Positions 1-64,000 of a stretch of 64,000 nt of DNA are shown here, one piece after another. Within the stretch, counting starts at the first letter, position 1. Each line of letters starts with the position of its first letter. The DNA is from Schlesneria sp. (lineage in GTDB: Bacteria; Planctomycetota; Planctomycetia; Planctomycetales; Planctomycetaceae). Under the pieces are notes generated by a model. That model saw nothing but the letters and a program-made list of their open reading frames with translations. It did no database searches and was not told the origin of the DNA. Both the position numbers and the translations under genes were made by a program. Where the stretch lies: positions 20,839 through 84,838 of the forward strand of contig JAYSQC010000294.1 of the NCBI GenBank assembly GCA_043721755.1, written 5' to 3'.

Positions 1-1359
1 GAGTTCGATGAGCGCGACCAGCCGCTTGCCGGTCATCGTCCCATCGGCCTTGAGCGTCGTCCCGCCATAGACAACCGGGATGCCTTGGCCACCCTCGACC
101 TGATGCACCACACGCTTGGCATCGAGAAAGAAACTTCCTTCGCCGACGTGGCGCTCGGGAGGGGGTGGAACGAAGGCGGGTGGTGGGACTCCTTGCTCCA
201 AAGGCTCATTCGATGGCGAAGTGACTTGGATCGGAGCGAACTCGGGCAGGCGCTGAATGGCTCGTGTGAGATCGTTCGCCAAGTCTGCCGAGCCGATGAC
301 AGAGAACCCTTCGCCGCCGTAGAGCGTGTCCTTGCGGGACCACGTACCGAGGACCATCTCGGGATGATTCACGAAGTAACTGTTGATCGGGATGTCGAGA
401 CCTTCGATCGACTGTGGCGAGGTCTTCAGCCAGTCAGCATCAACGTGCCGGTCCGGCTCGTTTGGTGCTCGCTTGCGCAGGAACACGATGTCGGTGACGA
501 CCGCTGTCCCTTCGCGCTTGAAGGCATCAGACGGGAGGCGAATCGCTCCTACGAAATCGGCTTGTTCGGCGAGCAGCTCACGTACGACGGCGTTTTGTTT
601 GTCGAGCGTGAAGCGGCTCGTGACCAGTGCGAGGACGCCGCCCGGCTTCAGAGCGTCCATCGACTTGGCAAAGAAGTAATCGTGCAGCGCCAGCTTTTGG
701 CCGCGATGATCGAGCTTGAGATCGGCGAACGGCACGTTGCCCACGACCGCATCAATGCGGTCCGTCGGCAGCTTGGTGTCGCGAAAGTTTTCGATCCGGA
801 TGTCGTGTTCGGGATATCTTGCTCTGGCGATGCGGCCCGAGATCGAATCCATCTCCACGCCGATGAACCGATGGCCGTGTTGCCCTTCGCTCATGAAGTT
901 GCCGACGCCGCAGCCCGGTTCAAGAACCGTGGCTCCGTTCGGAATGCCGAGCCGTGTGATGGCCTCGTGAATCCCCGCGATCACCGTCGGAGACGTGTAG
1001 AAGGCATTGAACGTCGTCCGCTTGGCGCTGTCATATTCTTCCGGCGTGAGTAACTCATGGAGTTCATCGCCGAGCGACTGCCAACCCGCATCCTTGAACT
1101 GCCCGGTGACGGGATCGGGGAAGATCGAGAGAGCCACCGGACCGAATCCAGAGAATCGCGCGAGGGTCTCTTTCTCGGCGGCGATTGCGGGGCGACGTTC
1201 CCGCTCGATGTTCTTGAGCGTGCGGATCGCCGCGAGAATGTCGCGGGCTTTCGACTTCTCACCGCTCGCGATGCGCGGTGAGGTCGTCGCGGAACTCTGC
1301 GAAAAGGTGCCGGATTCAGAGTCTGCTCGGTGAGTGGGACTCGATGAATCTGGCGTCAC
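1..1359 (-). CDS. Large plasmid-type N6-adenine DNA methyltransferase, N-terminal part (3' end runs off the window)
   Basis: Absent from the ORF track because it has no stop inside the window. My reverse translation gives ...ARDILAAIRTLKNIERERRPA...FNAFYTSPTVIAGIHEAITRLGIPNGATVLEPGCGVGNFM...IDAVVGNVPFADLK...KPGGVLALVTS. This shows SAM motif I (LEPGCGVG) and motif IV (NVPF, NPPF-like). There is no in-frame ATG upstream; GTG at 1357-1359 is a candidate start, so the start is unresolved. The 85..1053 + ORF is its antisense shadow. Confidence 0.6.
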   Translation of the reverse strand, partial: MTPDSSSPTHRADSESGTFSQSSATTSPRIASGEKSKARDILAAIRTLKNIERERRPAIAAEKETLARFSGFGPVALSIFPDPVTGQFKDAGWQSLGDELHELLTPEEYDSAKRTTFNAFYTSPTVIAGIHEAITRLGIPNGATVLEPGCGVGNFMSEGQHGHRFIGVEMDSISGRIARARYPEHDIRIENFRDTKLPTDRIDAVVGNVPFADLKLDHRGQKLALHDYFFAKSMDALKPGGVLALVTSRFTLDKQNAVVRELLAEQADFVGAIRLPSDAFKREGTAVVTDIVFLRKRAPNEPDRHVDADWLKTSPQSIEGLDIPINSYFVNHPEMVLGTWSRKDTLYGGEGFSVIGSADLANDLTRAIQRLPEFAPIQVTSPSNEPLEQGVPPPAFVPPPPERHVGEGSFFLDAKRVVHQVEGGQGIPVVYGGTTLKADGTMTGKRLVALIEL

Positions 1360-1457
1360 GGCGGACGGCGGGTGATCTCGCGCGGCATCGGGAGACGAAT
1401 CGCCCGTCTCACGAACCGGAGGGCGATCAAACAGCGAGCCTGAATAACGGTGAGGTG

Positions 1458-1778
1458 CTATCCGTTGAACGAAGGACTGCGGAGGAATGCCATCGCGTCG
1501 TCGAGGTTCAGTGGTTCGGGCGGCTCCGGCAGGGAATCGCTCTCCGTCAAAAAGATCTCCCACTCGTGCAGGGCCAGCTCGAACGCGGTCGTTTTGAATT
1601 GGTCCGGCTCGCTCCCCGGTATCGCTTCCGCCAGCACCGCCATCCACTCGTGATGCCGTGCTCGCAGTTGCCAGGCTTGCTCGGTCATCGTCTCCAAGAG
1701 CGTGTCGCTCCGGCGAAGCTGTTCGTGGAGCGGCTTGTTCTGTCGCAGAAGTTCGAGAACGATCGTCTTGTACTGCAT
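1458..1778 (-). CDS. Hypothetical 106-aa protein immediately upstream of the methylase
   Basis: ATG-initiated ORF (MQYKTIVLELLRQNKPLHEQL...) on the same strand as the methylase, with plausible composition and no recognisable motif. Confidence 0.35.
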   Translation of the reverse strand: MQYKTIVLELLRQNKPLHEQLRRSDTLLETMTEQAWQLRARHHEWMAVLAEAIPGSEPDQFKTTAFELALHEWEIFLTESDSLPEPPEPLNLDDAMAFLRSPSFNG

Positions 1779-2277
1779 GGGGGTGGCCTCCTTGTTGCGG
1801 GTTCGTGGCGTCGTGCTTGTGGTCCGCCGAGTCTGTGTCGAACGAGAAGAGTGACTTCTGATGCTTATCGGGCGGCGGCTTGCGAGGCATGGTCAGAAAC
1901 CATTGGCGTCCCAAGCCGAATCAACCCGTGTGAACCATTGGTCTCCGTAAAAAGTGACTCTCATCCTTGTTAATGACGCTGTCATCAGTCGCTCGTTCGT
2001 TCGCTCCCTTGCTCTCTTTGAGACTACAGCAAAATCGTTACTTTTTGTTTAACGATGGCGGCGATCAGCCGACCGGAGCTTGAAGCCGAGCGGCCGACGA
2101 GCCACATCAACAAAGCAGAGAGCCAACAACCAAAAACCTCGGCTCAGGCTCAGCAAACGGGACGCCCCGCCCCTTGTCCCCTCCCCCTCACTCGGCCTTC
2201 TTCTGTGAAGGCCGAGGTGACGGTGAGGCGAACGGGACGGAAGACAAAGCCCTGTTCAAATGGGGTGAAGAATGAAT

Positions 2278-2643
2278 TCACTCCGTCTTGATTGTCATCT
2301 TGTATTTGTCTGCCAATCCCAGCACAGCCTCGCGAGCCGGTTGGGTGTGTCCCGCTTCGACATCAGCCAGTCCCTCACGAATTGCTTCAACGGTTCTGCG
2401 ACTGCGGTGTTCTTCCAACGATCGGCGAGAATTCTCGATGGCCTGCTCGAATGACACCGTTTTCGTTTCGCCCCGGTCATAGGAGGCGATGCGACGATCG
2501 ATCTCGGCCGACCATGCGGCGGCGATCTCGGGTGTGGCAAACCCCTTTGGATCGAGGCTTGCTTCAAGCTCATCGATCAACCTCGCGCGGTCATCGGGTG
2601 ACAGTTGCAGGGCTTCACTCAAAACAGCTTCGAGGTTCAGCAT
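2278..2643 (-). CDS. Addiction-module antitoxin-like protein (TIGR02574-like N-terminus, ParD/RelB-like C-terminus)
   Basis: Internal ATG at 2643 is preceded by GAGGAG. MLNLEAVLSEALQLSPDDRARLIDELEASL...AAWSAEIDRRIASYDRGE resembles the putative addiction module component family. The C-terminus is EAIREGLADVEAGHTQPAREAV. Confidence 0.55.
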   Translation of the reverse strand: MLNLEAVLSEALQLSPDDRARLIDELEASLDPKGFATPEIAAAWSAEIDRRIASYDRGETKTVSFEQAIENSRRSLEEHRSRRTVEAIREGLADVEAGHTQPAREAVLGLADKYKMTIKTE

Positions 2644-2744
2644 CGGGATAACTCCTCTTCTGTGCATAGAGCCAATGAATTTGAGTCTGCCAGACTCGCC
2701 GACATCCGTCGAGCGAATTGATTCGGAACCAAAGCCAGACCGCC

Positions 2745-3158
2745 TCACCATTCGATCTCTTCGACGAGTGTCCCTTGGCCTTGAGCTTCCATCGCCGTGG
2801 GTTCGTCGGCTTCTTGAATCCACGGGACGCGGTGGCGGGTGATGCCTTGGAAGAGGCGGACGTGGGGGCGGGTTTCGGAGTTGAGGTGGCGACCACGCAG
2901 TTTGACGGTTTGGCTGCCGATGTGGAGGGTGATGCCGGTGGACGGGTCGAACTCGGCCTTGTCGAGCCAGGCGTAACCGACGGCGAGGATGTTGCCGTCC
3001 TTCTTGCGAAGTTCGAGCATCACGGCTCGGTCGCGAACGCCGCGTAGCCAGCCGAACGAACCGAGGTCTTCGAGTGGTTCGAGGTCGGAGAGGAGCGAGT
3101 TCTCGTTCGCATCGCTCGGTGATCGTTGGATGTATTTGTTGAGCAGGCTATCGGTCAT
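2745..3158 (-). CDS. Hypothetical protein translationally coupled to the relaxase
   Basis: ATG at 3158 (MTDSLLNKYIQ...) overlaps the relaxase stop at 3148. The longer 171-aa track ORF would overlap the relaxase extensively. Confidence 0.45.
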   Translation of the reverse strand: MTDSLLNKYIQRSPSDANENSLLSDLEPLEDLGSFGWLRGVRDRAVMLELRKKDGNILAVGYAWLDKAEFDPSTGITLHIGSQTVKLRGRHLNSETRPHVRLFQGITRHRVPWIQEADEPTAMEAQGQGTLVEEIEW

Positions 3159-5817
3159 GGGGTACCTCGAATTGGCGGCGTTGGAGTTCTTTGGGGTAGA
3201 GCTCAAGGACCGTCGTGGCTTGACGCAGGACTGTGAGCCGGTCGTGACGGTTCCGTTCATGACGAGTCATCGCATGACGATCACGGTCGGCCACGAGTTC
3301 GGTCGCAGTGATGCGGTCGTCGGATCGGCGGATGGCATCGAGTAGCGCGGCTCGGTCATCGGTGTAGACGGTGGCTTCTTTCCGACCGCGTGAGCAACTG
3401 ACGTAGAACTGTTCGCGGGACGAGGCTTTGAAGCTGTCGGAGGATTGGCCGATAAGGACGCGGTCCACGGTGCGGCCTTGGCTGGCGTGACTCGTCACGC
3501 AATAGCCGTGTGTGAAGTGGCCGAAGTCTTTCGAGACGGTCCAACCATTCTCCAGCACGATGTTGCCATCGCGGTCGAAGCGGTCGATTTGATAGAGCGC
3601 TCCGTTGTCGAGGCGATGCTGGCCATCGAGCGTCTTGCCGTTCTGAGTCACTCGCAGCTTGTCGCCGCGAGCGAAGGCGATCTCGGTGGGATGAAAGACT
3701 TGGAAGTTCTTGGCCTGATCGGCGGGCAGCGGTTGCTCGCCAACGACGACACGCTGTCCCTTCGTGAAGCCTTTGGCGTTCTGATGAAACACGATCACGT
3801 CGCCGGGGAAGTAGTTTTCCGGTTCGGCTCGTTCGGCTTGTGTGAGATGGACATTCTCCAACGCCGCGAACGTCCGTTCATCTTCGCCAAGCTTCTTTGC
3901 GGCCTTCAGTTCGCTCCGAATCTCCGCCGTGATCCGTTCCCCTTCGAGATGTGTCGGCGAGACGACGAGCGTATCGAGGCCCTTTGAAACGGCCTCGATG
4001 TAGTCGGTGGCCATCATGCGGTAACGCTCGCCCGTGGGTGTTTCTCGAATCCAACCGAGGTCGTTGAGTTGCTCGAAGCCTCGTTCAGTCTCTCCCGCCG
4101 CGAGCGACTTCACAGCCGCTTTGTATTGGCCCGACTGTCGCTGAATCTCGCGGATCTCGGCCGGGATCAAACCGGCTTCCTCTTCGAGCAGTCGCAGTGC
4201 GGCTCCGCGTTCGACCGAGCCATGTTGCTTGCGGTCACCCGACAGCACGATGCGATAGTTGTTTTGTTCCGCGAGTTTGAAGACCTGCGTCATCGCCTTC
4301 GAGCCGAGCAGTCCCGCCTCGTCGATCCAAACGACGTGACCCCTCGCCTGCTCTTGCAGCTTGGTATCCACGAGCAACCGCGCCACGGTGTCGGCTCGCT
4401 CGAAGCCCTCTTGTTGCAACACGCTCTTCGCCGCCGTCGAAGGAGCGAACGTGAAGACCAGCGGCCCGTTGGCCTCGATGGCTTCGACCGCCTCTTGCAT
4501 CATGGTCGTCTTGCCCACGCCTGCCGCACCCCGCACGAGGATCACTCGGTCACGCGAGGCAAGGACATGTTCGACGGCTCGTCGCTGTCCGTCATTGAGC
4601 CACGTCCGCTTGAGTGTCCTGTCGCGAGACCCAAGTCTCCGTTGCGAGCCTCGTCCATTGCGAGCGAATGAAATCATCTGCTTCTCTTCGGCGATGATCG
4701 CGGGTGTCGTGACCATCCGGCGTCCCTGCCGTTCCGCCGTGATGAGGTCATGTCGTCCAAAGGCCGACTGCACGGTGGCGACAGTCGCACGACCCACTGA
4801 CCGCTTGAGGGACTGGGCCAGCAACTCGCGTTCGGGGACGACCGACTTCCGCTCGAAGACGTGTTCGACCGAACGTTCTATCGCTTCGCGAGCGGCGTCC
4901 GCATCTTCGGGCACCGCGCGTCCGCCGATCTTGTCGGCCAATGTCAGCACCGTGCGATACTCATCGTCCGAGAGCCGCGATCGCCATTCATGACGCAGTT
5001 CGGGCAGCGACAGGTTTTTTTGTTTCCGCTCGCGAGTCTTGGCCCCGAGTTCCGACTTCCCCTTCGCGGTGAGTTCATCGCCTAACTTGCGAGCCTCATC
5101 TTCAATCTGAGCCGTCCGCCGCGAGAACTTGTCGATGGTCGCCTTGTCCAAACCGGCCAGTTCCCAGCCCCACTTCTTACGTTCGACATGCAGCCCGAGA
5201 TCACCGAGGCGACTGGCCAACCGCGAATGAAACACCGCCTCGAAGTACGGTGCGTCCCGCTTGAGGTCCGCGAATTGTCCCGCCTTCCACGCCTGTTCGT
5301 TGTCATCCCACGTTGTGTTGAACACGAAGCAGTGGGCGTGCAAATGCGGATCAGGAATGCCATCAATCGGCCGCGCCGTGAAGTGAATGAACTCACCCCA
5401 CACCATGTTGCCGGTCACGCGGTCTTCATTCAGGCCCCGCTTGCGAACGCGTGTCTTCATCTCCGCTTCCATGTCCTGCATGGTTGCGTCCACTGAATCA
5501 CGAAAGGCATCGAGCAACCGCTCGTCCTTCGTCAGCCCGTACAACAACGAGACGCTCTTCGGAACGTGGAAGTTGAAGTCATAGCCGACGCGACGTTCTT
5601 CTTTACGACGCAGCGTGAGTGGCTCGTTTGACTGCGGATGCCGATTGTCACACAGAGCATCCCACGCTGCCGACTGAATCGTTCCGGACAGGCCGAGCCG
5701 TTCCGCTCCCTGCCCTCGCCAATGGCCTTCGAGTTCCTGCCCCTCGGTGTAGTAGTCGGCCGTGCTGTAGTAGCTCTTCGCCCCCGCCGCCGAAGTGTTC
5801 TGAATGATCCGCAACAT
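3148..5817 (-). CDS. MobF/TrwC-family conjugative relaxase fused to a RecD/TraA-like helicase
   Basis: 889 aa. N-terminal relaxase motifs are present: AKSYYSTADYY tyrosines, HVPKSVS, and the DPHLHAHCFVFN His triad. Walker A is GAAGVGKTT, followed by a helicase-type C-terminal half. Confidence 0.9.
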   Translation of the reverse strand: MLRIIQNTSAAGAKSYYSTADYYTEGQELEGHWRGQGAERLGLSGTIQSAAWDALCDNRHPQSNEPLTLRRKEERRVGYDFNFHVPKSVSLLYGLTKDERLLDAFRDSVDATMQDMEAEMKTRVRKRGLNEDRVTGNMVWGEFIHFTARPIDGIPDPHLHAHCFVFNTTWDDNEQAWKAGQFADLKRDAPYFEAVFHSRLASRLGDLGLHVERKKWGWELAGLDKATIDKFSRRTAQIEDEARKLGDELTAKGKSELGAKTRERKQKNLSLPELRHEWRSRLSDDEYRTVLTLADKIGGRAVPEDADAAREAIERSVEHVFERKSVVPERELLAQSLKRSVGRATVATVQSAFGRHDLITAERQGRRMVTTPAIIAEEKQMISFARNGRGSQRRLGSRDRTLKRTWLNDGQRRAVEHVLASRDRVILVRGAAGVGKTTMMQEAVEAIEANGPLVFTFAPSTAAKSVLQQEGFERADTVARLLVDTKLQEQARGHVVWIDEAGLLGSKAMTQVFKLAEQNNYRIVLSGDRKQHGSVERGAALRLLEEEAGLIPAEIREIQRQSGQYKAAVKSLAAGETERGFEQLNDLGWIRETPTGERYRMMATDYIEAVSKGLDTLVVSPTHLEGERITAEIRSELKAAKKLGEDERTFAALENVHLTQAERAEPENYFPGDVIVFHQNAKGFTKGQRVVVGEQPLPADQAKNFQVFHPTEIAFARGDKLRVTQNGKTLDGQHRLDNGALYQIDRFDRDGNIVLENGWTVSKDFGHFTHGYCVTSHASQGRTVDRVLIGQSSDSFKASSREQFYVSCSRGRKEATVYTDDRAALLDAIRRSDDRITATELVADRDRHAMTRHERNRHDRLTVLRQATTVLELYPKELQRRQFEVPHDR

Positions 5818-6023
5818 GGTTAATTATAGACCGAGAGAGATTGCGAAAGAGTTAACGCAACGAAACCTTTATTCGGCGGCGACATGATTGCGGTACGTCG
5901 CGCGAAGGCAAGAGCGTTCTTGATCGCAATGCAGAATGCGGGCGAACTCATCGCACCGAGGTCATGCTCAGCTCTCGAACAAAGCCGATCTGATGACGAA
6001 TCCTCAACCTCATTGGCGAGGAC

Positions 6024-6482
6024 TCAAGCCTTCAGCAGGCCATTCACGATATCAGTCGGTGAATAGACGTTGATTCCGGTGAAGCGGGCAAAGTCTTTCA
6101 CATTGAACGTAACGAGATTCGTCAGGCCATGACACAGCATGGTGGCGACAATGCGGGCATCGTGTGCGTTCTTTCCCATCACAGAGTTCGCCGTTACCAA
6201 GTCGCGCCACCGAACAAATACACCTCGCTCATCGAGGAGCAGCTTGAAGACGGTCGTCCATTCCGTGATTGCCGCATCCGTGCTGGCGACATCCAAGCCG
6301 AGGCCGTTGACGTTCAACGGACGAGTGGCCACCACCCAATACTCGTAGAGAACTTGTGGGACAATTACTGCCTCGTGACCATGAGCCGCCAGCCAATCGA
6401 TCACCGCCACCGCCGTGTCGTGGTGCGCGTGGCCCACGTCTTCAAGCCGCAGCAACAGGTTGGTGTCGATGAGGACTTTCAT
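6024..6482 (-). CDS. vapC: PIN-domain toxin (VapC-like)
   Basis: MKVLIDTNLLLRLED... shows the N-terminal PIN acidic motif. The protein is 152 aa and overlaps the upstream small gene by 4 nt. Confidence 0.8.
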   Translation of the reverse strand: MKVLIDTNLLLRLEDVGHAHHDTAVAVIDWLAAHGHEAVIVPQVLYEYWVVATRPLNVNGLGLDVASTDAAITEWTTVFKLLLDERGVFVRWRDLVTANSVMGKNAHDARIVATMLCHGLTNLVTFNVKDFARFTGINVYSPTDIVNGLLKA

Positions 6483-6736
6483 TCACCGCGACCTTCGTAA
6501 ATGGATTCGCGGCTGTCATCGAACTTGCCGTTGTGGATGCCGTGCTTCTTGATGATCCCACGCACACGAGCCATGTAGTCGGAGTGAGGCTCCGTCTTTT
6601 CAGGAACCGCAGGGTCTTCGCTGAGCTGCTCGGCAACGATGCTCGTGACGAACGTGGTGATGTCCTGCCCGGCGGCAGAGGCGCGGCGGCGGATTGCGAC
6701 TTCGATTTCGTCGGGGAAGTTGATGCTGACACTCAT
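6479..6736 (-). CDS. VapB-like antitoxin
   Basis: ATG at 6736 is preceded by AAAGGAGA (MSVSINFPDEIEVAIRRRASAAGQDITTFV...). It is small and overlaps the PIN gene start. The track start at 6802 is probably too long. Confidence 0.6.
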   Translation of the reverse strand: MSVSINFPDEIEVAIRRRASAAGQDITTFVTSIVAEQLSEDPAVPEKTEPHSDYMARVRGIIKKHGIHNGKFDDSRESIYEGRGE

Positions 6737-7205
6737 GATCTTGGTCTCCTTTGACGTTTCACCGTGTGGCTTCAGTCTAGCACGGCTTGTGGGTTCGGTC
6801 ATCTACTGTTTGACGGTGTGATCGTGCGACCTGTACAGCCAAGGGACACACATCTCGTGAGTGTGGTTCGTCAGACCGGTCATTACTTCCGACATCTGAT
6901 CGTGGTTTCAAAACTTCCGGCGAGTCTCTTCCAACGGTTGGCAATGACGAGTGTCTCACCATGCCTGCGGTGTTGATCCAAAAGCAAAACATTCTCTCTG
7001 GTGGAGCGGCCACACACAGCGACCTGATCATGGGCGTGCTTAAAGCCGCAGCCGGTCCGGGCAAGCAGAAAATCGGTTCCCCCTGAAGGTCTCCCCCGAT
7101 TTTCGGCTGGCCAGGAACGCTGCGCTCCGGCTTCGCGGCTTTTGGTTCGCAGCCATGAGGTCGCCGTGGTCGTGGCCTCTTCAACAACCAGAAAGGAACG
7201 TTTTT

Positions 7206-7418
7206 ATGACTGAAGAAACAACACCCGCCAGCAATGGCAAAAAACCATCACACAACGCCTACCACGTGCGGGAGACCGGCATCGGGAAGAGCTTTTGGAA
7301 CCGGGTCGGTGTCGCGTGGACCAACAAGAACGGTGGCTTCACCCTCCAGCTTGAATGCGTGCCACTCGACGGTCGCATCGTCTGCCAACCCGCCGACAAA
7401 CCGGCTCCGACCGAATAA
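7206..7418 (+). CDS. Small conserved plasmid protein, unknown function
   Basis: ATG at 7206 (MTEETTPASNGKKPSHNAYHVRETGIGKSFWNRVGVAWTNKNGGFTLQLECVPLDGRIVCQP). The sequence resembles small proteins I recall from conjugative elements. Confidence 0.45.
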   Translation: MTEETTPASNGKKPSHNAYHVRETGIGKSFWNRVGVAWTNKNGGFTLQLECVPLDGRIVCQPADKPAPTE

Positions 7419-7479
7419 CCCTCAACCGGGGCGGGCCTCACGCTCGCCCCGTTCACCCTCACGAGAAAGGACTCTCACC

Positions 7480-7740
7480 ATGAAACTTCACATCGAACAA
7501 ATTCAACATCACCGCAACGGCATCTCCGGCGCACCGTTCCACGTCCTGATCTTTCGCGATCCCGAAGTCGGGCGAATGCTCGGCATCGTCTTCGAGCAGA
7601 AGTACCACGTCGCGGCCTTCAACCTCGACAAGCTGTTCGTGGGCGACATCGCCTTCGGCAGCAATTCGTGGCGGGGCGATCAGTACGAGCCGCATCTCCG
7701 TCGAGCCATCGAACAGACGACGCAGGAGGTTCAGCCATGA
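7480..7740 (+). CDS. Hypothetical protein
   Basis: ATG at 7480 (MKLHIEQIQHHRNGISGAPFHVLIFRDPE...). Its stop overlaps the next start as ATGA. Confidence 0.4.
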   Translation: MKLHIEQIQHHRNGISGAPFHVLIFRDPEVGRMLGIVFEQKYHVAAFNLDKLFVGDIAFGSNSWRGDQYEPHLRRAIEQTTQEVQP

Positions 7741-8504
7741 CCATCATCAACCCCTTCTACGCGGTTCGCCGCAACCAAGCTGCCAGCGTTCCGGTGACTC
7801 TTCACGAAGACTCGCAGCCACGCTACGCACGGCTCCCACTGGCTCCACGCAATGCAAGTCCCGTCCCACACCTGACGAGCCTGTATCACTTCCATCGGGC
7901 AGGCGACTACGGTGACCGGAGCTATCCGGGTAACTGCGGTGGCAACCTCATCAAGGACTTACTCACGTACTTCAAACCGGGTCTGGTCTATGACCCGATG
8001 AGTGGCTCAGGAACCTGCACGGACGTTTGTCGGGAGCTGAACATCCCGTGTCTGTCATTCGATATTCATCAGGGCTTCGATGCTTGCGACCCGCAAGGCT
8101 TCGGACCGGATAAGACGTTCGACTTCATCTGGGCACATCCCGCCTACTGGCGTCAGAAGCTTTATGCAGACGATCCGCGTGACCTGTCACGCTCACCAAC
8201 GCTCGACCATTTCTTGAACCGTTACGGCCAGTTCATTCGCAACTGTGCCCACTCCCTGAAGGTTGGCGGGAAGCTGGCGATCCTGATGGGCGACTACTGT
8301 GACCGCGAGGCCGGGTTTGTCCCCCTCACCTACCACACAAAACGACTTGCCTTCGCCGCCGGGTTGCGGCAGTGCTGTACCGACATCATCCGGTTCAGCC
8401 ACGGGGCGAGCAGCTCGAAGAAGACTTACCGCTCGTCATTCATTCCCGGACTGCACGATACCTGCATGGTCTTCGAGCGTCCCACTGCCACAAACCAACG
8501 ATAG
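7737..8504 (+). CDS. Putative orphan DNA methyltransferase
   Basis: ATGA-coupled start at 7737. VYDPMSGSGTCTDV matches an FxGxG SAM motif I, and IWAHPAYW resembles motif IV [DNS]PP[YFW]. Confidence 0.5.
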   Translation: MTIINPFYAVRRNQAASVPVTLHEDSQPRYARLPLAPRNASPVPHLTSLYHFHRAGDYGDRSYPGNCGGNLIKDLLTYFKPGLVYDPMSGSGTCTDVCRELNIPCLSFDIHQGFDACDPQGFGPDKTFDFIWAHPAYWRQKLYADDPRDLSRSPTLDHFLNRYGQFIRNCAHSLKVGGKLAILMGDYCDREAGFVPLTYHTKRLAFAAGLRQCCTDIIRFSHGASSSKKTYRSSFIPGLHDTCMVFERPTATNQR

Positions 8505-8514
8505 GAGACACAAT

Positions 8515-8760
8515 ATGAACTTGATCATTCAAACTGACTGTGACATTCACGCAACACTCGCCGAACGTCGGGAGATCGCCATCATCTGGTGCATCGACGA
8601 TGTGAAGGAGGTTCGGCCTGACCTCAATGAAGACCAATGTTGGCAAGTCCTGCAACACGCCAAACGTCATCACGATGCCACTGTCGGCATTTCGTGGGAA
8701 GTCCTGGACATCGTGGCGGGAATCCTCTTTGGCGATGCGGCGAAAGAACCAGATCAGTGA
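8515..8760 (+). CDS. Hypothetical protein
   Basis: ATG at 8515 is preceded by AGGAGA (MNLIIQTDCDIHATLAERREIAIIWCIDD...). Confidence 0.4.
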   Translation: MNLIIQTDCDIHATLAERREIAIIWCIDDVKEVRPDLNEDQCWQVLQHAKRHHDATVGISWEVLDIVAGILFGDAAKEPDQ

Positions 8761-8945
8761 CGCGGCTCGACGACGACATTTTTGACAGCGTGTTTCACGG
8801 ATGCGCATTCAGTGCCTACGTGGAATTGGCCGTGGCGAGCGGTGGCGTGCCGGAGGAAGCTGCCACGCGCCGCCGTGCCTTCCAGCTTTACGAGGAAGCA
8901 CTCGCCGAGCGTCACGCCAGCCGGAACGTCACTGAGAAATCGTGA
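8757..8945 (+). CDS. Hypothetical small protein (GTG start, weak)
   Basis: GTG at 8757 overlaps the preceding stop as GTGA, in frame with track ORF 8637..8945. Confidence 0.25.
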   Translation: MTRLDDDIFDSVFHGCAFSAYVELAVASGGVPEEAATRRRAFQLYEEALAERHASRNVTEKS

Positions 8946-9020
8946 CGGCATGACGGGCGCTGGGCAGCACCGCCTGTTGAGCGGCTCAAGGTGCCCTCGC
9001 ACCGTGACTGGTCGATCGAC

Positions 9021-9587
9021 TCAACGTGCCGGTACAGACGGCCCCGGAATCAGCTCATTGATGAGTTTCTCAATGGCCTCGATCTGCAATCGACCTTCAA
9101 AGTCGTTGCGACGAACCCAAGCGTTCTTCTGACCGCGATAGTCCGACTGGAACCGGAAGCCCGCGCCCTTGACCGCCGTCAACACGTCTTCGGGTGGCCG
9201 CTCGCTGAACTGCACGACCAGCCGATGAAAGTCCTCATCGGACATGCGGCAGTAACCGCGAGCCTCATCAACGACCCATGTCCGCAGTCGAGGCTCAGTC
9301 TTCGATGGTGGTGTCACGGCATCGTTCGCTGCTCCGCGATCAGCCTCTCCTGCTGCCGGTGTGTACGTCCCGATCGCCTCGAAAGGCGGTTGCTCAACCG
9401 GCTGCTGCTCGACCTCGGGTGCCGATGGCAGACATTCCATCAAGCTCACGTCCGTGTTCGTGATCGCCACCGATTCGCTCGGCGGTTCGGCCAATGTACT
9501 GGTCGCTTCGCCAAGTGGTTCAGCACTCGTCTCGGCGATAGTCGCCGCTCCCTTCTTCTTCCGTGGTCTGCGTGTGGTCGTCGTCAT
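9021..9587 (-). CDS. Hypothetical plasmid protein
   Basis: ATG at 9587 is preceded by GGAGGAG (MTTTTRRPRKKKG...). It has an acidic/proline-rich linker followed by a structured-looking C-terminus. Confidence 0.45.
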   Translation of the reverse strand: MTTTTRRPRKKKGAATIAETSAEPLGEATSTLAEPPSESVAITNTDVSLMECLPSAPEVEQQPVEQPPFEAIGTYTPAAGEADRGAANDAVTPPSKTEPRLRTWVVDEARGYCRMSDEDFHRLVVQFSERPPEDVLTAVKGAGFRFQSDYRGQKNAWVRRNDFEGRLQIEAIEKLINELIPGPSVPAR

Positions 9588-9735
9588 GTTCTCCTCCGTG
9601 AGTTGTTGATGAATCGTTGAAGTCCCCGACATCGGTCGGTCCCTTCAGTCTACGACAGACCGTTAAACAATCCGTTAACGCCCGTAAGGACACTCGCCGA
9701 ACTAGCGGCCAGCACTCCACAACACGCTCGCCAAC

Positions 9736-9997
9736 CGAAAATCACCCCCTCGGAACGCCCCCAAAAACGCCCGTTTTGGAACGCCGAAAAATCACCCCTC
9801 GTGAGCGGCTGGCAAGCAAAAATTCTGTCAGACATCTCCCCTAAGCACTGCTTAGGAAGATTTTCACGGTGAAAATCCGGAAATACGATTTTGCAGAAAC
9901 ACAGAAAACCGACTTCACGACGAGTCGCAAAACAGTGTTTGACCAATTCTGTAAACCGTGATAGTCGTGAAATCGCAATTCCGCAAAATCGTGTTTC
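9736..9997. promoter_or_regulatory. Repeat-rich parA upstream region (candidate operator or centromere-like sites)
   Basis: Direct repeats CGAAAA(A)TCACCCC(C)TCG lie at 9736-9752 and 9785-9801. Palindromes are CTAAGCAcTGCTTAG (9841-9855) and TTTTCACgGTGAAAA (9861-9875). GCAAAATCGTGTTTC at 9983-9997 has its core AATCGTGTTTC recurring inverted at 10907-10917, upstream of repA. Confidence 0.4.
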
Positions 9998-10009
9998 AGG
10001 TAGGTCTTT

Positions 10010-10642
10010 ATGTTCGTTGTCGGTTTTTTGAATCAGAAGGGGGGCGTCGGTAAAACCACACTCGCCGTCCACGTTGCTGACGCCTTGGCGCGTCGCAAGC
10101 AAAGAGTCTTGCTGGTCGATGCAGACCCGCAGGGATCGGCACTCGATTGGGCGGCGGCACGTCGGGGCGAGCCACTCTTCCCGGTGGCGGGGCTGCCGCG
10201 AGCGTCAATCCACAAGGAATTGCCGACGCTGGCCAAGGGCTATGATGTCGTCATCATCGACGGCCCGCCGCGCGTCTATGACGTGGCCCGTTCGGCCATC
10301 ATGGCCAGCGACCTCGTACTGATTCCCGTGCAGCCATCACCCTACGACGTGTGGGCGGCGAAAGAGATCGTGGACATGTTGCATGAGGCCACCGTCTTTA
10401 AGCCCCAGCTCAAATCCGCCTTTGCGATCAATCGTAAAATCGTAAATACGGCGCTGGGGCGAGATGTCGTCGATGCTCTGACCGATTACCCGATCCCCGT
10501 ATTCAAGACGGCGATTTGTCAGCGTGTCGCCCTCGCGGAATCGGCCGCTCAAGGACAGACCGTCTTCGAGACCGCCCCCGACAATCCGGCGGGGAAGGAG
10601 ATTCTGGCACTGGTCGAGGAACTGATGGAGTTCGCGAAATGA
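10010..10642 (+). CDS. parA: ParA-family plasmid partition ATPase
   Basis: Deviant Walker A NQKGGVGKTT and the DADPQGS motif are present. The protein is 210 aa and lies directly upstream of a small RHH-like gene and repA. Confidence 0.9.
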   Translation: MFVVGFLNQKGGVGKTTLAVHVADALARRKQRVLLVDADPQGSALDWAAARRGEPLFPVAGLPRASIHKELPTLAKGYDVVIIDGPPRVYDVARSAIMASDLVLIPVQPSPYDVWAAKEIVDMLHEATVFKPQLKSAFAINRKIVNTALGRDVVDALTDYPIPVFKTAICQRVALAESAAQGQTVFETAPDNPAGKEILALVEELMEFAK

Positions 10643-10863
10643 AGAAGATTACTTTCGGGACCAAGCCCGCCGCGTCGCCGGGTCACGCTTCGCCGGATGC
10701 TTGGGTGACCGACCGTCAAGCCAGCAGCGAACCGATGAAGCGGCTCACGATCGACGTGCCGCTGTCACTTCATCAACGAGTCAAAAGCCAGTGTGCGATA
10801 AAGGGGGACAAGATGGCCGATGTCATGCGAGAACTGCTTGAACGACACTTCCATCCGGAGTAA
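10639..10863 (+). CDS. Small ParG/CopG-like (RHH) partition or repressor protein
   Basis: ATGA-coupled to parA. The C-terminus KRLTIDVPLSLHQRVKSQCAIKGDKMADVMRELLERH has a ribbon-helix-helix pattern. Confidence 0.55.
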   Translation: MKKITFGTKPAASPGHASPDAWVTDRQASSEPMKRLTIDVPLSLHQRVKSQCAIKGDKMADVMRELLERHFHPE

Positions 10864-10938
10864 GAGGGGAGGGGGCCTGAATAAATTGCCCGCCTCAACT
10901 GATACAGAAACACGATTACACGATTTGTCGTAAATGCG

Positions 10939-11868
10939 ATGACCCAACGATTGCCACCCAAAGGAGACCAGCAACCGGACCTGTTCGCGGCAAACTTCGC
11001 GGACATCCCCATCCGTGACCAACGCGACACGATGGAGCGGCCGTTCTTCAGCCTTGCCAAGAAGCCACGCTTCACACCCATCGAGTATCACGTCGGCGAT
11101 ACTTGGGTGGAGGTCAGTGCCAACTCCAAGTTCGGATTGGCCACCATTTGGGATGCCGATATTTTGATTTGGGCCTCGACTCAAGTGACCGAAGCTTTGG
11201 ATCGCGGCATGGCCCCGAACCGTGTGATTCACTTTCATCCGCATCACTTGCTCAAGTCGATCCGTCGCGCCACCGGCGGGGAACACTACCGGCGGCTGCG
11301 AGCCGCCCTGGACCGCCTGACACACACCGCCGTCCGCACGAACATCAGGGCCGATGGCCGCAAGAAGGCCGCGTCGTTTCACTGGCTCGAAAGTTGGACC
11401 GAGGTAATCGACGAAGCCACCGGTGAAACGTCCGGCATGACGCTCACACTCCCCGACTGGTTGTTCCAGGGTGTCGTCATGAAGGGGGGTGTCCTCACCA
11501 TCCACGAGGATTATTTTCTGCTGACTGGTGGCGTCGAACGCTGGCTCTATCGAGTCGCCCGCAAGCACGCGGGACATCAGGAAATCGGCTGGCAGTTCAC
11601 CATGCGTCAGCTCTATGAGAAGTCGGGAGCCAGCTCGCGGTTCTCCGACTTCGCCATCGACGTGCGCCGCGTCGTCGAGGAGGACTCGCTCCCCGAATAC
11701 GCCCTGACGATCCGCAAGAACACCGAAGGAGACGAGATCGTCCACTTCATCCGCCGCAGCCAACTGAGCGTCACCGATCCGCGTTTCGAGACCCCGCGCC
11801 ATCGCCGCCGCCGACTCGCCGGTGGCCTGACATCAAAGTCCATCAAATTCAACGACTCAGCGGCCTAA
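10939..11868 (+). CDS. repA: Replication initiator protein A (RPA-type RepA)
   Basis: RDQRDTMERPFFSLAKKPR...SKFGLATIWDADILIWASTQV matches the plasmid RepA (RPA family) signature. Iterons follow immediately downstream. Confidence 0.85.
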   Translation: MTQRLPPKGDQQPDLFAANFADIPIRDQRDTMERPFFSLAKKPRFTPIEYHVGDTWVEVSANSKFGLATIWDADILIWASTQVTEALDRGMAPNRVIHFHPHHLLKSIRRATGGEHYRRLRAALDRLTHTAVRTNIRADGRKKAASFHWLESWTEVIDEATGETSGMTLTLPDWLFQGVVMKGGVLTIHEDYFLLTGGVERWLYRVARKHAGHQEIGWQFTMRQLYEKSGASSRFSDFAIDVRRVVEEDSLPEYALTIRKNTEGDEIVHFIRRSQLSVTDPRFETPRHRRRRLAGGLTSKSIKFNDSAA

Positions 11869-11871
11869 CCA

Positions 11872-12205
11872 CACGGCCTATCAAGCGCATCGAGGCCACT
11901 GAAAACCCTCAAAACACGGCCGATTGAGCGCACCAACTCTCTCGAAGCCGCTCGCTTCATTTGGCTGAGTCAGACTGGCCGCTGATTCAGCCGCTGGTCA
12001 TGGCGATCAAGCCCGCCGAGGCATGACACGAGCAACAACACGGCCCATTAAGCGCACGCTTCGAGGCCGCACACGTTGAGTCTTGACCACTCTAGCGCGA
12101 CCGCACCCCTGTGAATTACCACGGTCGATTAAGCGCAAATTACACGGCCCATCAGGCGCACGACGCACGGTCGATTGAGCGCAGAGACACGGCCGATTAG
12201 GCGCA
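11872..12205 (+). repeat. oriV iterons: seven copies of CACGGYCNATYNRGCGCA
   Basis: Copies lie at 11872-11889, 11915-11932, 12039-12056, 12120-12137, 12143-12160, 12166-12183 and 12188-12205. The last four are spaced 23, 23 and 22 bp apart. Confidence 0.8.
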
Positions 12206-12297
12206 CGAACGACCATATTCCCGTGGAGTTTCAACAGCTTCCCGCGAGCCTAACTGTTTAACCTCAAGAGCTATTTAACCTGCTTAACGACGGGGGC

Positions 12298-12306
12298 TGT
12301 GGATAA
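12298..12306 (-). promoter_or_regulatory. DnaA box (TGTGGATAA, complement of TTATCCACA) beside an AT-richer patch
   Basis: This is a perfect 9-mer consensus about 90 bp after the last iteron. It is preceded by TAACTGTTTAACCTCAAGAGCTATTTAACCTGCTTAAC (12251-12288). Confidence 0.5.
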
Positions 12307-12829
12307 CTCACAAGGTGACATCGCTCGTCATTCCGTCCCATTGTCCACCGATGCACCGCCGCGCAAGTTTCGTGATGATGACCCCAAGAACCTGTTTCCG
12401 CAGAAGTTACCGAACCGAACTCGGAGAATAAGCCCCTGATTCATCAACCGAATCCTCACACATCGCCATTCCGAACCCAGCCGAACCAATCCAAGACGGC
12501 ATTCAGAATGAGACCTCACCCGTGGCCTCGACTTGCCTCATAATCGCATTCAGAGCGACATAGGAAGCACGAATCCGAGGTGTCGGCGACAGACCTAGCT
12601 GACGCCATAAAACTCTCTTCTGCTCGCACTCTTGCACGGGGCATCCGTCGAGGTCTGCTCGTAGCGATTGCGCCATCCGGCAACGAACGTCTTGGTTTGT
12701 TTGGGGCCAGAGGCGCTTGACCATGAATCATCCGTGTGGTTAGTTTCGCGACACCCATCGCGACACCCATCGCGGCAACGGCCACCGTCGAGGCGAGCTT
12801 CTCATCAAACACACGGCGAGAAAATCATC

Positions 12830-13912
12830 ATGAGTCACATTAAGTTGTTAAAGAGTTGGTTTCAGCGTGAACGTGGTCTCGAAACCCGGCCGCGTCGGAC
12901 GGCATTGCCACCAGTGCAAGCGATGGAAGTCCGCGTGCTGATGAGTGCAACGGCAATTGTTCCCGTCGCTGCGGCAACAGAGGATTCTGCCCCTGCGGCG
13001 GAGAATGTGTCGAGCGCAAGTCCCACTGATCTGGTTGAGACACAGTCGCCACTTGCGCGGGCCGTGCTGACGGGAGTTGGCGGTGCGTCTTCGGTGTTTC
13101 AAGCGGCGGGAGCCTCGACCGATTCGGTGACGATTACCGTTCGCCGACTGCGCGGGAAGCCACACCACACTTACGAGATGGGGTTAATCCTCGTCGATGA
13201 CGCCACGGGCAAGATTGGCAACCTGAATCCGGGGGATGCGGGATATGCCAAGGCGGCGCTGGAGAGTGCCAGCCGTCGAGTCCTGCTCTCCACAGCGGAC
13301 GGAAATCGCACACGGCATACGGTGGATATCCCCGGCGGGTCGTTTTACATGCTGTATGTCATTCAGGATGGCACGGCGGCGAATGTGATTGCACAGAACC
13401 CCAACAACGAATCGGGCAAGAGTCCGGTGGCACTCTTTTCAATCGCGGCGGCCAATCCCGACGACGCGTCCCATTTGGGAAGAAGGCGAAATCACCGTCG
13501 GTTTGGTTGGGAGACCGCATTGGGGGGAGGGCGATCCCGTTTCAATGATCTCGTCGTCCGCTTGAAGATGAGCCGTCCTCACGCTCCGCCCGACACTACC
13601 GCTCCGCTGGCTTCTCTGAGCGTGACGGGTTCCATCCCCACACGGAACACGTTCGATGTTCGCTTTACCGAGCCGATGAAAAGCCCCTTCCAGCAGAAGG
13701 CCAATTACACACTGACACTGACCAGCGGCCCCTCGGCCGGACAGGTCGTCCCGATCAATACGGTCACGCGCCTCGATGACTCGACCGTGCGAGTGAACCT
13801 CAGTGCAAACCTCGCGGCGGGCAGTTATCGTTTCGATATTGCAGCAAGTCTGGCTGACCTCGCAGGTAATCCGCTGGCTGCCCCCAGATCGTTTACGTTC
13901 ACCATCGTGTGA
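12830..13912 (+). CDS. Secreted DUF4114-domain protein with a C-terminal Ig-like domain
   Basis: ATG at 12830. The N-terminal motif is MEVRVLMSA. HRRFGWETALGGGRSRFNDLVVRLKM resembles the DUF4114 C-terminal signature, and the tail looks like a bacterial Ig-like domain. Confidence 0.55.
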   Translation: MSHIKLLKSWFQRERGLETRPRRTALPPVQAMEVRVLMSATAIVPVAAATEDSAPAAENVSSASPTDLVETQSPLARAVLTGVGGASSVFQAAGASTDSVTITVRRLRGKPHHTYEMGLILVDDATGKIGNLNPGDAGYAKAALESASRRVLLSTADGNRTRHTVDIPGGSFYMLYVIQDGTAANVIAQNPNNESGKSPVALFSIAAANPDDASHLGRRRNHRRFGWETALGGGRSRFNDLVVRLKMSRPHAPPDTTAPLASLSVTGSIPTRNTFDVRFTEPMKSPFQQKANYTLTLTSGPSAGQVVPINTVTRLDDSTVRVNLSANLAAGSYRFDIAASLADLAGNPLAAPRSFTFTIV

Positions 13913-13942
13913 TCCCGGTCAACTCCTCTACGGGCCTCCTTG

Positions 13943-15532
13943 ATGTTGCATTCCCCCGGTAGCGCCACGACTTCCTATGATCGCACCCCTTACAAGAGTC
14001 ATCCTTTTGGGCAGACCCATCCCGACCGACTGGCGGTGATTGCTACGCTGTTGGGAATGCAGCCGCCGCCGATCGAGACGGCGCGCGTGTTGGAACTCGG
14101 TTGTGCTAGCGGGGGCAATTTGTTGCCGATGGCGGAGCAGTTCCCGCAGGCACAGTTTCTCGGCGTCGATGCTTCGTCGCGACAGATCGAGGACGGAAAC
14201 CAGCTCCTGCGTGAGGCAGGGCTGACAAATGTCGAACTGCGGTTTCAAGACATCTTGGAGTTCCCACTCGACGAACCGCAGTTCGATTACATCCTTTGTC
14301 ACGGTGTTTACTCGTGGGTGCCGGACGCGGTGCAGCAAAAGATTCTGACGATCTGTTCGCGGAACCTCGCTCCGAATGGCGTGGCGTATATCAGTTACAA
14401 CACGTACCCCGGCTGGCGGATGCGGGGGATGATCCGCGACATCATGCGGTATCGTGCCCAGTTCTTTGAGGCTCCCGAAGAGAAGCTCAATCAGGCGCGG
14501 GGGCTGTTGACGTTCCTCAGTAACTCGGTGAAGTCTGAGAACAACCCGTATGGAATGATGCTCCGCAGCGAGCTCGAATCGATCGTGCATTCCGATGACT
14601 CGTACCTGTTGCACGAACACTTGGAGGACATCAACGAGCCGGTCTACTTTCACACTTTTGCCGAGCGTGCGAGCAGCGCCGGGTTGCAGTATTTGGGCGA
14701 GGCCGACTTCGGGGTGATGTCGGTCGAGAATTTCCCCGAACACATTCAGGGGATGTTACAGAGCGTGTCGCGGGATACGGTCGAGTTGGAGCAGTACATG
14801 GATTTTCTGCGGAACCGTGCGTTCCGGCAGACGCTGCTCTGTCACAAAGACATTCGGGTCGAGCGCACGCCTGTCCCACGGTCACTGCTCAGAACGCGGG
14901 TCGCTTCGTCGGGGCAGGCGGAGGGAACATCACTCGAACTGCACTCACCTGACCAAACTGTCTTCCGTCGCCGGAACGCCACGCTGCGAACCACCGACCC
15001 GGTTGTGAGAGCAGCGATGCTCCATCTGCGTCAGGTCTGGCCTGCATCCGTCCCATTCAACGAGCTGTCGTCCATCGGCCGCTCGATGGCGTCCGGTCAT
15101 CCCGTCGCGGTGGAGACTGACCTCATGAGCACCCCCAGCGAGCAACTGGCGTCGATGCTGCTCCGGTGTTTCGCGACCTCGATGGTCGATCTGCACACAG
15201 CCAACCGTCCGTTTATCAGCTCAGTGACTGAGCGACCGGTTGCATCCATCCTCGCGCGGGCCCAGTCGCAGCACACGTCTCAAGTAACGAACCTGTTGCA
15301 TGAACGCATCCCGCTCGACGACTTCCAGTGCCAGGTTCTGCGAGCCTGCGATGGCACACGCAATCGGGACGAACTCATCCAAACCGTCTGCGACAACGCC
15401 ACACGCGGAGACCTCGTGATCTTCAACGCGGGTAAGCGCCTCGTGGAAGGAGATGACCTTCACAAAGGCGTCGCCGACTTGGTCCCGTCGATCCTGCAAA
15501 GCCTCGCACGACAGGCACTACTCGTCGGTTGA
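13943..15532 (+). CDS. Class I SAM methyltransferase with a C-terminal methyltransferase-regulatory domain
   Basis: YDRTPYKSHPFGQTHPDRLAVIATLLG...RVLELGCASGGNLLPMAEQFPQAQFLGVDAS...FDYILCHGVYSWVP is the typical architecture of this family. Confidence 0.75.
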   Translation: MLHSPGSATTSYDRTPYKSHPFGQTHPDRLAVIATLLGMQPPPIETARVLELGCASGGNLLPMAEQFPQAQFLGVDASSRQIEDGNQLLREAGLTNVELRFQDILEFPLDEPQFDYILCHGVYSWVPDAVQQKILTICSRNLAPNGVAYISYNTYPGWRMRGMIRDIMRYRAQFFEAPEEKLNQARGLLTFLSNSVKSENNPYGMMLRSELESIVHSDDSYLLHEHLEDINEPVYFHTFAERASSAGLQYLGEADFGVMSVENFPEHIQGMLQSVSRDTVELEQYMDFLRNRAFRQTLLCHKDIRVERTPVPRSLLRTRVASSGQAEGTSLELHSPDQTVFRRRNATLRTTDPVVRAAMLHLRQVWPASVPFNELSSIGRSMASGHPVAVETDLMSTPSEQLASMLLRCFATSMVDLHTANRPFISSVTERPVASILARAQSQHTSQVTNLLHERIPLDDFQCQVLRACDGTRNRDELIQTVCDNATRGDLVIFNAGKRLVEGDDLHKGVADLVPSILQSLARQALLVG

Positions 15533-15627
15533 GCGTTTCAAGGGACTATTCGGCGTTGGGCCTTCGCCCCGGCCTTGCGGGGAGAGGGTGAGGGGTCTTC
15601 TGTTCGCGACCTCAGTCTCACCGCACT

Positions 15628-15657
15628 GAAGTCCGGCTTTCAGAAATGCCGGACTTC
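15628..15657. repeat. REP-like palindrome GAAGTCCGGC-N10-GCCGGACTTC between convergent genes (possible bidirectional terminator)
   Basis: A perfect 10-bp inverted repeat. Related copies lie at 31500-31529 and 35998-36029. Confidence 0.55.
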
Positions 15658-15677
15658 GAGACCGCGCGACCATCCCG

Positions 15678-17084
15678 TCACTGCGCGGGACCGGGATGCC
15701 CTAGCCGCCGCTCTTTGCCGAAGTAGAGCGTGAACGTATCGAAGCGTTCCACGTCTCGGCCTGCTTCTTCCCAGCCGTAGGGATAATTGCCGAAGTGCCA
15801 CAGTCGGTGCGTCGTATCAGCGTGAATCTTGAAGCCACAGTCACGCGCCCGCTGGGCGAACGAATAGTCCTCGGCCAGATACCACGTCCCTTCGTCGATG
15901 GGATTCAGCATCGGATGAAAGAACGGGATCATCGGCGTGCCGAACCGTTCGTTGCAGACCGGCAGTTGGTGGTGCCGCATCACTGTCAGATAGACTTCGC
16001 GGCGGACGTGCAGGAATCCCGCTCCGGCATACATGACTTCGTACAGCCCGCCCCCTTGGCCGAACGTCATCGAGGTCGTTCCCGGCATGACGTGCGTCGC
16101 CATGGCGCGGCGTCCTTTTTGGGCGCACATCCCCGTCACCATCGGGAGGTTGTGCGCACGAATGCGGTCGATCGCATCGGGGTGGAAACCCACATCGGCA
16201 TCAATCCAAAATGTCTCCTCGAATCCGTCGAGCAGCGAATCGGTCGCCATCTGATTCCGTCCCTGATCGATGGCCGCGTAACCACCGACGCGACGCACCG
16301 GATAGCCACGCCGCTCCAGCTCCTTCAGCGAGTCATCACACGAAGGGACAATCTGAGTATGAAACGGGACGAGGACCACGCACTTGCGCGGGTCCATCGG
16401 GTTCGCCGACGCCCGAGGAGCCAGCGGCCGGTCTCGTTTCAAATCCGGATCTGGTTCGGCAATCGCCTTCCAGCGGCCGGGGCACATTACCTGATGCTCT
16501 TCGGGAACCCCCACGAACGACAACAGTTCGCGCAGCCCCTGCTCCGTATCGAACGCCAGTTCCGGATCGAACACGCGCACCCGATCCGGGTGCCGATGGG
16601 CCAGTCGCTCGGCTGTGTCGTAGTAGTCTTCCCAATACCGGCGAATCCCCTCGTCGCGATCCGTAGTTGGGTACTGCGGATAGATGCGAGTCCAGAGTGG
16701 ATCATGATGCCATCGCGTTCCCGGTTCGCGCGTCCAATGGTTGATGGCCAGCGAATGGTTCCTGTCCAGAAACCGATTGAAACTCCCAATCACTTCGTCA
16801 CACGGCCGCTTCAGGCATACCAGCCGGACGTTCGATTCTGTCGCCAGAATCTCGTCAACATACGGCAGGTAGAACGACGCCGAGTCCCCCACAATGGGCG
16901 TTTCACTACCGCCTCGCATCCGCTGAAACCGCTGCGGAATTACGGGACGATTGGGCTTGAGCCACGGCAGCAACGCCCCATCCTGATACGTCACGGCACA
17001 TCCCGGCTGACGATTCAAAACATCCGCCAATCCCAACAGCCCGCACTGTCCCGTCCCTAACCCCAACACGATCCGCGAGTTCAT
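15678..17084 (-). CDS. Sulfotransferase-like domain fused to a GT-A-type glycosyltransferase-like domain
   Basis: ATG at 17084 (MNSRIVLGLGTGQCGLLGL..., a P-loop-like PAPS motif). The C-terminal half has CVVLVPFH...WIDADVGFHPD (DxD-like) and AEDYSF. The track start at 17318 adds an implausible leader. Confidence 0.55.
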   Translation of the reverse strand: MNSRIVLGLGTGQCGLLGLADVLNRQPGCAVTYQDGALLPWLKPNRPVIPQRFQRMRGGSETPIVGDSASFYLPYVDEILATESNVRLVCLKRPCDEVIGSFNRFLDRNHSLAINHWTREPGTRWHHDPLWTRIYPQYPTTDRDEGIRRYWEDYYDTAERLAHRHPDRVRVFDPELAFDTEQGLRELLSFVGVPEEHQVMCPGRWKAIAEPDPDLKRDRPLAPRASANPMDPRKCVVLVPFHTQIVPSCDDSLKELERRGYPVRRVGGYAAIDQGRNQMATDSLLDGFEETFWIDADVGFHPDAIDRIRAHNLPMVTGMCAQKGRRAMATHVMPGTTSMTFGQGGGLYEVMYAGAGFLHVRREVYLTVMRHHQLPVCNERFGTPMIPFFHPMLNPIDEGTWYLAEDYSFAQRARDCGFKIHADTTHRLWHFGNYPYGWEEAGRDVERFDTFTLYFGKERRLGHPGPAQ

Positions 17085-17479
17085 TTCGATGACTTTCTGA
17101 TGTGATGCGTCCGTTTGCCGTTGAGTCAGGAGCGTTCCTTTCTCAGTTGATCTCAACTGCATGAAACATCGCAGCACTGTGCCCTGTAGATTCACTGAAT
17201 GGAAGCACGAAAAGGCGGCAGGAAAGTCATTCCACAACAACGGTGGAAAAACGAAATCACTTGAGGGGTTGGTGAACGCCTCCGAGGATCGAACAATCTC
17301 TTGGGAGTGGCGTTGCAAAACGAAGCGGCGCGAATTAGGTTTCCGCCCATCCCATCAACGTTGGTCTGTGGCGTTCGACTTCGGAACGCGCACCACCATC
17401 CCGTGCAATACGCACCTCAACTCAGTTTCAGTCTTCGAGATTCGGCTTTCGTTGCGCCCTCACGACGGATTACTCGACC

Positions 17480-20400
17480 ATGCTGCTGTTCAATTGGCTG
17501 GCCTCTGTCCGCAATCGCCTGCGAGTGTCTCGTTACTTTGGTTCTCGTCGTGAGCGGACTCGCCCACGAGGCCGTCGCGACGTTCATTCTCGTGTCCCGG
17601 CAATGATCGAAGTGCTGGAACAGCGTTGCGTTCTCAGCGCGGTCGGTGCCATCGACGATGTGTTCACGGTTTCTGTCAGTGGCAGCAGCCAACCAACCCA
17701 ATTGAACGTTCTGGCGAACGACTTCAGCAGCGCTGGTGGGTTGCAATTGTCGGCCGTTGGCAGCGCCGCTCACGGGACGATCAGCATCGACCAGAGCGAT
17801 CCAACCCAATTGCCGAGTCTGATCTACACGGCCGACGTGGGCTTCATTGGGGTGGAGACGTTCGACTACACGGTCATGGATGCCGATGGTGATTCGGCGT
17901 TTGCCACCGTGACGGTGACCGTCGGTGGTTCCAATCCGTATTCCAATTCTGGCTCGACAACCGGTGTGCTGACAACGGCCACTACGGTGATTGACTCCTA
18001 CGTGTCGCAGATTGCAGGAGCGGTCAGTGGCGGTGTCAGTGGAGGATCATACTCGCCCTACGATCCATCGTGGGGAACCGGCAGCACGACATCATCCCCA
18101 CTCAGTAGCTCAGGGACGGGTTCCTCTTCCGGAGGCACTGCCGGGAATCCCGAGAACATTGCCGGGACGGCATTCGGTTCTGGATCAACAAGTGACTCAG
18201 GAATGGCGTCGTCTGGACTTCCTTCAAACTCAGGTGGACCAACGGGTGGCTCGACGTATGCCACAGGCTTTGAAGGCGGCTTCCAATCGCCGAGTGACCC
18301 CACAGGAACCAACCCTACCGATCCCTCCGGCTATAGTGGAGGTACGTGGCCAACGGGAGGTTCGGGTGGGACTTCAGGAGAAGGAACATCTTCTTCAGGA
18401 GGCACGTCAGGGTCTGGTGGTAATCTTCCGGGTGACCCCGGTTCGAGTGGTAGTGCCGACGATGGGCGGTTTCATCTTGAAGGTGGATATTCGATCGATG
18501 CACACACCACGTTTATTTCCACTTCGGGGAATGTCAGTTCGTCCACAAGCTCCACCGATCTGATCAATGAGACCAATACGGGCGGCGAGAATGTGATTTT
18601 CGTGAGCGTCGGGGCTTCGACAACCACACTTGCCGTCTCGTCCACCGAATATGCGGGAGCGTGGACTTACTCCGAAACATATCTCTTCGATGCGATGATC
18701 ACCGTGACCGGCTCGGACGGATCCGTCACGACGGATCATGAGTGGCTGGGATACAGCTTTGTGGCTTCGGGAGACGCAACGTATTCGACATTCTCACTGC
18801 TGATCGACACGGGCAGTGACCTCGCGGGAACGTATACCGAAGTGTGGTCGGAGACCTCGACCAGCGGCAGCAACAGCGGCGGTTCCCTCGACTGGACGTG
18901 GATGATGTTCTCACAAGACATCATTGGAATCAGCAACACGTCCGATTTGACAACCGCAACTGCGACAGGGGTGACGACACTGGACATTCAATCCAGCGGT
19001 TCGTTTTCCGGACAGGGAACCTACTTTTACGACACCGAAGGTGGCCAAGTCACAGGGGCAATCACCGCGACGGGTCAAAGCTCAGACTCGCTGATATCGA
19101 GCGCAATGGAATCCCAAAGCGTCAGTGGAACGTGGAGTTGGGCCACCGGCACGGCCACACATGCGGGTGCCTCCAAAACGAGCTACAGCTATGCCGGAAT
19201 GGGTGGCTATTTGATCGATGACAACGGCGTGAACCTCGTCGGAACCATCAGTGAAAGTGGGGCCGATCGCAGCGAAGATTCCGATACCGAGCAAGGAGCC
19301 ATTTCGACGGATGGCAAATGGACCTGGAACTCGGGAACGGCCAAGTTCGATGGAGCATCAACTTCGCAATTCTCCGCCGCAGGAACAGGGACCTACACCT
19401 CGACGACCCAGACCAGTACGGCCAACGGCACTCTCTCGGAAATGAGTGGCTTCAGTTCCTCTGCGGCGTATTCCGGTGCCGCGACACTTGGGACAGGTGA
19501 AAAGTGGAACTGGTCCAGCGGTGGGGCCAAATTGTCGATGGGGACCACTTCCTCATTCTCACAAGCCGGGTCCAGCACCTTCACGGATAATACGAGTACC
19601 TCGACATTTGGCGGCACAACGGCAGATTCCAGTGGTGAGACCTCATCGGATCAGGTCAGCATGACTGCGGTCTTGGACCTTGAGGGAACGTGGGATTTCA
19701 ATTGGGGGTTGGCGAAGTCTCAAGGATCATCTTGGTCCGCGACCAGCTATAGCGGCAAAGGCAGTTACTCGACCCAACTTGGCACGCCGGGGCAAACTGG
19801 AGGAGTTTCCGGAGGAGTCAGTGGTGGAACGGAAGCCAACGGAAGTACCTCAGAGTCCTCCGGTTATTCTGCACAACAGTCGATTGGCCAAGAGGGTAAA
19901 TGGGTCTGGGATTCAGGGACGGCCGGGAATTCGTCCAGTGTTACCACTCATTCCGGCTCATCCGGTTCCGGCACATACTCTTATTCGTTACCCGGCGGTT
20001 CTGGAGTGATATCCGGGACGATCACCTCAGGCGGAAGCAGCGACTCAAATCTGAGTGTTTCGCAAACAGCCGCTCTGGACTCATCAGGCAATTGGAGTTT
20101 GGACAAGGGCACACTCACCGTGAGTGGCGGAGCATCGGAAAGCTCTTCCTATGCCGGGAGTGGGGCATACAGTCGCGTGTCGGCCGATGGCTCGATGAAT
20201 GGGACTCAAACCGAGTCAGGGGGCTCCGCGAACAGCAGCAGCTACACCACGACCGCAAATGTGAATACCGATCACAAATGGGAGTGGACCGCTGGCTCTT
20301 CCGCTGTGACGAATGGAGGCTCGGTATCATCGGCCTTTTCGGGGTCGGGAACATTCAGCACACCCACATTCGGGGGCAAGACTACGGAGTCTGGTTCGTT

Positions 20401-23400
20401 TTCGGATTCCACCTCCGAGAATTCCAACAAACTTCTTCGGTCAGATGGCAAGTGGATTCTCGATTCGGGCACCAAGTCTCAATCGACGAGCAGTGCTTTC
20501 GGAGCGTCCTATTCAGGGGCGGGCGGGGTTACGAGTACCGATCCCAGCGGCTCAATCTCGATCTCTTTCGCGGCCTACGGCGGAGACTCGGAAACGGAGA
20601 GTTCGTCGGAGTCACAGATCGTTGGCTCCAACGGAGAATGGCAATCGGGTGGAGGCACGAGGTCGCGCTCCGCAGGGACTGGTAGCGGCTCTTCGTACTC
20701 GGGCAAAGGATCCTATTCGCCCGGCGGTACCGGTGGAACTTCGATGTCCTTCAATATCGAGTTGAGTGGCGGCAGCACTCTCAACGAGACTTTCTCGGAG
20801 GGCGAATCCAATACCGGCACGGGGGGCTGGCAACTCGTGTCTGGTAGCAAGGGGACATCGAACACGAATGATTCCAACGTCGCCTATTCCGGTGCGGGTT
20901 CCTTCCCGATGGGGGCTGCTGGAGCAGGTTCGATCGTCTTCGATGGCACCGATAACCAAAGCAACTCCTTCAGCGAATCCCAACTCGTCGGGACGGGCGG
21001 GACTTGGAATCTGATGGGCGGAGGGAAATCCAACTCAACGTCTTCTGGCCACAATTTCGTGCTCTCGGGGACAGACACGACTTCCGGTGGAGGAATCTCG
21101 GTCACGACCAGCTTCGCCGCTCATGACATTTCCTCCAATTCCGAAAGCACCTCGGCCAAGGTTTCGAGTTCCCTCGGGATCGGCCCGAACACTTGGGGCG
21201 ACGAAACCGGCTCCAAATCTCAGTCGGATGATTCCGGATTCACATTTTCGGCTAAGGGGGGCGGAACGCAGTCGCTCGCGATCGCTGGCGGCACCATCAA
21301 TGCCGGAATCCTCATCGACATGAGTAGCACGCAAAGCTCGGTTCACTCGGAGAGCCACGATTTGACGGGCGCAGGCTGGCAACCCATCTCAGGGTCGAGG
21401 TCCGAATCGTCGAGTGAATCGTCGAAGATGCAAATGAACGGAACCGGGACGTATACAAGGGGGACCGTCAACGGAACGCTCAATCTGATGAAGATGGATA
21501 CGTCGTCCAACTCGTCGTTCTCGACGGTTGAGTCACTCGGTTCGACGGGAGCGTGGACATTTACTTCCGGCAATCGCAGTGCGGCATCAGACAATGATTT
21601 TCAGTTCACGTATGCTGGAAGTGGAACCTACACGTATCCCGTCGCCGGTGGTCAGGTGGATGGTGGTCTCACGGAATTTGGAAACGCCGACAATACCGAC
21701 AACCACTCCCAATCCGAGTCGATCAATGCGGCGGGAGATTGGCAATTTGACGTGGGGAGCAAATCTCACTCGGCGGGAAATTCGTCCACGTTCAGTTCAT
21801 CGGGGACGGGCACTTATTCATACGCGGTCACTGGAGGCAGCGTCTCCGGAACAATCAATGAAGCGAATTGGTCGACTTCATCGAATAATGAAACGGAGTT
21901 TAATACTCGCGGTTCGATCGGAGGTTGGAGTTCGCTCGGGACAAAAACGAGCGGGACGGCGGGAGGTTCCACACGAGACTTTGTCGGTTCGGGCAGTTAC
22001 TCCATCAACATCCCCGATCCCACTGACGCGAAAAAGAGTGCGGGAAGTGTGTCAGGGAAAATTGATGAGGGCGGCAGTACGAACTCCAACTCCTCCGAAA
22101 GCTTGGGATGGTCGCTCAGTGCCGGTAATGGCTGGCAGCAAGTTTCGGGTTCACGTTCCCATTCCAATGGAAATAGTTCCAACAGCAAGTCTTCCGGATC
22201 GGGAAGCTACTCGTACACCGATTTGGAGAATGCCAACGGCATCTATCGCAGCGTCTCGCACAGTGGCAAAATCGAGGAAGACGCGTCCAGCGACTCCGGC
22301 AGCTCCGCTTCCGACGCCCTGATGTTTTCGACCGCTGGTGTCTGGGTGCGAACGTCCGGGGGGACATCCAGTTGGAATAGTTCACATCAATCATCAAATT
22401 CCTCGGGAACGGGCAAATACACGTTCAATGTCGGTGGAACATCGGCCAGCCCGGACTACAGGAAACTGAGCGGAGATGTCACCGAGAGCCGTTCGAGCCT
22501 CGACGATCAGAGTTATTCGTTAAGCACGACGTTCACGCCGTTCGGCACCTTTGTGACAACCGGCTCGAAGTCGTCCACCGGAAACTGGAGTGACGACAGC
22601 TCCCTCACTGGTAAGGGATCGTACAGCCGCTCCGTCACAGGCGGCTCCGTCACAGGCACGATCACCAGCCACAACCTCTCACGGGGACAGAGTTCAAATT
22701 CCACGGCCGCTTGGGGCGTCGATGCCTTCGGCGGGTGGGTGTTGCTGAGTGGCGTTGCGAGCCAGGCGTCTGACAGCACGTCCAACGAGGCTTGGAACGG
22801 AACCGGAACGTACTCCACATCCAACTCGGTGACAGACCCCGCCACGGGTAAAACCCTGTCGTCGCAGTCGATGAGTGGAACCGTGACCGACACAGGTTGT
22901 GAAGTATATGACTCCGGTGGCAGCAGTTCCGCCTCTAAAGTGAACTCCAGCGGTGAATGGGAACAGACGTTCGGCTATGCGTCGTCCAGCAAGCGTTCCA
23001 AGAACAACTCAACGATGACAGGCAGCGGAACGTATTCCAACAACGCGTGGGGGGACACGACTCGCAGTGTCTCCGGCACGTTGTCGGAGAACTACAACTC
23101 GTCCGTCGAGTCTGAAAACAGTGAATCGTGGGTCTTTATGAAGGCGGCGTTTGCCAGTGACATGGTTCAGGTGTCCGGTACTCGGAAGCTGATTACCAGC
23201 AGCGGCGGGAGCTTCACCAGTGACGGGAGCGGGACGTACAGCCACGGTCAGGTGCAAAATGGCAAGGTGACTCGCGACTTCAGTACTCGTTCGGGATCGC
23301 ATGGGGAGAGCAAGGTCGAGAGCTTTAGCGGGGGCGGCTGGACGCTCACGTGGTCGGGGAGCGATTCCAGCAGCCAGTCGTCGGACAACTCGTACTCGGG

Positions 23401-26377
23401 GAGCGGGAGTTCAGCCTTCGACCCGCCCGTGATCACCGAGCCGTTCCGCACGTCGGAGTACCATTCCTCGGGCAGCTATGAGGAAGATTTCCAATTTCAG
23501 AATGGCAATAGCAATTCGTCAAACTGGACGGCCGATGCGACCGGCGGCAAAACGACCACGATCACTTCATCCGCCTCCTCTCTGGAGCATCGCCACACGG
23601 CCTCTTCGGGAGGGACTAGCGCCATCCAAGTCACTTGGTACGACATTCCACCGAATCCGTACACTGCGGGTGGCAAGCAGTCCAACACCCAGGAAAACAA
23701 GTCGAACAGCAGCAACAGCGTGACGTGGCATGTGACTTCCAACAGTTTCTCCAATGTCACCATTGATCCCAGCGGAGGAGTCACGGGGGGCGGTCTGCGG
23801 ACCGGTTCGGGCGCTGTCGATGTGGCAGTGAGTCACGGCAATTGGAGCCGGGGCAAGAATGCCGGCCCGATGGACAAGAGTTCGCATACCGCCACGTACG
23901 ACATGACGAACAACTCGCACGACGGCTATGCGTCCGTCACCGCCTCCATCGGCACGTCGATGCCCGCAACGGTAAACATGGTGGACGGAAACAGAACGTC
24001 GTCCATGCATTCCACCCGGGTGGAATTCGACATGATGGGGAACCTCATCGTACCGACTTTCCCAACCCCTCCCGCCAGCACATGGAGCCAGTCCTATCTG
24101 ACGGTCACATTCACAGAAGGGTTCTATACAAATCCGTACTTCGCCCAATCACCGCCCGCTCCCACGTCGCTGCCACCTGCCACGCCCCCTTCCGGAACCG
24201 GAGGACAAGGCGGCGGCGGAGCGATGAATTCAGCGCAAGTCCTGCGTATGAGAGCACTCGCGGTCTACAACTTCGGTGCTTCGTTGTTCACCGCTGACGG
24301 CCGATCCGCAGTTGTGAATGGTGTCAGCAACGCCGCTAGCAACGCCAGGAATGACCCCCTCGGAACGTTAGGCTCCGCCGTCAGAAGTGCCCTTGATCCC
24401 GAAGGCTTGCGAAACGCCTACAACGGTCGGTTGGATGACGGAACACTTCTGACATGGGATGCCAGAATCACAGAAGGAATGCTCGGAGCGTTTGATGCAT
24501 TAACGACGGCTACAGGCATTGGAGGTGCAATCAAAGGTGCCGCCAAAGGCTTGGGCAAGGTCACGTTGAAGGGGCTACGATCCAGCGTCGATGATGTTGC
24601 GAAGGCGACATGTCGAGTTGCGGAAAATGGCGGATGCTTCACCGAGGAGACGGAAGTGATTGTCGGCCCCGGTAACATGACGCTGATTGCCGCTCACACG
24701 GGCGAGGACCGTTCTTCGTTATTGGCGATCCTCGCAGCGGCTGGCGTGCTGGTCATCGGAAGGGTTGCGGCCAGGCGTTTGAAGGGCAGCGACGAGGAAG
24801 AGGAGGGACTGATGGACGAACCCAACGGTCGGCGTTCGTTGAGCAATCTTCGCCTACAGGGACTCGATGGCGAACCCTCGTCGAGCGACACCGAACTGGC
24901 CCCCCGTTGGCAACTCCAACGAAGCGGCACCATCACGCTCGCCACAACAGAGCCCCAGCCCGCGATTGAACCTCTATGGTCAATCACGTTGCCTAGAGCG
25001 ATAAAAGAGGACGCTGCACAAACGCGGACCATGACCATCGAGCATCCTCCGACGATGTCCACAATCGAACCGGTTTCAAGGGAGCGAAGGCAACACGCCA
25101 CGGGCCGAAACCGCTCCCGAAATTGGTTGGCATCGACTGTTGGTCTGCTCTCGTTGCTGATTGCGGGGATGTGTTTGTGGTGTGCGTTGCCGGGATCAGG
25201 ACGGGCCGAGGCCGTCACCTCTCCGTCTGAAGTTCAACAGTACGAGACCAAACGCATTTCGCAGATTGAACCGTTGGATTGGGTGTTGGCCGGGAACCCA
25301 GAAAGGGAGCGGGATATTCAGTTTGGTGAGGTCATTCATCCACACCAGTGGCGGTTGCTGAAGCTGGTCGCTCCGAAGAAATCGGGTGGTACGGCTGAAG
25401 TCCGGATGGCTCGGCCGTTGACGTGGCTGTACTCGCAGTGGCAGTTGAGTCTGGCTGCGCCTGAAGATCCGGATGAAACGGCATCGAATTTTGACTTCGC
25501 AATACACGAAGGCGACGACGATTCCCTCCTAGCGTTTGATGAAGCCCGGTTGGTGGCATTCGACCCGCAGCAGTTGGTGGGCTGCACGATCTACATCTCG
25601 GTCCCCGAGTGCGGGATCGACGGCCACGCTCAGGTCTTGACGGTCGAGGACTGTCCGAACCTCAAGCCGCGACCGGGACCGGGGTATCAACTCGTCACGG
25701 CCACGTTCAAACATCGCGGGGCGAGGGTCGTCGATGTCCATGTCGCGGGACTGTCGGCCCCAATCGGCTCAACACCCAATCACCCGTTCTGGTCCGAGGA
25801 CAAACAGCAATTCGTCCGAGCCGACACCCTACAACCGGGCGAACACCTGCGCCAAGCCGACGGCTCACTGACCACCGTCACCGCCGTCATTCCCCGCCCC
25901 GGCACCCATAACGTCTACAACCTCGAAGTCCATCTCGACCATGTCTACCACGTCGCCAGCAACGGCGTCTTGGTGCATAATGGGTCGCTTCTTGACTGCC
26001 CTTTAACGCAGTGGGTTGATCCAAGAACGATTAATTTTTCGCAACGCAATGTTTCGGCAAACGTGATCGATTACACGTTAGACATGGAAAAGCGAGGAAA
26101 ACACTTCTTTGACAGACCTCTTAATGTCATAGAAACAAACGCTGGACAATTTGTTTCTCTTGACAATAAGCGACTAATGGCTGCTCGAATGACTGGCACT
26201 CAAGTGCCCATTCGGATTGTCAAAGCTAATGAATTTATGAACGGTACTTCTAGGAAGACGTGGGGGCAAGACCTGAACAATAAGCTGAGTGGCCAGAGTC
26301 GCCCTCGTGGATTACCACCAGTTCCAGCTCTGCCGACTCATGGAGGAAGCGGCCTTCCTGGAATTGAATTCGACTGA
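17480..26377 (+). CDS. Giant (2965 aa) S/G/T-rich repeat surface protein with a C-terminal HINT domain and polymorphic toxin tip
   Basis: It begins with a basic leader followed by IEVLEQRCVLSA. A cadherin/Ig-like module follows (LNVLANDF...FDYTVMDADGDSAFATVTVTV). About 2000 aa of degenerate W-containing S/G/T repeats come next. The HINT domain runs from CFTEETEVIV to NGVLVHN, followed by a 131-aa C-terminal domain. Confidence 0.85.
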   Translation: MLLFNWLASVRNRLRVSRYFGSRRERTRPRGRRDVHSRVPAMIEVLEQRCVLSAVGAIDDVFTVSVSGSSQPTQLNVLANDFSSAGGLQLSAVGSAAHGTISIDQSDPTQLPSLIYTADVGFIGVETFDYTVMDADGDSAFATVTVTVGGSNPYSNSGSTTGVLTTATTVIDSYVSQIAGAVSGGVSGGSYSPYDPSWGTGSTTSSPLSSSGTGSSSGGTAGNPENIAGTAFGSGSTSDSGMASSGLPSNSGGPTGGSTYATGFEGGFQSPSDPTGTNPTDPSGYSGGTWPTGGSGGTSGEGTSSSGGTSGSGGNLPGDPGSSGSADDGRFHLEGGYSIDAHTTFISTSGNVSSSTSSTDLINETNTGGENVIFVSVGASTTTLAVSSTEYAGAWTYSETYLFDAMITVTGSDGSVTTDHEWLGYSFVASGDATYSTFSLLIDTGSDLAGTYTEVWSETSTSGSNSGGSLDWTWMMFSQDIIGISNTSDLTTATATGVTTLDIQSSGSFSGQGTYFYDTEGGQVTGAITATGQSSDSLISSAMESQSVSGTWSWATGTATHAGASKTSYSYAGMGGYLIDDNGVNLVGTISESGADRSEDSDTEQGAISTDGKWTWNSGTAKFDGASTSQFSAAGTGTYTSTTQTSTANGTLSEMSGFSSSAAYSGAATLGTGEKWNWSSGGAKLSMGTTSSFSQAGSSTFTDNTSTSTFGGTTADSSGETSSDQVSMTAVLDLEGTWDFNWGLAKSQGSSWSATSYSGKGSYSTQLGTPGQTGGVSGGVSGGTEANGSTSESSGYSAQQSIGQEGKWVWDSGTAGNSSSVTTHSGSSGSGTYSYSLPGGSGVISGTITSGGSSDSNLSVSQTAALDSSGNWSLDKGTLTVSGGASESSSYAGSGAYSRVSADGSMNGTQTESGGSANSSSYTTTANVNTDHKWEWTAGSSAVTNGGSVSSAFSGSGTFSTPTFGGKTTESGSFSDSTSENSNKLLRSDGKWILDSGTKSQSTSSAFGASYSGAGGVTSTDPSGSISISFAAYGGDSETESSSESQIVGSNGEWQSGGGTRSRSAGTGSGSSYSGKGSYSPGGTGGTSMSFNIELSGGSTLNETFSEGESNTGTGGWQLVSGSKGTSNTNDSNVAYSGAGSFPMGAAGAGSIVFDGTDNQSNSFSESQLVGTGGTWNLMGGGKSNSTSSGHNFVLSGTDTTSGGGISVTTSFAAHDISSNSESTSAKVSSSLGIGPNTWGDETGSKSQSDDSGFTFSAKGGGTQSLAIAGGTINAGILIDMSSTQSSVHSESHDLTGAGWQPISGSRSESSSESSKMQMNGTGTYTRGTVNGTLNLMKMDTSSNSSFSTVESLGSTGAWTFTSGNRSAASDNDFQFTYAGSGTYTYPVAGGQVDGGLTEFGNADNTDNHSQSESINAAGDWQFDVGSKSHSAGNSSTFSSSGTGTYSYAVTGGSVSGTINEANWSTSSNNETEFNTRGSIGGWSSLGTKTSGTAGGSTRDFVGSGSYSINIPDPTDAKKSAGSVSGKIDEGGSTNSNSSESLGWSLSAGNGWQQVSGSRSHSNGNSSNSKSSGSGSYSYTDLENANGIYRSVSHSGKIEEDASSDSGSSASDALMFSTAGVWVRTSGGTSSWNSSHQSSNSSGTGKYTFNVGGTSASPDYRKLSGDVTESRSSLDDQSYSLSTTFTPFGTFVTTGSKSSTGNWSDDSSLTGKGSYSRSVTGGSVTGTITSHNLSRGQSSNSTAAWGVDAFGGWVLLSGVASQASDSTSNEAWNGTGTYSTSNSVTDPATGKTLSSQSMSGTVTDTGCEVYDSGGSSSASKVNSSGEWEQTFGYASSSKRSKNNSTMTGSGTYSNNAWGDTTRSVSGTLSENYNSSVESENSESWVFMKAAFASDMVQVSGTRKLITSSGGSFTSDGSGTYSHGQVQNGKVTRDFSTRSGSHGESKVESFSGGGWTLTWSGSDSSSQSSDNSYSGSGSSAFDPPVITEPFRTSEYHSSGSYEEDFQFQNGNSNSSNWTADATGGKTTTITSSASSLEHRHTASSGGTSAIQVTWYDIPPNPYTAGGKQSNTQENKSNSSNSVTWHVTSNSFSNVTIDPSGGVTGGGLRTGSGAVDVAVSHGNWSRGKNAGPMDKSSHTATYDMTNNSHDGYASVTASIGTSMPATVNMVDGNRTSSMHSTRVEFDMMGNLIVPTFPTPPASTWSQSYLTVTFTEGFYTNPYFAQSPPAPTSLPPATPPSGTGGQGGGGAMNSAQVLRMRALAVYNFGASLFTADGRSAVVNGVSNAASNARNDPLGTLGSAVRSALDPEGLRNAYNGRLDDGTLLTWDARITEGMLGAFDALTTATGIGGAIKGAAKGLGKVTLKGLRSSVDDVAKATCRVAENGGCFTEETEVIVGPGNMTLIAAHTGEDRSSLLAILAAAGVLVIGRVAARRLKGSDEEEEGLMDEPNGRRSLSNLRLQGLDGEPSSSDTELAPRWQLQRSGTITLATTEPQPAIEPLWSITLPRAIKEDAAQTRTMTIEHPPTMSTIEPVSRERRQHATGRNRSRNWLASTVGLLSLLIAGMCLWCALPGSGRAEAVTSPSEVQQYETKRISQIEPLDWVLAGNPERERDIQFGEVIHPHQWRLLKLVAPKKSGGTAEVRMARPLTWLYSQWQLSLAAPEDPDETASNFDFAIHEGDDDSLLAFDEARLVAFDPQQLVGCTIYISVPECGIDGHAQVLTVEDCPNLKPRPGPGYQLVTATFKHRGARVVDVHVAGLSAPIGSTPNHPFWSEDKQQFVRADTLQPGEHLRQADGSLTTVTAVIPRPGTHNVYNLEVHLDHVYHVASNGVLVHNGSLLDCPLTQWVDPRTINFSQRNVSANVIDYTLDMEKRGKHFFDRPLNVIETNAGQFVSLDNKRLMAARMTGTQVPIRIVKANEFMNGTSRKTWGQDLNNKLSGQSRPRGLPPVPALPTHGGSGLPGIEFD
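17960..24200 (+). repeat. Protein-level degenerate repeats of about 55-65 aa (G-x-W-x-W/F-x-SG...SGSGTYSY...GG-x-VSGTI...)
   Basis: Recurrent motifs are visible, for example GKWTWNSGTAKFDG, GEKWNWSSGGAKLS, EGKWVWDSGTAGNS, DHKWEWTAGSSAVT, AGDWQFDVGSKSHS and GNGWQQVSGSRSHS. Each is followed by (S/T)G(S/T)GTY(S/T). The copies are diverged at DNA level. Confidence 0.6.
24635..25981 (+). other. PT-HINT-like domain interrupted by a roughly 190-aa insertion carrying two predicted TM helices
   Basis: The N-terminal block is CFTEETEVIVGPG. The insertion contains LLAILAAAGVLVIG and WLASTVGLLSLLIAGMCLWCAL. The domain resumes at YETKRISQIEPLDWVLAGN and ends with the canonical VYNLEV...HVYHVASNGVLVHN. 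Confidence 0.6.
25982..26374 (+). other. C-terminal toxin domain 1 (ParB/Srx-fold-like by pattern)
   Basis: VDPRTINFSQRNVS...DRPLNVIETNAGQFVSLDNKRLMAARMTGTQVPIRIV resembles ParB-N/sulfiredoxin-fold nuclease domains (compare GhhR..Aa). GC content drops visibly from here. Confidence 0.4.
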
Positions 26378-26396
26378 GTAAACAAAGGGGGTCGAA

Positions 26397-26909
26397 GTGA
26401 TTTCGCAAGGCCTTTGGAAAAACGGTGACTGCCTCCAGATCGACTCGGTGCAATTCGGTGATGATTGCGTCGCGATTCTAAAGGTAACTTACCCTCCACA
26501 GTCGTACCTAGACGACCAGAGCATTGTACCGCATGTCTCGATTGAAAAGAGAGAGCCGATATTGGGCGTGATTAGTAACGAGCCTAATCTGCCAAAAGTC
26601 GGACTATGCCCGTCACATTCCGTTGATTTCACATGGAATTCTGAAATTCTTCGATGCCAAGTCGGGGAGGGTAGTGGCTGGGACGGATTCGGATACGTAG
26701 CTGTTTCTCGGGTCGCAGATGACTATTTATACTGGGTGGCATTTTTTGAAAGATCAAATGGTTTCGACCAGGTGTACATTAAAGACAACTCTGTGATTGC
26801 GACTCCGTACCTCGGCTGGGAATATGTATTCGACCTTGCCGCACCGGAGCGAATAAAGATCAGAACGAGCAAATCAAAGGAGACAGATCAAACGGGTCAG
26901 GGGTCGTAA
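26397..26909 (+). CDS. Candidate immunity protein for toxin tip 1
   Basis: The GTG start lies 20 nt after the toxin stop and follows AAAGGGGG. The ORF is 170 aa, lower in GC and has no signal peptide. The assignment rests on position only. Confidence 0.45.
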   Translation: MISQGLWKNGDCLQIDSVQFGDDCVAILKVTYPPQSYLDDQSIVPHVSIEKREPILGVISNEPNLPKVGLCPSHSVDFTWNSEILRCQVGEGSGWDGFGYVAVSRVADDYLYWVAFFERSNGFDQVYIKDNSVIATPYLGWEYVFDLAAPERIKIRTSKSKETDQTGQGS

Positions 26910-26945
26910 ATCTGGAATGTCACATCGCAGCAAACTGGGGAGCGG

Positions 26946-27000
26946 AAAAGGGGACAGGTCCATATTAGGCATTGCGGCTTATATGGACCTGTCCCCTTTT
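26946..27000. terminator. Perfect 20-bp stem / 15-nt loop hairpin
   Basis: AAAAGGGGACAGGTCCATAT-N15-ATATGGACCTGTCCCCTTTT lies 37 nt after the 26909 stop, and the 3' arm ends in TTTT. Confidence 0.6.
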
Positions 27001-27165
27001 GGCTCCCGCTAAATTGCACTCAGAACTGCCTGTTGTATCGACTGGCTGGGCACAGGCAAACGCATTCTTCAAGGCTGAGCGTAGGCAAGTTAACATCGGT
27101 CTTGGTAATGGAAATGCTCTGAGTATTTTTAACAATAACATTGCAGGTTTTAATCAGGTGCCGCG

Positions 27166-27681
27166 ATGACAGACGAAGAAAAAGAGCTTGCGCTTTCACT
27201 TTCTGCCGACGAAATAACCGAGGCCGACTTTTTGCGGATTCTACAAATCGGTCGTGCGGATGTACGCCAGCTAACCTTGCGATTTCTTGAGGAGTCGCTG
27301 GCAACATTGGATCCTGAAGGTGTCGAGTGCGCATTGAACGTTGGTTTTGTGTTCGGCTTCGACACTGAGCATCTCGATGTATTGAGTGCGCTGTCAGATT
27401 CTGAGTGGCATTTCCGTCACGAAGATGTTGTCGAGGCGTTAAGTGATTTACAGTCGCCCCGTACAGTAGATACGTTGTTCAGAGCTGCATTACACCCACA
27501 TGGCTATCTTGATTATGACGAAAGTCGTTCGTTATCAATAAAAGCAATTTGGGCAATCAGCTGTGTTGCAACCCCTTCTGCAATTGAGGCGCTTCACAAA
27601 CTGGCTGCTTCCGATATTGTGCGTGTAGCTGAAGAAGCAAAGCGACATTTGGAGCAGGCCAAAGGAGACGGGACTCTTTGA
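27166..27681 (+). CDS. HEAT-repeat-like protein (immunity-like)
   Basis: The 171-aa protein looks all-helical and has HEAT-like segments (VVEALSDLQSPRTVDTLFRAAL; AIEALHKLAASDIVRVAEEAKRHL). It sits between two toxin modules. Confidence 0.45.
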   Translation: MTDEEKELALSLSADEITEADFLRILQIGRADVRQLTLRFLEESLATLDPEGVECALNVGFVFGFDTEHLDVLSALSDSEWHFRHEDVVEALSDLQSPRTVDTLFRAALHPHGYLDYDESRSLSIKAIWAISCVATPSAIEALHKLAASDIVRVAEEAKRHLEQAKGDGTL

Positions 27682-28931
27682 ATCGCTTAAAAGGGCAACA
27701 CTACAGGAGCCGAAGCCGCTCCCGAAGTTGGTTGGCATCGACTGTTGGTTTGCTCTCGTTGCTGATTGCGGGGGCGTGCTTATGGTGTGCTTTGCCGGGA
27801 TCAGGGCGGGTGGATGCCGTCACCACGCCGTCTGAAGTTCGGCAATACGAGACCAAACGCATCTCACGGATCGTCCCGTTCGACTGGGTGCTGGCGGGAA
27901 ACCCGGAAGGGGAGCGTGATCTTCAGTTTGGCGAGGTCATCCATCCTAAGCAGTGGCGACTGCTGAAACTCGTCGCACCGAAAAAGGGTGGCGGCGAGGC
28001 CGATGTGGACATGGCTCGGCCGCTGACGTGGCTCTATTCGCAGAAGCAGGCCGGTGTGACTGTGCCTGATGAGGCCATCGCGGAAGATGAGGACGACGAC
28101 GACTCACTCATCGCGGTCGATGAAGCACAGCTCGCGGCATTCGATCCACGGCAACTCGTCGGCCGCACGATTTACATCTCAGTCCCCGAATGCGGGATCG
28201 ACGGTCACGCGAAGGTGCTGGCGGTTGAGGACTGCCCGAACCTCAAACCGCGACCTGGACTGGAGTATCAACTCGTCACGGCGACGTTCAAACATCGCGG
28301 GGCGAAAGTCGTCGATGTCCATGTCGCGGGGCTGTCAGCTCCGATCGGCTCGACACCCAATCATCCGTTCTGGTCCGAGGACAAACAGCAATTCGTCCGC
28401 GCCGACACCCTGCAACCGGGCGAACACCTGCGCCAAGCCGACGGCTCACTGACCACCGTCACCGCCGTCATTCCCCGCCCCGGTACCCACAACGTCTACA
28501 ACCTCGAAGTCCACCTCGATCACGTCTACCACGTCGCCAACAACGGCGTGTTGGTCCATAATGGGTCCGCGTGGTGGTGTTACCAAAATCGCGTCGCAGA
28601 GACTTTTGGTTTTACGACCGGTCGAGCTTCAACAGAATTCGTCGGTCAGCTGAAGCCCAAAAGATTCGCCGATGGAGTTTCATCTGACATCACTCACGCG
28701 ATGGAGGCCAAACACATCCATAATTGGAGCCGATCGCCATACAATCCAGCGAACATTCACACCACTGTTGGTGCGCAAAGGCAATTTGGAATGGTTTCTC
28801 AAATGAAAGATCTATCGAACGGATTTCCCAAAGTAACCTATTACACAAATCATTCAGGGATGGCTAATCACCTTCGTGATTTGGCGAGTCGCGCAAATCT
28901 CAGAAATGTTTCAGTTGAATTCCACCCCTAA
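27678..28931 (+). CDS. Orphan TM + HINT-C + alternative toxin tip cassette (PD-(D/E)xK-like)
   Basis: About 880 nt are near-identical to 25090-25985 of the giant gene (WLASTVGLLSLLIAG...NGVLVHNGS). A different 122-aa tail follows, with KRFADGVSSDITHAMEAKH (D...E-x-K). The only start in the track is TTG, so independent translation is uncertain. Confidence 0.65.
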   Translation: MNRLKGQHYRSRSRSRSWLASTVGLLSLLIAGACLWCALPGSGRVDAVTTPSEVRQYETKRISRIVPFDWVLAGNPEGERDLQFGEVIHPKQWRLLKLVAPKKGGGEADVDMARPLTWLYSQKQAGVTVPDEAIAEDEDDDDSLIAVDEAQLAAFDPRQLVGRTIYISVPECGIDGHAKVLAVEDCPNLKPRPGLEYQLVTATFKHRGAKVVDVHVAGLSAPIGSTPNHPFWSEDKQQFVRADTLQPGEHLRQADGSLTTVTAVIPRPGTHNVYNLEVHLDHVYHVANNGVLVHNGSAWWCYQNRVAETFGFTTGRASTEFVGQLKPKRFADGVSSDITHAMEAKHIHNWSRSPYNPANIHTTVGAQRQFGMVSQMKDLSNGFPKVTYYTNHSGMANHLRDLASRANLRNVSVEFHP

Positions 28932-28959
28932 TCCGCGAAGTTCGGCAGGTAACAATGGC

Positions 28960-29364
28960 ATGGCTTTACCAAAAGTAAAAACAAGGAAGCCTCTTCTCGG
29001 TTGTTGGCTTTCGGAACTGATTCAAGCTTCCCGTTTTGTCACACTTAATGAAAATGAAACCGCAAGCGACCTTTTGGGAGATTATGTTGAATATGTGAAA
29101 GACCTTTGTACGGCTGGTGATTATCGTTTTCATCCAATGGTTCAGTGGAACTCCGAGTGTGTTACCACTACTGGAACGAGATACGCTGTTTTGCTGTACC
29201 GCGCTGGCACACCATCGCACATTTATGGGTTCTTGGAGGATTTGTGTAAACGCGACGGAAGGCAGATAGCTGCCTTCCGCGACAACCTGTTTGCGGACGG
29301 AACCGGTTTTACTTGCCCGCCATCGGAATGTGTCGTAATCCAGCGTGCATGGAGGCGGAAATAG
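28960..29364 (+). CDS. Candidate immunity protein for toxin tip 2
   Basis: ATG at 28960 lies 29 nt after the orphan toxin stop (MALPKVKTRKPLLGCW...). The ORF is 134 aa and lower in GC. Confidence 0.45.
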   Translation: MALPKVKTRKPLLGCWLSELIQASRFVTLNENETASDLLGDYVEYVKDLCTAGDYRFHPMVQWNSECVTTTGTRYAVLLYRAGTPSHIYGFLEDLCKRDGRQIAAFRDNLFADGTGFTCPPSECVVIQRAWRRK

Positions 29365-29404
29365 GCTGAGCATATCGCAAGTGGGAATACGGGAATCACT
29401 CGCA

Positions 29405-29480
29405 GCAGTAGTTAGCCGCACGATCTACATCTCTGCCTCTGAGTGCGGGGTCAACGGTTGCGAGAAGGTCTTGGCGGCCG
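29405..29480 (+). pseudogene. Third, degenerate HINT-core remnant
   Basis: It translates as RTIYISASECGVNGCEKVLAA, against GCTIYISVPECGIDGHAQVLTV at about 25580-25645 and GRTIYISVPECGIDGHAKVLAV at about 28165-28230. No intact ORF is present. Confidence 0.45.
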
Positions 29481-29502
29481 GTTTCCTTCTCTTCTCGTTT
29501 TC

Positions 29503-31449
29503 CTACGATTCGGCGAGTTCGAGGTAGGGGTCGAGGCCGAGGGAGTGGCACATTTTGGTGCGGGACTTTTCTTGTTGGAGTTGTTGTTTGCGGTGCTTGA
29601 GGTCGCGGGCTTCGACTGTGCGTTGCGTGCGGTGGAAGGTGCGGAGCCAACGGCGGGGGAGTTCGCCTTGGGAGTTGGGGCGGGCTTGAGCTTGGAGGCG
29701 TTTGAGGTGGGCCGGTTTGAGACAGCGGAACAACTCGTCTTCGAGAGAGAGCCAGAACTGGAATGAGCCGGGGTCGCCTTGCCGGGCGGCGCGGCCGACC
29801 AATTGGCGGTCGATACGGCGGCTGGAGTGCATTTCGGTGGCGATGACGTGCAGTCCGCCATTGGCTCTCACGTCTGCGTGCAGGTGAATGTCGGTGCCTC
29901 GTCCGGCCATGTTCGTCGCGATGGTGACTCGTCCCGGCTGACCGGCTCCCGCCACGATCGCGGCTTCCTGTTCGTGGAACAGGGCGTTGAGAATGTGGCA
30001 GTCGATGCCGAGTTCCTTCAGGCTCTGACCCAACGATTCTGAAGCATGAACGGAAGGGGTGCCGATCAGGATGGCTCGACCTGCGTGATGCAGGCGTTCG
30101 ATCTCGGGGATCAGCGCGGTGCGTTTGGCGGCCTGCGTGGCAAAGACGCGGGGCGAGAGACCGCGTCGGATGCAGGGGCGATGCGTCGGGATGACCGTCG
30201 TTTCCGAGTGGTAGGTTTTTTGGAACTCGCGCCGCGCTGGTAGGCCCGTGCCGGTCATCCCGGCCAGATGCTCGTACCGGCGAAAGAACGTCTGCACGGT
30301 GACGCGAGCCGCTTCGCCCGTTTCATCGGTGATCGGCACGCTCTCCTTCGACTCGACCGCCTGATGGAGTCCCGCCTGCCATTTGCGTCCGTCGAGCGTG
30401 CGTCCGGTCCCTTCATCGACGATGGCGATCTCATCGTCGGCGTTGACGACGTAGTCGCGGCCGCGTTGGAACGCGATCTGTGCCCGCAGCGCCTGCTCGA
30501 CGTAGGTGTAAAGCTTCTCCGTTTCAAAGCCACTGAGTAACGACGGCTTGCGGGCGAGGACGATTTTATGAGTTCCTCGATTGGTCAATTCGATGCTCCG
30601 CTGCGCGGGATCGAACTGATAATCGTGACCCGGTTTTAACTGCCGCGAGACCTCTCCACCCCACTTCAAGAGCGCCGTCGTCGCGTCCGAATTCTTGAGA
30701 TTGAGGCCGATAATGAGCGGTGTTCCGGCGTCGTCGATCAACACGCTGTCGGCTTCGTCGATGAGGGCAAAGTAGTGGCCGCGCTGGACCGGTCCCTGCG
30801 GATCGGGAACGTCGTGTGTGAGGAGTGACGGCCGGGGCGGTTCATCCAGTTTCGAGCCGACTTTCAAACGGTCACGCAGGAAATCGAAGCCGATCTCACG
30901 GCTGGTGGCGTACGTGATGTCCCGCCAATACGCGTGCCGCCGTCCTTCCGGTTCGCTCTCAGACAACACACAGCCGACCGTCAGCCCGAGCCGCTCGTAG
31001 ACTGGCCCCATCTGAGCGCAGTCGCGTTCGGCGAGATAGTCGTTGACGGTGACGACATGGCAGCCGCGTCCCGGCAATGCGCGGAGGAATGTGGGAAGGG
31101 TGGCGGTCAGTGTCTTGCCCTCACCTGTCTGCATTTCGGCCAGCCCCCCTTCAAACAGGGCGATGCCGCCCATGATCTGCACGGGGTAGTGTTGCTGGCC
31201 GAGCACTCGTCGCGAGGACTCACGCACCAGCGCATACGCTTCGGGGAGGAGTGACTTCAACGAAGTTCCCGACTTCGCTAGCCAGCGGACTTCGTTCGAC
31301 CGGCTCCGCAATTCCTCGTCGCTGAAATTGGCCAGCGATTCGGACAGCGTGATGACTTGCGAAGCCAGCCCCCGCCAGCGCGAAACTCGCGCCGCCATCG
31401 GCCGTCCGCCAGTCTTGATCCAGTGCCAGAGGGGATTGAGGAGGGACAT
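29503..31449 (-). CDS. Truncated SecA paralog (SecA2-like ATPase, 648 aa)
   Basis: ATG at 31449. SecA motifs are present: QIMGGIALFEGGLAEMQTGEGKTLTATLP, VVTVNDYLAERD, LIDEADSVLIDDAGTPLII, a PPXD-like VDEGTGRTLDGRKWQAGLHQAVESKE, LAGMTGT, MAGRGTDI and RIDRQLVGRAARQGDPG. It lacks the HWD/CTD part of a housekeeping SecA of about 900 aa. Confidence 0.8.
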   Translation of the reverse strand: MSLLNPLWHWIKTGGRPMAARVSRWRGLASQVITLSESLANFSDEELRSRSNEVRWLAKSGTSLKSLLPEAYALVRESSRRVLGQQHYPVQIMGGIALFEGGLAEMQTGEGKTLTATLPTFLRALPGRGCHVVTVNDYLAERDCAQMGPVYERLGLTVGCVLSESEPEGRRHAYWRDITYATSREIGFDFLRDRLKVGSKLDEPPRPSLLTHDVPDPQGPVQRGHYFALIDEADSVLIDDAGTPLIIGLNLKNSDATTALLKWGGEVSRQLKPGHDYQFDPAQRSIELTNRGTHKIVLARKPSLLSGFETEKLYTYVEQALRAQIAFQRGRDYVVNADDEIAIVDEGTGRTLDGRKWQAGLHQAVESKESVPITDETGEAARVTVQTFFRRYEHLAGMTGTGLPARREFQKTYHSETTVIPTHRPCIRRGLSPRVFATQAAKRTALIPEIERLHHAGRAILIGTPSVHASESLGQSLKELGIDCHILNALFHEQEAAIVAGAGQPGRVTIATNMAGRGTDIHLHADVRANGGLHVIATEMHSSRRIDRQLVGRAARQGDPGSFQFWLSLEDELFRCLKPAHLKRLQAQARPNSQGELPRRWLRTFHRTQRTVEARDLKHRKQQLQQEKSRTKMCHSLGLDPYLELAES

Positions 31450-31499
31450 GGGGGAGGGGCTTGGGGAGTCGGGAATGGGGGGACCAAGGAGCCACGGCT

Positions 31500-31529
31500 G
31501 AAGTCCGGCTTTCGGAAAAGGCGGACTTC
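31500..31529. repeat. REP-like palindrome copy (GAAGTCCGGCTTTCGGAAAAGGCGGACTTC)
   Basis: An imperfect copy of the 15628-15657 element, in the intergenic region between the GAF-HlyD and SecA2-like genes. Confidence 0.45.
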
Positions 31530-31547
31530 TCCACCACCGCACGCTCC

Positions 31548-33653
31548 TTACCACCATAGATATTTTTGGGCGAATTCGATCACGTCGCCGAAGAGGACAT
31601 CGCCGAGACAGGAGGTGCCGCAGCCGATGCGGGCGCGGACTTCGGCTCCGATAGCGCGGACAGGGAGCCGAGTCTTATCGAGCGTGGCCCGGGCTTCGAT
31701 GACGCTGCCTTGTGCTTCGGCGGTGACGGTGCGCGTGGCCAGCGAGTTCAAGTTGGCGAAGTAACTTGCCTCGGATTGTGTGAGCAGTCGGTACTCGATC
31801 GGGAGCTGTTGGAAGGGCGGGTTGAGGGTGGAAGGTCGAGGGTTGAGGGTTGAAGCAGAAGCAGAAGAATGTTCTTGCGTGGAGGCTGGCGCTGGTCGCT
31901 CGACTTTTGTCTCTTGGCTCACAGCAGCCAGTCGCTGCTGTTCGACCAAGATTCGTCCGAGTCGATGCTCGGCCACTTCCAGTTCGAGTTGCCAGTCACC
32001 GGTTTCATCCATCACTTGCAGCAACAAGTCACCCCGTTTGACGGGTCGGTTGAGCAACAGTTGCTGGGCTTGAAACGTCGTCACCACACCGGCCAGCGGT
32101 GCCCGCACCGTCAACCGGGCGAGACGATCCTTGAGCACGGTCGCTTGTTGGGCTGCTCCTTCCACTTCGACCTTGGTTTCCACCGCCTTGGCTTGCAGCT
32201 TGAGTTCTTCATCGCGGTTCCCTTGCCGCGCGACATCATCCCGTTGCGCGATCAGGGTCGAGACCAGCTTGCGCTTTTCATGTAGTTGGTTTTCGACTGT
32301 CACCAATTCGGCGGACAACTCGTCGCTGCGAAGCTGCAAGAGGACTTGGCCCGCTTCGACCCGTTCGCCCCCCTGCACGAGCAGCTCGACCACTTGACCA
32401 TCCCACGGCGCGAAGACCTCGCGCTGGATGACGGGCATCAGGCGACCGGTGGCATCGACGCGATAAGGCCAGGGCACGAGGACCAAGGCCGCACTGACGA
32501 CGATCAGCAGCGCGAGACCCGCCGCCGCGAGAGCCAAGCGCCGGCCACGCAGCCACTCCACGAACCGGCCAATGGCTCGCCACAGCGGGAGCAGAAAGAT
32601 CGCGCTGTGCGTCTTGGCATTGAAGACCGCCGCCGCGATGTGATCGACGGCCGGATCGAGTGTACTCAGCAGTTGAGGCGACGGTGTGCTGCTCTGCATC
32701 TGCTCGATGACCAGTGCTCCCAGCGAGCGGCGCGGTTCGCGCACCGGCTTCGCATGGGCCGAAGTCTCTTCGGGCTTGATGAGTCGTTCTGGTTCGAGCA
32801 GCGGCACCAGGATGAGAAATCGCGCCCCACTTTCTTGGATGAACTCGGCCAGCGGCTGTTCGAGTTGCGGAGGCAGGTTGTCGAACGCACCGTCGTAGCG
32901 CAGCGGCTCACCCGCCGCGATGACCTGTCCGGCCAGAGTTCTCATCGTGCGGATCAGGTTGCCACGCGGATGAACCGACTCTTGACCGCTCACCGCCGTC
33001 ACCACGCTCTTCCGTCCGCGACGCAGCACCAAACTGACCCGATCCACGCCGAACAACAGCCGTCCGTCGTTGACCGCCACGCCCGCCACTTCGTTCACAT
33101 CCAGCGACCGTTGCAGTTGGTGGATGAAACTCAACAAGGCCCGCGCATCGACCGGTCGCGAAACGGGCTGTTGAGGCTCTGCTCCGCTCAGAGAGACCAG
33201 CGGTGGGTGAGGTGCCTGTGCCTGCGGAGCAAGCGTTCCTGCTCGTAACCTCTGGCCCAACTCGACTCCTCGTTGCGCCAGATATTGCAACTGGCCGTCA
33301 CGCTGCTGGGATGGCAACTCCGATTGCTGAGCGATCAGCATCACGCCCTGTTTGTCGCCGGCCCGAAAGGGGCTGAACAACAGCGTCACTTGGCGCTCCC
33401 GAGGAACATCGACCAGAGTCGAAGTCGCGATGGCCAAAGGGCGTCCAGCCTTGAGAGCCTCCGACATTCCGGTGGCCAACAGCGTTCGCACCGATTCAAA
33501 CTCGGCAAGGCCGAGGCGATCCAAGTTGTCACCGGAGATAGGAACCAATTGGTTCGACTCAGCCAGCCAAATGCCGCCGCCGAGAGCTTGAAGCTCAAGA
33601 ACGACGAGCTTTAGGAACTCGGTCCCAGTTCGGAGTTGAACTTCGTCGGGCAT
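31548..33653 (-). CDS. Tandem GAF-like domains + TM helix + HlyD-type periplasmic adaptor
   Basis: ATG at 33653 (MPDEVQLRTGTEFLKL...). There are two GAF-like blocks, a TM helix (LALAAAGLALLIVVSAALVLVPW), then a lipoyl-like/coiled-coil adaptor (APWDGQVVELLVQGGERVEAGQVLLQL...APLAGVVTTF). The 879-aa track ORF would overlap the upstream gene by about 460 nt. Confidence 0.7.
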   Translation of the reverse strand: MPDEVQLRTGTEFLKLVVLELQALGGGIWLAESNQLVPISGDNLDRLGLAEFESVRTLLATGMSEALKAGRPLAIATSTLVDVPRERQVTLLFSPFRAGDKQGVMLIAQQSELPSQQRDGQLQYLAQRGVELGQRLRAGTLAPQAQAPHPPLVSLSGAEPQQPVSRPVDARALLSFIHQLQRSLDVNEVAGVAVNDGRLLFGVDRVSLVLRRGRKSVVTAVSGQESVHPRGNLIRTMRTLAGQVIAAGEPLRYDGAFDNLPPQLEQPLAEFIQESGARFLILVPLLEPERLIKPEETSAHAKPVREPRRSLGALVIEQMQSSTPSPQLLSTLDPAVDHIAAAVFNAKTHSAIFLLPLWRAIGRFVEWLRGRRLALAAAGLALLIVVSAALVLVPWPYRVDATGRLMPVIQREVFAPWDGQVVELLVQGGERVEAGQVLLQLRSDELSAELVTVENQLHEKRKLVSTLIAQRDDVARQGNRDEELKLQAKAVETKVEVEGAAQQATVLKDRLARLTVRAPLAGVVTTFQAQQLLLNRPVKRGDLLLQVMDETGDWQLELEVAEHRLGRILVEQQRLAAVSQETKVERPAPASTQEHSSASASTLNPRPSTLNPPFQQLPIEYRLLTQSEASYFANLNSLATRTVTAEAQGSVIEARATLDKTRLPVRAIGAEVRARIGCGTSCLGDVLFGDVIEFAQKYLWW

Positions 33654-33727
33654 GGTGTGACTTGAAAGAGAACGGGAAAAATGTGAGTGGTCTCGGTTGT
33701 TGGCTGACCGTTGGCTTCCGCCGCAGA

Positions 33728-35953
33728 TCACATTCGGAAGTGGAACGTCCGACGGATGTATCTCCACGCCCAACCGAAGACGGAGCGTTTCGCGGCAATG
33801 AAACGGGCGTTGCCGCGCAGGTTGGGCTTGAGCAGATCGGGCGCTGCGCTGAGGTGAACCGTCGCCTGATAAGCGGCGTCTTCGAGTTGCTCCCTCCCTT
33901 CTTGATCCGTCACGGTGGCGAGCGATCCGCCATGTTTGACCGACAGCGATTCGGGGGCAAAGTCGGATTGCGCCGTCGCAATCTGTGAGATCGTTCCGCG
34001 AAAGACGCGATCGGGCAGATGATCGAACTTCAAACCGACCGGCATTCCCAGCGTCACATCGTGGCGGTCGGCCTGATCGAGATAGAGGAGCGCTTGCATC
34101 GTGCTGGCCGGGGCAATGCTGAGTAAATGCGTCCGTTCGTCGAAGATGCCACCGGCGTTCTTCGCATCCAGCGGCGTGCCGGTCCAACCGACGAGCCGCG
34201 TGCGGAGTTGTTCCAGCTTCGGTGCCGGAATTCTCGGCGGCGCGACGATGGTCCCCGCGCAGGGAGCGACAATTTGCAGATGCTTCCGTTGCGCTGCCAC
34301 CTCGGCCAATTGCTCGTTGACGGAACTCAGGCTCTGCTCGGCCATCGCACGACTGCCGGGATCATCCGTCACTTTGGCGAGATGGAGCGCCTTGCGTTGG
34401 ACCTCATGTGCCACGAGCAGTTGCCGAGAGCGGTCCTCCAGTTTGGGATCAAACAGTTCAGCGAGGAGTTCTCCCGCCGAAACCAGATCACCGGGCTTTA
34501 CGTGAAGTGCCACCAATTCACCGGGCACCTTGGTCAGCACATGCCGCACGCCGTGCGGTTCGATTACGAACGCTGCCGAACCGAACCACGGAACCGGAAC
34601 CGTTCCCAATGCCGCAATCACGGCCAGCAAGACCGTCGCAGTGAGCGCCACACGCCACTTCTTGATCGGATGTTGCCGCGGTACCGCGAACAGTTGATAT
34701 GACTTCATTCCCAATCTCCACACCACACCACACACCGACACGGCCGCCAGAGTTTGACCGACGCTCTGCAACCCATATGGCTTGAGGACCGTATAGAGGA
34801 ACGTCAGGATGCCGAACAGCACGACCCAACCGTAGATCGTGGAAGCCAAGGCGAACAGTGCGAACCAGTGGAGACCGGTCTGCGGCATGAACGGATCGGG
34901 CCGAGGTTCCACGCCGAGACAGACTCGCGCCACCGTCTCTTGAAACAGTTTGTCCGCCTTCTGCCGCAGGTTAGGGATTTCGAGGAAGTCGCCCAGCATG
35001 TAGTAGCCATCGAGTCGCATGAGCGGATTCGCGTTGAAGATCACGGTCGTGGCGGCGGTCACAAAAAACAGGTTCAAGCAGAGGTAATGCAGCAGTCCCG
35101 GTGACGTGAGCCACCAGACGAAGATGGCCGCCGCTGAGAGGACGATTTCAATGATCATTCCCGCCGCGCCGATCAGAATGCGTTTCCATTTGTTCTTGAG
35201 CATCCAAGAGTCCGACACGTCGCAATACAGACACGGACTGCCGACGAGCAGCATCACGCCCATCTCATGACACTCGCTGCCGAACATCTTGCATGACAGC
35301 CCGTGACCGAACTCGTGAATGATCTTCGCCCCGGCCAGCGTCAGCCACAGAAAGATCAGGTTGGGCCAGCCGAAGAACTGGTTGAACGCGGGCAGCCGAC
35401 TCTGAAACGTCTGAAACTGCGTCGCCAACAACGCCCACGAGGCCAGCACGAAGAGACTCGCCAAGAACGCCGTCACGGGATGAAACAGCCATCGCGTCCA
35501 CGGCAGCATTCGCGCCAGCAACGCATCCGGATCCCAGCCCGGCAGTCGCAACGACAGGATGTTGGTTAATACGCTCCAAATTTGTTGTCGCCGTTTCTTC
35601 CGACGCTGTTCGATCCGCGCCATCGCCTGCCCCGGACGAACACCATACGCGAGACCTTTCTGATGCAGGTCGGCCACCAACTGCTGCACATCGGTCAGAG
35701 TGGGGCTGAGTGCGGGGAACTCGCGGATCAATTCGTCGCGGATCGACTCCAGATGCCGCTGCCCGTCGAGCATCTGCCACACGCGATACTGATCGCACCG
35801 CAGCATGTGGTACGTGAGGCCCACCGCATCCTTGACCATGAAGTGCGCGACTCCGCGAAACTCCATCCGCTTAACAATCAGATCGCCCCGCCCGCGCAGC
35901 GGCACCGGGCGCTGCGACGAAGGTGTCTGTTCGGAAGGGAGTGCGAGAGACAT
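33728..35953 (-). CDS. PqqD/RRE-like domain + M50 (site-2 protease) membrane domain + HlyD-type adaptor fusion
   Basis: The N-terminus is YRVWQMLDGQRHLESIRDELIREFPA..LTDVQQLVADLHQKGL (PqqD-like pattern). HEFGHG (HExxH) and NANPLMRLDGYY (S2P NxxPxxxLDG) sit within a multi-TM region. The C-terminus has VPGELVALHVKPGDLVSAGELLAEL, a coiled coil and a barrel. Confidence 0.75.
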   Translation of the reverse strand: MSLALPSEQTPSSQRPVPLRGRGDLIVKRMEFRGVAHFMVKDAVGLTYHMLRCDQYRVWQMLDGQRHLESIRDELIREFPALSPTLTDVQQLVADLHQKGLAYGVRPGQAMARIEQRRKKRRQQIWSVLTNILSLRLPGWDPDALLARMLPWTRWLFHPVTAFLASLFVLASWALLATQFQTFQSRLPAFNQFFGWPNLIFLWLTLAGAKIIHEFGHGLSCKMFGSECHEMGVMLLVGSPCLYCDVSDSWMLKNKWKRILIGAAGMIIEIVLSAAAIFVWWLTSPGLLHYLCLNLFFVTAATTVIFNANPLMRLDGYYMLGDFLEIPNLRQKADKLFQETVARVCLGVEPRPDPFMPQTGLHWFALFALASTIYGWVVLFGILTFLYTVLKPYGLQSVGQTLAAVSVCGVVWRLGMKSYQLFAVPRQHPIKKWRVALTATVLLAVIAALGTVPVPWFGSAAFVIEPHGVRHVLTKVPGELVALHVKPGDLVSAGELLAELFDPKLEDRSRQLLVAHEVQRKALHLAKVTDDPGSRAMAEQSLSSVNEQLAEVAAQRKHLQIVAPCAGTIVAPPRIPAPKLEQLRTRLVGWTGTPLDAKNAGGIFDERTHLLSIAPASTMQALLYLDQADRHDVTLGMPVGLKFDHLPDRVFRGTISQIATAQSDFAPESLSVKHGGSLATVTDQEGREQLEDAAYQATVHLSAAPDLLKPNLRGNARFIAAKRSVFGWAWRYIRRTFHFRM

Positions 35954-35997
35954 GGAATTGGCTTTGGACGTGGAGTATCGACGGTAGGCAAGTGGCC

Positions 35998-36029
35998 GAA
36001 GTCCGGCTTAGCTTTGTCAGCCGGACTTC
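35998..36029. repeat. REP-like palindrome copy (GAAGTCCGGCT-N10-AGCCGGACTTC), with an extra half-site at 36039-36048
   Basis: A perfect 11-bp inverted repeat in the intergenic region between the HlyD adaptor and the M50-HlyD gene. Confidence 0.5.
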
Positions 36030-36086
36030 CTTCGAGGTGCGGACTTCCGCCGATATGGTCTTTTCCCTCTGGCCAAAAGCCAACAG

Positions 36087-37010
36087 CTATTCCGCAAGTT
36101 CAATCACCATCTCGGCCATCAATCCGCCACGCAGGATGTTGTCGCGATTCTCGACTTCCGCCCAGACACGTGTCTCGCGGGTCACGGGATCGACGGTGAC
36201 ATCGACGAACGTCACTCGCCCCACGAACTCTTCGGCGGCGGCGGGAGGACTGAAGTCAGGATCGTTCAGCTTCACACGCACCTTGAGCTTCGGCTTGATC
36301 GCTCGCACATCGGACAGAGCCACACGCCCCTCGATCCGCACGCGGTCGATATTGACCAGCTCCAAAATCGGGTCACCCTGTCGAACGGCTTCGCCGGGAT
36401 GCTTATAGACCCGTGTCACGACGCCCGAGAACGGAGCGATCACCGAATGCGTGGCCAGTTCGGCACGAGCTTGGTCCGCCGTCAGCTTGTTCAACGCGAG
36501 TTCGTTCTCGGCCTGCTCGATCGCCAATACTGTCTTATCGGCCGCGAGCCTTAGCTTTTCGATCTCGAGCTGCGCGACCGCCACCACGGTTTGTTTTCCC
36601 TCCCCCTTCGACTTCGCCGCCGCTTTCTCATTGGCTTCGACGTTCTTCTGATATTCGACCTCGGCCAAGTCGCGGGCTTTCTGGTTGAACCGGACATCGA
36701 CATCGTTCGACGCCTTCTTCTCGGCCACCGCCAAATTGGCGCGAGCCACTTCATCGGCGATCAGCACCACTTGCTGCCTAGCCTCGACCGCGTCTCCTTC
36801 GTGAAATTCGACCGACCTCAACACCCCCGACCGATCGCAGGCTAGAGTCACCTGTCGAATCAACACGATCCGACATTCGGGCACTCGAACATTCTTCGAT
36901 GCCGTCGGCGTGGACGGTTTTTCAGCGGCTGAGGCCACCGAAGTCATGACGACGAACGTGAGTGGCAACAGTAGGGACGGCTTCCGAATGGGCATGGATG
37001 GAGACTTCAA
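36087..37010 (-). CDS. HlyD/MFP-family periplasmic adaptor with a signal peptide
   Basis: The signal-like N-terminus is SLLLPLTFVVMTSVASA. Lipoyl half-motifs are GVLRSVEFHEGDAVEARQQVVLI and APFSGVVTRVYKHPGEAVRQGDPILEL, with a long coiled coil between them. Confidence 0.7.
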   Translation of the reverse strand: MKSPSMPIRKPSLLLPLTFVVMTSVASAAEKPSTPTASKNVRVPECRIVLIRQVTLACDRSGVLRSVEFHEGDAVEARQQVVLIADEVARANLAVAEKKASNDVDVRFNQKARDLAEVEYQKNVEANEKAAAKSKGEGKQTVVAVAQLEIEKLRLAADKTVLAIEQAENELALNKLTADQARAELATHSVIAPFSGVVTRVYKHPGEAVRQGDPILELVNIDRVRIEGRVALSDVRAIKPKLKVRVKLNDPDFSPPAAAEEFVGRVTFVDVTVDPVTRETRVWAEVENRDNILRGGLMAEMVIELAE

Positions 37011-37296
37011 GGGATTGAGATGCGGAAGGGCAATGTGGCGGTCCGTGCGAACCGGATTTCAGAGAGGTCATCGGTGCTCGCGAGACTACTGTCGCCCGTC
37101 ACGGGAGTCGAGCCTCGTTCTGGGCGGCACTGATGCGGTTCGCGATGACAATCCGTCCGCGATCAAGGTAAGCGCCACGCGGAAGGATGTGTCGTGGCGG
37201 TGTCTCGCGATCACAGGCTGTCCGATCAATTCATGTCCCGGCAACGCGCTGCGCGGCAGTTCCCGCCGAAGCTCACCACCTTAACCCACAGCCATA

Positions 37297-39432
37297 ATGA
37301 TCAGTCGCCCGAAGACTGTTGTTTTATCGGCTGAGTCCCGTGAGCCGGATGGACCCTGTTGTGGTGCGCTGATACATCACGCGCCATCGAAATCGTGCCT
37401 CATTCGCTGCGGTTCAGCAGCCGTTGTTTCATTCCGCTTCCACTCCCATTTCGTTCCAAGATCAGCGACCGACATCGTGCGTGCCGCCGCAAACAGAGTG
37501 CGCTGGGCGAGGGGTCACATCGACTTCTGGGGAGTGGTCCGCGCGGTATGCTTGGGCGCTTGCCTATCGTTGGCCTGTGGGCTGTTTTGCGGGTGTGCCG
37601 CCTGGAAATCGCGTGAGCCTCGGACAGAGAATCCCGTCGCAAACCATTACCTGCGCATCGCCGAGCAGATCGAATATCCCGATGCGGAATCGGGACGTGT
37701 GACGGCTCAACCCAGCCTCGGTCAAACACGACCGCTCGTGGAACCGAGGCCCGAGGAACGGTGGCCCATTTCGCTGATGGAAGTGATTCAACTCGGACTC
37801 CAGAACAGCGATCTCATCCGACAGAACGCGCAGTTCCTCTCGCCGGGGAATCCGTTGCTGGCCAATGCCGACGCCGTCCCCTCGATCTACGACATCGAGA
37901 TTCAGAACAATGGCGTGCTGTTCGGTACGCGCGGGATTCACGCGGCGCTGTCCGATTTCGATCCGCGCCTCATCACCAACATGAAGTGGGGACGGGATGA
38001 AAACGCGCAAAACAACGGGTTGCTTTCGGGAGGCATTCCGGCCGGTGGCATCCTGAATGAAGACAACGCCCTGTTTCAGTCGCGGCTCGAACAGCAACTA
38101 CTCACCGGCGGAACGTTCGCGGTCAGTCACGACTGGAACTATGCGCTCAACAATCAGCCGAACCGTTTGTTTCCGTCAGCCTACACCGGAACACTGGGCG
38201 CTGAATTGCGCCAACCTCTCTGGTCCGGGGCCGGTCAGGAATTCAACGCGATCGCCGGTCCGTCTTCGCAACGGGCGCGCGGCTTCAGTTACGTAAATCA
38301 AGGGATCGTCATCGCGCAGATCAACGGTCGCCTGTCACAGATCGACTTTGAAGAGAATCTCCAAAACTTCGTGCGTGAAATCGGCGACCTGTATTGGGAT
38401 CTCCATCAGGCATGGCAGGAGTACATCGCCGAGTCAGCCACTGCCGAAGCCTCTCAGAAACTGTGGGATGAGGTGCAAGCCAAGTTTCATGCCGAACTGA
38501 TCGGTGGGGCTGAAGAAGCCCAGGCGGAGGACACTTTTCATGAAGCGGTCGCACGCAGAGACTTGGCGCTCGCGACGTTCTTTCAGACCGAATCCAGACT
38601 GCGGCGACTCCTTGGCCTGCCCATCGATGACGACAAACTCCTCTTTCCGAGCGATGTCCCGATCAAACAGGAAGTGACTCAAGATCGGGCAACATGCCTC
38701 TTCGAGGCTTATCTCAACCGACTCGAACTGCGCCGACAGAAGACAAACATTCAGAGCCTCGAACTGCAACTGGCCGCCGCCCGCAACTTGGCCCACCCGC
38801 GACTCGATGTCGTGGCTGGATACCGGCTGAATGGATTCGGTGATGAACTGATCGGGGATCACACCGCTGATGGCGTGTCGAAACAAGGGTTTCAGAGTGC
38901 GTACGGAGCACTGATGCGAGCCAATCAAACGAGTTGGGATTTGGGGGTGGAATACTCGATCCCGCTCTGGATGCGCTCCGAACGGGCACAGGTCCGGCAA
39001 CTGGAACTGCGACTCCTCAAAGCACGCACCGTACTGGCGGCACAAGAAGACGAAATCGCCCACGAATTGCACGCGGTCTTTCAGACGATGCAACGCTGGC
39101 TGCGATCCGCGCAAACCAACAAACGCCGCTACCTCGCCGCCAACCGCCGCGTCGAAGCCGCCTCGTCCGAATACCACGACGCCGGACGAACGGGCATCGA
39201 CCCGCTGCTGCGCGCCGAAATCAGCCTGACTCAAGCCCAAGTCGCCTACCACCGCAGCGTCGCCGAATACAACAAGTCCCTCCGCGAACTCCTCTACCGC
39301 ACCGGCCGCCTCCTCCACGAAGAAGGCATCACCCTCCTCGACCCCACCGGCCAGCCAACCCCAGCACAACAGCCGCCTGAATTCCCCTCAACCGCCCCCA
39401 TGCTCCGCAACGAATCCACCCGCGACGAATAG
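37297..39432 (+). CDS. TolC-like outer membrane efflux protein
   Basis: It is divergent from the adaptor operon. There is a Cys-rich lipobox-like leader (LACGLFCGCAAW). Two OEP-type repeats are present (ISLMEVIQLGLQNSDLIRQ..., CLFEAYLNRLELRRQKTNIQSLELQLAAARN...). The start codon is uncertain. Confidence 0.7.
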   Translation: MISRPKTVVLSAESREPDGPCCGALIHHAPSKSCLIRCGSAAVVSFRFHSHFVPRSATDIVRAAANRVRWARGHIDFWGVVRAVCLGACLSLACGLFCGCAAWKSREPRTENPVANHYLRIAEQIEYPDAESGRVTAQPSLGQTRPLVEPRPEERWPISLMEVIQLGLQNSDLIRQNAQFLSPGNPLLANADAVPSIYDIEIQNNGVLFGTRGIHAALSDFDPRLITNMKWGRDENAQNNGLLSGGIPAGGILNEDNALFQSRLEQQLLTGGTFAVSHDWNYALNNQPNRLFPSAYTGTLGAELRQPLWSGAGQEFNAIAGPSSQRARGFSYVNQGIVIAQINGRLSQIDFEENLQNFVREIGDLYWDLHQAWQEYIAESATAEASQKLWDEVQAKFHAELIGGAEEAQAEDTFHEAVARRDLALATFFQTESRLRRLLGLPIDDDKLLFPSDVPIKQEVTQDRATCLFEAYLNRLELRRQKTNIQSLELQLAAARNLAHPRLDVVAGYRLNGFGDELIGDHTADGVSKQGFQSAYGALMRANQTSWDLGVEYSIPLWMRSERAQVRQLELRLLKARTVLAAQEDEIAHELHAVFQTMQRWLRSAQTNKRRYLAANRRVEAASSEYHDAGRTGIDPLLRAEISLTQAQVAYHRSVAEYNKSLRELLYRTGRLLHEEGITLLDPTGQPTPAQQPPEFPSTAPMLRNESTRDE

Positions 39433-40282
39433 AATCTCCAATGACCGCTCTTTTCACCGGGAAAGTTCCGTCGTAAGACCGCGCTCCCGTCTCCAACCTG
39501 GACCAACAAAATTTTGATTGGTGTCCTGTCGTCCCAGCTTGACGAGAAGAGCAGCCCTTCGACGAGTACGTCGAAAGGCATACTTATTTGTTAGGCAAGG
39601 GAGGCACCGTGAGTGCGTAGTTCAATCAGCCGGATTCGTTGTTTGTTGGAGTAGTTTGCTGTAGTCCACATACCAGCCAGCGTTTGAAAACGTTCAAAGA
39701 CTTTTGAAGCCAACTCCGCTCGTTCAACAGTTTCCTCGTCCACCTGTTCCGCCATCCATTCTCCCGTCAAATTCCAGAGCTTGACCTCGCATCCACGCTT
39801 CAATTCGTCCGAGCGATCAATCAATTCAAGAGCATCGAGTGCCGCTAGCCGTGGTACAGAATCCGGTACGGAATCCGTGGTAAAGCGGCCTAAAGCTGCG
39901 TAAAATCAGGAAAGTACCCCCACCGAATCGGGTGCCGGAATGCTCATTTTCAAGCAGAAAAACAAGGTTTTTTCAACGTTTTCTCGCAATGCCTGATGCG
40001 GCCTCCGAAGCCGAAGGTTGGGCAACGCCTGATTCAGGCCCCGTTGACGATCTCTTCGATCACTCTCAGCGTATCGAGAATTGATGACAATTCCGGAGCC
40101 TGACCGAAAATCATTTCATTTTGCATGAAGGCGTAATCCCGCTCCAACTCTGGCAAGCGTGAGAGGGGCGGGACCAGCCGGAGGGTTCCGGGGATCGCTT
40201 GGTCGTATCGTGCCCATGCCGCCGCGAAAAAGACGCTCTTGTGCCGAACGACACTCCGCAGTAGTTCCAGACCGGCGAGACC

Positions 40283-40882
40283 TCATGAGCCTTCGTGGGT
40301 ACGTTTGCCCTGATGAGTTGCCCAACGCGAGATCAGTTCGCCTCGCGTTGACACTGACAGCGTCTTGTAGATCGCCTTCGCATGGTCATGCACGGTAGCG
40401 ATGGTGATGCCCAGACGCGCTGCGACTTCCTTTTCAATGAGCCCTTGCACAAATAGGTCGAACACTCTGCGCTGGCCAGGTGTAAGGGGCGGAGCCTTCG
40501 ATTCAATGTCGCCACTTGCTGCGACTGGAAAGCTGGCCGAGCGAGTTGAGTCATCGGTACTCACGGTCTCTCTGACGGCTTCCACAATACCGGTGCAGAC
40601 CTTGAGCAGATACGGTCTGATGAGCACTTCAGTTCCACCACCGAATGCCTCGTCGCAATGAAGCAGACGCCCATTGAGGCGCGTACCGTTCCGACTCCCA
40701 AGGTCGCGAATTCGACAGCCATTCTCTGTCTTCAACAGGAGTGCGTGCTTCCGTGACACAAGGAGATCCGGGAGCCTGATCCCGCAGTCGTCATCACGGC
40801 CGATGACCGTCTCCGCAGCATCCAATTCCTGAATGCGATCGAACATCGATTCGTGACGAATCACGACATACAACTGGCCCAT
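40283..40882 (-). CDS. FHA-domain / LuxR-type HTH transcription regulator
   Basis: The FHA part is ETVIGRDDDCGIRLPDLLVSRKHALLL...IRDLGSRNGTRLNG. The LuxR HTH part is LTPGQRRVFDLFVQGLIEKEVAARLGITIATVHDHAKAIYKTLSVSTRGEL. Confidence 0.8.
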   Translation of the reverse strand: MGQLYVVIRHESMFDRIQELDAAETVIGRDDDCGIRLPDLLVSRKHALLLKTENGCRIRDLGSRNGTRLNGRLLHCDEAFGGGTEVLIRPYLLKVCTGIVEAVRETVSTDDSTRSASFPVAASGDIESKAPPLTPGQRRVFDLFVQGLIEKEVAARLGITIATVHDHAKAIYKTLSVSTRGELISRWATHQGKRTHEGS

Positions 40883-41655
40883 GCTGCATGCGGCTTTCTT
40901 GTCAAGGCTGCGGACACCCCCTGAACAGGGGAGTGGCGGAACGTTGCAATGCGAGACACAAATTGGAAGATAGTTCCACAGTTTGAGAAGTTCAATTGCT
41001 CGTCACGTTATCAAGTCAACTTACCTCCCAAACCTATGGAAACAGCTTATCCGCCAGCACTTCAGACGGTGAGCGAAAAGGAGATCGTTTCTCTACTTGG
41101 GAAGCCGCGCAATCGCAGCGCAATACGCTGGAGAAGTTCGCCCGGCTGAGTTTCGCATGATGGCTTGAGATAGGTTTTTCTTGCGTGAAAGAGTTGCCTC
41201 CGGGAGATTTCAACGATGGCGTCTCAACGTCCTAGGCTAGTCATTCTCCGCACAGCCCTACAGCGACCATCCTGATTTGATCGATCCATCGCAATCAAAC
41301 GGCATTCCCACGACATGGGACGATCCCCGGTACGATTACCTCGGCGACACCTATTCGAGCCATGTCAATCAGGTCTTTTTGGCGAGTACATGGCTGGGTG
41401 GGCGACCGCATCGACGACTGGCGCTACGCCAATGGAACGGCTCCCGACGTATTTCAAGGAACTTGGGAAAGGCGTAGTCCCGCCCGCGCCGACCAATATC
41501 GCGCCAGCGGGAATCGCTGCCGCTCATGACCATGATGATCACGACCACGATCACAATTTGGCGAACATGGAAGCTGCCGTCCGAATTCTGGGCAAGTGCC
41601 CCGGACGGTATTCGTTTTGGATGGTTGATTGAAACTTCCTTGAAGGAAAAAGCAA

Positions 41656-43347
41656 ATGGCCAAGAAAGCGGCGAAAATGGCGAAACGGGACGACAACGGC
41701 ATGGCGGCCTTCTGCATGCACAGCAATGACTCTCATTCAAAGCGGGCAATGTCAGCATTGACTAAGGAAAGGAGCGCAAGCCCGAGATTTTCCTTTGGTG
41801 CCGGTGTCACCGCTGTCTCACTCGATCCCGAAACGATTGCGTCTGCATATTTGCAACAAGCGCTGGGAAGTGAGGCAGTGCCGTCATTCGTAGCCCCCGT
41901 CGTGGAAAAGGTAGAAAGCGAGTTCAAGAGCATCGGCGCTGAGGCGATTCCACTGACGGGTACCACGGCGGTCAAGTTCCGCCAATTTCTGAACAAAATT
42001 CCAGTATATGGCTCGATAGTGACCGTCGAACTTGATGAGAATCACGAGTTGTTGGGAATCAACTCCTCGATTGGGTCGCCAGACCATGTCAACGCCATCG
42101 CCAAGATTTCTGCCAACGATGCCATCAAGAACGCCTTCGCCCACAAATCTGATGTCAAACCGGATTTCACCAGCGTTGTTCCGCGATTGAATTACTTTTA
42201 CGACGTTGCCAAATCGAAATGGCACCTTGCTTTCATCCTGGAAGACGTTCCTGTCCGTCGAGACAAAGCCAAAGGAACGATCCCTGTTTCTATGGACTAT
42301 GTCGTTGACGCGCAAACGGGAAAAGTGATCGCCACTCTGAACCGGACACCAACCGTTGCTGCGAGTGCTTCCGGCGACGACTGCTTCGGAGTCAATCGAA
42401 CCTTCCAAGTGGACAAGAACGGCAGCGTTTTGACGCTATTTGACCCTGGACTTAATGTGCAGACCTTCGATTTCAAGAATAAGGATCCAGAAATTCGATT
42501 CGGTCAATTGCCCGGTTCTCCCATTACAAATCCTCCGCAATTCACGGAATCGGCCGTCAGTACTCACGCTAATTCATCAGAAGTCTCACGTTTCATGCGT
42601 ACCACTCTCATGCGCAACAACATTGACAGTGTCGGTGGGCGCATGGCCTCGACGATCAACTGCATTGTTGTCAGCGAAAGCGTTGGGGGACTCGGAAAGG
42701 AATGGATCAACGCCTATTGGGACGGAACCCAAATGGTATACGGACTTCGATTGAACGGGACAAAGGTGATTTCGATGTCGGCTGCCCTAGACGTCGTGGC
42801 TCATGAACAGATGCACGGAGTGACGGACAAGACCTCGCGGTTGGAATACCGGATTCAATCCGGGGCGCTGAATGAGTCGTACTCCGATATTTTCGGCGTG
42901 ATAATCAACAATTTTGTGAAACCGGACCAAAGTACATGGAATTGGGAGATCGGTTCGGGATTGCTTCCAAGCGGGAGGCCGTTCCGCAACTTTGCAAATC
43001 CACCCGCCGAAGGTCAGCCGGATCACATGCGGGATTTCGTCGTCCTACCAGACACTCCGCGAGGCGATCACGGAGGGGTGCATACGAACAGTGGAATCCA
43101 CAACAAGGCCGCGCACAGCGTGCTGACCGCAGCAAAGACGGGAGGGTTTCTGTTTTCACCAAAGGAAGTGGCGATCATCTTCTACCTGGCACTCACTCAA
43201 CACCTCTCCCGAACGTCCCAATTTGCGGATAGCCGCCGTTCCGTCATTCAGTCTGCCCGAACGGTCTTTCGCAACCTGTCTCAGGCACAGTTGTCGATGC
43301 GCATCACGGCGATTGAGGACGCATTTACAAATGTAGGCATTGTTTGA
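41656..43347 (+). CDS. M4 (thermolysin-like) zinc metalloprotease with a propeptide-like N-terminus
   Basis: VVAHEQMHGVTD (HExxH) and GALNESYSDIFG (third Zn ligand Glu), plus GGVHTNSGIHNKA, are present. There is no obvious N-terminal signal peptide from the annotated start. Confidence 0.8.
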   Translation: MAKKAAKMAKRDDNGMAAFCMHSNDSHSKRAMSALTKERSASPRFSFGAGVTAVSLDPETIASAYLQQALGSEAVPSFVAPVVEKVESEFKSIGAEAIPLTGTTAVKFRQFLNKIPVYGSIVTVELDENHELLGINSSIGSPDHVNAIAKISANDAIKNAFAHKSDVKPDFTSVVPRLNYFYDVAKSKWHLAFILEDVPVRRDKAKGTIPVSMDYVVDAQTGKVIATLNRTPTVAASASGDDCFGVNRTFQVDKNGSVLTLFDPGLNVQTFDFKNKDPEIRFGQLPGSPITNPPQFTESAVSTHANSSEVSRFMRTTLMRNNIDSVGGRMASTINCIVVSESVGGLGKEWINAYWDGTQMVYGLRLNGTKVISMSAALDVVAHEQMHGVTDKTSRLEYRIQSGALNESYSDIFGVIINNFVKPDQSTWNWEIGSGLLPSGRPFRNFANPPAEGQPDHMRDFVVLPDTPRGDHGGVHTNSGIHNKAAHSVLTAAKTGGFLFSPKEVAIIFYLALTQHLSRTSQFADSRRSVIQSARTVFRNLSQAQLSMRITAIEDAFTNVGIV

Positions 43348-43355
43348 GGCTAATC

Positions 43356-44030
43356 ATGATTCAGTCGAGATATGACAGTCATGGAATCAAGTATCCGATC
43401 TCGCTTTTCCCATGTCCCGTCGATGGAAAGCGGTATCCCGCAGTGATGTTGATTCACGGAAATGCCGGATTGGTTCCGCCATATGGGGATCAGATTCGAG
43501 GCTTCGCCGAGGATCTATCGAAGCTTGGGTACTTCGCCGCCGTTCCCCAGTATTATCAGGATGATGCGGCACATCTGGGCGACACAACTCCTCATGTGCG
43601 GGCGATATCGGATGCGATTGCGGATGTCTCGAAACGCCCCGAAGTCGATCCGGCCAGAATCGGGCTGATTGGATTCTCGCTGGGTGCGACAACTTGCATG
43701 ACGCTGATCAGTTCCCAACCGAAGGGTACGATCTCAGTCTTCGCGGATTTCTTTGGATTTCTGACTCAAGAAATCAAACACGAAGTTGGCCGCTTTCCGC
43801 CCACCATCATTTTTCACAATCAGGATGATATTCCCGTTCCCGTTCAGAACTCGATTGATTTCGACGCATGGCTGACTTCAGCAGCGGTCACGCATCAATT
43901 CGTCAAGCCGTACAAAGAGGACTGGCAGGAAATCGATCATTCTTTCAAACCAGAAGGCGATGCGGACAAGGACTCTCGCAAACGGGCCACGGAATGGTTC
44001 GTCAAGTATCTACAACCAGTCGGAATATAG
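43356..44030 (+). CDS. Dienelactone hydrolase-like alpha/beta hydrolase
   Basis: AVMLIHGNAG and the nucleophile elbow IGLIGFSLGAT are present, with a C-terminal His region (DHSF). ATG is at 43356. Confidence 0.6.
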   Translation: MIQSRYDSHGIKYPISLFPCPVDGKRYPAVMLIHGNAGLVPPYGDQIRGFAEDLSKLGYFAAVPQYYQDDAAHLGDTTPHVRAISDAIADVSKRPEVDPARIGLIGFSLGATTCMTLISSQPKGTISVFADFFGFLTQEIKHEVGRFPPTIIFHNQDDIPVPVQNSIDFDAWLTSAAVTHQFVKPYKEDWQEIDHSFKPEGDADKDSRKRATEWFVKYLQPVGI

Positions 44031-44170
44031 TTACGCATTCGTAAGCTTTCTTTGATTGGAGCAGAGTTACGAGAGGGAGTTCGGCGCCCGTTGCGAAGCC
44101 CTGATGATACGGGTAGACTTATATTAACTTCTCGCCCTTGATGTTTTCATCCTCTTTTGACGAGTCAAAC

Positions 44171-46471
44171 ATGTTTTCGAGATCTCTCTTCGCCGTGGTC
44201 TTGGTGGGAGCGTTTGCAGGTAGCGAAGCGATCGTCGCGGCCGCTGACAATCTTAGCATCGGTGCCTGGAATATCGAATGGCTGGGCAAGCCCGAAAATC
44301 GGACGGGAGACGGGCGCAATGTCGCTCAGAAGCGTGAACACCTCGCCAAATACATCGCGGACAGCGGCGTTGCGGTTCTTTCGCTTGAGGAAATCTGCGA
44401 CGACGACGGCGACGCGGACACGATGCGCAACACAACGCTCAACGAAACGTTCGCCAAGCTCAATGAAGGCGGCGCCGCCGAGTGGGTCTATGAGCTGTTT
44501 CCTAAAAAGGACGCGGACGACTTAGACCAACACGTCGGCCTCGCGTGGAACGCCAAGGTTGTCACCAAAAAGGGCGATGCCTTCAAGCCGCCGGTCGATG
44601 ACTTTCACGCGGACTACAGTCTGCTCGAGCGCGGCGTGCGTGCGGCGAAGTTCAGTGTCGCCGACGGCAAGACCGACTTCGTGCTGCTCCCGCTGCATCT
44701 CAAATCGAATCGCGGCGGGGCGATCCCAACATCGCGGCAGCGAGCCGTCGAAGCTCGGCGGATTATGGACGTGCTCGCGCTGGTTGAAGCGCATTTCGAC
44801 GATCTGGACGTGGTCCTGCTCGGAGATTTCAATGCGTTGTCGGCATCCGAAGCGGCGGTCGCGCGGCTCATCGAGGGTGGATTTCGCGACCTCAACGCTG
44901 ACGATACGGCGACCTATATCTCGGGGGCGCCATTCGATCGTATTTTCGTCAAGTCGGACGAACCGGAATTCACCGCGTCCAATCTGACGGTCTTTCGCGA
45001 CCCGCAGCACACCAACGCGGAGCACAAGAAGCTGCTGTCTGACCATTTCATGGTCGTGTGCGACTTTGCCATCGGAGACGATGACGACACCGACGACATC
45101 GAGCCGCCGTCCCTCTCCCCGCCCACACGCGCTCGGCGGATTCCTGCGGCGGCTGAGTTGGCCGCGACGACTCTCGTGGCGGACGGCGACCAGGCGGCCC
45201 CCGACGACGAATTCCCGAGCCTCGCGACGAAGTATGAAGGCCCCAATCCCGATACAGACTTCCAACTGAGTCAAGACTACCCGCAGACCTATGTTGTCGA
45301 GCGTTTTTCCTGGGAGGATATCGACTTTCGGACGCACCCCAAGGCGTACATGACGACGGTACTCAAATACTGTTTTGAAGGCAACGAAGACCCCAAAGTG
45401 GATTTCGTCGTGCAGAAAAATCCGATCCGCAAGTGGTATCACGCGCCGTGGCTACACGACGACGGCGACGCGAACGGAGCCGGGCGTGAATACCTCCACG
45501 GCATGACCCGCGAACGTCGCTCGCGTCCTTTCGAGTTGCATCCGTTACAGAAGGACTTCGGCCAGAATTGGGCGGTCGGATTTTATAACGACCGCGGCGG
45601 CTACACGCTGGGCAACGTCTGGAAGACGCCCGACGGCAAGCCCAATCCCTATGCGAGCACGTTTCCGGACCACACAGTGTCTTTCAAATTGCTCTACACC
45701 GATGCGCCCGTCGAACAGGTTCCATTCCTCAAGGGTTCCAAGGCCTGGAACGCGCATATCTACGAGAATACCGACTACAAACTCCCCCGCGTCGTCCGTC
45801 CGATGCGTCTGTTGCAGGTCGACGTCGCAGTGAAAGATCCCCGCGCGGGGACGACCGGTTGGATCTTCGGGACCTTCATTTTCGACGGCTCGCGCGAGCA
45901 AAAGAAATTGATCGACAACTTAGTCTGCGTGGGGGCGTCGTGGGACGACGACGAGCACCTGGCGACTCCGCGCGAGGCCGACGCGATGGAGAATCCGTAC
46001 CTCCGCGGCTCGGTGATCAATAACGAATTGCTGGAGCCGGCGAAAGGTGACGCCGCTCGGATGTATCACCTCGGACTCGGCGGACGTATGAACGGGCCCG
46101 TCGATAACAAGATTTCGTCGTGTATCTCTTGCCACGGTCGCGCCGCCCTGGCTGTCCCCGTGACCAAGGATTTGTCGCCGGTAGGGGAAGCGCAAACTCG
46201 CGGGCGCTTAATGCCGTTCTTCAACGCGCTCGCGGCCAAGCCAAGCGATTTCTCGCCGGTGGAATTCGAGCGATTCTTCCGCCAGATTCGCGGCGCCAGC
46301 CATTTGGAAACGGACCTAGGCGTCACTTACGTCACGACCGATTATTCGCAGCAGGTCGCCGTCGGCATCCGCAACTACTGGCAGTCTCGAATCAACGCCG
46401 GGATTACGCGCAGCTTCCGCGCAAGAAATCCCGCCGACAATCTGCTGCGGGGCGGTCGCGGCGAAGAGTAG
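44171..46471 (+). CDS. Secreted EEP-family nuclease/phosphatase fused to a roughly 430-aa C-terminal domain with one CxxCH motif
   Basis: The signal peptide is MFSRSLFAVVLVGAFAGSEA. EEP motifs are IGAWNIEWLG, LLPLHLKS, VVLLGDFNA and SDHFMVVCDF. The C-terminal domain contains SSCISCHGRAA. Confidence 0.7.
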   Translation: MFSRSLFAVVLVGAFAGSEAIVAAADNLSIGAWNIEWLGKPENRTGDGRNVAQKREHLAKYIADSGVAVLSLEEICDDDGDADTMRNTTLNETFAKLNEGGAAEWVYELFPKKDADDLDQHVGLAWNAKVVTKKGDAFKPPVDDFHADYSLLERGVRAAKFSVADGKTDFVLLPLHLKSNRGGAIPTSRQRAVEARRIMDVLALVEAHFDDLDVVLLGDFNALSASEAAVARLIEGGFRDLNADDTATYISGAPFDRIFVKSDEPEFTASNLTVFRDPQHTNAEHKKLLSDHFMVVCDFAIGDDDDTDDIEPPSLSPPTRARRIPAAAELAATTLVADGDQAAPDDEFPSLATKYEGPNPDTDFQLSQDYPQTYVVERFSWEDIDFRTHPKAYMTTVLKYCFEGNEDPKVDFVVQKNPIRKWYHAPWLHDDGDANGAGREYLHGMTRERRSRPFELHPLQKDFGQNWAVGFYNDRGGYTLGNVWKTPDGKPNPYASTFPDHTVSFKLLYTDAPVEQVPFLKGSKAWNAHIYENTDYKLPRVVRPMRLLQVDVAVKDPRAGTTGWIFGTFIFDGSREQKKLIDNLVCVGASWDDDEHLATPREADAMENPYLRGSVINNELLEPAKGDAARMYHLGLGGRMNGPVDNKISSCISCHGRAALAVPVTKDLSPVGEAQTRGRLMPFFNALAAKPSDFSPVEFERFFRQIRGASHLETDLGVTYVTTDYSQQVAVGIRNYWQSRINAGITRSFRARNPADNLLRGGRGEE

Positions 46472-46523
46472 CCGCCGAATATCGTTTTCCACCTTATTTC
46501 ACTTAATAGCCGAAAGTGATTCC

Positions 46524-48632
46524 ATGGCCAGACTGCCGTATCTCATTCCCTACGACCCGACGTTTTTGGGCGCTGGATTTTCCGTGCCTCTGCCCGTTCC
46601 CGACGGCAGCGAGGCTGGGCGCGCGCTCCTAACAGAGTTGCTGGGCGAGGGCACCGTCTACGACTACATCCATTATAGCTTGGTTGTGCATGCGGCGCGG
46701 CGCCAAACGCTCTTCACCGCCTGCAACTTGGACGGCGATTTGCAAAAGCAAGCCACACGCGGCAGTTGGAGCATCGATAATCGACTCGCTGATTATCAGA
46801 TCGGCAACGAGGCATATCGCGATACACCCGGCAATCCCAATGCGTGGGACCGCGGACACTTGGTGCGGCGGCAAGACGTCTGTTGGGGCACCACGCGCGA
46901 GCGCGCGAAAGAGGCCAGCGATTCGACCTTCTTCTACACCAACTCGTCGTTGCAGCACCACAATTTCAACGGAGACGAATGGAATCAACTGGAAGACTGG
47001 GTTTTGGAGCGCGTCACGGAGGCGGCGCCGCGGCTATGCGTGCTGACGGGGCAGTTCCTCACCCCCGCCGATCCGTTGACCGTGGTGAATCCTGGCGTCT
47101 CGGTCCGGATTCCCACGGCATTCTGGAAAGTGATCGTCCTCCGTGATCCGACGGCCAACGGCGACGACCTGACCGCCGCTGCTTTCATCATGCCGCAGTC
47201 TGAGGAATTCATGCGCACGTTGGCTGGGCAGGACGCGCCTGTGTGGCCGAAGGAGAAACTGAAAACGTTCCAGGTCGAGATCGCCGATCTGGAGCAATTG
47301 AGCCGGCTCGATTTCGGCGACTTGCGGAATGTCGATGACTTCCCTTGGTCGGCCGTGCGGTTTCGGGCGGAGAAGATGTGGGAGGCGTGGCGGCCGATCG
47401 AAGAACCGGAGGATATCACGTTGGGCGGAACGCGACGCCGACGCGTCGGCGGAGGCCGGGCGCTACGCGTGCTCTCGAATCGCGCGCCGGCAGTTCCCTT
47501 CACGATCGTTGGCGAACCGGTCGGCGATGTTGTGCGTGGACTCGCCCAGTCGCCCGCAGCCGTGTCGCATGACTGCGGTTGCGGAGATGCGGAACCGGTC
47601 GCCCGGCGGGTGGCTAAGTTGGAGCACAAGCTCGAACAATTGGCCGACGTGATTCAGCAGTACGCGCGACAAAAAATCGACGAAGCAGACGAAATTGCCG
47701 ACAAGGTGAAAACCACGGCACTCCGGCCACCGGTCGCCTTTTCGTCGGATGCCGGCCCGACCCTCGATCTACCCGACGGCACGACCGTGACCGGCGCTGC
47801 GGAGATCTCGATCCGCGCGCTCGACATCCTCGCCGAGCAGTCTCGCCGCGATCACGGAAGAGCGGAAGAGCTGTACCTTAATGCGGCTCGTATCGTCGGC
47901 GGCACGCGGTCGGTCACCGGCGAGTTTCCCTCGTGCGTGCTGATCGGCGACGACTCGCGATTCTACTGCACAGGCGTCCTGATCGCCGAGCGGCTCGTGC
48001 TGACAGCAGCGCATTGCGGTCGCGATACGACGCGCATGCTGGCCGGCGTTGTTGATCAAGGACTGGCGGCGGTCAGTTCCGCGCAGCAGCGCAGCGTGGT
48101 GCGGTCCCTGCGGCATGCGGACTATCGGGAATCCCGGTTGCCGTGGAACGACCTGATGTTGTTGATCCTCGATCAGCCGATCGTGCCTTCCGATCTCGTC
48201 CAAGTCGTACCGTTGATGGATCGCAGTGAGCTGCAAGACTTCAATCAGGAAGTCGCCATCGTCGGTTTCGGAAATAACGACGCCGATTCCACCCGCGGCT
48301 TCGGCCGGCAGCGGAAGGCTTTGGTGCGCGTGGCGGATACGTTTAATGCGGGCTCGACAACGCCCGCCCAACTCCGTGAGATTCAGCGCACGAAGGGATT
48401 CAGCGCGCCGAACGAATTTTTCGCCGGAGCGGACAACTCGGGCATCGACACGTGCGAAGGGGATAGCGGCGGCCCCGTGTACGTCCGCGTCGGCAACGCA
48501 TGGAAGTTGCTCGGGATCACGTCGCGCCCGGCCGAAGGCTTCGACGTGCTCTGCGGCGACGGCGGGTTGTATGTGAGCGTCCCGTACTACACCGATTGGA
48601 TTCAAGAAATGCGAACTCGTTACCAAGTCTAG
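46524..48632 (+). CDS. DNA/RNA non-specific endonuclease (NUC/DRGH) fused to a trypsin-like serine protease
   Basis: The N-terminus has WDRGHLVRRQD...NSSLQHHNFNGDEWNQLE. The middle has a coiled coil. The C-terminus has IVGGTRSVTGEFPSC...LTAAHC, NDLMLLIL and CEGDSGGPVY, a complete triad. No signal peptide is visible. Confidence 0.8.
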   Translation: MARLPYLIPYDPTFLGAGFSVPLPVPDGSEAGRALLTELLGEGTVYDYIHYSLVVHAARRQTLFTACNLDGDLQKQATRGSWSIDNRLADYQIGNEAYRDTPGNPNAWDRGHLVRRQDVCWGTTRERAKEASDSTFFYTNSSLQHHNFNGDEWNQLEDWVLERVTEAAPRLCVLTGQFLTPADPLTVVNPGVSVRIPTAFWKVIVLRDPTANGDDLTAAAFIMPQSEEFMRTLAGQDAPVWPKEKLKTFQVEIADLEQLSRLDFGDLRNVDDFPWSAVRFRAEKMWEAWRPIEEPEDITLGGTRRRRVGGGRALRVLSNRAPAVPFTIVGEPVGDVVRGLAQSPAAVSHDCGCGDAEPVARRVAKLEHKLEQLADVIQQYARQKIDEADEIADKVKTTALRPPVAFSSDAGPTLDLPDGTTVTGAAEISIRALDILAEQSRRDHGRAEELYLNAARIVGGTRSVTGEFPSCVLIGDDSRFYCTGVLIAERLVLTAAHCGRDTTRMLAGVVDQGLAAVSSAQQRSVVRSLRHADYRESRLPWNDLMLLILDQPIVPSDLVQVVPLMDRSELQDFNQEVAIVGFGNNDADSTRGFGRQRKALVRVADTFNAGSTTPAQLREIQRTKGFSAPNEFFAGADNSGIDTCEGDSGGPVYVRVGNAWKLLGITSRPAEGFDVLCGDGGLYVSVPYYTDWIQEMRTRYQV

Positions 48633-48670
48633 ACTCGCGTTGCCGCAGGCTTCATTCAAAGGATTGCACC

Positions 48671-49453
48671 ATGCAAAAGAACTTCATGCTCGAGCGTGAC
48701 ACCCTCATGGCTCTCGGCGTGCTCGCGCGGGCGTACGTCGATTTCGACCCGCCAATTTCGACCGCGGCCAAGGCGCCGCACCCCCGCGGTTTCAACGTGC
48801 ATTGTCTGGTGCTAGACAATCGCGACGGCGAAGTGCTGGCAATGGCTCGAAATCAAATTCATGCCGAGGAGGATCCGCTCCAGCACGCCGAACAGGTCTG
48901 CATTCGATTGGCCATGAATCGGCTGAAGGCAAAACGTCCGCGGGCTGCGGGAAGGACTGTCGTCGACTACTACAAAGGCGACCTGTTCATGGAACCGGGG
49001 GTCGCCGAGGAGGATTTCGCTTTCAAAGGCTGCACGCTCTACAACACGTTCGATCCGTGCGGCTTCTGCGCCACAACCTCGTTGGTCTGCTACATGAAGC
49101 GCGTCGCGTATCTCTTCGAGGACAAGAAGTTCAACGGCGTCTATGACTTGATGAAGGAGAAGTATTTCACCAAGCGGGATTCCATTAAAGAGCCGACTCG
49201 CACGGACGAGCAGTCCGCCGGTTTCATCGCCCCGGCGAGCCGGTTGTTGCTCGGCGTGCGGAAGAAAGTGCATGACTTGGAGGAAGCCGGCACTGACCTT
49301 GTCCTAACTCTGGACCACTGCCGCGAGGAGTTGGCGGAGGCCGCAACACAGTTGGCTGAACTGAAGGCTGATCACCTGTCAACGACCGGCCCGGAAGGCG
49401 ATCGCAACCTGCGAACGCTAGAGGGGCTGCAGCGGATTGTGCTCGGGATCTAG
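48671..49453 (+). CDS. CDA-fold (cytidine/nucleotide deaminase-like) zinc-dependent deaminase
   Basis: ATG at 48671. LQHAEQVCI (H-A-E) and FDPCGFCA (PCxxC) are present. Confidence 0.6.
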   Translation: MQKNFMLERDTLMALGVLARAYVDFDPPISTAAKAPHPRGFNVHCLVLDNRDGEVLAMARNQIHAEEDPLQHAEQVCIRLAMNRLKAKRPRAAGRTVVDYYKGDLFMEPGVAEEDFAFKGCTLYNTFDPCGFCATTSLVCYMKRVAYLFEDKKFNGVYDLMKEKYFTKRDSIKEPTRTDEQSAGFIAPASRLLLGVRKKVHDLEEAGTDLVLTLDHCREELAEAATQLAELKADHLSTTGPEGDRNLRTLEGLQRIVLGI

Positions 49454-49979
49454 CGCCGAAGATTTCCCGTGAGGTTAAGAAAACCTGTGTAGTAAAAAAA
49501 CTCAGCCGTGTGCGGTGTACCTTGAAAATCGGGTTTGAATAATTTTCTGCGCCGAATTGTCGGCCCATGGGGCTGCAATCGTGTCGAGGAAATGCGTGCG
49601 AACGGTTATTTTTGTTGATTGGCACATGCTGATCTTCACTCATTCGACTGAAGACGAATGAAGTATGACGGTGGCGTCGCCGTCGCGGAGTGGCGCTCAA
49701 GCGGCTCGGCGATGGTATTTCGACTGCTCTGCGCTCTGGTTTTGGCAACTACGAAACACCGATCAGATGCCGACCGGTGTCACGTGATACTGATCAAGTC
49801 CGGTTTTCGGTGTCATCAGTATCATTTTCAGGGTCAGATCAGGGTCGCCGTCCGCCGATCTGTGTCATCTTCCGCAGGTCACTTTGTCTGGGCGGATGTT
49901 TTGAGATTGCCAACTCTGACTAGACTGCTCGCTTGACCGAATCAGGCACCGGAAGCGTGTTCTTCGCGTCGCGACTGTC

Positions 49980-52532
49980 TTGAAAACCTCTCGAACCTGC
50001 CAGCCCCGGAAGTCACACCGCGTGTCCCCCACAGACCTCAAAACGCTGTTGGAAACCAGAGGAGCAATCCCAGATGCCGTCGTGGTGATGGGCAAGGAAT
50101 ATCGCTTTGAGGGAGACCAAGCGATCGACTCAGGATTGCACTCCGTTGTCTGGAAGGCAAAAGGTCCATATGGGCAGGATCGAGCGATCAAGATTCGCTC
50201 TCATCGTAGTAAGGGGAATCTGCTTGAGACGGTCAAAGCTAGTGAACTCGAAGCATGTAGCCAGTTTGCGAGGTTTGTCGACGCAGACACGATCGACTTA
50301 GATCTCGGTCTGAACGGCGTCGTGAAGGTAGACGTGTTCGTTGAGGAATGGATTCCTGGAATCACTCTGGAACAATTCGTGCGTGAGTCGCCTTCTGCGG
50401 TAACCCCAACGCTGATCCTCGGCTTCGTTTACGACATCTGTACGGCGCTCAACGCCTTGCGAGAAAAAGGGCTGTTCCACGGCGACCTGCATGACCGCAA
50501 CATCTTGATTGCCTCTCCTCCACTCGGTTCGTTGGACCAGCAAAACTCAATACGCATCGTGGATGTGGGGCGGTTGTCAAAAGTCACGGAAGACGATCAT
50601 CTAAGGGATCAATTCTACTTTGTCTCCCACCTCGTGAAACTGTGGAATGCGCTGCAGTCACGACAACGCGTGTCGCGGCGTGATCGCCGCTTTCTCCAAT
50701 ACACTGTCCCTTTGCTTCGCATGATGGTCGAAGACGATTCTGGTGTTGCCTTGCGAGACCCGAAAGCAATCGTCGACCGATTTGTTGACGCATTCTCTCG
50801 AGCTGATCTTCCCGTTCGACGAGAGCGATCAAAGCTACCATCACCATTTGACTTCATCTCGGCGGATCAGATTTCCGATGCGCGCCTGCTTGTTGACTTG
50901 TTCGCAAAATCATGTCCCTGGCTTGAAAAGGTGTCCGGGCCAGACCCCTGTCTTGTGACCGGTCCACGAGGATGTGGGAAATCCACTCTGTTTCGATGGC
51001 TCGCACTCCGAACTCACCTTGAGGCGCATCCCGAACTTCCTTCGTCGCAAATCGAGGGATTGACGGTCCTTGGTTTCTACGTCTCGTGTAGCGCAGATCT
51101 GCAGAACCGTCTGAGTTGGGCGAAATCCGATGAGATCGCACAATCTGCACAATCCTTTCTGGTGCATTACTTCAATATGATCTGCCTCCGCGAGGTCGCG
51201 GTCACGCTTTCACTGATTGCGAAGCGAACAGATCGTGATTCTTTCTGGGGGCTTAGTTCGCACGTTGAAACCCGTCTGCTCGAATTCGTGACAGCAATGC
51301 TTCGAGTTGACAGGCCGCTGCGCTTGGCTGGGAGTAGAAGGATCGACCAACTAGCCGAAATAGTCGACCGAGAGATATTTCAGCTCCACCTTTGCCGTGA
51401 CACATGGCAAGGTGGCACGTTTGCTACCGGAACGGCATTCTTGGGAGACCTTACGACTCTACTGAAGGACACCATTCCTGCGTTTGCTTCCCGTCAAATC
51501 GCTTTTCTGGTTGATGATTTCTCCGTTCATCGCATACACGCCCCCGTTCAAACGATCCTGAACCAAATTATTTGGGAGCGGCGACCAACGCATGTTTTCA
51601 AGCTCTCGTCCGAGAAGCACGGTGCCGTTCTCAACGATGCGTTGCTCGCATCGGCGGAGCTGTCGCGTGAAAGGCTGGAGATCGACTGCGGTAAGGAGTT
51701 TCTGGCACTGGATGACCATCAACAGCAAAAGCGGGCACTCGAATTTTCTCGGGAGCTACTCGACAATCGACTTGCAGCCGCAGGCTATGAAGGTCATTCG
51801 AACAACATCATTGGTGAATCGAATTGGGGGGAAGCGGGAAATCTACAGAAGGCACTCCAGGACACGGCGAGTCCCAAGAATAACCAGTACCACGGCATGC
51901 AGTGCATTGCCCAACTGTGTTCAGGAGATGTGTCTAGCCTCTTGATGGTGTACCGAGCGATATTTGAGGCCGGACATGTGACTCGGACAACGGAAAAAAT
52001 CGTTCCCGCAACCTTGCAGCATCAAGCAATCGTCAAGGTGTCGCGGAGCCTACTGGATGTAGTGAGGACGTACTATCCGCACGGACCAAAGCTCTTCGAG
52101 ATCCTAAACGCATTTGGAACTCTTGTCCGCCAGATCCTTGTCGAGGGTAGGTTGCAGTCGAACGAATCGCCAACGATGGCTCCCCGCATTGAAATCGACC
52201 AAGGTGGGCAACATATCGTGGACGAGCTTGAACAATATCAAAGTGACGTGGCATGGGAACTCGTCCGCCGCGCCCTGTTCATTGAGATGGAATCAGGCCT
52301 GTCTCGTCACGGTCGCGTGACGACCCTTCGCTGGCATGTCCGGCGAGTGTTTCTCCCCGCATTTAATGCCGCGTTGTCCAAGAACGATGCCATTAAACGT
52401 AAGGTGGACTGGCTGCGATGGTTTCTCGATTCACCGAAAGAGGCCACCGACCAGGAATGGAAAGGATGGCCAAAGCGCAACGCCCCTAAACCAGAGACGC
52501 GTTACAGAAACCTTCCGGGATTGGAGGAATAG
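49980..52532 (+). CDS. Protein kinase-like domain fused to a P-loop NTPase (AAA/ORC-Cdc6-like)
   Basis: Kinase motifs are GLHSVVWKA, RAIKI, LFHGDLHDRNILI and IRIVDVG. Walker A is VTGPRGCGKSTLFRWL and Walker B-like is IAFLVDDFS, followed by a helical tail. The TTG start in the track is uncertain. Confidence 0.7.
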   Translation: MKTSRTCQPRKSHRVSPTDLKTLLETRGAIPDAVVVMGKEYRFEGDQAIDSGLHSVVWKAKGPYGQDRAIKIRSHRSKGNLLETVKASELEACSQFARFVDADTIDLDLGLNGVVKVDVFVEEWIPGITLEQFVRESPSAVTPTLILGFVYDICTALNALREKGLFHGDLHDRNILIASPPLGSLDQQNSIRIVDVGRLSKVTEDDHLRDQFYFVSHLVKLWNALQSRQRVSRRDRRFLQYTVPLLRMMVEDDSGVALRDPKAIVDRFVDAFSRADLPVRRERSKLPSPFDFISADQISDARLLVDLFAKSCPWLEKVSGPDPCLVTGPRGCGKSTLFRWLALRTHLEAHPELPSSQIEGLTVLGFYVSCSADLQNRLSWAKSDEIAQSAQSFLVHYFNMICLREVAVTLSLIAKRTDRDSFWGLSSHVETRLLEFVTAMLRVDRPLRLAGSRRIDQLAEIVDREIFQLHLCRDTWQGGTFATGTAFLGDLTTLLKDTIPAFASRQIAFLVDDFSVHRIHAPVQTILNQIIWERRPTHVFKLSSEKHGAVLNDALLASAELSRERLEIDCGKEFLALDDHQQQKRALEFSRELLDNRLAAAGYEGHSNNIIGESNWGEAGNLQKALQDTASPKNNQYHGMQCIAQLCSGDVSSLLMVYRAIFEAGHVTRTTEKIVPATLQHQAIVKVSRSLLDVVRTYYPHGPKLFEILNAFGTLVRQILVEGRLQSNESPTMAPRIEIDQGGQHIVDELEQYQSDVAWELVRRALFIEMESGLSRHGRVTTLRWHVRRVFLPAFNAALSKNDAIKRKVDWLRWFLDSPKEATDQEWKGWPKRNAPKPETRYRNLPGLEE

Positions 52533-52535
52533 TTG

Positions 52536-53648
52536 ATGCCCCTGATATCCCAAGTCAGCATTGACGATGTAATCGCGAACTCTCCAACCGTGGAGTCCTT
52601 GAACGTCGAGTGGCTCCGATTGAATCCCCCAAGCATCTATGTTTGTGCCCAGGGGTTTGAAGATCGCTGCACGGCCATTGCGGCATCAATCTCTGCAGCA
52701 GAAATTCGCCTCCAACGAGTCATCGTCGTCAGCCTGCGGTCAAACAGCGAGAAGGATCAGGAGAATGGACATCGAGTCGTTGAAATGCTCAGAACGCATT
52801 CGGTACACGATCCAGTCTTGATTGATGGAGATGAGTCGGGCTTTCACCTCAGAATGGCCAGCGCTTTGGGTGGCGAATCAAACTCGCTCACAGAGGACGA
52901 CCACGTCCTGCTCGACATCAGTGTCGCCGCAAATCGCGTATGTCTCCGTGCTATTGAATGTCTTCTGCGGCACAACTGTCAGTTGACTGTCGGCTATGCG
53001 GAAGCTGCTGTGTATCACCCGGGACAAGCAGCATTCCAAGATGATGAAGCGGCGTGGATGTCGGAGGACAGCTTGGGAACCGAGAAGGGAGTCGAGAACA
53101 TCAGTCCATGCGATGAGTTTCTAGGTGAACACCTTGAAGCCGCATCAAACGTCGTTGTGCTTCTCCCGAGTTTTCGGCATGAACGAAGCGCGGCTGTCAT
53201 CAGCCACGTCGATCCCGCCCTGTTGATCAATCCGACAGACGACGTGATCTGGGTATTGGGGCGTCCCCATCTGAATCAAGACCTTTGGAGGCGCGACGCC
53301 ATGCGAAAGATCAACAAGATCACGGACGAAGCGAAGGTGTTTGAAGCCAGCACCTTCGACTACCGTGAAGCATGGCGCATCCTCGAGCAGGTCTACAGCG
53401 AATGTTGGGAAGGCTCAAACATTACGCTGTCTCCGCTTGGTTCGAAAATGCAGGCGCTGGCAGTGACGTTGTTTTGCATTCGTCACCCGGATGTTCGCGT
53501 ACTTCTTTCAACGCCTCAGCAGTACAACACGCAGCAATGGTCCGAGGGAGTGCGTGACTTATGGCGAGTCTCCTTTGGCTCCGCGCGTGAGTTTGTGGAC
53601 GATATTCTTCGAGCGGGTACATTGCAGCTTGAGGGCATCGATCTCTGA
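52536..53648 (+). CDS. Unknown 370-aa partner protein, tightly coupled to the kinase-ATPase gene
   Basis: The ATG lies 4 nt after the upstream stop. Alternating beta/alpha-like segments are visible (IYVCAQGFEDRC..., VLLDISVAANRV..., VVVLLPSFRHERS...). I recognise no motif. Confidence 0.5.
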   Translation: MPLISQVSIDDVIANSPTVESLNVEWLRLNPPSIYVCAQGFEDRCTAIAASISAAEIRLQRVIVVSLRSNSEKDQENGHRVVEMLRTHSVHDPVLIDGDESGFHLRMASALGGESNSLTEDDHVLLDISVAANRVCLRAIECLLRHNCQLTVGYAEAAVYHPGQAAFQDDEAAWMSEDSLGTEKGVENISPCDEFLGEHLEAASNVVVLLPSFRHERSAAVISHVDPALLINPTDDVIWVLGRPHLNQDLWRRDAMRKINKITDEAKVFEASTFDYREAWRILEQVYSECWEGSNITLSPLGSKMQALAVTLFCIRHPDVRVLLSTPQQYNTQQWSEGVRDLWRVSFGSAREFVDDILRAGTLQLEGIDL

Positions 53649-55037
53649 TCAGTCGCTATGGCTGCCATCGGGCCACAGGGCGTAGTGGGATCTGGCGAAA
53701 TCCGCAAATGACGGATCGCGTTCGGCGCGGTTCAGCAGCCATCGTTCCCGAAACCAAGCAAAGATATCATCTGCTTGCCGGTCGTAGAATTGAAGACTTG
53801 GACTGTCACCGCGAAGGAATTCAGCAGAATTTGAAGCCGTCGGGACCACGTAAACCTCGCGTTGAACGCCGTGGTAGAGCAGATCCTGATGAAGCCCGGC
53901 GGCATGAATGCACTTCTTGACCACTTCACGTCTGTTTCGGAATCCCGTGCCCCAGAGTTCGCTCTTGGCTGTCGGAATAAGCCGTTGAGTTGCGAACGCA
54001 CGCATCTCGTCGTAGAGACCATTCAGGAACTGAAACTCTCCTGATCCGCGAGTGAATCCAACTGGAATGAACATTGACTCGGATCGAAATTTCAATCGGT
54101 TGTAAAGAGACGAACGTCCAAGAGCGGACGTAGTCGTGATAAGAGCAACTTCGCCGGACCGCTCAGCTTGGCTGATCAAGGATTCTCTGCCGCCATACTT
54201 TTGCTGAAAGCGAGATGTGACCTCGCGACTAGCTGCCAGCATCGCAACGAGCTTCCCACACAGGAGGTGAGTGTAGGGCGGCACTGCCCCAAGAACGAAT
54301 GCGTCGAGTACATGATTGAGTCCAACCCTTCGTTGCTGGGAAGTCCAGCCGATCCAATTGTCTCGCGGCGCAAGCGCAAAGACGGGATCACCGAGACCGA
54401 TTACACCCATCAGTTTGTTATTCGCGGCATCCATGACAACGTAACGGAGTCGTCGACCGTAACCTGACGAAACTGGGATGGACCAGTGCAAGCAGGCATA
54501 TCGAAAGAGGAGTTCTTCAGTCGATCCCGGCAGGACTTCAATCAGTGCTGGCGATATCGACTGCGGCAAAACCTCATCGCCATTGGCAATCCATTCCAAC
54601 AAATCGGATTCCTTTCGGCCAAGGGTGCCACGCGCAATGTCACGTTTGTGGGCAACCGCCTCTGTATGAAGTTGTCGCAACCGATCCTTGTCCGTCGCAT
54701 CCGGAAACACGAGTCGGCCACCGCTGAAGCGGAATCCCTGCCTTCGGAGTGACTTTAGAATCCGAGCACGAATGATCCTTCGTTTGTCACCAGAAATCGC
54801 AGCAATCAACTCATCCCTGTTTCCAGATGCCGGAAGGTCGAGCCGCAGTGCCAGTTGTTGAAGTTCCTTGCCCGGCAAAGTGTCGAGAATTGAAGGGAGG
54901 GTGCATTTGCGTGCCGATGCGACAGACGTGAGTAGGTCGTGCTTTTTCTTCCCCTTCAAATCAATGGCGCAGTGCTTTGCGATCTTGGCCAACTGGCGAA
55001 CCGACAACGCGGAGAGAACGGCAATTCGAGATCGCAC
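53649..55037 (-). CDS. DUF4338 (DruA-like) protein with two N-terminal SAP-like motifs
   Basis: GRRLRYVVMDAANNKLMGVIGLGDPVFALAPRDNWIGWTSQQRRVGLNHVLDAF...KYGG resembles the DUF4338 core as I recall it. SAP-like segments are LSVRQLAKIAKHCAIDLKGKKKHDLL and LQQLALRLDLPASGNRDELIAAI. The start appears to be GTG. Confidence 0.55.
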   Translation of the reverse strand: MRSRIAVLSALSVRQLAKIAKHCAIDLKGKKKHDLLTSVASARKCTLPSILDTLPGKELQQLALRLDLPASGNRDELIAAISGDKRRIIRARILKSLRRQGFRFSGGRLVFPDATDKDRLRQLHTEAVAHKRDIARGTLGRKESDLLEWIANGDEVLPQSISPALIEVLPGSTEELLFRYACLHWSIPVSSGYGRRLRYVVMDAANNKLMGVIGLGDPVFALAPRDNWIGWTSQQRRVGLNHVLDAFVLGAVPPYTHLLCGKLVAMLAASREVTSRFQQKYGGRESLISQAERSGEVALITTTSALGRSSLYNRLKFRSESMFIPVGFTRGSGEFQFLNGLYDEMRAFATQRLIPTAKSELWGTGFRNRREVVKKCIHAAGLHQDLLYHGVQREVYVVPTASNSAEFLRGDSPSLQFYDRQADDIFAWFRERWLLNRAERDPSFADFARSHYALWPDGSHSD

Positions 55038-55810
55038 AGCGAATTCACCTTGGTTTTTCAGTGGTTACATTTGGATCGAATGCATCATGCTTGGGACAAC
55101 ATTATTGCGTAGGTTCGGATTGGGCAGCTTCCTGCGAGCGTGGCGACCTGATTTTACCCAACCGGCATGCGACTTGCGAACCGCTCCGTGCGCAAACACC
55201 AGTGAGTCTTGCAAAATCAACTGGCTTCAGAGACATCACCGTGTCATGGCACCTGTGAAATATAGCGTGCCAGCATTTTTCCGCGACTTTGGGGCAAGTT
55301 CTTGACATTACTCAAAACTCGGCACAAAGATGACATTCACCCAAGCCGCTACTGGGCAGTGGAACCCAGCCTGTCGGCTCTGTCATGCCAGACATTGAAG
55401 CCAACTCGATAGGCATCTCTGGGGTACTGAACAAGGCCATTTGGTCTCTGGCCAAACCAATCGAAACCCGTACTCGAGCCGCGCCGAGTCCGCTTCAGAT
55501 ACGATTCTTGGAGCTTCAGTTTGCTAGCCCATCCCAACGCATCGAGTGCCTCTCCGTGATCGGGGGAACCTCGACGGATTGCGGATCACCTTTCGCAGTG
55601 GGCTGAACTGTGTGATCGGTGAGCGGGGGCCAGCAAGACGATGGCGGTGGAGTTCGTCGGCTATGCGCTCTATGCACTGCCGCACCGGGAGCGTGCGGCC
55701 TCCAAAGCCGAAGCTCTCTCTGCGGCTCGTCGTGTTGTCTGGTGACACCGGCGAAACATCTCCTTGATTCAACGTCATATGTGATGTATGATTGGGCAAG
55801 GAGATTTGTT

Positions 55811-56197
55811 ATGACGCGCCGCCAACCCCTCTTTGAGAAGCTTGAAAGTCGCCGCCGCGAACTCGGACTCAGCCAGTCCGCGTTAGCCGAACTTAGCGGT
55901 GTTTCTCTGCCAACAGTTCAGCGGATTCTCACTGGTCACAGCCCAGCCGCAAGCTTCGAGAATACGGTTGCCATCGCACAGGCAGTAGGAATGCAGTTGG
56001 ATGCCGTCCCGATCTTCCCAGTCCAAGAGATTCTTGAGCAGCAGGCCCGCAAGAAGGCTGAGCGGCTAGTTGGAATGGTTCAAGGAACGTCGGCCTTGGA
56101 GGCACAGGCGGTTTCCGCCCGGCATCTCGGGCAAATGATCAAGAAGACTGTGCAAGAGCTTCTGGCGGGTTCACGCCGCAGACTTTGGGCGCAATGA
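55811..56197 (+). CDS. Mobile mystery protein A (XRE-type HTH)
   Basis: RRRELGLSQSALAELSGVSLPTVQRILTG is present, and the stop overlaps the Fic gene start as ATGA. Confidence 0.7.
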   Translation: MTRRQPLFEKLESRRRELGLSQSALAELSGVSLPTVQRILTGHSPAASFENTVAIAQAVGMQLDAVPIFPVQEILEQQARKKAERLVGMVQGTSALEAQAVSARHLGQMIKKTVQELLAGSRRRLWAQ

Positions 56198-56793
56198 CTG
56201 TGGCGTGGAATGCCATCCCCGGCGGGACGCCGATCGACATCTCGGGCCTCAAGGTTTCCGGAATTCGCAACCGGCAGGAGCTTTCGGTCGCGGAAGCCGA
56301 AAATGTCCGTAAGGCCATCGTCAAATACCTTGGCGGTCCGCTGACACGTCGGACTGCCAAGTTTGACCTTACTTGGATGCTAAAACTCCACCGCGAAATG
56401 TTCCGCGACGTGTGGAAGTGGGCCGGTGAGGTTCGGACGACCGACCTCAATCTCGGTCCGCCGTGGTATCAGGTATCCACTCAGCTTCATGATCTGTGTG
56501 CCGATCTGGCCTATTGGGAAACGCACTGGCCGGACGTGGTGGAGCAGGCGGCTCACCTACATCATCGCGCAGTGCAGATTCATCCGTTTCTGAATGGCAA
56601 TGGTCGATGGTCACGATTGCTCGCCAACATCTGGCTCAAGCTTCACAAATTGCCGGTGACTGAATGGCCAGAAGACGCGATCGGGGAGACCAGTGTGATT
56701 CGCGATGACTATCTCGCAGCCGTCCGCGCTGCCGATTCAGGAGACTATGCTCCGTTGATCGAACTGCACCGCCGATTTGCGGCAAAGCCATAG
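56194..56793 (+). CDS. Mobile mystery protein B (Fic/DOC family)
   Basis: The Fic motif HPFLNGNGRWSRLLAN is present. The protein is about 200 aa and is paired with the upstream HTH gene. Confidence 0.85.
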   Translation: MTVAWNAIPGGTPIDISGLKVSGIRNRQELSVAEAENVRKAIVKYLGGPLTRRTAKFDLTWMLKLHREMFRDVWKWAGEVRTTDLNLGPPWYQVSTQLHDLCADLAYWETHWPDVVEQAAHLHHRAVQIHPFLNGNGRWSRLLANIWLKLHKLPVTEWPEDAIGETSVIRDDYLAAVRAADSGDYAPLIELHRRFAAKP

Positions 56794-57252
56794 CAGTCCG
56801 TCAGCGAGACCGTGCTGGGGATGGCGATGGTGATCAATTCATTGATGGCCCGGCCGAGGGCCTTACCGAATAGCAGTATTCGCCGACGCTCTTCCGGCTT
56901 CGTGTGGACCCCTCCACCCAATCGGCTACGTAGGCGATCAGGGGCAGCAGGGGGTGGAAAAGTTTGGCCATCGGTGTATTGTGTGTTCTCGCATTCTGGA
57001 AGGGATTTCACATTCGTTGTATCCCGCTTTGTGTAGGAGAAAAGGCCCGAGACCGATGATCGATACAGGCCATCTGTGACAGGTTCTGTGACGGCATTCC
57101 AGACCGCGCAGAGCATCCGGTTCGGAGACCGACGGCCGATTCCTGTCACAGTTGTTGTCACAGAAGCCTTGATAAAAGATGGAAAACATCTAAAAATCTG
57201 CAATGTGTGGAAACGCCGAGAGCGTTGCCCGTGACAGAGATTCCCCTTGTTT

Positions 57253-57447
57253 TCAGGCGGTTTTCGCGAAAACCGCTCGATTCAATTGGCGGCCTACGGA
57301 ACCGAAGGGCCGCTTCCATTGATGCATCTGAGACGAATGAACCGAGTAGCGGCTCGATAACTGAGTCACAGTCTCTTGTTCACGAACTGCTGCGGTCGCG
57401 ACCTTCGCCTTGAAACTCACACTGTGAGACTTCCGCTTCCCTGGCAT
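57253..57447 (-). pseudogene. IS3-family transposase OrfA (HTH) fragment
   Basis: MPGKRKSHSVSFKAKVATAAVREQETVTQLSSRYSVHSSQMHQWKR matches the IS3/IS911 OrfA N-terminus. There is no OrfB or DDE part downstream. Confidence 0.5.
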
Positions 57448-57602
57448 TCTTCCCCTCCAAAAACGAACCCCGGAAATACTACCTTGTTTCCTGGTCCGGT
57501 TTGTGGGGTCCATAGTAGGTGGTCGGCCTCGCGATTGGTGTTCAGGGCGTAACGGATGCTCTGAACTGGAGGATGGAGTGTACATGACCATGCCACACCA
57601 CG

Positions 57603-57995
57603 TCACACGATTGGTTGTGGTGGAGTCTCTTTGGTTTCGAGCCACTTCCCATACACGATGAGAATGCTGCCCCAGAAGAACACAATCGCCGTGATCCACG
57701 TTGCCCATTTCGTCAACATCTCCATTGGATCTTCTCGTTCAGAGTCCGCAACCGTCCAGTTTTGGATTCGCTCAACAGTACCCATATGCGGTTTGTTGAT
57801 GGTTTTCTCTGGAAACTGGCGAATGTAGCTGTCCGAAACAATTGAGAACAATGCATCCAATTTGTGATTGAGTTTGTACTGACGTATGTCCGCTTCAACC
57901 TCCGCCAAACTCCGCTCCACAAATATCTGCCATCCAGCAGACACGAGAATGAGCACCATGCCGATCAATTCACAACGCTTTGCATTGAGCGCCAT
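57603..57995 (-). CDS. Hypothetical two-TM membrane protein
   Basis: ATG at 57995. Hydrophobic segments are LIGMVLILVSAGWQIFV and WITAIVFFWGSILIVY. The region is lower in GC. Confidence 0.3.
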   Translation of the reverse strand: MALNAKRCELIGMVLILVSAGWQIFVERSLAEVEADIRQYKLNHKLDALFSIVSDSYIRQFPEKTINKPHMGTVERIQNWTVADSEREDPMEMLTKWATWITAIVFFWGSILIVYGKWLETKETPPQPIV

Positions 57996-58094
57996 CACTT
58001 CACTTCCCATTGAGTTGGAACAACAGACAACAGAGTGACCGTCGATCAACGGAACGGGCGGTCCAACGGATCAGAGAATCGTACACACGCCTAG

Positions 58095-59474
58095 CTAAAG
58101 CCGCCGGTTCAACCGGTCTTCAACAATTTGCTGGATGACTCTCGAATCGAAGACCTGTCCGCCAAACAGCCGGAATAGTTGCTTGACGATCGATTCGACA
58201 TGCAACCCGATTGCCGAAATTGCGATCGACACTGGGATAGTTGCATGGGTAACAAAATCATTCTGCGTTGCGAGACCATGAGACCAGAAGAATCGCTCTT
58301 GGCTTCCGAGACGACGACCGGCCAATCCTTTCCAGCGAAGGGCAAAAGTGACGTGATTATCACTTTCTTCACCGCAAAAAGCCTTTGCGAACAACAGGAC
58401 AACGGCGATTACTTCTGCAATTCGAGCGGTCTCGTACACGAACTCCAAGTACTGCAGTTGCGGCTTCTGCGAGAAATCGCCCGGTAGCGGTTCGAGGTAG
58501 TAGAACTTCCCTGAACTCTCAATCCGGCTGAAATCCAGAATGTGGAAAACACCATCGTCGTAGGTCAGAACATCCATCCCACTCGGGTCGTATCGAACAT
58601 CGTCAATCCTTGCCGACATATTCAGGAATGCGACGAACGGTGCCCATCCTGACATGCGTTGGAAATGGCCAAACTGCTGCATGAATTCATCATCGAGGGT
58701 TGGCTGCTCGAACTTGCCACTGATCGCAGCAGAGACTTCGCGAGTTCCGATCTTCGGTAGCGGCTTCGCACGTGCTTTGACCTGACCGAGGTATTTGGAA
58801 AACCCGATCTCCAAGAACTCTTCCGCGAGTTCCTGGGCGTCTGGCCCCTTAGCAACCTTCAAAATCTCGAATAGGACTGAGGCGGTCGATTCGATGTCCA
58901 AGCCGGAGAGCTGCCGCCGCATGAATGCCCCGATATCCGCCTCTCGATTGTTGAAGCAGGTCTCCATGATTCGGGGCCAGTCCGAAAGTTTAGCGATGGA
59001 AGTGCTTGGCCGACCATTTGACTTCAGTGTTCTGACATAGACAGCGCTTTCCTGGACTAGAGTTCCGGCCTCATGCTCGGCCGTCGCTTGTCTGGGAAGG
59101 TTGCTCCGGCAGATGATCGGGGTGCGAATACCGGCTGGCACTTCGATGACAACTCGTTCCATTCCATTGAAGTCGACGAAATGAACTGTGATTTCGAATG
59201 CGTCAGATGCGTACTTGGTCACGATTTCCTGAACCACATCATGTTGGAATGCGGTTCGAACATCGGAAATGTGAGTACGATTATCCGTGGACCCATCGTC
59301 GTTCATGCCAATGACAAGGCATCCTCCATCAGCATTTCGCAGTGCCATGCACCCTTTTGCGATGATGGATTTTCCGAACTCTTCTGACGGCGGAAACCAA
59401 GGCTTGAATTCTGTATTCAGGCTCTCTCGTCCCGCTTGCAGAAGTTGCGTCAGATCGTCTTCGCTAAGGGCCAT
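58095..59474 (-). CDS. AlbA_2/Schlafen-like putative DNA-binding domain protein
   Basis: The N-terminus is LTQLLQAGRESLNTEFKPWF...GCMALRNADGGCLVIGMNDDGS, which fits the E..EFK AlbA_2 pattern. The roughly 300-aa C-terminus is unknown. Confidence 0.5.
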   Translation of the reverse strand: MALSEDDLTQLLQAGRESLNTEFKPWFPPSEEFGKSIIAKGCMALRNADGGCLVIGMNDDGSTDNRTHISDVRTAFQHDVVQEIVTKYASDAFEITVHFVDFNGMERVVIEVPAGIRTPIICRSNLPRQATAEHEAGTLVQESAVYVRTLKSNGRPSTSIAKLSDWPRIMETCFNNREADIGAFMRRQLSGLDIESTASVLFEILKVAKGPDAQELAEEFLEIGFSKYLGQVKARAKPLPKIGTREVSAAISGKFEQPTLDDEFMQQFGHFQRMSGWAPFVAFLNMSARIDDVRYDPSGMDVLTYDDGVFHILDFSRIESSGKFYYLEPLPGDFSQKPQLQYLEFVYETARIAEVIAVVLLFAKAFCGEESDNHVTFALRWKGLAGRRLGSQERFFWSHGLATQNDFVTHATIPVSIAISAIGLHVESIVKQLFRLFGGQVFDSRVIQQIVEDRLNRRL

Positions 59475-59551
59475 TTCAGAATCCTCTGCCGAACGATCCA
59501 ATTCAGTATTCAGTGTTCAGGGCGTGTCAAACGCATCACAGCTTGACGAAG

Positions 59552-59830
59552 CTACCCTCGATATCCCGACGCTCGAACGGCTCGCGCGGCGTGCAGAAAC
59601 AGCAATTCCCGGTCATAGGCCCGCTGGAAACCATCCAGGCGGAATCGGATGTACGACTCGGCCTTTCCCTCGGCCTGGAGCTTGTTGGCCAGATCGTTGC
59701 CACGCACTTCAAAGTCGTGCATGGCTTCCTCCAGTCCGCCGATCAGTTCGTCATACGCTCTTTCCCAATCAAGTCCTTTGGCGACCATGTCGCAAAGAAC
59801 CGTCCGCACGTTGTCTTCTGGATTTCGCAT
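59552..59830 (-). CDS. Hypothetical 92-aa protein
   Basis: ATG ORF between the HNH gene and the AlbA_2 gene on the same strand. Confidence 0.3.
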   Translation of the reverse strand: MRNPEDNVRTVLCDMVAKGLDWERAYDELIGGLEEAMHDFEVRGNDLANKLQAEGKAESYIRFRLDGFQRAYDRELLFLHAARAVRASGYRG

Positions 59831-59845
59831 GTCTTCTCCAAGGGT

Positions 59846-60874
59846 TCACGTAATTGTCATAGTCTCTGATGTCGTTTCGACACTGACCGTGATTCGTGTG
59901 CTATCAGGCGAGCCCAGTGGAAGGGTTTTTCTCACTGGAACTCCGAAATCGTAATCGAGACCGGCAAACGATGGGTAAGGTGGTATCGTCACCTTCTCGC
60001 CGACGAGGTGATCGTCCTTTGGGGTACAAGGCAACATGATTTGAAAACTCTGATTCATTGTGGTCACGACGTAGATCATTGACGGTAGAAGAGCAGTATC
60101 GTCCTTTCGCCGTAGGAGCAGCGACCATCCAAAACCGGGCTGCATGGGTCCTGGAAGGAACGTGTTGTAGCAAGACAACCAAGCGAAGTGCTGGGCATCC
60201 ACGGTGTGGTCGGGATTCATGACCCAGTTGATTGTGTGGCTGTAATTCGGCAAGTCTGCCTCTGGCATCACGGTCAACGCCATCTTTGCGAAACATTTGA
60301 AAACGGCCATCGGGACGAACGGTTGAGTCTCGGCGGTGACGACCATCTGATTCGACTCAGGTCGCAGCTCGACGATGTTGTCCGTTAGATAGTTCTGCAT
60401 TTCGATCATGCCGTTCACGATGTCGATCCGTGACTTGCCGGCTCGGGTCTTGTAGGAACTGATACCGCCCTTAGATCGGATCAGGGTCAACGAGCTGGTC
60501 GCAGATAGCAACTTTCCGAGATCGTTCTCGACGTTGCGAGCGAAGAGGCCGTTGCATGTATCGCATTCGTAAAACGAAATGATTGCCTTATTGCCGATAA
60601 GCTCCGGTAGGGCATGCGCAACGCTACGAAAGTTGACCGCCGGGGCCGATCGCCCACAAAACCGACAGTGCTTCAAAGCCCTGTCGCCAAGGTGGATTTT
60701 CTCTTCAGCAACCAAAGGGTAAAAATTCACGACATCATAATTCTTCGCAAAGAAGAGTTGTTGTTCGGCCACGAGCCAATCCATTAGATCGAAACCATCC
60801 TTGCTCCCACGCTCCGTGAACAGCCTGAAGGCAAGAGTTTCAATTTCGTGACGTGTACCATGCCGAATGGGCAT
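59846..60874 (-). CDS. DUF2934-like N-terminus + HNH (HNH_5-like) endonuclease domain protein
   Basis: IETLAFRLFTERGSKDGFDLMDWLVAEQ is DUF2934-like. CRFCGRS...FRSVAHALPELIGNK...YECDTCN gives a CxxC...H...CxxC HNH zinc finger. Confidence 0.55.
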   Translation of the reverse strand: MPIRHGTRHEIETLAFRLFTERGSKDGFDLMDWLVAEQQLFFAKNYDVVNFYPLVAEEKIHLGDRALKHCRFCGRSAPAVNFRSVAHALPELIGNKAIISFYECDTCNGLFARNVENDLGKLLSATSSLTLIRSKGGISSYKTRAGKSRIDIVNGMIEMQNYLTDNIVELRPESNQMVVTAETQPFVPMAVFKCFAKMALTVMPEADLPNYSHTINWVMNPDHTVDAQHFAWLSCYNTFLPGPMQPGFGWSLLLRRKDDTALLPSMIYVVTTMNQSFQIMLPCTPKDDHLVGEKVTIPPYPSFAGLDYDFGVPVRKTLPLGSPDSTRITVSVETTSETMTIT

Positions 60875-60975
60875 AACCGCAATCTCGCCTAAAACGACTC
60901 AAAAGAACACAATCTCGCCCGCCTGCCGGCTACTTCGTGGTGATGAAATGGCTCCGACGAACTTCCTACCATCAT

Positions 60976-62877
60976 TTAGACATCTGCCAAAGGGAAGCCC
61001 GCTTTCCGAAGTGCATCCATGATAGGAGGCAGAAAACGAGAAATAGTCTGTGTCTTCACATCTCCCCAAGGCATCTTCTTCTTCTTAGGGAATGTCATGT
61101 ACAGCAGCCTCCGTGAGCGAGTAACAGCCACGAATGCGTTCCGGCGCTCTTCTTCGAGGGCGCTTCCCTTCGCCCGATAGTCGGGAAATGTTCCTTCATT
61201 CATGCCGACGACGAAGACGACGTCGAATTCCATTCCTTTCGCAGAATGAACGGTCAGCAAGGCGACTCCATCCATCTTTGGCTGTTGGGTGGTGCCAAGT
61301 GCTACCTGACTGAGGAAAGTCCCGACGCTGTGTGCCCCACCGTGTTCGGAACGAACGAAATAGTCCCAATGTCGTCGCCATTCGCTAACATCGCGGACTA
61401 CGCGACTCCTCGATTCGTCGTCCAGCGTTGCCGAATGTGCCTCAAGGCATTCCAAAGCGGGAATGAGCTTGAAATCCAAAGGAGACCACTGCAAGCATTG
61501 AACCGCCGTACAGAGTATGGCAGCGTTGGATTCGGACGCCTTCGATGCAATCTTGTGGACTACATCCGTGCCGGTCATTTCCCGTAGATTCATCCCATCG
61601 TAGATGTCTTCCGCGACATTTCCCGCATTGCATGCCTTCGCCAGCATGGCAACGTGCAAACGGTCCAAGGGATTGGCCAAAATGCGGAGCGCCAATTCGA
61701 ATTGAGTTACGAGTTCAGACCCACTCTCGACGTTTGAAGCGGAGATTTTCTTGTTGTACAGGATGTCTTTCGCTTCCAGTGCCTCAATGACCGCAGTGAA
61801 CACGAACTTGTTGCGACCGAGGACGGCACACCTTTCCAGAACGATCGGCCCTTCCACATCCGGGTGACCATTTACAACGAGTTCTGAAATCTTTTCCGCG
61901 ACATACGAGGCTTCGTCGTCCTCATCGTTGCACTGATATATCCCCACCTCTCCATCGACTGGAAATACTTCCTCCGCTTCGTAGTCAGGACTGAGAGCCT
62001 GTGCGGCCGTGATGACTGATCTTGATGAGCGAAAGTTTTCACGGAGTTCGATCAGATTCGCCTTGAAGTCTCTCTGGAACAGGTCCAAGTACTTCGGGTC
62101 CGCACCGTTCCATGTGAAGATTGCTTGCTTCGGATCACCAACCAACATGACGTTGAAGTATTCTTTGCCGCAAAGCGAGCAGAGAACCCGGTATTGTGCT
62201 TCGTTCAAATCCTGTGATTCATCGACGCAGATGTACCGGAACTGCCGCCGATAGAATGATGCCACTGCCGGACGTTCTTCAAATAGCCGGTACGAAAGCA
62301 GCAGTAGATCGTCGAAGTCCACAGCGTGGCAAGCCCTGATTGCCGCATTGTAAAGCTCGTAAATGTGACGGAAGTCGACATCGTCGATAATGTCTGAAAC
62401 CATCAACGCATTCTTCGCATCGCTGATGCTCGTCATCCACGCATCGAGAAGCTTCCCTTGGTCCTTCGGTTCACCAGCAGCACGCAAGAGCCGACGTGCA
62501 TCAGGATCGTTTTGCACGGCTTCACGCAGGATCTGCTTCCGATCCGCGTAATTCTCGAAGATATGCGGCAAGCCCTCGACGCCAACTGATTTGCCTCGAT
62601 TCGCCAGTACCTCTACGCAAAAACTGTGCATGGTCCCAATGAAGGCACGCTCAGCGATTTGGGGAACACTTGAAAGACGTTCCACCATTTCGTTTGCGGC
62701 CTTATTGGTGAAGGTCAGGGCTAGCACGCGAAAGTGCTCTTCCTGGCGAGCAAGTAACCGGCGGATACGCTCTGTCAAAACCCGTGTTTTCCCTGAACCA
62801 GGTCCAGCGACAACTAGCAATGCACCGTCATCGTGATTGACGACTTGTCGTTGTGGCTTCGTCAGATTAATCGGCAT
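60976..62877 (-). CDS. gajB: UvrD/PcrA/Rep-family helicase (GajB-like)
   Basis: LVVAGPGSGKTRVLTERI, LTFTNKAANEM, YICVDESQDLN, VHSAKGMEFDVVFV and VAVTRSRR are present. It overlaps the upstream OLD-family gene by 11 nt. Confidence 0.8.
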   Translation of the reverse strand: MPINLTKPQRQVVNHDDGALLVVAGPGSGKTRVLTERIRRLLARQEEHFRVLALTFTNKAANEMVERLSSVPQIAERAFIGTMHSFCVEVLANRGKSVGVEGLPHIFENYADRKQILREAVQNDPDARRLLRAAGEPKDQGKLLDAWMTSISDAKNALMVSDIIDDVDFRHIYELYNAAIRACHAVDFDDLLLLSYRLFEERPAVASFYRRQFRYICVDESQDLNEAQYRVLCSLCGKEYFNVMLVGDPKQAIFTWNGADPKYLDLFQRDFKANLIELRENFRSSRSVITAAQALSPDYEAEEVFPVDGEVGIYQCNDEDDEASYVAEKISELVVNGHPDVEGPIVLERCAVLGRNKFVFTAVIEALEAKDILYNKKISASNVESGSELVTQFELALRILANPLDRLHVAMLAKACNAGNVAEDIYDGMNLREMTGTDVVHKIASKASESNAAILCTAVQCLQWSPLDFKLIPALECLEAHSATLDDESRSRVVRDVSEWRRHWDYFVRSEHGGAHSVGTFLSQVALGTTQQPKMDGVALLTVHSAKGMEFDVVFVVGMNEGTFPDYRAKGSALEEERRNAFVAVTRSRRLLYMTFPKKKKMPWGDVKTQTISRFLPPIMDALRKAGFPLADV

Positions 62878-64000
62878 GGCTCACCTCCGTGGTCGGTATT
62901 GGAAGGACGACTGGAAGCGGCCGAATCGCGTCCAACATGGTTTGAATAAATGGCGGGACGCGCTTCTTTTCGTCGGTGTGCAATGAAAGCGCAGGTGCGA
63001 CTCTGCCCCCATAGGCTGTCTTCTCCTTTCGCAGTTCAACCGCAATTGCAACCGGCGGTTTCTTCATCAGGTCCTTCCTCAATGCCTCCTGCGACCGTGG
63101 ATCGAGCGATTCCTTATCTGTTTCAAAGGCCACAATCATCTCGCACAGCAAGGGAAGGTACTCTGGTTGCGCCAGATATCCTTCGTAATCAAGCCCTCCG
63201 GGAATCGTGAACACGTTGACACTCGGAGGCAAGCCCGCCTTTTTGAGACAGTCATTTACGGATTTGATGTCGCCGGGTGCGCCGTCTGAGAAGATGCACC
63301 AAGGGATACTGAAGCGGTGTGCTAATCGGAGAAAAGGCGTATAGCGGTCCTTCCCCCCGACTCCAATGAATGAAACTCCGAGTTCGTTCGGATGGTAGCC
63401 CCAGTGTCGATGAGCGAAATGGGTGAGAGACTGTTCTTCGGTCTCTCCTTCAAAAAGAACGATGTGACGGCTGAAGAGCAAATCGCCCCGAGTATTCATG
63501 ACTTCGCGATTGATTCGTCGCAGGTCTTCAGGCGTGAGCTTGTCCGCAACCGAATCGAATCGCTGAATCTGGGTCTCACTTCCAGTCTTTCCGAATCGGA
63601 GGAACGTCCGAATGTCTGCTTGGGCACAGATGTAAGGCGAGTGGGTGCTGATGATTCGCTGACCGGGGATCTGGTCGATCTGTCCGAAGAGCGCTCTTTG
63701 AGCGTGTGGGTGGAGATGCGACTCTGGCTCTTCAATTGCAAGAAACGGATGAAGAGCCTCGGTCTTTCGAGACGACATCTTCCAACTCATGTAGGCGCGA
63801 AACAGCAACACGCTGGCCAAGCTACGTGTGCCCATTCCTTGCTTCGACAATGGAAACGCGGATGCCCCGGACGTTGAAAGCAGGACATCCATCCCCTTGT
63901 GTAGGTCACGAAGTCGCCGTGCCACGGGGGTGATTGAAACGCCATCCTTTTCACAATTCACCACGTCTGCGACGCTGGAAAGGTGGCCTTGGACATGAGT
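62867..64000 (-). CDS. gajA: OLD-family ATPase/Toprim nuclease (GajA-like), C-terminal part; 5' end runs off the window
   Basis: The ABC-type signature and D-loop region is FLAIEEPESHLHPHAQRALF...IISTHSP. The Toprim part is HIVLFEGETEEQ...FIGVGGKD...WCIFSDGAPGD. The frame stays open upstream of the track start at 63964 through to 64000. Confidence 0.8.
   Translation of the reverse strand, partial: THVQGHLSSVADVVNCEKDGVSITPVARRLRDLHKGMDVLLSTSGASAFPLSKQGMGTRSLASVLLFRAYMSWKMSSRKTEALHPFLAIEEPESHLHPHAQRALFGQIDQIPGQRIISTHSPYICAQADIRTFLRFGKTGSETQIQRFDSVADKLTPEDLRRINREVMNTRGDLLFSRHIVLFEGETEEQSLTHFAHRHWGYHPNELGVSFIGVGGKDRYTPFLRLAHRFSIPWCIFSDGAPGDIKSVNDCLKKAGLPPSVNVFTIPGGLDYEGYLAQPEYLPLLCEMIVAFETDKESLDPRSQEALRKDLMKKPPVAIAVELRKEKTAYGGRVAPALSLHTDEKKRVPPFIQTMLDAIRPLPVVLPIPTTEVSHAD

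Follow-up and report, generated by a model that had tools for sequence, protein, structure and literature searches.

We analyzed a 64,000-nucleotide stretch of a Schlesneria sp. contig (the window; GenBank assembly GCA_043721755.1), where a giant polymorphic toxin gene of planctomycete type is followed by two further genes and an orphan toxin cassette:

17480..26377, + strand: giant polymorphic toxin gene, 2965 aa
17615-17638, + strand: N-terminal leader motif LEQRCVLS, also found in relatives
about 17651-17920, + strand: Big_9 Ig domain
25982..26374, + strand: C-terminal toxin domain, 131 aa, following Asn2834|Gly
26397..26909, + strand: probable cognate immunity gene, 170 aa, 19 nt past the toxin stop
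27166..27681, + strand: immunity-like HEAT-repeat protein, 171 aa (HEAT_2, E 3.4e-5, below the gathering score)
27678..28931, + strand: orphan cassette, 417 aa, with a basic N-region

The giant protein consists, in order, of the leader, the Big_9 domain, a Ser/Thr/Gly-rich repeat stalk, a split HINT domain and the C-terminal toxin. The stalk repeats match no Pfam family, and a sequence and hydrophobicity scan of the whole protein finds no classical hydrophobic signal peptide in the leader that precedes them. The C-terminal toxin domain, where homology between the main gene and the orphan ends exactly, matches nothing in Pfam or NCBIfam, even at an E-value of 10. Judging from the usual polymorphic-toxin gene order, 26397..26909 is probably the cognate immunity gene, and its product carries neither a signal-like segment nor a known family. 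The HEAT-repeat gene ends in a TGA stop that overlaps the orphan's TTG start.

The C-terminal region of the giant protein that precedes the toxin resolves into the following elements:

24635..24673, + strand: HINT N-fragment, strand 1 (Cys2386-Phe-Thr-Glu-Glu-Thr-Glu-Val-Ile-Val-Gly-Pro-Gly)
24713..24772, + strand: first transmembrane helix, TM1, SSLLAILAAAGVLVIGRVAA, followed by RRLKGS and then DEEEE
24773..25123, + strand: loop of 117-118 aa, acidic then basic, ending in RERRQHATGRNRSRN
25124..25189, + strand: second transmembrane helix, TM2, WLASTVGLLSLLIAGMCLWCAL
25241..25303, + strand: HINT resumption, YETKRISQIEPLDWVLAGNPE, strands 2-3 (G..IE.I..GD.Vla.np) of BIL domains and inteins
25304..25615, + strand: second, family-specific HINT insertion of about 100 aa (W.ll.L.apK.dG...RP..Wl...vG..i.v.E.G)
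25616..25981, + strand: HINT C-terminal part with block B Thr-x-x-His (TPNH, 25772-25783) and the terminal His2833-Asn2834

The PT-HINT/type-A BIL domain begins at Cys2386 (nt 24635) with CFTEETEVIVGPG and resumes at YETKRISQ (residue 2588, nt 25241), where YETKRISQIEPLDWVLAGN starts. The 202 residues from Cys1 (2386) to Tyr2588 thus hold an inserted stretch of about 188 aa, in agreement with the separation of roughly 190 aa estimated in a previous sequence-only reading, which had also proposed profile alignment to delimit the insertion. Pfam PT-HINT falls short of this, as it matches only the C-terminal part (44.6 bits, passing the gathering score; profile positions 31-136 at 25682-25981), leaves its first 30 positions unaccounted for downstream of TM2, and stops short of position 1 on deletion constructs as well. 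A profile built from 17 family members spliced in silico, with the insertion removed, does set the boundaries: it matches the Clostridium thermocellum type-A BIL (PDB 2LWY; E 5.4e-18, the best sequence match) with profile positions 2-54 against chain residues 3-56, unbroken across the junction, and also runs across the junction in 8W20, 6Y75 and PI-SceI. Here the N-fragment pairs with AFVAGTMILTA of 2LWY, a stretch that is weak alone (independent E 0.22), and YETKRISQIEPLDWVLAGNPE pairs with TGLVAIENIKAGDKVIATNPE, which follows directly. Since the alignment is continuous over the junction, the insertion lies ~12 residues into the HINT fold, and CFTEETEV is its strand 1, as the sequence-only reading had it. 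The converse, a HINT starting only after the TM helices, does not hold, as the same profile comparison finds no equivalent of strand 1 or Cys1 past TM2. Interruption between the first and second strands, at the cut point of engineered "S1" split inteins, is therefore well supported, and HINT folds are reported to stand a break after 10-12 residues (PMC3620165).

Structural prediction points the same way. In the AF2 model of the window protein, GGCFTEETEV adopts strand geometry at a pLDDT of 89 between segments below 50, and the best Foldseek matches are BIL domains and inteins, led by 2LWY (E 7.8e-8). Furthermore, the Cys and Phe of the N-fragment, the block B Thr and His, and the terminal His-Asn do not vary among 19 full-length relatives of about 30% identity. 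Cys1 (Cys2386) is the predicted N-S acyl-shift nucleophile, with Gly2385|Cys2386 as scissile bond, and the second predicted cut, Asn2834|Gly2835, falls right after VLVHN, which ends at nt 25981.

The second HINT insertion (nt 25304-25615), absent from the sequence-only reading, corresponds to profile positions 55-119, which have no counterpart in 2LWY; it is conserved in all relatives and mostly modeled at pLDDT >90 except for an acidic stretch (25436-25573) specific to the window protein.

The domain shares with PT-HINT (PF07591; Zhang et al. 2011, 2012) its Cys1, Thr-x-x-His and terminal His-Asn as well as its place directly before a variable C-terminal toxin, with an immunity gene and orphan cassettes downstream, and the spliced-family profile matches the Streptomyces UmbC HINT (PDB 8W20) at E 7.5e-16. 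Known PT-HINT domains, however, are contiguous and about 137 aa long, whereas this one bears the 188-aa two-TM and the ~100-aa insertions. With type-A BILs it shares the C-terminal His-Asn and the lack of a +1 nucleophile; those domains occur in hypervariable secreted proteins, cut at both ends and can splice their flanks by aminolysis, in which the thioester is attacked by the amino group newly freed on the C-flank (PMC4031507). BILs are soluble and contiguous, and the activity of the planctomycete domain is a prediction from sequence.

It could be argued that no working split exists: the Cys-Phe...Thr.Val motif would be a relic and only C-terminal Asn cleavage would occur, TM1 and its basic cluster serving simply to anchor the stalk's C-terminus in the membrane, ahead of a fused orphan-type unit of signal anchor, N-truncated HINT and toxin. 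Pfam indeed fails to recognize the N-fragment, a second AF2 model (the Gimesia aquarii homolog P0010) reaches no more than a pLDDT of 45 at the Cys-Phe strand, most family members are orphans with intact HINT cores but no strand 1, some S1 C-fragments carry out C-cleavage on their own (PMC3620165), and Zhang 2011 took the conserved hydrophobic N-terminus of Planctomyces toxins as a signal peptide. We nevertheless consider this reading quite improbable, given the unbroken BIL alignment, the invariance of Cys and Phe in every full-length protein beside free variation in the loop and in the 15-37 residues after the pair, and the equal invariance of the block B Thr and His, which act at the N-terminal junction.

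The insertion itself carries, as previously proposed, two strongly hydrophobic helices and an acidic linker. TM1 (KD-19 2.18; Hessa-scale sum +1.2 kcal/mol) and TM2 (2.00; -0.4 kcal/mol) are the only 19-residue windows with a Kyte-Doolittle mean >1.6 in the 2965 aa and give the two lowest Hessa-scale sums (next best, +5.7 kcal/mol); both are helices in the AF2 model (pLDDT 74-95 for TM2), and the loop, acidic and then basic, is disordered (pLDDT <45). Lys/Arg clusters flank both helices on the loop side: in 22 full-length proteins, the mean net charge over 15 aa is +3.2 after TM1 and +3.3 before TM2, and the mean is -2.5 before TM1 and -0.2 after TM2. A positive-inside distribution of this kind is characteristic of Sec/YidC insertion. 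TM1 is accordingly a predicted stop-transfer helix (outside to inside), the loop is predicted to be cytoplasmic, and TM2 is predicted to act as a re-insertion or signal-anchor helix (inside to outside); we infer that both HINT pieces lie outside, with the loop in the cytoplasm of the producer. Of the producer and target membranes between which the sequence-only reading had left the choice, we favor the producer's, because of the loop-side Lys/Arg clusters, the signal-anchor-like look of TM2 at the start of orphans, and family loop lengths of 53-250 aa, a range not covered by that reading.

A target-cell device would instead keep the hairpin soluble in the producer and insert it into the target inner membrane to aid toxin crossing, much as proposed for the TM domains of prePAAR/T6SS effectors or for colicin-type hairpins. 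Toxins with cytoplasmic immunity must pass the target membrane, other toxin classes employ hydrophobic helices, and prePAAR/Rhs T6SS effectors likewise hold a hydrophobic helix pair within a polymorphic toxin, two-TM modules before PAAR having been noted in Zhang 2011. The prePAAR helices, however, are N-terminal, precede PAAR, need Eag chaperones and do not lie within a HINT, whereas a domain search of the giant toxin finds no PAAR or Rhs domain and no chaperone-like gene was found in its neighborhood. We regard target-membrane insertion as similarly improbable, because a long, charged, disordered loop, flanked by Lys/Arg clusters at the two helices, would need to pass through the bilayer; pore-forming toxins have very short hairpin loops, and an even number of helices would leave the toxin on the entry side.

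A survey of homologs finds the layout Cys-Phe, TM1, loop, TM2, core in all >35 proteins with enough upstream sequence, all of them from Planctomycetota, which argues that the arrangement is not due to chance. TM1 lies 15-37 aa past Cys1 in all full-length relatives, the loop sequence is not conserved, and 185 of the 214 members having the TM2 region show a strong hydrophobic helix at that position. An exhaustive search with the family-specific segment recovered 643 cluster representatives, mostly ~400-aa orphans beginning at TM2, and all 78 genome loci belong to Planctomycetota or unclassified bins. In searches of Zhang 2012 and of a wider set of papers, no mention of TM helices inside a HINT came up.

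The orphan of the window illustrates the shorter form:

27729-27794, + strand: TM2', almost identical to main-gene TM2, 17 codons past the orphan start
27846-28562, + strand: HINT without strand 1, ending VLVHN|G (PT-HINT 46.7 bits)
28563-28928, + strand: toxin domain, different from that of the main gene

Its reading frame thus opens at the second helix, as the sequence-only reading had noted. The two genes are 80% identical across TM2 and the HINT core, with DNA homology extending from about 12 codons upstream of TM2 until right after VHN-GS. TM2 marks the left end of an exchangeable cassette (TM2, HINT core, toxin), and orphans begin there because it is also the cassette's first element; in them it follows a basic stretch and looks like a signal anchor.

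These features also bear on a natural split HINT acting in trans, in which the loop is merely a tether between independently membrane-targeted fragments, strand 1 with TM1 on the stalk forming one and TM2, HINT core and toxin the other. Orphan proteins would then pair with the stalk-borne N-fragment, and toxins could be exchanged or ligated as proteins, with no DNA recombination. The break at the S1 position, at which N-fragments of 10-12 aa can complement in trans (PMC3620165), fits such pairing, as do orphan starts just before TM2 with a signal-anchor-like basic N-region, the TTG start overlapping the upstream stop, which suggests translational coupling, an array without terminator-like sites, and the aminolysis-type ligation known for type-A BILs (PMC4031507). 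The main/orphan dN/dS of 0.157 at a dS of 0.55, TM2 included, is also in keeping with it, but could also stem from periodic recombination into the expressed gene. As in engineered S1 split inteins (N-fragment 10-12 aa) and natural split inteins, the fold is broken after the first strand, and orphan genes encode just the large fragment. In the main gene, however, a membrane hairpin joins both pieces in one polypeptide, so that strand 1 is already linked to the core of the same protein; no gene was found that stops after TM1 and would supply a free N-fragment, and the window clade lacks a +1 Cys, Ser or Thr. Moreover, orphan left ends vary, some taking in TM1 or the pre-HINT region (P0010, P0082, P0150), as expected for ordinary displaced recombination cassettes, and the lengths of open frames preceding TM2 do not exceed what chance predicts. 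Assembly in trans thus appears fairly unlikely.

We therefore propose, with confidence about evenly balanced, that the final ~580 residues of the giant protein work as a self-processing module anchored in the membrane, in which a helical hairpin of Sec type keeps the HINT in the inner membrane of the producer and so makes it a tether that excises itself. The stalk would be exported first until TM1 halts transfer, after which TM2 would restart export of the HINT core and toxin. At the periplasmic face, strand 1 would meet the core and complete the fold, which could then cut Gly|Cys2386 via a thioester and Asn2834|Gly via a succinimide, an intermediate that no sequence forms more readily than Asn-Gly. 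What stays in the inner membrane would then be the spent tether, HINT plus hairpin, with stalk and toxin freed either separately or, as shown for type-A BILs, joined. This model is weakened by the lack of a classical hydrophobic signal peptide in the leader and, should stalk and toxin merely be cut apart, by the lack of an evident way for the stalk to deliver the toxin.

With Cys1 and TM1 separated by no more than 15-37 residues in all members, the active site would sit at the membrane surface, which raises the thought of a transfer reaction like that of Hedgehog, whose HINT thioester is resolved by cholesterol. By this analogy, a nucleophile of the membrane or envelope (a lipid, a hopanoid or sterol, or peptidoglycan) would resolve the Cys2386 thioester and anchor the stalk C-terminus covalently. 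The HINT fold, the Cys1 thioester (predicted here) and a membrane site of action are common to both; the planctomycete HINT, however, has neither a sterol-recognition region nor any other module for binding an acceptor, its match to Hedgehog Hint (PF01079) is weak and arises only across the joined junction (E 0.03-0.04, below threshold), gene context gives no support, and its membrane link comes from inserted TM helices rather than a lipid adduct. We consider such transfer very unlikely and retain the self-excising tether as our preferred model. A HINT interrupted by a TM hairpin recurs in hundreds of related toxins, which suggests a self-removing membrane tether.

The split-HINT region occupies the 3' part of one open reading frame (ORF) encoding a giant protein, and this main gene and the ORFs downstream of it are arranged as is typical of a polymorphic toxin locus that has an orphan cassette:

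17480-26377, plus strand: main gene, a single ORF of 2965 aa
N-terminus of the 2965-aa protein: basic leader ending in LEQRCVLS, a motif shared by related giant proteins at their N-termini
N-terminal side, after the leader: Big_9 Ig-like domain
17921-24634, plus strand: stalk, about 2,100 residues of Ser/Thr/Gly-rich repeats
C-terminus, after the HINT: domain of 131 aa
Downstream of the main gene: 170-aa ORF, the probable immunity gene
Between the 170-aa ORF and the orphan: HEAT-repeat ORF
27678-28931: orphan ORF of 417 aa, which copies the end of the main gene and differs in its C-terminal domain

The stalk is composed of Ser/Thr/Gly-rich units of ~90 aa with the recurring motifs G(K/N)W.W..G and SG.GTYSY, and matches no Pfam family (neither RHS nor FilH nor ALF); a resembling composition is seen in one related genome locus, L040, and one related protein, P0224. 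Searches of the toxin and immunity domains against Pfam and NCBIfam returned no family even at E 10.

Judged by its sequence, catalytic residues and locus position, the element groups with the PT-HINT/type-A BIL domains, contiguity being the one feature it lacks. Pfam PT-HINT (PF07591) scores 44.6 bits in the main gene and 46.7 bits in the orphan against a gathering cut-off of 27.7, with the main-gene match restricted to profile positions 31-136 (nt 25682-25981). The first strand, C-F-x-x-x-T-x-V with an N-terminal Cys, is present as CFTEETEV at 24635, and both the block B Thr-x-x-His (TPNH, 25772-25783) and the terminal His-Asn (25976-25981) are invariant in 57-75 sequences. The position directly upstream of the toxin, accompanied by an immunity gene and orphan cassettes, fits a PT-HINT, and similar arrays are also present in Gimesia aquarii. 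In place of a single contiguous domain of ~137 residues, we find a 188-aa insertion with two transmembrane (TM) helices, TM1 (24713-24772) and TM2 (25124-25189), after residue ~12, as well as a second, family-specific insertion of ~100 aa (nt 25304-25615; profile positions 55-119 relative to the BIL structure 2LWY), which the sequence-only reading had missed. In the window and its clade the domain ends in VLVHN followed by Gly, a terminal His-Asn with no nucleophile at +1 as in type-A BILs, and the +1 residue is variable in distant clades (G, S, T, A, K, M, D). The planctomycete domain carries all type-A BIL catalytic hallmarks: Cys1, Thr-x-x-His, His-Asn and the absence of a +1 nucleophile. 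A canonical (class 1) intein, in contrast, needs Cys, Ser or Thr where the window domain has Gly, and sits in a conserved host protein rather than between a variable stalk and a variable toxin. The prePAAR/type VI TM effectors differ as well, in that their TM pair is followed by PAAR and they are accompanied by an Eag (DUF1795) chaperone gene, neither of which was matched by Pfam in the 2965-aa protein or its neighbours.

The sequence-only reading had described a HINT whose N-terminal block is separated from the next conserved block by the TM helices, and its statements on the sequence all hold: the Cys of CFTEETEVIV is residue 2386 (nt 24635), YETKRISQ begins with residue 2588 (nt 25241) and VLVHN ends at 25981. 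In the profile alignment that it had suggested, PT-HINT does not reach upstream of profile position 31, even with the insertion deleted in silico, and the joined junction is spanned solely by a sub-threshold Hedgehog Hint match (PF01079; E 0.03-0.04, 13.9-14.5 bits against a cut-off of 29.7, in the deletion constructs only). As Pfam alone was thus not decisive on CFTEETEV, we built a spliced family profile from 17 full-length relatives, in which 12-14 residues from Cys1 are joined directly to the post-TM2 sequence, and searched it against all PDB sequences. The best match is the Clostridium thermocellum BIL domain 2LWY (E 5.4e-18), whose first aligned stretch pairs gCFvaetevvvae and latkkiedirvgervlaenpe, on either side of the artificial junction, with KAFVAGTMILTA-TGLVAIENIKAGDKVIATNPE; the junction is crossed unbroken, from BIL residue 3 to 56, and is likewise crossed in the alignments with the 8W20 HINT, Tetrahymena BIL2 (6Y75) and PI-SceI. 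The unbroken alignment, which contradicts a HINT that begins only after the TM helices, therefore identifies the post-TM2 sequence as BIL residue ~14 onward, and strand 1 with the catalytic Cys would then be located only upstream of TM1. By itself the N-terminal stretch of the 2LWY alignment is weak (independent E 0.22) and so does not prove that CFTEETEV belongs to the HINT. It is backed by conservation, which also argues against the rival reading of a vestigial N-fragment: Cys-Phe is absolutely invariant in 19 full-length relatives at ~30% identity, as are the block B Thr/His and the terminal His-Asn. In the AlphaFold2 (AF2) model of the window protein GGCFTEETEV has strand geometry and a pLDDT of 89 between flanks below 50, whereas the Cys-Phe strand of the Gimesia aquarii homologue P0010 reaches only 45 in a second model; the structural support is therefore mixed. 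Only 7 rows of the AF2 alignment cover the N-fragment. Foldseek places the HINT core among BIL domains and inteins, in local alignments that do not bridge the 200-residue insertion. Altogether, we hold the split-HINT anatomy to be highly probable.

The two hydrophobic segments noticed in the sequence proved to be TM-grade, as they contain the sole 19-residue windows with a Kyte-Doolittle mean above 1.6 (2.18 and 2.00) and have by far the lowest Hessa-scale sums in the 2965-aa protein; AF2 models both as helical and predicts disorder for the 110 residues that separate them. Lys and Arg residues in the flanks of TM helices mark the cytoplasmic side (the positive-inside rule), and as in Sec-inserted hairpins, the hydrophobic helices of ~20 residues are enriched in these residues on the side of the connecting loop. 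Averaged over 22 full-length proteins, the 15 loop-side residues have a net charge of +3.2 after TM1 and +3.3 before TM2, compared with -2.5 before TM1 and -0.2 after TM2 on the outer side. From the rule and this charge pattern, a cytoplasmic loop with both HINT pieces outside is the likely topology, and since there are two helices, both pieces would in any case lie on the same side of the membrane, as the fold requires.

Cys1 precedes TM1 by 15-37 residues, and the loop varies from 53 to 250 aa with no conservation of sequence. Within it, the motif [LIVM]-D-x-[LIVFM]-[FLM]-[ASTG] (LDEFFA, IDEFFA, LDHLFA) was seen in 12 of 27 loops, a number for which shuffles gave an expectation of 0.4, and a second motif, LCD[DR]L[FL], in six, which suggests a cytoplasmic binding partner; both motifs are absent from the window's own loop. 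Examples are found in the relatives' loci L038 (9449-10900) and L019 (1814-3514) and at residues ~190-200 of P0010. The sequence-only reading had proposed membrane insertion in either the producer or the target cell. Were the hairpin a device for the target membrane, it would have to insert there spontaneously, against which the long charged loops argue; they fit co-translational Sec/YidC insertion in the producer. At its outer end TM2 carries Cys-[Phe/Leu]-Trp followed by A-L-P-G in 37 of 185 members (CLWC at 25166-25189 in the window, CFWQ in many others), and we rejected a lipobox at this Cys given that low frequency and the non-canonical spacing. Eight residues past TM2, the window protein has an Ala-x-Ala-like RAEA/VT, which might be a signal-peptidase site.

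Within a single phylum, the TM-split HINT is both widespread and conserved. A word-indexed search with the HINT region retrieved 108 proteins, and all six that reach far enough upstream display the same order of Cys-Phe..Thr.Val, TM1, Lys/Arg cluster, variable loop, Lys/Arg cluster, TM2 and core. Scanning one genome per GTDB species yielded 180 relatives, the best 78 of which are all Planctomycetota or loosely labelled bins (among the former Planctomycetaceae, Pirellulaceae, Stieleria, Blastopirellula and a Phycisphaeraceae bin), and every long ORF with a window-type HINT at these genome loci has the split layout. A further, exhaustive HMMER search, whose query was limited to the family-specific 209 aa from TM2 to the second insertion, returned 643 cluster representatives at E <= 1e-3, of which 189 reach E <= 1e-10; all matches with enough upstream sequence are split, including proteins of 2905, 3162 and 5545 aa. 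No contiguous HINT was found in any member of the split-HINT clade. An internal comparison of the two forms is offered by the 1522-aa ORF of relative L058 (3-4568, plus strand), where an ordinary contiguous PT-HINT (CFVEGTPIAMADGAVKPIE...LLVHNE) is followed ~130 residues downstream by a TM-split HINT (CFTAGTQVLVGE..TM1..TM2..core).

Identity between the main gene and the orphan at the DNA level starts ~12 codons before TM2, climbs toward the 3' end and stops directly after VHN-Gly-Ser, beyond which the toxin domains differ; the two copies show a dN/dS of 0.157 at dS 0.55. The orphan starts at a TTG that overlaps the TGA with which the HEAT-repeat gene ends (cTTTGAa, 27676-27682), an arrangement typical of translational coupling. 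Scanning the orphan array for promoters and terminators was uninformative, with no terminator-like hairpin anywhere in 26300-29600 against 4.1 expected. The majority of family members in the databases are ~400 aa long and begin with a basic stretch followed by TM2, while some orphans have a more upstream start, at TM1 or within the pre-HINT region. These features fit ordinary displaced recombination cassettes and also permit expression as signal-anchored proteins. The exchangeable cassette of these toxin loci is redefined as TM helix, HINT core and toxin. In the part of their study that concerns Planctomyces toxins, Zhang et al. (2011) read a conserved hydrophobic N-terminus as a signal peptide, and this may be either the TM2 helix or the N-terminal leader.

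In a rival reading, orphan proteins, if expressed, might complement the HINT in trans. Natural split inteins have their N- and C-fragments encoded by separate genes; here the main gene is one ORF and C-fragment-only genes, the orphans, are abundant, with no N-fragment-only gene found among the 78 loci. In Gimesia aquarii (L079; CP037422.1, 1846440-1868350) four HINT-toxin orphans of 636, 397, 223 and 262 aa form an array, each followed by small ORFs (DUF4259, DUF6959, Cys_rich_CPCC), and the 10 kb upstream contain no stalk gene; the first orphan retains the pre-HINT region, Cys-Phe, TM1 and TM2.

In the window, the orphan array is adjoined by a gene cluster at 29503-39432 (minus strand 29503-37010, plus strand 37297-39432), and a further gene lies upstream of the toxin:

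In 29503-39432: short SecA paralogue, 684 aa, matching SecA/SecA2 models at ~1e-190, below equivalog cut-offs
In 29503-39432: HlyD-like protein, 879 aa
In 29503-39432: PqqD, Peptidase_M50 and HlyD fusion, 741 aa
In 29503-39432: HlyD protein, 307 aa
In 29503-39432: TolC-like OEP protein
15678-17318, minus strand: sulfotransferase/glycosyltransferase-like gene, 546 aa, with weak sulfotransferase and glycosyltransferase-21 matches (E 0.011 each)

The SecA/HlyD/M50/TolC combination is unusual and could, from its gene content, be an export system; since no related locus has it within 10 kb, we rejected it as a dedicated toxin exporter and as part of the toxin system. Clustering of neighbouring ORFs across the 78 loci revealed no conserved accessory gene, the only recurrent neighbours being antisense shadow ORFs, an IS200-like transposase and a common oxidoreductase. 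Homologues of the 15678-17318 product adjoin four related loci (L039, L046, L067 and L031), the one at L039 (E 1.7e-178) being directly upstream of the toxin locus and co-directional, and this product may modify the Ser/Thr-rich stalk. Further along the plus strand, a 702-aa fusion of Endonuclease_NS (a non-specific DNA/RNA endonuclease) and a trypsin-like protease (46524-48632) and a nearby thermolysin-type M4 peptidase (41656-43347) are secreted-enzyme genes unrelated to the split HINT.

BIL type-A domains cleave at both ends and can ligate their flanks through attack on the N-terminal thioester by the amine that Asn cyclisation sets free (PMC4031507), and HINT folds tolerate a break after 10-12 residues, with some large fragments alone performing C-terminal cleavage (PMC3620165). 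We propose that the hairpin would fix the HINT to the inner membrane of the producer, both pieces being periplasmic, that the fold would form only once TM2 has exported the core, and that self-processing would leave HINT and hairpin behind as a spent tether, freeing stalk and toxin separately or joined. We offer the tether function tentatively, at somewhat less than an even chance, and put anatomy, topology and tether function taken together at about even. In a rival scheme the Cys1 thioester would be transferred to an envelope acceptor in a Hedgehog-like manner; Hedgehog Hint matches only the deletion constructs, below its cut-off, and a sterol-recognition region is lacking. We consider it improbable that the membrane HINT is a ligase, excising itself and both helices to splice the 2,385-residue stalk to the toxin as the freed Gly+1 amine attacks the Cys1 thioester. 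As the S1 site is where the fold is broken, orphan proteins, consisting of TM2, HINT core and toxin, could under such a scheme dock onto stalk-borne strand 1 in the membrane, which, if true, would constitute a natural membrane-assembled split-HINT system with toxic warheads swapped post-translationally.

The prevailing picture of HINT, intein and BIL domains is one of compact soluble modules, and our literature search, including the two comparative-genomics papers that define PT-HINT, found no HINT, BIL or intein interrupted by TM helices. The planctomycete split HINT would give the engineered S1 split inteins, which serve as protein chemistry tools, a counterpart in nature. A fold made from two membrane-held pieces around an inserted hairpin, in a clade across Planctomycetota, would, if true, represent a new form of autoprocessing control, in which the HINT could fire only once both pieces are exported and have met. 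It would thus provide a testable model for the holding, maturation and release of giant toxins in a phylum in which secretion is still little understood.

Follow-up and report, generated by a model that had tools for sequence, protein, structure and literature searches.

A probable polymorphic toxin locus of the pretoxin-HINT type with spare toxin/immunity cassettes on a planctomycete mobile element

Why a giant gene of Schlesneria sp. should be followed by a second copy of part of its own 3' region, joined there to a different C-terminus, is the question raised by the 64,000-nucleotide stretch of DNA analysed here (the window). The best explanation for the locus as a whole, with a probability of roughly 0.7, is a polymorphic toxin system of the pretoxin-HINT type on a planctomycete mobile element. 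The order of the array is main gene, immunity gene 1, hairpin, remnant of a third toxin tip (tip X), HEAT gene, cassette, immunity gene 2 and HINT vestige; of the spare toxin/antidote cassettes behind the main gene, one is intact and two are decayed.

The main gene and its interrupted HINT domain

The main polymorphic-toxin gene (17480-26377, + strand, as are all coding features of the array) is an open reading frame of 2965 aa comprising a Big_9 domain, a long stalk, a HINT domain and a toxin tip (tip 1), for which gene callers chose a later start yielding 2591 aa. The product is a giant surface protein with an N-terminal Ig-like Pfam Big_9 domain at residues 59-147 (E 6e-11) and a PT-HINT domain at residues 2735-2834 with a score of 42.2 bits. 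The corresponding domain of the cassette scored 46.7 bits; both repeat copies thus pass the Pfam cut-off of 27.7 bits. A search of the giant protein for RHS and haemagglutinin domains found neither. The locus behaves like the Rhs/CDI-type orphan modules to which the initial annotation had likened it, yet is a member of neither family. The description of the giant protein as planctomycete-like was borne out, the relatives being nearly all from Planctomycetota. The window also encodes a MobF/TrwC relaxase, with closest relatives among relaxases on planctomycete and Runella plasmids, and a ParA-type ATPase. The plasmid location that had been asserted is plausible from these genes but unproven, and the element could instead be integrative.

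The HINT domain is split after its first strand by two membrane helices. The putative strand, CFTEETEVIV (24635-24664; block A with the nucleophile Cys1), was assigned from conservation of the CFxxxT motif and from the AlphaFold model, and sits approximately 200 residues ahead of the remaining HINT domain. The motif is kept in about 19 long homologues, always ∼30 aa before the first helix. In the model the strand has a pLDDT of ∼90 between two disordered flanks, a value that suggests docking onto the core. The first hairpin helix, TM1 (SSLLAILAAAGVLVIGRVAA; 24713-24772), leads into a charged loop with basic residues at either end. Repeat copy A (25089-25986), inside the main gene, then supplies a basic stretch, TM2 (25124-25189), an inserted beta-rich module, the HINT core from 25247, and the HN|GS end with its Asn codon at 25979-25981. 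The core was modelled with pLDDT >90; its fold resembles inteins and the intein-like domains of bacteria (2lwy, E 8e-8), and VidaL (6vgv) is among the best matches. Across 121 sequences T392 and H395 of block B (TxxH) are invariant and H460-N461 is kept in at least 90%; nor does block B vary in the short family members. In intein chemistry block B works with Cys1 on the N-terminal bond, and cyclisation of the terminal Asn would cut the chain at HN|G and free the tip. Since the +1 residue is Gly, the reaction here would be cleavage rather than splicing; across the family the +1 residue is variable (G, S, A, T, P and K among others). The cassettes start at the second helix and are without the Cys1 strand, and a cassette would probably require the 5' part of the main gene, acquired via recombination, for a complete HINT domain.

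Toxin tips, immunity genes and their recurrence

Tip 1 (25982-26374) is a predicted toxin domain of 131 aa with homologues in the tips of P0031 (39% identity) and L013 (48%). It contains F[ST]Q and DN[KR]RL motifs, as given in a published motif list (PMC3482391). An hhalign comparison with ParB-type tips gave E 0.0019 on the DNKRL/DGHHR segment, and ParB_N matches a tip 1 homologue weakly (E 0.19). AlphaFold returned no confident fold for tip 1 (pLDDT <50) and no significant family match was obtained, and the assignment as a ParB-fold, Tox-ParBL1-like toxin is tentative. The 170-aa product of immunity gene 1 (26397-26909) is the predicted cognate of tip 1. In both L006 and L013 a homologue with 25% identity comes immediately after a tip 1-like toxin (154 aa aligned, E 2e-6, and 150 aa aligned, E 1e-7, respectively).

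Between immunity gene 1 and tip X lies a near-perfect palindrome (26938-27007), single-copy in the window, that is predicted to form a very stable hairpin with a folding energy of -57 kcal/mol (z-score -7.7). A terminator scan did not call the palindrome, the T-run being absent, and it may be either a terminator or a deletion scar. Tip X (27008-27169) retains the last ∼51 codons and the stop codon of a toxin tip; it matches the C-terminal end of a HINT-borne tip in L019 with 51% identity over 51 aa (E 2e-15). Its stop codon overlaps the ATG of a gene of 171 aa (27166-27681), predicted to encode a HEAT-repeat immunity protein whose toxin partner has been lost. The Pfam HEAT_2 score of 24.5 bits is below the cut-off of 27.7; a homologue (38% over 158 aa) lies directly 3' of the tip X-related tip in L019, and HEAT-repeat immunity proteins have been listed for planctomycete toxins (PMC3482391). 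The initial annotation had overlooked the truncated tip, at 27008-27160, paired with this HEAT-like frame.

The intact cassette (27678-28931) encodes 417 aa comprising a basic stretch, TM2 (27729-27794), a HINT domain lacking block A, and tip 2; it contains repeat copy B (27694-28567) with its Asn codon at 28560-28562. Ahead of TM2, translation could begin only at a TTG, which shares nucleotides with the HEAT gene's stop codon. Tip 2 (28563-28928, 122 aa) is a predicted nuclease toxin of the PD-(D/E)xK (restriction-endonuclease) fold. Its profile matches 182 cluster representatives, and among the matches listed the domain ends five or fewer residues from the C-terminus in 132 of 148 re-scanned hits, carried by Rhs, DUF637/haemagglutinin (CdiA-type), PT-TG and HINT proteins. 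The family motif is D...ExK...Q, with D37, K50 (within ExK), W55, S58, N61 and Q80 invariant; tip 2 has an E8Q substitution shared with other family members and keeps the remaining catalytic residues. The AlphaFold model (pLDDT 96) is closest to the type VI secretion effector TseT (9oz0_B, Foldseek E 8.5e-4, TM 0.56), other PD-(D/E)xK nucleases also being similar. Immunity gene 2 (28960-29364, 134 aa from the ATG in a frame open from 28876) is the predicted cognate of tip 2, and its product resembles (26% over 130 aa, pairwise E 2e-12) that of an L023 frame located immediately 3' of the closest tip 2-like toxin (48% identity). The array ends with an 83-bp HINT vestige of a further cassette (TIYISASECGVNG...; 29398-29480), 77-80% identical to 25563-25646, which is cut off on both sides and adjoins the 3' end of a convergent SecA-like gene.

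That a toxin/immunity cassette array stands behind the main gene, as originally proposed, was upheld by the PT-HINT domains of both copies, by the C-terminal position and nuclease fold of the tip 2 domain, and by comparison across the family. The 116 family tips fall into 64 unrelated clusters, and each tip/immunity pair of the locus was found together again in unrelated planctomycete contigs: tip 1 with immunity gene 1 in L006 and L013, tip X with the HEAT frame in L019, and tip 2 with immunity gene 2 in L023. At least two modules are present in 36 of 88 module-holding sequences, a count that takes in the window and also repeat entries of its contigs; the modules are nearly always on one strand and mostly 1.2-2.9 kb apart. 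Where long and short frames are mixed, the long one comes first in seven of eight loci. The closest published analogue is the MafB cassette of Neisseria, which also opens with an intein-like domain (PMC4287609).

The direct repeat and proposed tip replacement

Alignment of copies A and B (∼900 columns) confirmed the direct repeat, of which there is no further copy in the window apart from the short third fragment described above, also seen in the initial annotation. The copies had been called near-identical; blastn gives 83.0% identity, and the alignment gives 82% when all columns are counted and 84% when gapped ones are left out. The indel-rich patch reported within the repeat is present at about 25421-25560. 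Both copies stop at VLVHN|GS as noted earlier, and similarity collapses directly afterwards to 13-33% amino-acid and 31-44% nucleotide identity. The small frames after the tips lie, as had been remarked, in DNA of lower GC (0.43-0.51 versus 0.58-0.63 in the repeat). Identity varies in a mosaic along the repeat: ∼89% around the TM helix, 70-80% across the central part, where third codon positions are 47-60% identical, and 93-97% over the final 250 bp of HINT. That final segment contains exact shared tracts of 71 bp, the longest in the repeat, and 35 bp, both just upstream of the tip junction. The overall dS between copies, 0.52, rises to ∼1.0 in the pre-HINT part and drops to 0.22-0.29 at either end of the repeat; dN/dS, 0.18 in all, falls to 0.035 in the HINT 3' part. 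The divergence of 17% and dS of up to ∼1 therefore do not fit a recent simple duplication, and the proposal that an ∼880-bp duplication created the array was abandoned. On these substitution patterns the copies are old or of separate origin, and were kept under purifying selection.

That copy B is a decaying, functionless duplicate, or the repeat an artefact of assembly, is scarcely credible. The tip X remnant and the vestige are truly decayed, the cassette has only the TTG start, and short-read assemblies end at the 71-bp exact tract. However, all 417 codons are intact with the low dN/dS given above, HINT retains its catalytic residues, as does the nuclease tip apart from E8Q, and immunity gene 2 is intact with its homologue in L023. 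Two ENA contigs, 99.98% and 99.3% identical to the window overall, show zero differences across 24900-29600; two Logan contigs match it at 100% over 25873-28394 and 25873-28220. The array is identical in all five assemblies (the window and four others). Because these contigs agree with the window, the arrangement is no assembly artefact, and the difference of 17% between copies likewise excludes a collapsed or duplicated assembly path.

Arrays of cassettes, and runs of immunity genes left behind, are the signature of tip replacement described in the literature (PMC3482391). We infer that tips are swapped through recombination: if a crossover occurred within the final 250 bp of HINT, tip 2 with immunity gene 2 would become attached to the main stalk and tip 1 would be deleted. 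The earlier assertion that the modules can be exchanged by homologous recombination was too strong as worded, the array being unchanged in the five assemblies. Two metagenome scans found no recombinant junctions, the parental locus itself being absent there too. With the copies 83% identical and no exact tract longer than 71 bp, recombination would moreover be inefficient.

Alternative roles for the cassette protein

A silent reserve is not the sole reading of the cassette. About 56 short family members start just before the helix, most with an ATG and a positively charged segment, and most look like real signal-anchor genes. The 417-aa frame may likewise be an independent gene, its product anchored in the membrane, cut by its own HINT at HN|G and releasing tip 2 without the giant gene. 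The intact frame and its dN/dS agree with this, the TTG overlapping the HEAT stop would permit translational coupling, and some MafB-CT cassettes also have start codons (PMC4287609). We nevertheless consider independence unlikely. The cassette in the window has a TTG rather than an ATG before the helix, and its product lacks the first HINT strand with Cys1, which AlphaFold places confidently; invariance of block B in short forms is hard to explain if it never meets that strand. No route to another cell is evident for a 400-aa protein of the inner membrane, and the low dN/dS may date from earlier residence in a main gene.

It is quite improbable, on the evidence at hand, that the HINT domain is naturally split, a carrier's CF strand and TM1 associating within the membrane with the cassette protein so that the fold is completed in trans. 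Atypical split inteins such as VidaL are cut after the first strand, which is where the hairpin is inserted here, and the invariant block B of short forms together with the fold match to VidaL is in accord with a split. With basic residues flanking its loop, the hairpin would place the two parts of HINT on one side of the membrane. Six related loci (L005, L007, L009, L022, L044 and L064) have carrier and cassette as separate genes, the carrier ending after the CF strand, TM1 and a conserved loop motif and the next frame starting just before TM2. These split frames come from draft metagenome bins, however, and could be frameshifts or scars of cassette insertion. The main gene here is fused with its own complete HINT, leaving a free CF strand only after chain cleavage; the docking of that strand is judged from pLDDT; and the +1 residue, Gly here and variable in the family, excludes true trans-splicing for most members. 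If the HINT domain were split in this way, the same carrier could take up different tips as proteins, with no change to the DNA.

The preferred reading remains a pretoxin-HINT polymorphic toxin system. Its spare-cassette layout is already known from bacterial warfare genes; the unexpected part is the two-helix membrane hairpin interrupting the HINT domain. The array would document past tip replacement and also provide the substrate for it. The small gene after each tip would encode a cytoplasmic immunity protein guarding sister cells, and the immunity genes that have been kept would guard the cell against relatives still bearing the old tips.

Extent, age and assembly of the repeat

A direct repeat connects nucleotides 25089-25986, which lie in the 2965-aa ORF of the giant gene (17480-26377), with nucleotides 27694-28567 in a downstream 417-aa ORF (27678-28931), the latter hereafter called the cassette. 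The coordinates and anatomy of the repeat described in the initial annotation were confirmed by blastn and by global and protein alignments. The protein alignment extends from the basic stretch preceding the membrane helix to VLVHN-GS, the common end point that had been proposed for both copies, and no similarity was detected beyond it; amino acid identity decreases from 100% to about 30% or less directly past the boundary between VLVHN and GS. The copies in the giant gene (copy A) and the cassette (copy B) are not near-identical as had been described. Identity was 83.0% over 901 columns by blastn, and 82% (all columns) or 84% (ungapped) in the global alignment, most of its 24 gap columns falling within a single acidic patch. 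The third HINT fragment is present at 29398-29480 and is 77-80% identical to 25563-25646. The lower GC noted for the small ORFs behind the tips was also borne out, the tips and their downstream ORFs having a GC content of 0.43-0.51 compared to ∼0.60 for the repeat.

Identity between the copies is a mosaic of ∼89% in the helix, 70-80% in the middle and 93-97% in the last 250 bp. In the middle of the repeat third codon positions are 47-60% identical, with amino acids 80-87% identical. The overall dS between A and B was 0.52 with a dN/dS of 0.18 (Nei-Gojobori), and by region dS was ∼1.0 in the pre-HINT part and 0.22-0.29 at both ends of the repeat. The divergence and the dN/dS ratio indicate that the copies are old or derived from different lineages and that both evolved as coding sequence, results that do not support the recent ∼880-bp duplication initially proposed. 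The low dS at the ends is compatible with later gene conversion or crossovers.

An assembly artefact as the source of the repeat was ruled out by the agreement of ENA and Logan contigs with the window. No position in 24900-29600 differs between the window and either of two ENA metagenome contigs, whose overall identity to it is 99.98% and 99.3%, and two Logan contigs were 100% identical over 25873-28394 and 25873-28220. The array in these four other assemblies is identical to that of the window and displays no population variation. Both ENA contigs start within the giant gene with the first 50-137 bases unaligned to the window (about 18206-18343), a pattern suggestive of assembly having broken off at a repeat within the stalk. 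Contig L002 differs from the window at 146 positions located almost entirely in patches at 31500-32000 and 33500-35500. Both patches fall inside the adaptor and M50 peptidase genes and leave the toxin array unchanged, a pattern that looks like imported recombination tracts.

A HINT domain interrupted by a membrane hairpin

The PT-HINT model (PF07591, gathering cut-off 27.7 bits) matched the main copy with 42.2 bits and the cassette copy with 46.7 bits. The last 592 residues of the main protein were modeled with AlphaFold from an alignment of 121 sequences, and pLDDT values were >90 throughout the HINT core. The modeled fold matched bacterial intein-like domains and inteins with E values of 8e-8 to 1e-5, including 2lwy (E 8e-8), 6y75 and the intein VidaL (6vgv). 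The block B motif TxxH (T392, H395) is invariant in the 121 sequences and the terminal H460-N461 is kept in at least 90% of them; both copies in the window contain TxxH and the terminal HN. In intein chemistry the terminal Asn cyclises and thereby breaks the bond that follows it. Since the +1 residue is Gly in both copies, release of the tip would be expected and not splicing.

Long members of the family have a constant order of elements in which the motif CF[VT]x[DE]T.V.V is followed ∼30 residues on by a first membrane helix (TM1), a Lys/Arg-rich stretch, a variable acidic loop, a second basic stretch, a second membrane helix (TM2) and the remainder of HINT. The CF motif was found at this constant spacing before TM1 in ∼19 long ORFs among the 126 HINT modules of the window and the loci retrieved (repeat retrievals counted). 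In the giant gene the CF strand (CFTEETEVIV) is encoded at 24635-24664, TM1 at 24713-24772 and TM2 at 25124-25189. The motif has the form of the Hint block A and would contain the putative nucleophile Cys1. In the AlphaFold model the CF strand has a pLDDT of ∼90 with both flanks <50, as would be expected of a strand predicted to dock on the HINT core. With the inserted module removed in silico, the match to the PT-HINT profile covered positions 9-136 and the segment following TM2 (TKRISQIEPLDWVLAGNP) aligned to positions 9-30. When the CF strand was spliced in silico onto the HINT core, positions 1-8 of the Pfam profile still went unmatched; thus, the assignment of the strand to block A is drawn from its motif conservation and pLDDT. 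The basic residues on both sides of the loop suggest, by the positive-inside rule, that the hairpin loop is cytoplasmic, with both parts of HINT on the outer side of the membrane. A limited literature search returned no description of a membrane hairpin inside a pretoxin HINT domain.

The repeat begins just upstream of TM2, as do the short ORFs of the family generally, and the cassette products are therefore devoid of the first strand and Cys1. Cys1 is encoded in the main gene only, ∼200 residues upstream and beyond the membrane hairpin. A homologue search with the cassette protein returned 194 proteins, those with a source name belonging to Planctomycetaceae that include Gimesia aquarii and Polystyrenella longa. 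In most, 350-450 aa in length, a basic stretch and a single helix are followed by ∼240 residues up to HN and then by a 100-140-residue tip. With one genome scanned per species, 165 stretches encoding relatives were identified, from which 77 loci were kept, nearly all from Planctomycetota (Planctomycetaceae, Pirellulales, Gemmatales, Phycisphaeraceae and Kuenenia); the best relative among GTDB species representatives is 39-62% identical. Among 88 module-holding sequences, a number that takes in the window and repeat retrievals of its contigs, 36 carry two to five modules; with few exceptions these share a strand, and most are spaced at 1.2-2.9 kb. The long ORF stands first in seven of the eight arrays that combine long and short ORFs (loci L003, L011, L038, L055, L062, L075 and L078), the exception being L004. 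Further arrays with annotated neighbors were found in G. aquarii, in P. longa and in a bin encoding a 5633-aa cadherin/Big_9 protein.

It is unlikely that the cassette ORF encodes an autonomous short toxin. Most short members of the family possess an ATG and a basic stretch, and in the window the cassette overlaps the preceding HEAT-like gene in a TTGA; however, the missing first strand and Cys1 speak against independent function, as do the invariance of block B in the short forms and the fact that no ATG precedes the helix of the window cassette. A different proposal derives from six loci in which a carrier ORF ends after CF-TM1 and the loop motif (L/I)D.(L/V)F...W and a separate ORF starts just before TM2 (L005, 9456-11191; L007, 6861-9134; L009, about 3100-4669; L022; L044; L064). 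In two of the six a single in-frame stop separates the carrier and cassette frames, 15-24 nt 3' of the carrier's own stop. The hairpin might accordingly be a natural split site, with cassette proteins made separately and docking onto the CF-strand/TM1 stub of the giant protein or of a separately encoded carrier, so that one stalk is armed with alternative toxins at the protein level. If true, tips would be loaded in a manner like that of split inteins, in place of or besides recombination of DNA. The comparison is closest with atypically split inteins having a very short N-fragment, such as VidaL, in which the Hint fold is likewise broken right after the first strand and which ranked among the top fold matches; in the six relatives the two parts also reside on separate ORFs. 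Splicing by split inteins involves N- and C-fragments on separate polypeptides and a Cys, Ser or Thr at +1. In contrast, the parts encoded in the window form one polypeptide joined by the membrane hairpin and splicing is not expected with Gly at +1, and across the family the +1 residues exclude true splicing in most members. This proposal is considered distinctly improbable, slightly more so than an autonomous toxin. According to the reading preferred here, the hairpin-interrupted HINT domain and the cassettes starting at the second helix are a structural variant within a well-known kind of system.

Toxin tips and cognate immunity genes

The 116 tips of the family grouped into 64 clusters (E below 1e-3), an undercount because one cluster is joined solely by a shared linker. 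An entire linker (GDPCPDAEALFNPLLRT) is common to some tip subfamilies. A Cys is found 2-6 residues past the terminal Asn in most tips irrespective of the toxin type (GSLLDC, GSAWWC, SGPC, GDPCP, ACxx...), the codons in the window being 25997-25999 and 28578-28580. Searches of Pfam, NCBIfam and PDB sequences with the tip of the main protein (tip 1, 25982-26374), the tip of the cassette (tip 2, 28563-28928) and the three small ORFs yielded no significant match, and word-indexed homologue searches with tip 1 or tip 2 alone returned nothing.

Tip 2 is a predicted nuclease toxin of the restriction-endonuclease, or PD-(D/E)xK, fold, based on its D...ExK motif, a model of high confidence and a fold match to the type VI secretion (T6SS) effector TseT. 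A profile composed of tip 2 and two relatives identified 182 cluster representatives among 1.84 billion proteins in a full HMMER search. Among the matches listed, the domain lies at most 5 residues from the C-terminus in 132 of the 148 hits that were re-scanned. Its carriers, 58 of which were scanned, contain PT-HINT (13), RHS (8), DUF637/Fil_haemagg (3) and PT-TG (2). One carrier, the 2542-aa protein P0265, contains a SecA-like segment (residues 713-1314) that is 24% identical to the SecA-like protein encoded in the window, which may be due to chance or a gene-call fusion. Alignment of 30 members revealed no variation at D37, K50, W55, S58, N61 or Q80, and little if any at E48 of the E48-x-K50 motif. 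At E8, the first acidic position, the window copy has Gln, as do at least two other members. The model based on this alignment had a pLDDT of 96, and the best Foldseek match was TseT (PA3907) with its immunity protein (9oz0_B, E 8.5e-4, TM 0.56), also retrieved as 7dym. Weaker matches (E 0.07-0.5) were obtained to YaeQ, Avs4, arenavirus cap-snatching endonucleases and R2 retrotransposon proteins, which together with TseT we take to have the PD-(D/E)xK fold in common, TseT presumably as a member of Tox-REase-5. The TseT of Pseudomonas aeruginosa is an antibacterial effector neutralised by a dedicated immunity protein (TsiT), and tip 2 is likewise paired with a predicted cognate immunity protein. 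The two differ in that TseT has only 15% sequence identity to tip 2 and is delivered by a T6SS as opposed to a HINT-tipped giant protein; moreover, no relationship of immunity protein 2 to TsiT emerged from the comparisons made. The curated Tox-REase models of Pfam gave no match to tip 2 at E values up to 10, which places the domain family outside Pfam coverage. One relative of tip 2 reached Tox-REase-2 at an E value of 0.065 only.

Homologues of tip 1 occur on other cassettes, those of protein P0031 (39% identity) and locus L013 (48%). The residues F-S-Q and D-N-K-R-L are conserved in three aligned members and also in the L013 tip. In the hhalign comparison of a tip 1 profile with the ParB-type tips of the family, DNKRL aligned with DGHHR (E 0.0019, 32 columns), and the Pfam ParB_N model matched one tip 1 homologue with an E value of 0.19. 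The survey of polymorphic toxins describes Tox-ParBL1 as having a ParB fold with a conserved [ST] and a [NT][RT][RT] motif (PMC3482391), a signature to which F-S-Q and D-N-K-R-L of tip 1 would correspond. Tip 1, for which the AlphaFold model of the main C-terminus had a pLDDT of <50, is tentatively assigned to a Tox-ParBL1-like ParB fold on the basis of these sequence comparisons.

The small ORFs are predicted cognate immunity genes, judged by their pairing with the same tips in unrelated contigs. Homologues of the ORF at 26397-26909 (immunity 1) are located directly behind tip 1-like toxins in the unrelated loci L006 (E 2e-6) and L013 (E 1e-7). The product of the ORF at 28960-29364 (immunity 2) is 26% identical over 130 aa (pairwise E 2e-12) to that of an ORF of locus L023 which sits directly behind the closest tip 2-like toxin (48% identity). 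The ORFs following P0007 and P0008, which were considered as homologues of immunity 2, were not significant (hhalign E 0.087), and the link was made via L023 instead. In locus L019 a homologue of the HEAT-like ORF at 27166-27681 (38% identity, 158 aa) immediately follows a different HINT-borne tip. The C-terminal 51 residues of this tip align with the translation of 27008-27160 at 51% identity (E 2e-15), which indicates that the window retains the 3' end of a third toxin gene (tip X) and, intact, the corresponding predicted immunity gene. The stop codon of tip X overlaps the ATG of the HEAT ORF. HEAT-repeat immunity proteins are listed for planctomycete toxins, and strings of leftover immunity genes are interpreted as traces of earlier tip replacements in the survey of Zhang et al. 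(PMC3482391). A 70-bp near-perfect palindrome (26938-27007; -57 kcal/mol, z-score -7.7) that is single copy in the window separates immunity gene 1 from the tip X remnant and abuts the point at which the latter is truncated; it could be the terminator of the main operon or the scar of a deletion. A promoter and terminator scan gave results not above chance.

Mode of action, genomic context and related systems

To the observed anatomy, domain identities, polymorphism and co-variation of tips with immunity genes a mechanism may be added in which the giant protein would present the toxin, HINT would free the tip between HN and G, the nuclease tip would act in the cytoplasm of the target cell and the protein encoded downstream of the tip would protect kin. 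The array may have been built by successive replacement of tips and could be reused for further replacement. The 3' part of HINT, in which the copies match exactly over 71 bp (from 25832) and over 35 bp (from 25784), is probably the best crossover substrate. A crossover there would join the stalk to tip 2 and immunity 2, with loss of the HEAT gene as well as of tip 1 and immunity 1. Among the window and the four other assemblies, which agree across the array, no recombinant was present. Two metagenome scans for the main-type HINT joined to tip 2 gave no match and were uninformative, the parental locus being absent as well.

The window also encodes a MobF/TrwC relaxase (3148-5817), closest to plasmid relaxases of Runella, a planctomycete (K2D), Paludisphaera and Singulisphaera, and a ParA-type ATPase (10010-10642). 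These genes make the plasmid location given in the initial annotation plausible; the locus may instead be part of an integrative element. Adjoining the array is a cluster (29503-39432) encoding, beside a short SecA-like ATPase of 684 aa, two adaptors (the first long and of the HlyD type), a PqqD/M50 peptidase and a TolC-like OEP protein. The cluster resembles an export system of unusual type. As a dedicated exporter it was rejected: no homologue of any of its genes was found within 10 kb of ∼80 related loci, which makes a conserved link to the toxin family unlikely. Three likely secreted hydrolases are encoded in a row (41656-48632), namely an M4 thermolysin-like peptidase, an endonuclease/exonuclease/phosphatase-family protein and a fusion of a DNA/RNA non-specific endonuclease with a trypsin-like protease. 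Defence-type genes at 49980-55037 and 58095-62877 encode a kinase/ORC-CDC6-like NTPase, DruA (Druantia), a Schlafen/AlbA_2 protein and a UvrD-like helicase. The N-terminus of the giant protein (17480-17650) consists of an Arg-rich segment followed by EVLEQRCVLSA, which we take to resemble the N-terminal motif of many large planctomycete surface proteins, with no classical hydrophobic signal peptide.

Abrupt C-terminal divergence and co-variation of tips with immunity genes, features of polymorphic toxins in the sense of Zhang et al. 2012, were both found at this locus, and the occurrence of the same tip on different scaffolds was found for tip 2. The locus belongs to the class of HINT-processed polymorphic toxins (PMC3482391) and is closest to class 1 MafB of Neisseria (Jamet et al. 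2015, PMC4287609). As in that system, alternative C-terminal cassettes, all provided with their own immunity gene, stand behind a complete toxin gene, the 5' end of the mafB-CT cassette is an intein-like (HINT) domain that constitutes the common region, and a start codon is present in some cassettes and absent from others (PMC4287609). Replacement in MafB was inferred from genome comparison to proceed by recombination (PMC4287609). The systems differ in phylum and presumed export route. Whereas the N-terminus of MafB is a signal peptide and DUF1020 of a few hundred residues, a 2800-aa Ig-repeat stalk is found here; furthermore, no membrane hairpin is described in the intein-like domain of MafB, and the cassettes of the window begin inside HINT at the second helix, devoid of block A. 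The HINT toxins of Zhang, de Souza, Anantharaman, Iyer and Aravind 2012 also have HINT directly before a hypervariable C-terminal toxin and arrays of stand-alone cassettes with adjacent immunity genes, and planctomycetes are listed for many HINT-linked toxin families (PMC3482391). The passages compared here contain no mention of a hairpin inside HINT or of cassettes starting at a membrane helix, and the derived Pfam models do not match tip 1, tip 2 or tip X.

The array had been described as an assembly of Rhs/CDI-type orphan modules. It does work like such arrays, with the defining RHS and haemagglutinin repeats missing. In Rhs and CdiA orphan modules as described (Poole et al. 2011, PMC3150448; Koskiniemi et al. 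2014, cited in PMC4287609), displaced C-terminal toxin/immunity pairs likewise lie 3' of the main gene, a short conserved segment just before the variable tip serves as the recombination handle and orphan immunity genes are kept. The tip 2 domain family is also shared with Rhs and CdiA-type proteins. In contrast to these, the giant protein is without YD/RHS repeats, PxxxxDPxGL, haemagglutinin repeats, VENN or a TpsB partner, and the common segment is a whole autoprotease domain plus membrane helix (∼290 codons) and not a short motif. The RHS_repeat, RHS and TEN_YD-shell models gave no match in the 2965-aa protein, in which the tip boundary is VLVHN; neither did Fil_haemagg, DUF637 or TPS, and no Omp85-type gene was found among the scanned neighbors.

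Overall, the initial annotation proved largely correct, and the array is a planctomycete example, plausibly plasmid-borne, of well-described systems of bacterial competition. It supplies three new candidate toxin/immunity pairs outside Pfam coverage, one of which includes a widespread predicted nuclease domain (182 cluster representatives) also found on Rhs and CdiA toxins. Should the hairpin be a functional split site, it would represent a new route of warhead exchange and a natural membrane-tethered split Hint domain of possible use in protein engineering, and would bear on the delivery of toxins by planctomycetes, for which the secretion of giant proteins is poorly understood.

Follow-up and report, generated by a model that had tools for sequence, protein, structure and literature searches.

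A planctomycete locus combining a short SecA paralog, an M50 protease fusion, HlyD-type adaptors and a TolC-like protein

Kamneva, Poudel and Ward (PLoS One 2015; PMC4452313) described, from genome comparisons, a gene module found in five phyla including the Planctomycetes. The module comprises a short SecA without all or most of the wing-scaffold region (SecA_SW), an M50-like HlyD, an HlyD, and a GAF-HlyD, and contains no ABC transporter. An OEP gene is optional and sometimes adjacent, and the genes are sometimes dispersed in the genome. SecA_DEAD was proposed to be the ATPase and the M50 membrane domain to be the pore, and actinobacterial SecA2 was placed as the sister clade of the short SecA. 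Our literature search found no experimental follow-up to that paper.

Classical type I secretion (HlyB-HlyD-TolC) and the bacteriocin exporters of the PCAT/NHLP type (ABC exporters with a peptidase domain) share a membrane-fusion adaptor and a TolC-family channel with the module, and PCATs couple export with leader-peptide cleavage. Contrarily, the module has no ABC transporter, its candidate ATPase is a SecA paralog, its adaptors are three different ones rather than one, and its protease is an M50 intramembrane metalloprotease instead of the C39 cysteine protease of PCATs. Accessory SecA2 (mycobacterial SecA2 and SecA2-SecY2 of Gram-positives) is likewise a second SecA with a reduced C-terminal region, and both proteins presumably serve special substrates. 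However, the module SecA is cut back much further, having lost the complete wing domain together with the two-helix finger and the C-terminal linker; SecY2/Asp genes are absent, the neighbouring genes encode adaptors, an M50 protease and an OEP, and the hosts are diderm. RiPP leader proteases (NF041824; NF058609) have a homologous membrane domain, and the module protein keeps HExxH/LDG intact with a PqqD/RRE-like domain upstream in the fusion, though it falls below both family cut-offs and is fused to an HlyD adaptor. The periplasmic parts of the module adaptors resemble those of MacAB-TolC, AcrAB-TolC and EmrAB-TolC, whereas a MacB/AcrB/EmrB-type pump is missing.

The locus described here lies in a window of 64 kb, the whole stretch of DNA that was analysed. 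Judging from its gene architecture, its neighbours and its planctomycete origin, the locus belongs to the 2015 module and does not differ from it in kind. The SecA lacks SecA_SW, the M50 protein combines a weak Peptidase_M50 match with HlyD and transmembrane helices, a GAF-HlyD and a separate HlyD are present, no ABC gene was found among the large ORFs scanned, and the OEP gene is divergent. The initial annotation knew of no described secretion system with this composition; the module, with the same proposed roles, had in fact been described in 2015. Its account of the gene content, the absence of a pump and the intact SecA stood, whereas the novelty did not, and the idea of a toxin exporter found no support. 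What is added to the 2015 paper is the PqqD/RRE-like N-terminus (unmentioned there), the invariant catalytic motifs, the full-length resemblance to proteases of RiPP leaders, the exact mapping of where SecA is truncated, and several rearranged gene orders within Planctomycetaceae.

Domain composition of the five genes

The five adjacent genes at 29503-39432 were confirmed by Pfam and NCBIfam searches and structure models, with the content that had been annotated.

29503-31449, minus strand: short SecA paralog ("secondary SecA_DEAD protein"), 648 aa (Pfam, NCBIfam, B. subtilis SecA alignment)
31548-33653, minus strand: GAF-GAF-TM-HlyD adaptor, 701 aa (HlyD_3, AlphaFold model, GAF in relatives)
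33728-35953, minus strand: fusion of a PqqD/RRE-like domain, an M50 (HExxH) intramembrane metalloprotease and HlyD, 741 aa (Pfam, NCBIfam)
36087-37010, minus strand: periplasmic HlyD/RND-type adaptor with a signal peptide (HlyD_D23, HlyD_3, RND_mfp)
37011-37296, no strand: intergenic region separating the divergent adaptor arm and OEP gene (gene layout only)
37297-39432, plus strand: TolC-like outer-membrane factor, OEP (OEP, type_I_sec_TolC)

From the gene layout, 37011-37296 is presumed to be a shared promoter region; a consensus scan of it gave no promoter or terminator signal above chance. An FHA+LuxR regulator gene is located approximately 0.85 kb beyond the OEP gene.

The maximal ORF of the short SecA encodes 684 aa, and the start common to its relatives, M37, gives 648 aa. 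The protein matches SecA_DEAD (2.8e-99), SecA_PP_bind (1.3e-25) and P-loop_SecA (5.3e-54), with no Pfam match to SecA_SW, and carries the motifs GEGKT109, DEAD231, TNMAGRGTDI512 and GRAARQGDPG552. Its alignment with B. subtilis SecA covers residues 13-603 only. Since the protein stops at approximately residue 603, the wing domain, the two-helix finger and the C-terminal tail/linker are missing, while NBD1, PPXD, NBD2 and the first scaffold helix are kept. The intact ATPase motifs and the missing C-terminal wing/CTD are thus as annotated, and the two-helix finger is absent as well. Members of its large family are 619-650 aa long and terminate within the first scaffold helix, and the C-terminus is a conserved tail (GLDPYLELAES). 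More than 100 relatives have lengths of 619-709 aa, nearly all of them 627-653 aa. This uniform length, the conserved tail, the intact motifs and a dN/dS of 0.08-0.14 mark the short SecA as functional but altered; by its motifs and dN/dS it is not a pseudogenised housekeeping SecA, an objection that the initial annotation had itself raised. The housekeeping SecA models (TIGR00963 / PRK12904) give 625-642 bits against cut-offs of 800-814 and are matched only up to about position 612 of 787. The SecA2 equivalogs (TIGR03714, TIGR04221, TIGR04397 and NF012136) give 395-617 bits against cut-offs of 725-1100.

The 741-aa fusion matches PqqD (PF05402) marginally (25.0 bits; cut-off, 23.4), Peptidase_M50 (29.2 bits; cut-off, 27.2; 7.2e-07), HlyD_D23 (38.1 bits; cut-off, 30) and HlyD_3, and has at least five hydrophobic helices. 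In its AlphaFold model, residues 19-98 form strands followed by three helices, the membrane helices span 142-450, and the adaptor part has a hairpin at 503-557. The best natural PDB match of the N-terminus is a PqqD structure (3g2b), at only E=0.014. The protein carries the motifs HEFGH213 and NANPLMRLDG307; HExxH and NxxPxxxLDG are invariant in 45 sequences (H213, E214, H217, N307, P310, D315 and G316). The NCBIfam model daptide_HExxH (NF041824) matches residues 90-416 over 318 of 379 model positions (3.3e-53); at 181 bits, the protein falls short of the cut-off of 300 and is a relative of the daptide proteases rather than one of them. YydH/LiaK (NF058609) is matched at 1.9e-10, with 41 bits against a cut-off of 225. 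The invariant motifs, these two matches and the PqqD-like N-terminus indicate that the M50 protease is probably active and directed to peptides. The combination suggests leader-guided peptide processing and export, though neither RiPP-modifying enzymes nor an ABC exporter was seen near the fusion.

For the GAF-HlyD protein, the maximal ORF of 879 aa runs into the upstream gene and was therefore judged too long; the 701-aa protein is identical (100%) to P0241 in the database. It matches HlyD_3 (4e-12) and has a single transmembrane helix, at 375-393; its periplasmic membrane-fusion domain includes a long α-hairpin (444-512). Pfam detects no GAF domain in the protein itself but does so in 9 of its 14 relatives, among them P0247 (68% identical), with GAF_3 at 20-147 and GAF at 186-342. 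The AlphaFold model (pLDDT 87) contains two GAF-like α/β domains. The annotated GAF-GAF-TM-HlyD order is borne out, the GAF part by the model and the relatives.

The maximal ORF of the third adaptor encodes 307 aa with a hydrophobic N-terminus that is a signal peptide; translation probably begins at M6 (36995), giving 302 aa, as compared with 302-303 aa in relatives. It matches HlyD_D23 (1.1e-15), HlyD_3 (1.9e-13) and RND_mfp (7.2e-25), the last with 87.6 bits, near the cut-off of 94.9. The maximal ORF of the OEP gene encodes 711 aa, its start position being uncertain, and matches OEP in two stretches (3.3e-23) and type_I_sec_TolC (3.3e-12). A lipobox-like segment is found at approximately residues 88-100. 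An HlyD-family adaptor and a TolC-family protein are thus present, but their scores are below the NCBIfam type_I_hlyD and type_I_sec_TolC cut-offs, and the module adaptors match type_I_hlyD and NHLM_micro_HlyD weakly. In Foldseek searches, the periplasmic parts of both modelled adaptors (741 and 701 aa) best match MacA, AcrA, MexA and EmrA, with MacA, EmrA and MexA as the best matches of the 741-aa fusion. According to these matches and the predicted α-hairpins, the modelled adaptors are genuine.

A putative export route without a classical pump

The domain content and the neighbourhood lead us, tentatively but as the likeliest reading, to regard the module as an envelope-spanning machine for processing and export of peptides or proteins that needs no ABC, RND or MFS pump. 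In the cytoplasm, the PqqD/RRE-like part of the 741-aa protein would bind a leader-bearing substrate. The short SecA, in which the ATPase core and the preprotein-binding PPXD remain but the SecY-inserting parts are lost, could then unfold or thread the substrate by ATP hydrolysis. The M50 membrane domain would remove the leader and also provide or line the path through the inner membrane. The three HlyD-type adaptors (M50-fused, GAF-fused with a single transmembrane helix, and soluble) may form a mixed periplasmic sleeve docking on the TolC-like channel, and the two cytoplasmic GAF domains may gate the machine by small ligands. To our knowledge, M50/site-2 proteases do not act as export channels, and the surroundings of the module showed no conserved gene for a precursor peptide; both points count against this reading.

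The position of the SecA truncation should be noted, since it also bears on a two-step route, which we hold to be unlikely. Here, the short SecA would be an accessory SecA2 that works with the housekeeping SecYEG, and its cargo, either a dedicated substrate or membrane proteins of the module itself, would cross or enter the inner membrane. A periplasmic intermediate would next pass through the outer membrane by way of the adaptors and the TolC-like protein, and the M50 domain would trim the substrate. In canonical SecA, the two-helix finger and the scaffold insert into and dock on SecY, as in SecA-SecYEG structures such as 3DIN. The short SecA is without this finger and most of the scaffold domain, and neither SecY2 nor accessory Sec genes were found in the window. 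Nevertheless, it is a genuine homolog of SecA that includes a PPXD domain, its adjacency alone is no proof of physical coupling to the M50 protein, and the actinobacterial SecA2 of the sister clade has reduced wing domains (PMC4452313).

Conservation of the neighbourhood and the missing pump

Gene neighbourhoods were scanned at 59 loci. The synteny initially appeared negative, as the four relatives first examined carry SecA alone. In the whole scan, the short SecA lies beside HlyD/M50 module genes in six different gene orders (the window with L005, L013 and L016; L022 and L023; L025; L030; L011; L040 and L042), as its SecA identity to the window falls from 91% to 46%. In three of these orders, SecA is convergent to a module gene at a distance of 6-55 bp. 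An OEP homolog adjoins the module in L005, L006, L016, L022, L023, L028, L030, L035 and L037. The recurrence of the SecA-HlyD/M50 adjacency through six rearranged orders, down to 46% identity, argues for a functional link, and the synteny that the initial annotation had made a test of its reading is thereby found. Against an export machine that includes SecA, the short SecA is unlinked to the module in L001/L002, L003, L004 and L008/L009, and none of approximately 30 Pirellulaceae loci has it within 10 kb of an HlyD-type triad.

The annotated absence of a pump from the cluster also holds at the scale of the window. No ABC, RND or MFS domain occurs in the large ORFs scanned within the 64 kb, including the HlyB-like inner-membrane ABC transporter that defines classical type I secretion, and tblastn with a single ABC exporter query (from L010) gave no match there. 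Among approximately 45 loci that carry the M50 fusion, only L010, L046 and L070 have an ABC exporter within 10 kb. A partner pump gene may nevertheless lie elsewhere in the genome, outside the 64 kb. We consider it quite unlikely that the HlyD/M50/TolC proteins perform efflux or secretion powered by proton-motive force or by an ABC, RND or MFS pump encoded at another site, with SecA as a separate or regulatory neighbour. Such a system would fit the many genomes with unlinked SecA, the near-cut-off RND_mfp score of the 307-aa adaptor, and Schlesneria DSM 10557, in which approximately 0.8 kb separates an HlyD/M50-HlyD pair from an ABC_membrane+ABC_tran gene, and GAF-HlyD and SecA are both missing from the vicinity. 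Against it stands the SecA adjacency, kept through six orders and, according to the 2015 paper (PMC4452313), in five phyla; chance adjacency of two given genes is estimated at about 0.1-0.4% per lineage for an assumed genome size of 6-7 Mb.

M50 enzymes classically work in regulated intramembrane proteolysis, and the module might accordingly signal, with the GAF domains sensing, the M50 domain cleaving a membrane-anchored regulator, and HlyD serving as a scaffold rather than a duct. The two GAF sensor domains and the nearby FHA+LuxR gene would suit this role. It is nonetheless improbable, since three full membrane-fusion adaptors with α-hairpins and a TolC-like partner imply a duct that spans the envelope, no anti-sigma/sigma pair is conserved with the module, and the FHA+LuxR gene is outside the conserved neighbours.

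Immediately downstream of the SecA gene are PT-HINT toxin genes (17480-26377 and 27678-28931), and giant secreted-type proteins also stand beside genes of the module or of the short SecA in L001/L002 and L011. The suggestion that the cluster is dedicated to exporting the adjacent 2965-aa Big_9/PT-HINT polymorphic toxin is nevertheless highly improbable, because the linkage is not conserved: the closest relatives (90% identity) have a UvrA-like 2798-aa gene in the same position, the giant neighbours elsewhere belong to different, mutually non-homologous clusters and are absent at most loci, and the lower G+C of the toxin region (0.50 vs 0.60) is typical of a variable cassette.

The five-gene cluster and its published counterpart

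The genes at 29503-39432 of the window form a divergent unit, in which four genes lie on the minus strand and the OEP/TolC gene lies on the plus strand. The start of the SecA gene was set at the equivalent of M37, the methionine at which its relatives begin.

Genes of the divergent unit, with Pfam or NCBIfam profile matches
29503-31449, minus strand: short SecA paralog, 684 aa as the maximal ORF and 648 aa from M37; SecA_DEAD (2.8e-99), SecA_PP_bind (1.3e-25), P-loop_SecA (5.3e-54)
31548-33653, minus strand: GAF-HlyD protein, 701 aa
33728-35953, minus strand: M50-HlyD fusion, 741 aa; PqqD (25.0 bits, cut-off 23.4), Peptidase_M50 (29.2 bits, cut-off 27.2), HlyD_D23, HlyD_3
36087-37010, minus strand: HlyD adaptor, 302-307 aa
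37297-39432, plus strand: OEP/TolC gene; OEP (3.3e-23)

All five genes seen in the initial annotation are present, and the domains named there are borne out by Pfam and NCBIfam, HlyD domains being found in all three adaptors. The GAF assignment should be noted, since the window's own GAF-HlyD protein gives no Pfam match to GAF. The assignment stands on the relatives, 9 of 14 of which have GAF by Pfam (in P0247, a database protein 68% identical to the window protein, GAF_3 lies at 20-147 and GAF at 186-342), and on the fold of the AlphaFold model (pLDDT 87.4), which has two GAF-like alpha/beta domains, one membrane helix, and a long-hairpin adaptor. The 879-aa maximal ORF of this protein runs into the upstream gene; the 701-aa form agrees with relatives, and the database protein P0241 is 100% identical to it. 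By hydropathy, the GAF-HlyD protein has one transmembrane helix (375-393), the M50 fusion has five or more, and the short SecA has none; the small HlyD adaptor carries a signal peptide. The closest relatives of the cluster are on MAG contigs labelled Schlesneria (protein identity of 91-96% in L013 and 77-95% in L016), which makes a Schlesneria-like planctomycete of the Planctomycetaceae the most likely origin of the window. A scan of the cluster for promoters and terminators gave sites not above the shuffled expectation and is uninformative on operon structure. PADLOC gave no defence-system match for SecA or M50-HlyD.

Although no described system of such composition was known to the initial annotation, the module was published in 2015 with the same roles proposed (Kamneva, Poudel and Ward, PLoS One, PMC4452313), so that the earlier hypothesis is an independent rediscovery of a published prediction. 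The paper describes "secondary SecA_DEAD domain proteins" without the wing-scaffold domain, whose genes adjoin those of three HlyD-domain proteins and no ABC transporter. One HlyD protein has weak Peptidase_M50 similarity and membrane helices, another has GAF, an OEP protein is adjacent in some cases, and unlinked components occur elsewhere in the same genome (PMC4452313). The hosts include Rhodopirellula baltica, Blastopirellula marina, Pirellula staleyi, Planctomyces brasiliensis, Phycisphaera, Verrucomicrobium, Coraliomargarita, Methylobacterium, Ruegeria pomeroyi, Magnetococcus, Nitrosospira, Bordetella avium, Achromobacter, Desulfococcus, Desulfomicrobium, and Nitrospira defluvii (PMC4452313). 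Its authors proposed an ATPase role for the SecA_DEAD protein, a possible pore-forming role for the M50 membrane domain, and a regulatory role for the GAF protein; the experimental content is a re-analysis of M. extorquens microarray data only (PMC4452313). A literature follow-up, with a coverage that excludes most subscription-journal papers, yielded nothing beyond this paper and one self-citation, and no experimental test of the 2015 hypothesis was found in the literature over ten years. The locus is a further copy of a known, experimentally uncharacterised module, and the present analysis is a refinement rather than a discovery.

The short SecA and its linkage to the module

The short SecA aligns to residues 13-603 of Bacillus subtilis SecA and then continues for ~20 further residues to its end. 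Judged by the established SecA domain map, on which the assignment of kept and lost parts is based, NBD1, PPXD, NBD2, and the first long scaffold helix are kept, and the wing domain, the two-helix finger (IRA1), and the C-terminal linker are lost. Walker A (GEGKT109), DEAD231, TNMAGRGTDI512, and the arginine-finger motif GRAARQGDPG552 are intact. Such proteins form a large family in Planctomycetaceae (nearly all of the best 120 matches are 627-653 aa long), in which the C-terminal tail (M)GLDPYLEL(A/T)E(S) is kept (window 29503-29540; L001-L030, homologous loci of other genomes). The dN/dS values against relatives are 0.14, 0.14, and 0.08, and the protein scores under the curated cut-offs of all NCBIfam SecA and SecA2 models. 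These features set the protein apart from housekeeping SecA as well as from the named SecA2 families. A pseudogenised housekeeping SecA is ruled out by the whole motifs, the purifying selection, and the conserved length and tail; the truncated yet intact SecA-like ATPase of the initial annotation is thus confirmed. The tail is also retained where the SecA copy is not linked to the module, and the most distant copies, L040 and L042, have LGWSFTLEHYEDD in its place. The tail may serve as a docking peptide for another protein.

When loci were anchored on SecA, the gene order of the window was found in L005-L007 (SecA identity of 90%), and SecA occurred alone in unrelated contexts in L008/L009 (72%), L003 (69%), L001/L002 (62%), and L004 (61%). 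An accidental adjacency was suggested by these contexts, four of five lacking the module. An M50-anchored look-up added L011, where a 56%-identical SecA adjoins GAF-HlyD and M50-HlyD in a different orientation. We then mapped the five proteins by tblastn and ORF clustering in 59 loci, obtained by scanning GTDB genomes with a GAF-HlyD alignment, and found the short SecA directly beside module genes in six distinct gene orders.

Gene orders with SecA adjacent to the module (">", plus-strand gene; "<", minus-strand gene; SecA identity to the window protein)
Window, L005, L013, L016: HlyD> M50> GAF> SecA> (90-91%)
L022, L023: GAF> SecA> <M50 <HlyD <OEP (66%)
L025: <M50 <HlyD GAF> <SecA (59%)
L030: <OEP <M50 <HlyD GAF> <SecA (55%)
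L011: SecA> <GAF M50> (56%)
L040, L042: SecA> HlyD> M50> GAF> (46%)

In three of the six orders, SecA is convergent to a module gene, with stop codons 6-55 bp apart, so that the adjacency persists even without co-transcription. Since adjacency of two given genes by chance is estimated by us at the order of 0.1-0.4% per lineage (a genome of ~6-7 Mb being assumed), the association of SecA with the module is judged from gene order to be well above chance. The six rearranged orders overturn the accidental explanation, and the synteny of SecA with the HlyD, M50, and TolC genes, which had been set beforehand as a refuting test, holds.

The linkage is not obligatory. The triad of GAF-HlyD, HlyD of ~300 aa, and M50-HlyD remains conserved, at 28-38% identity, from Schlesneria and Planctomicrobium as far as Rubripirellula, and no SecA was found within 10 kb of the triad in ~30 Pirellulaceae loci. 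In Schlesneria proper (L017-L021, L024, and L026), GAF-HlyD stands alone beside an operon recognised by eye as MoxR/DUF58/BatA-type, with the HlyD/M50-HlyD pair (L010) and SecA each at a different place.

A planctomycete MAG (L060) carries a second, shorter GAF-HlyD-like/M50-HlyD-like pair (283-4017), 5 kb upstream of its canonical triad and with 27% identity to the window M50 fusion, indicating that the module has diverged paralogs. The only recurrent extra neighbours are two small proteins, essentially limited to Pirellulaceae and both absent from the window. A DUF3467 protein (~125-135 aa, Pfam 2.3e-20) directly follows M50-HlyD in 21 Pirellulaceae loci (range L041-L071; for example, L054 14903-15406) and in L025 (3267-3704), with a further example in L030 (16029-16391). 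Its counterparts in the 2015 paper may be the hypothetical proteins of "cluster 5", encoded beside the M50 gene (B. marina DSM3645_23880 and Psta_0856). The other, an unnamed protein of ~150 aa (~130-190 aa) with a CxxC-containing motif (…RVRCVECGHP…), is divergent from GAF-HlyD in 28 Pirellulaceae loci (L041-L071; upstream of GAF-HlyD at 9097-9570 in L043) and gave neither a Pfam match nor a homolog in the window.

The M50 fusion and a possible export path

The N-terminus of the M50 fusion is tentatively PqqD-like, a feature unmentioned in the 2015 paper (PMC4452313). The Pfam score is barely over the cut-off; in the model, residues 19-98 form a strand-rich stretch followed by three helices, and the PqqD structure 3g2b is the top natural PDB match for the N-terminal profile, with an E-value of only 0.014. 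The M50 membrane domain is related to RiPP leader proteases: it covers 318 of the 379 positions of the daptide leader-protease model of NCBIfam (3.3e-53) and also matches the YydH/LiaK epipeptide protease model (1.9e-10), both scores lying below the family cut-offs. The HExxH and NxxPxxxLDG residues are invariant across 45 relatives, and the protease is probably an active one directed at peptides. Alpha-hairpins are present in both adaptors that were modelled, whose top structural matches are MacA, AcrA, MexA, and EmrA, and Foldseek with the whole-protein models gave adaptors only among the 50 matches listed. The tentative PqqD/RRE-like N-terminus, the RiPP leader-protease relation, the invariant catalytic motifs, and the genuine nature of the adaptors are added here to the published module, as is the finding that neither a conserved pump nor a conserved precursor peptide lies beside it.

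As to the pump, Pfam scans of large ORFs along the 64 kb showed no ABC, RND, or MFS domain, and a single ABC exporter used as tblastn query had no match in the window, in agreement with the initial annotation. The same query against all loci revealed no conserved pump; an ABC exporter occurs within 10 kb of the module in L010, L046, and L070 only. In L010 (Schlesneria sp. DSM 10557), the HlyD/M50-HlyD pair, which has neither GAF-HlyD nor SecA close by, is followed by a PTH2 gene and a 679-aa ABC_membrane+ABC_tran exporter (12986-15025). This exporter could be an alternative energiser or a coincidence. As to precursors, ORFs of 25-110 aa within 3 kb of the module were clustered across all loci and gave no conserved precursor-peptide gene, all recurrent clusters being out-of-frame shadows of larger genes.

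Of the readings considered, the one with the best support is a machine that spans the envelope and processes and exports its substrate with no ABC pump. The putative RRE-like domain would bind a leader-bearing substrate, and the short SecA would handle it in an ATP-driven manner via the retained PPXD clamp. The M50 domain would cut off the leader and line the inner-membrane path, the three adaptors would form a mixed sleeve onto the TolC-like channel, and the GAF domains would gate the system. The observations cover the domain content and topology of the proteins, their conserved motifs and gene neighbourhood, and purifying selection; all physical interactions and the transport function are our inference. 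A more specific form makes the short SecA the dedicated motor of a secretion class of its own, in which an RRE-guided intramembrane M50 protease fused to an adaptor takes the place of the type I ABC component and cytoplasmic GAF sensors gate the system; it is tentative and, in our judgement, somewhat unlikely. Three other explanations remain beside the pump-less machine: a two-step route through SecYEG, export driven by a pump encoded away from the module while SecA has a role of its own, and a signalling device acting by regulated intramembrane proteolysis.

Should the 2015 prediction hold, the module would export across the whole envelope with a SecA-derived ATPase as its power source instead of an ABC, RND, or MFS pump, which would be a new secretion solution for diderm bacteria and a new role for SecA and for M50 proteases. 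Under the dedicated-motor form, it would contain the first SecA homolog known to act without SecY and the first M50 protein known as an export conduit. The putative PqqD/RRE-like domain and the leader-protease similarity narrow the substrate search to leader-bearing peptides or proteins, which makes the question easier to test. The module hosts Methylobacterium extorquens, Ruegeria pomeroyi, and Bordetella avium are genetically tractable. For the window itself, the gain is chiefly the correct annotation of a known, uncharacterised module.

The adjacent toxin array and the remaining genes

Downstream of the SecA gene lies a polymorphic-toxin array (17480-29364), which also holds small ORFs without a Pfam match and one HEAT-repeat ORF, and which resembles a toxin gene accompanied by spare C-terminal cassettes and immunity genes. 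The initial annotation had named the module as a possible dedicated exporter of this giant toxin. Nothing supports this explanation: the link is not conserved, the toxin slot being occupied in the closest relatives by a UvrA-like 2798-aa gene; the giants that flank other loci share no homology with one another; and the G+C content of the toxin region is lower (0.50 at 26-28 kb versus 0.60). Taken as a whole, the initial interpretation stands as to gene content, the lack of a pump, the intact SecA, and synteny, and finds no support as to novelty and dedicated toxin export. In L005 (11190-19586), L006, and L016, the gene downstream of the short SecA encodes a giant of ~2800 aa, an unusual multi-UvrA fusion in which UvrA_inter and UvrA_DNA-bind domains recur alongside ABC-type ATPase domains.

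Other features of the window
3148-5817, minus strand: TrwC relaxase fused to an AAA_30 helicase (TraI-like)
17480-26377: Big_9 + PT-HINT protein, 2965 aa
27678-28931: orphan PT-HINT cassette
40283-40882, minus strand: FHA+LuxR regulator, downstream of the OEP gene
46524-48632: Endonuclease_NS-trypsin fusion
49980-52532 and 52533-53648: CARF/STK-AAA pair (PADLOC)
53649-55037: lone DruA (PADLOC)
58095-59501: Schlafen/AlbA_2 protein
60976-62877: GajB (PADLOC, 3.6e-224)
62867-63964: GajA (PADLOC; model positions 234-597 only)

The TraI-like relaxase-helicase suggests an integrative or conjugative element upstream of the region. A defence island lies at 49980-63964; the match of GajA is limited to model positions 234-597, and its N-terminus is therefore missing from the ORF as listed. 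Beyond the FHA+LuxR regulator, within 40283-48632, lies a run of probable secreted hydrolases, comprising an M4 thermolysin with an FTP propeptide, a dienelactone hydrolase, an EEP-family nuclease/phosphatase, and the Endonuclease_NS-trypsin fusion.
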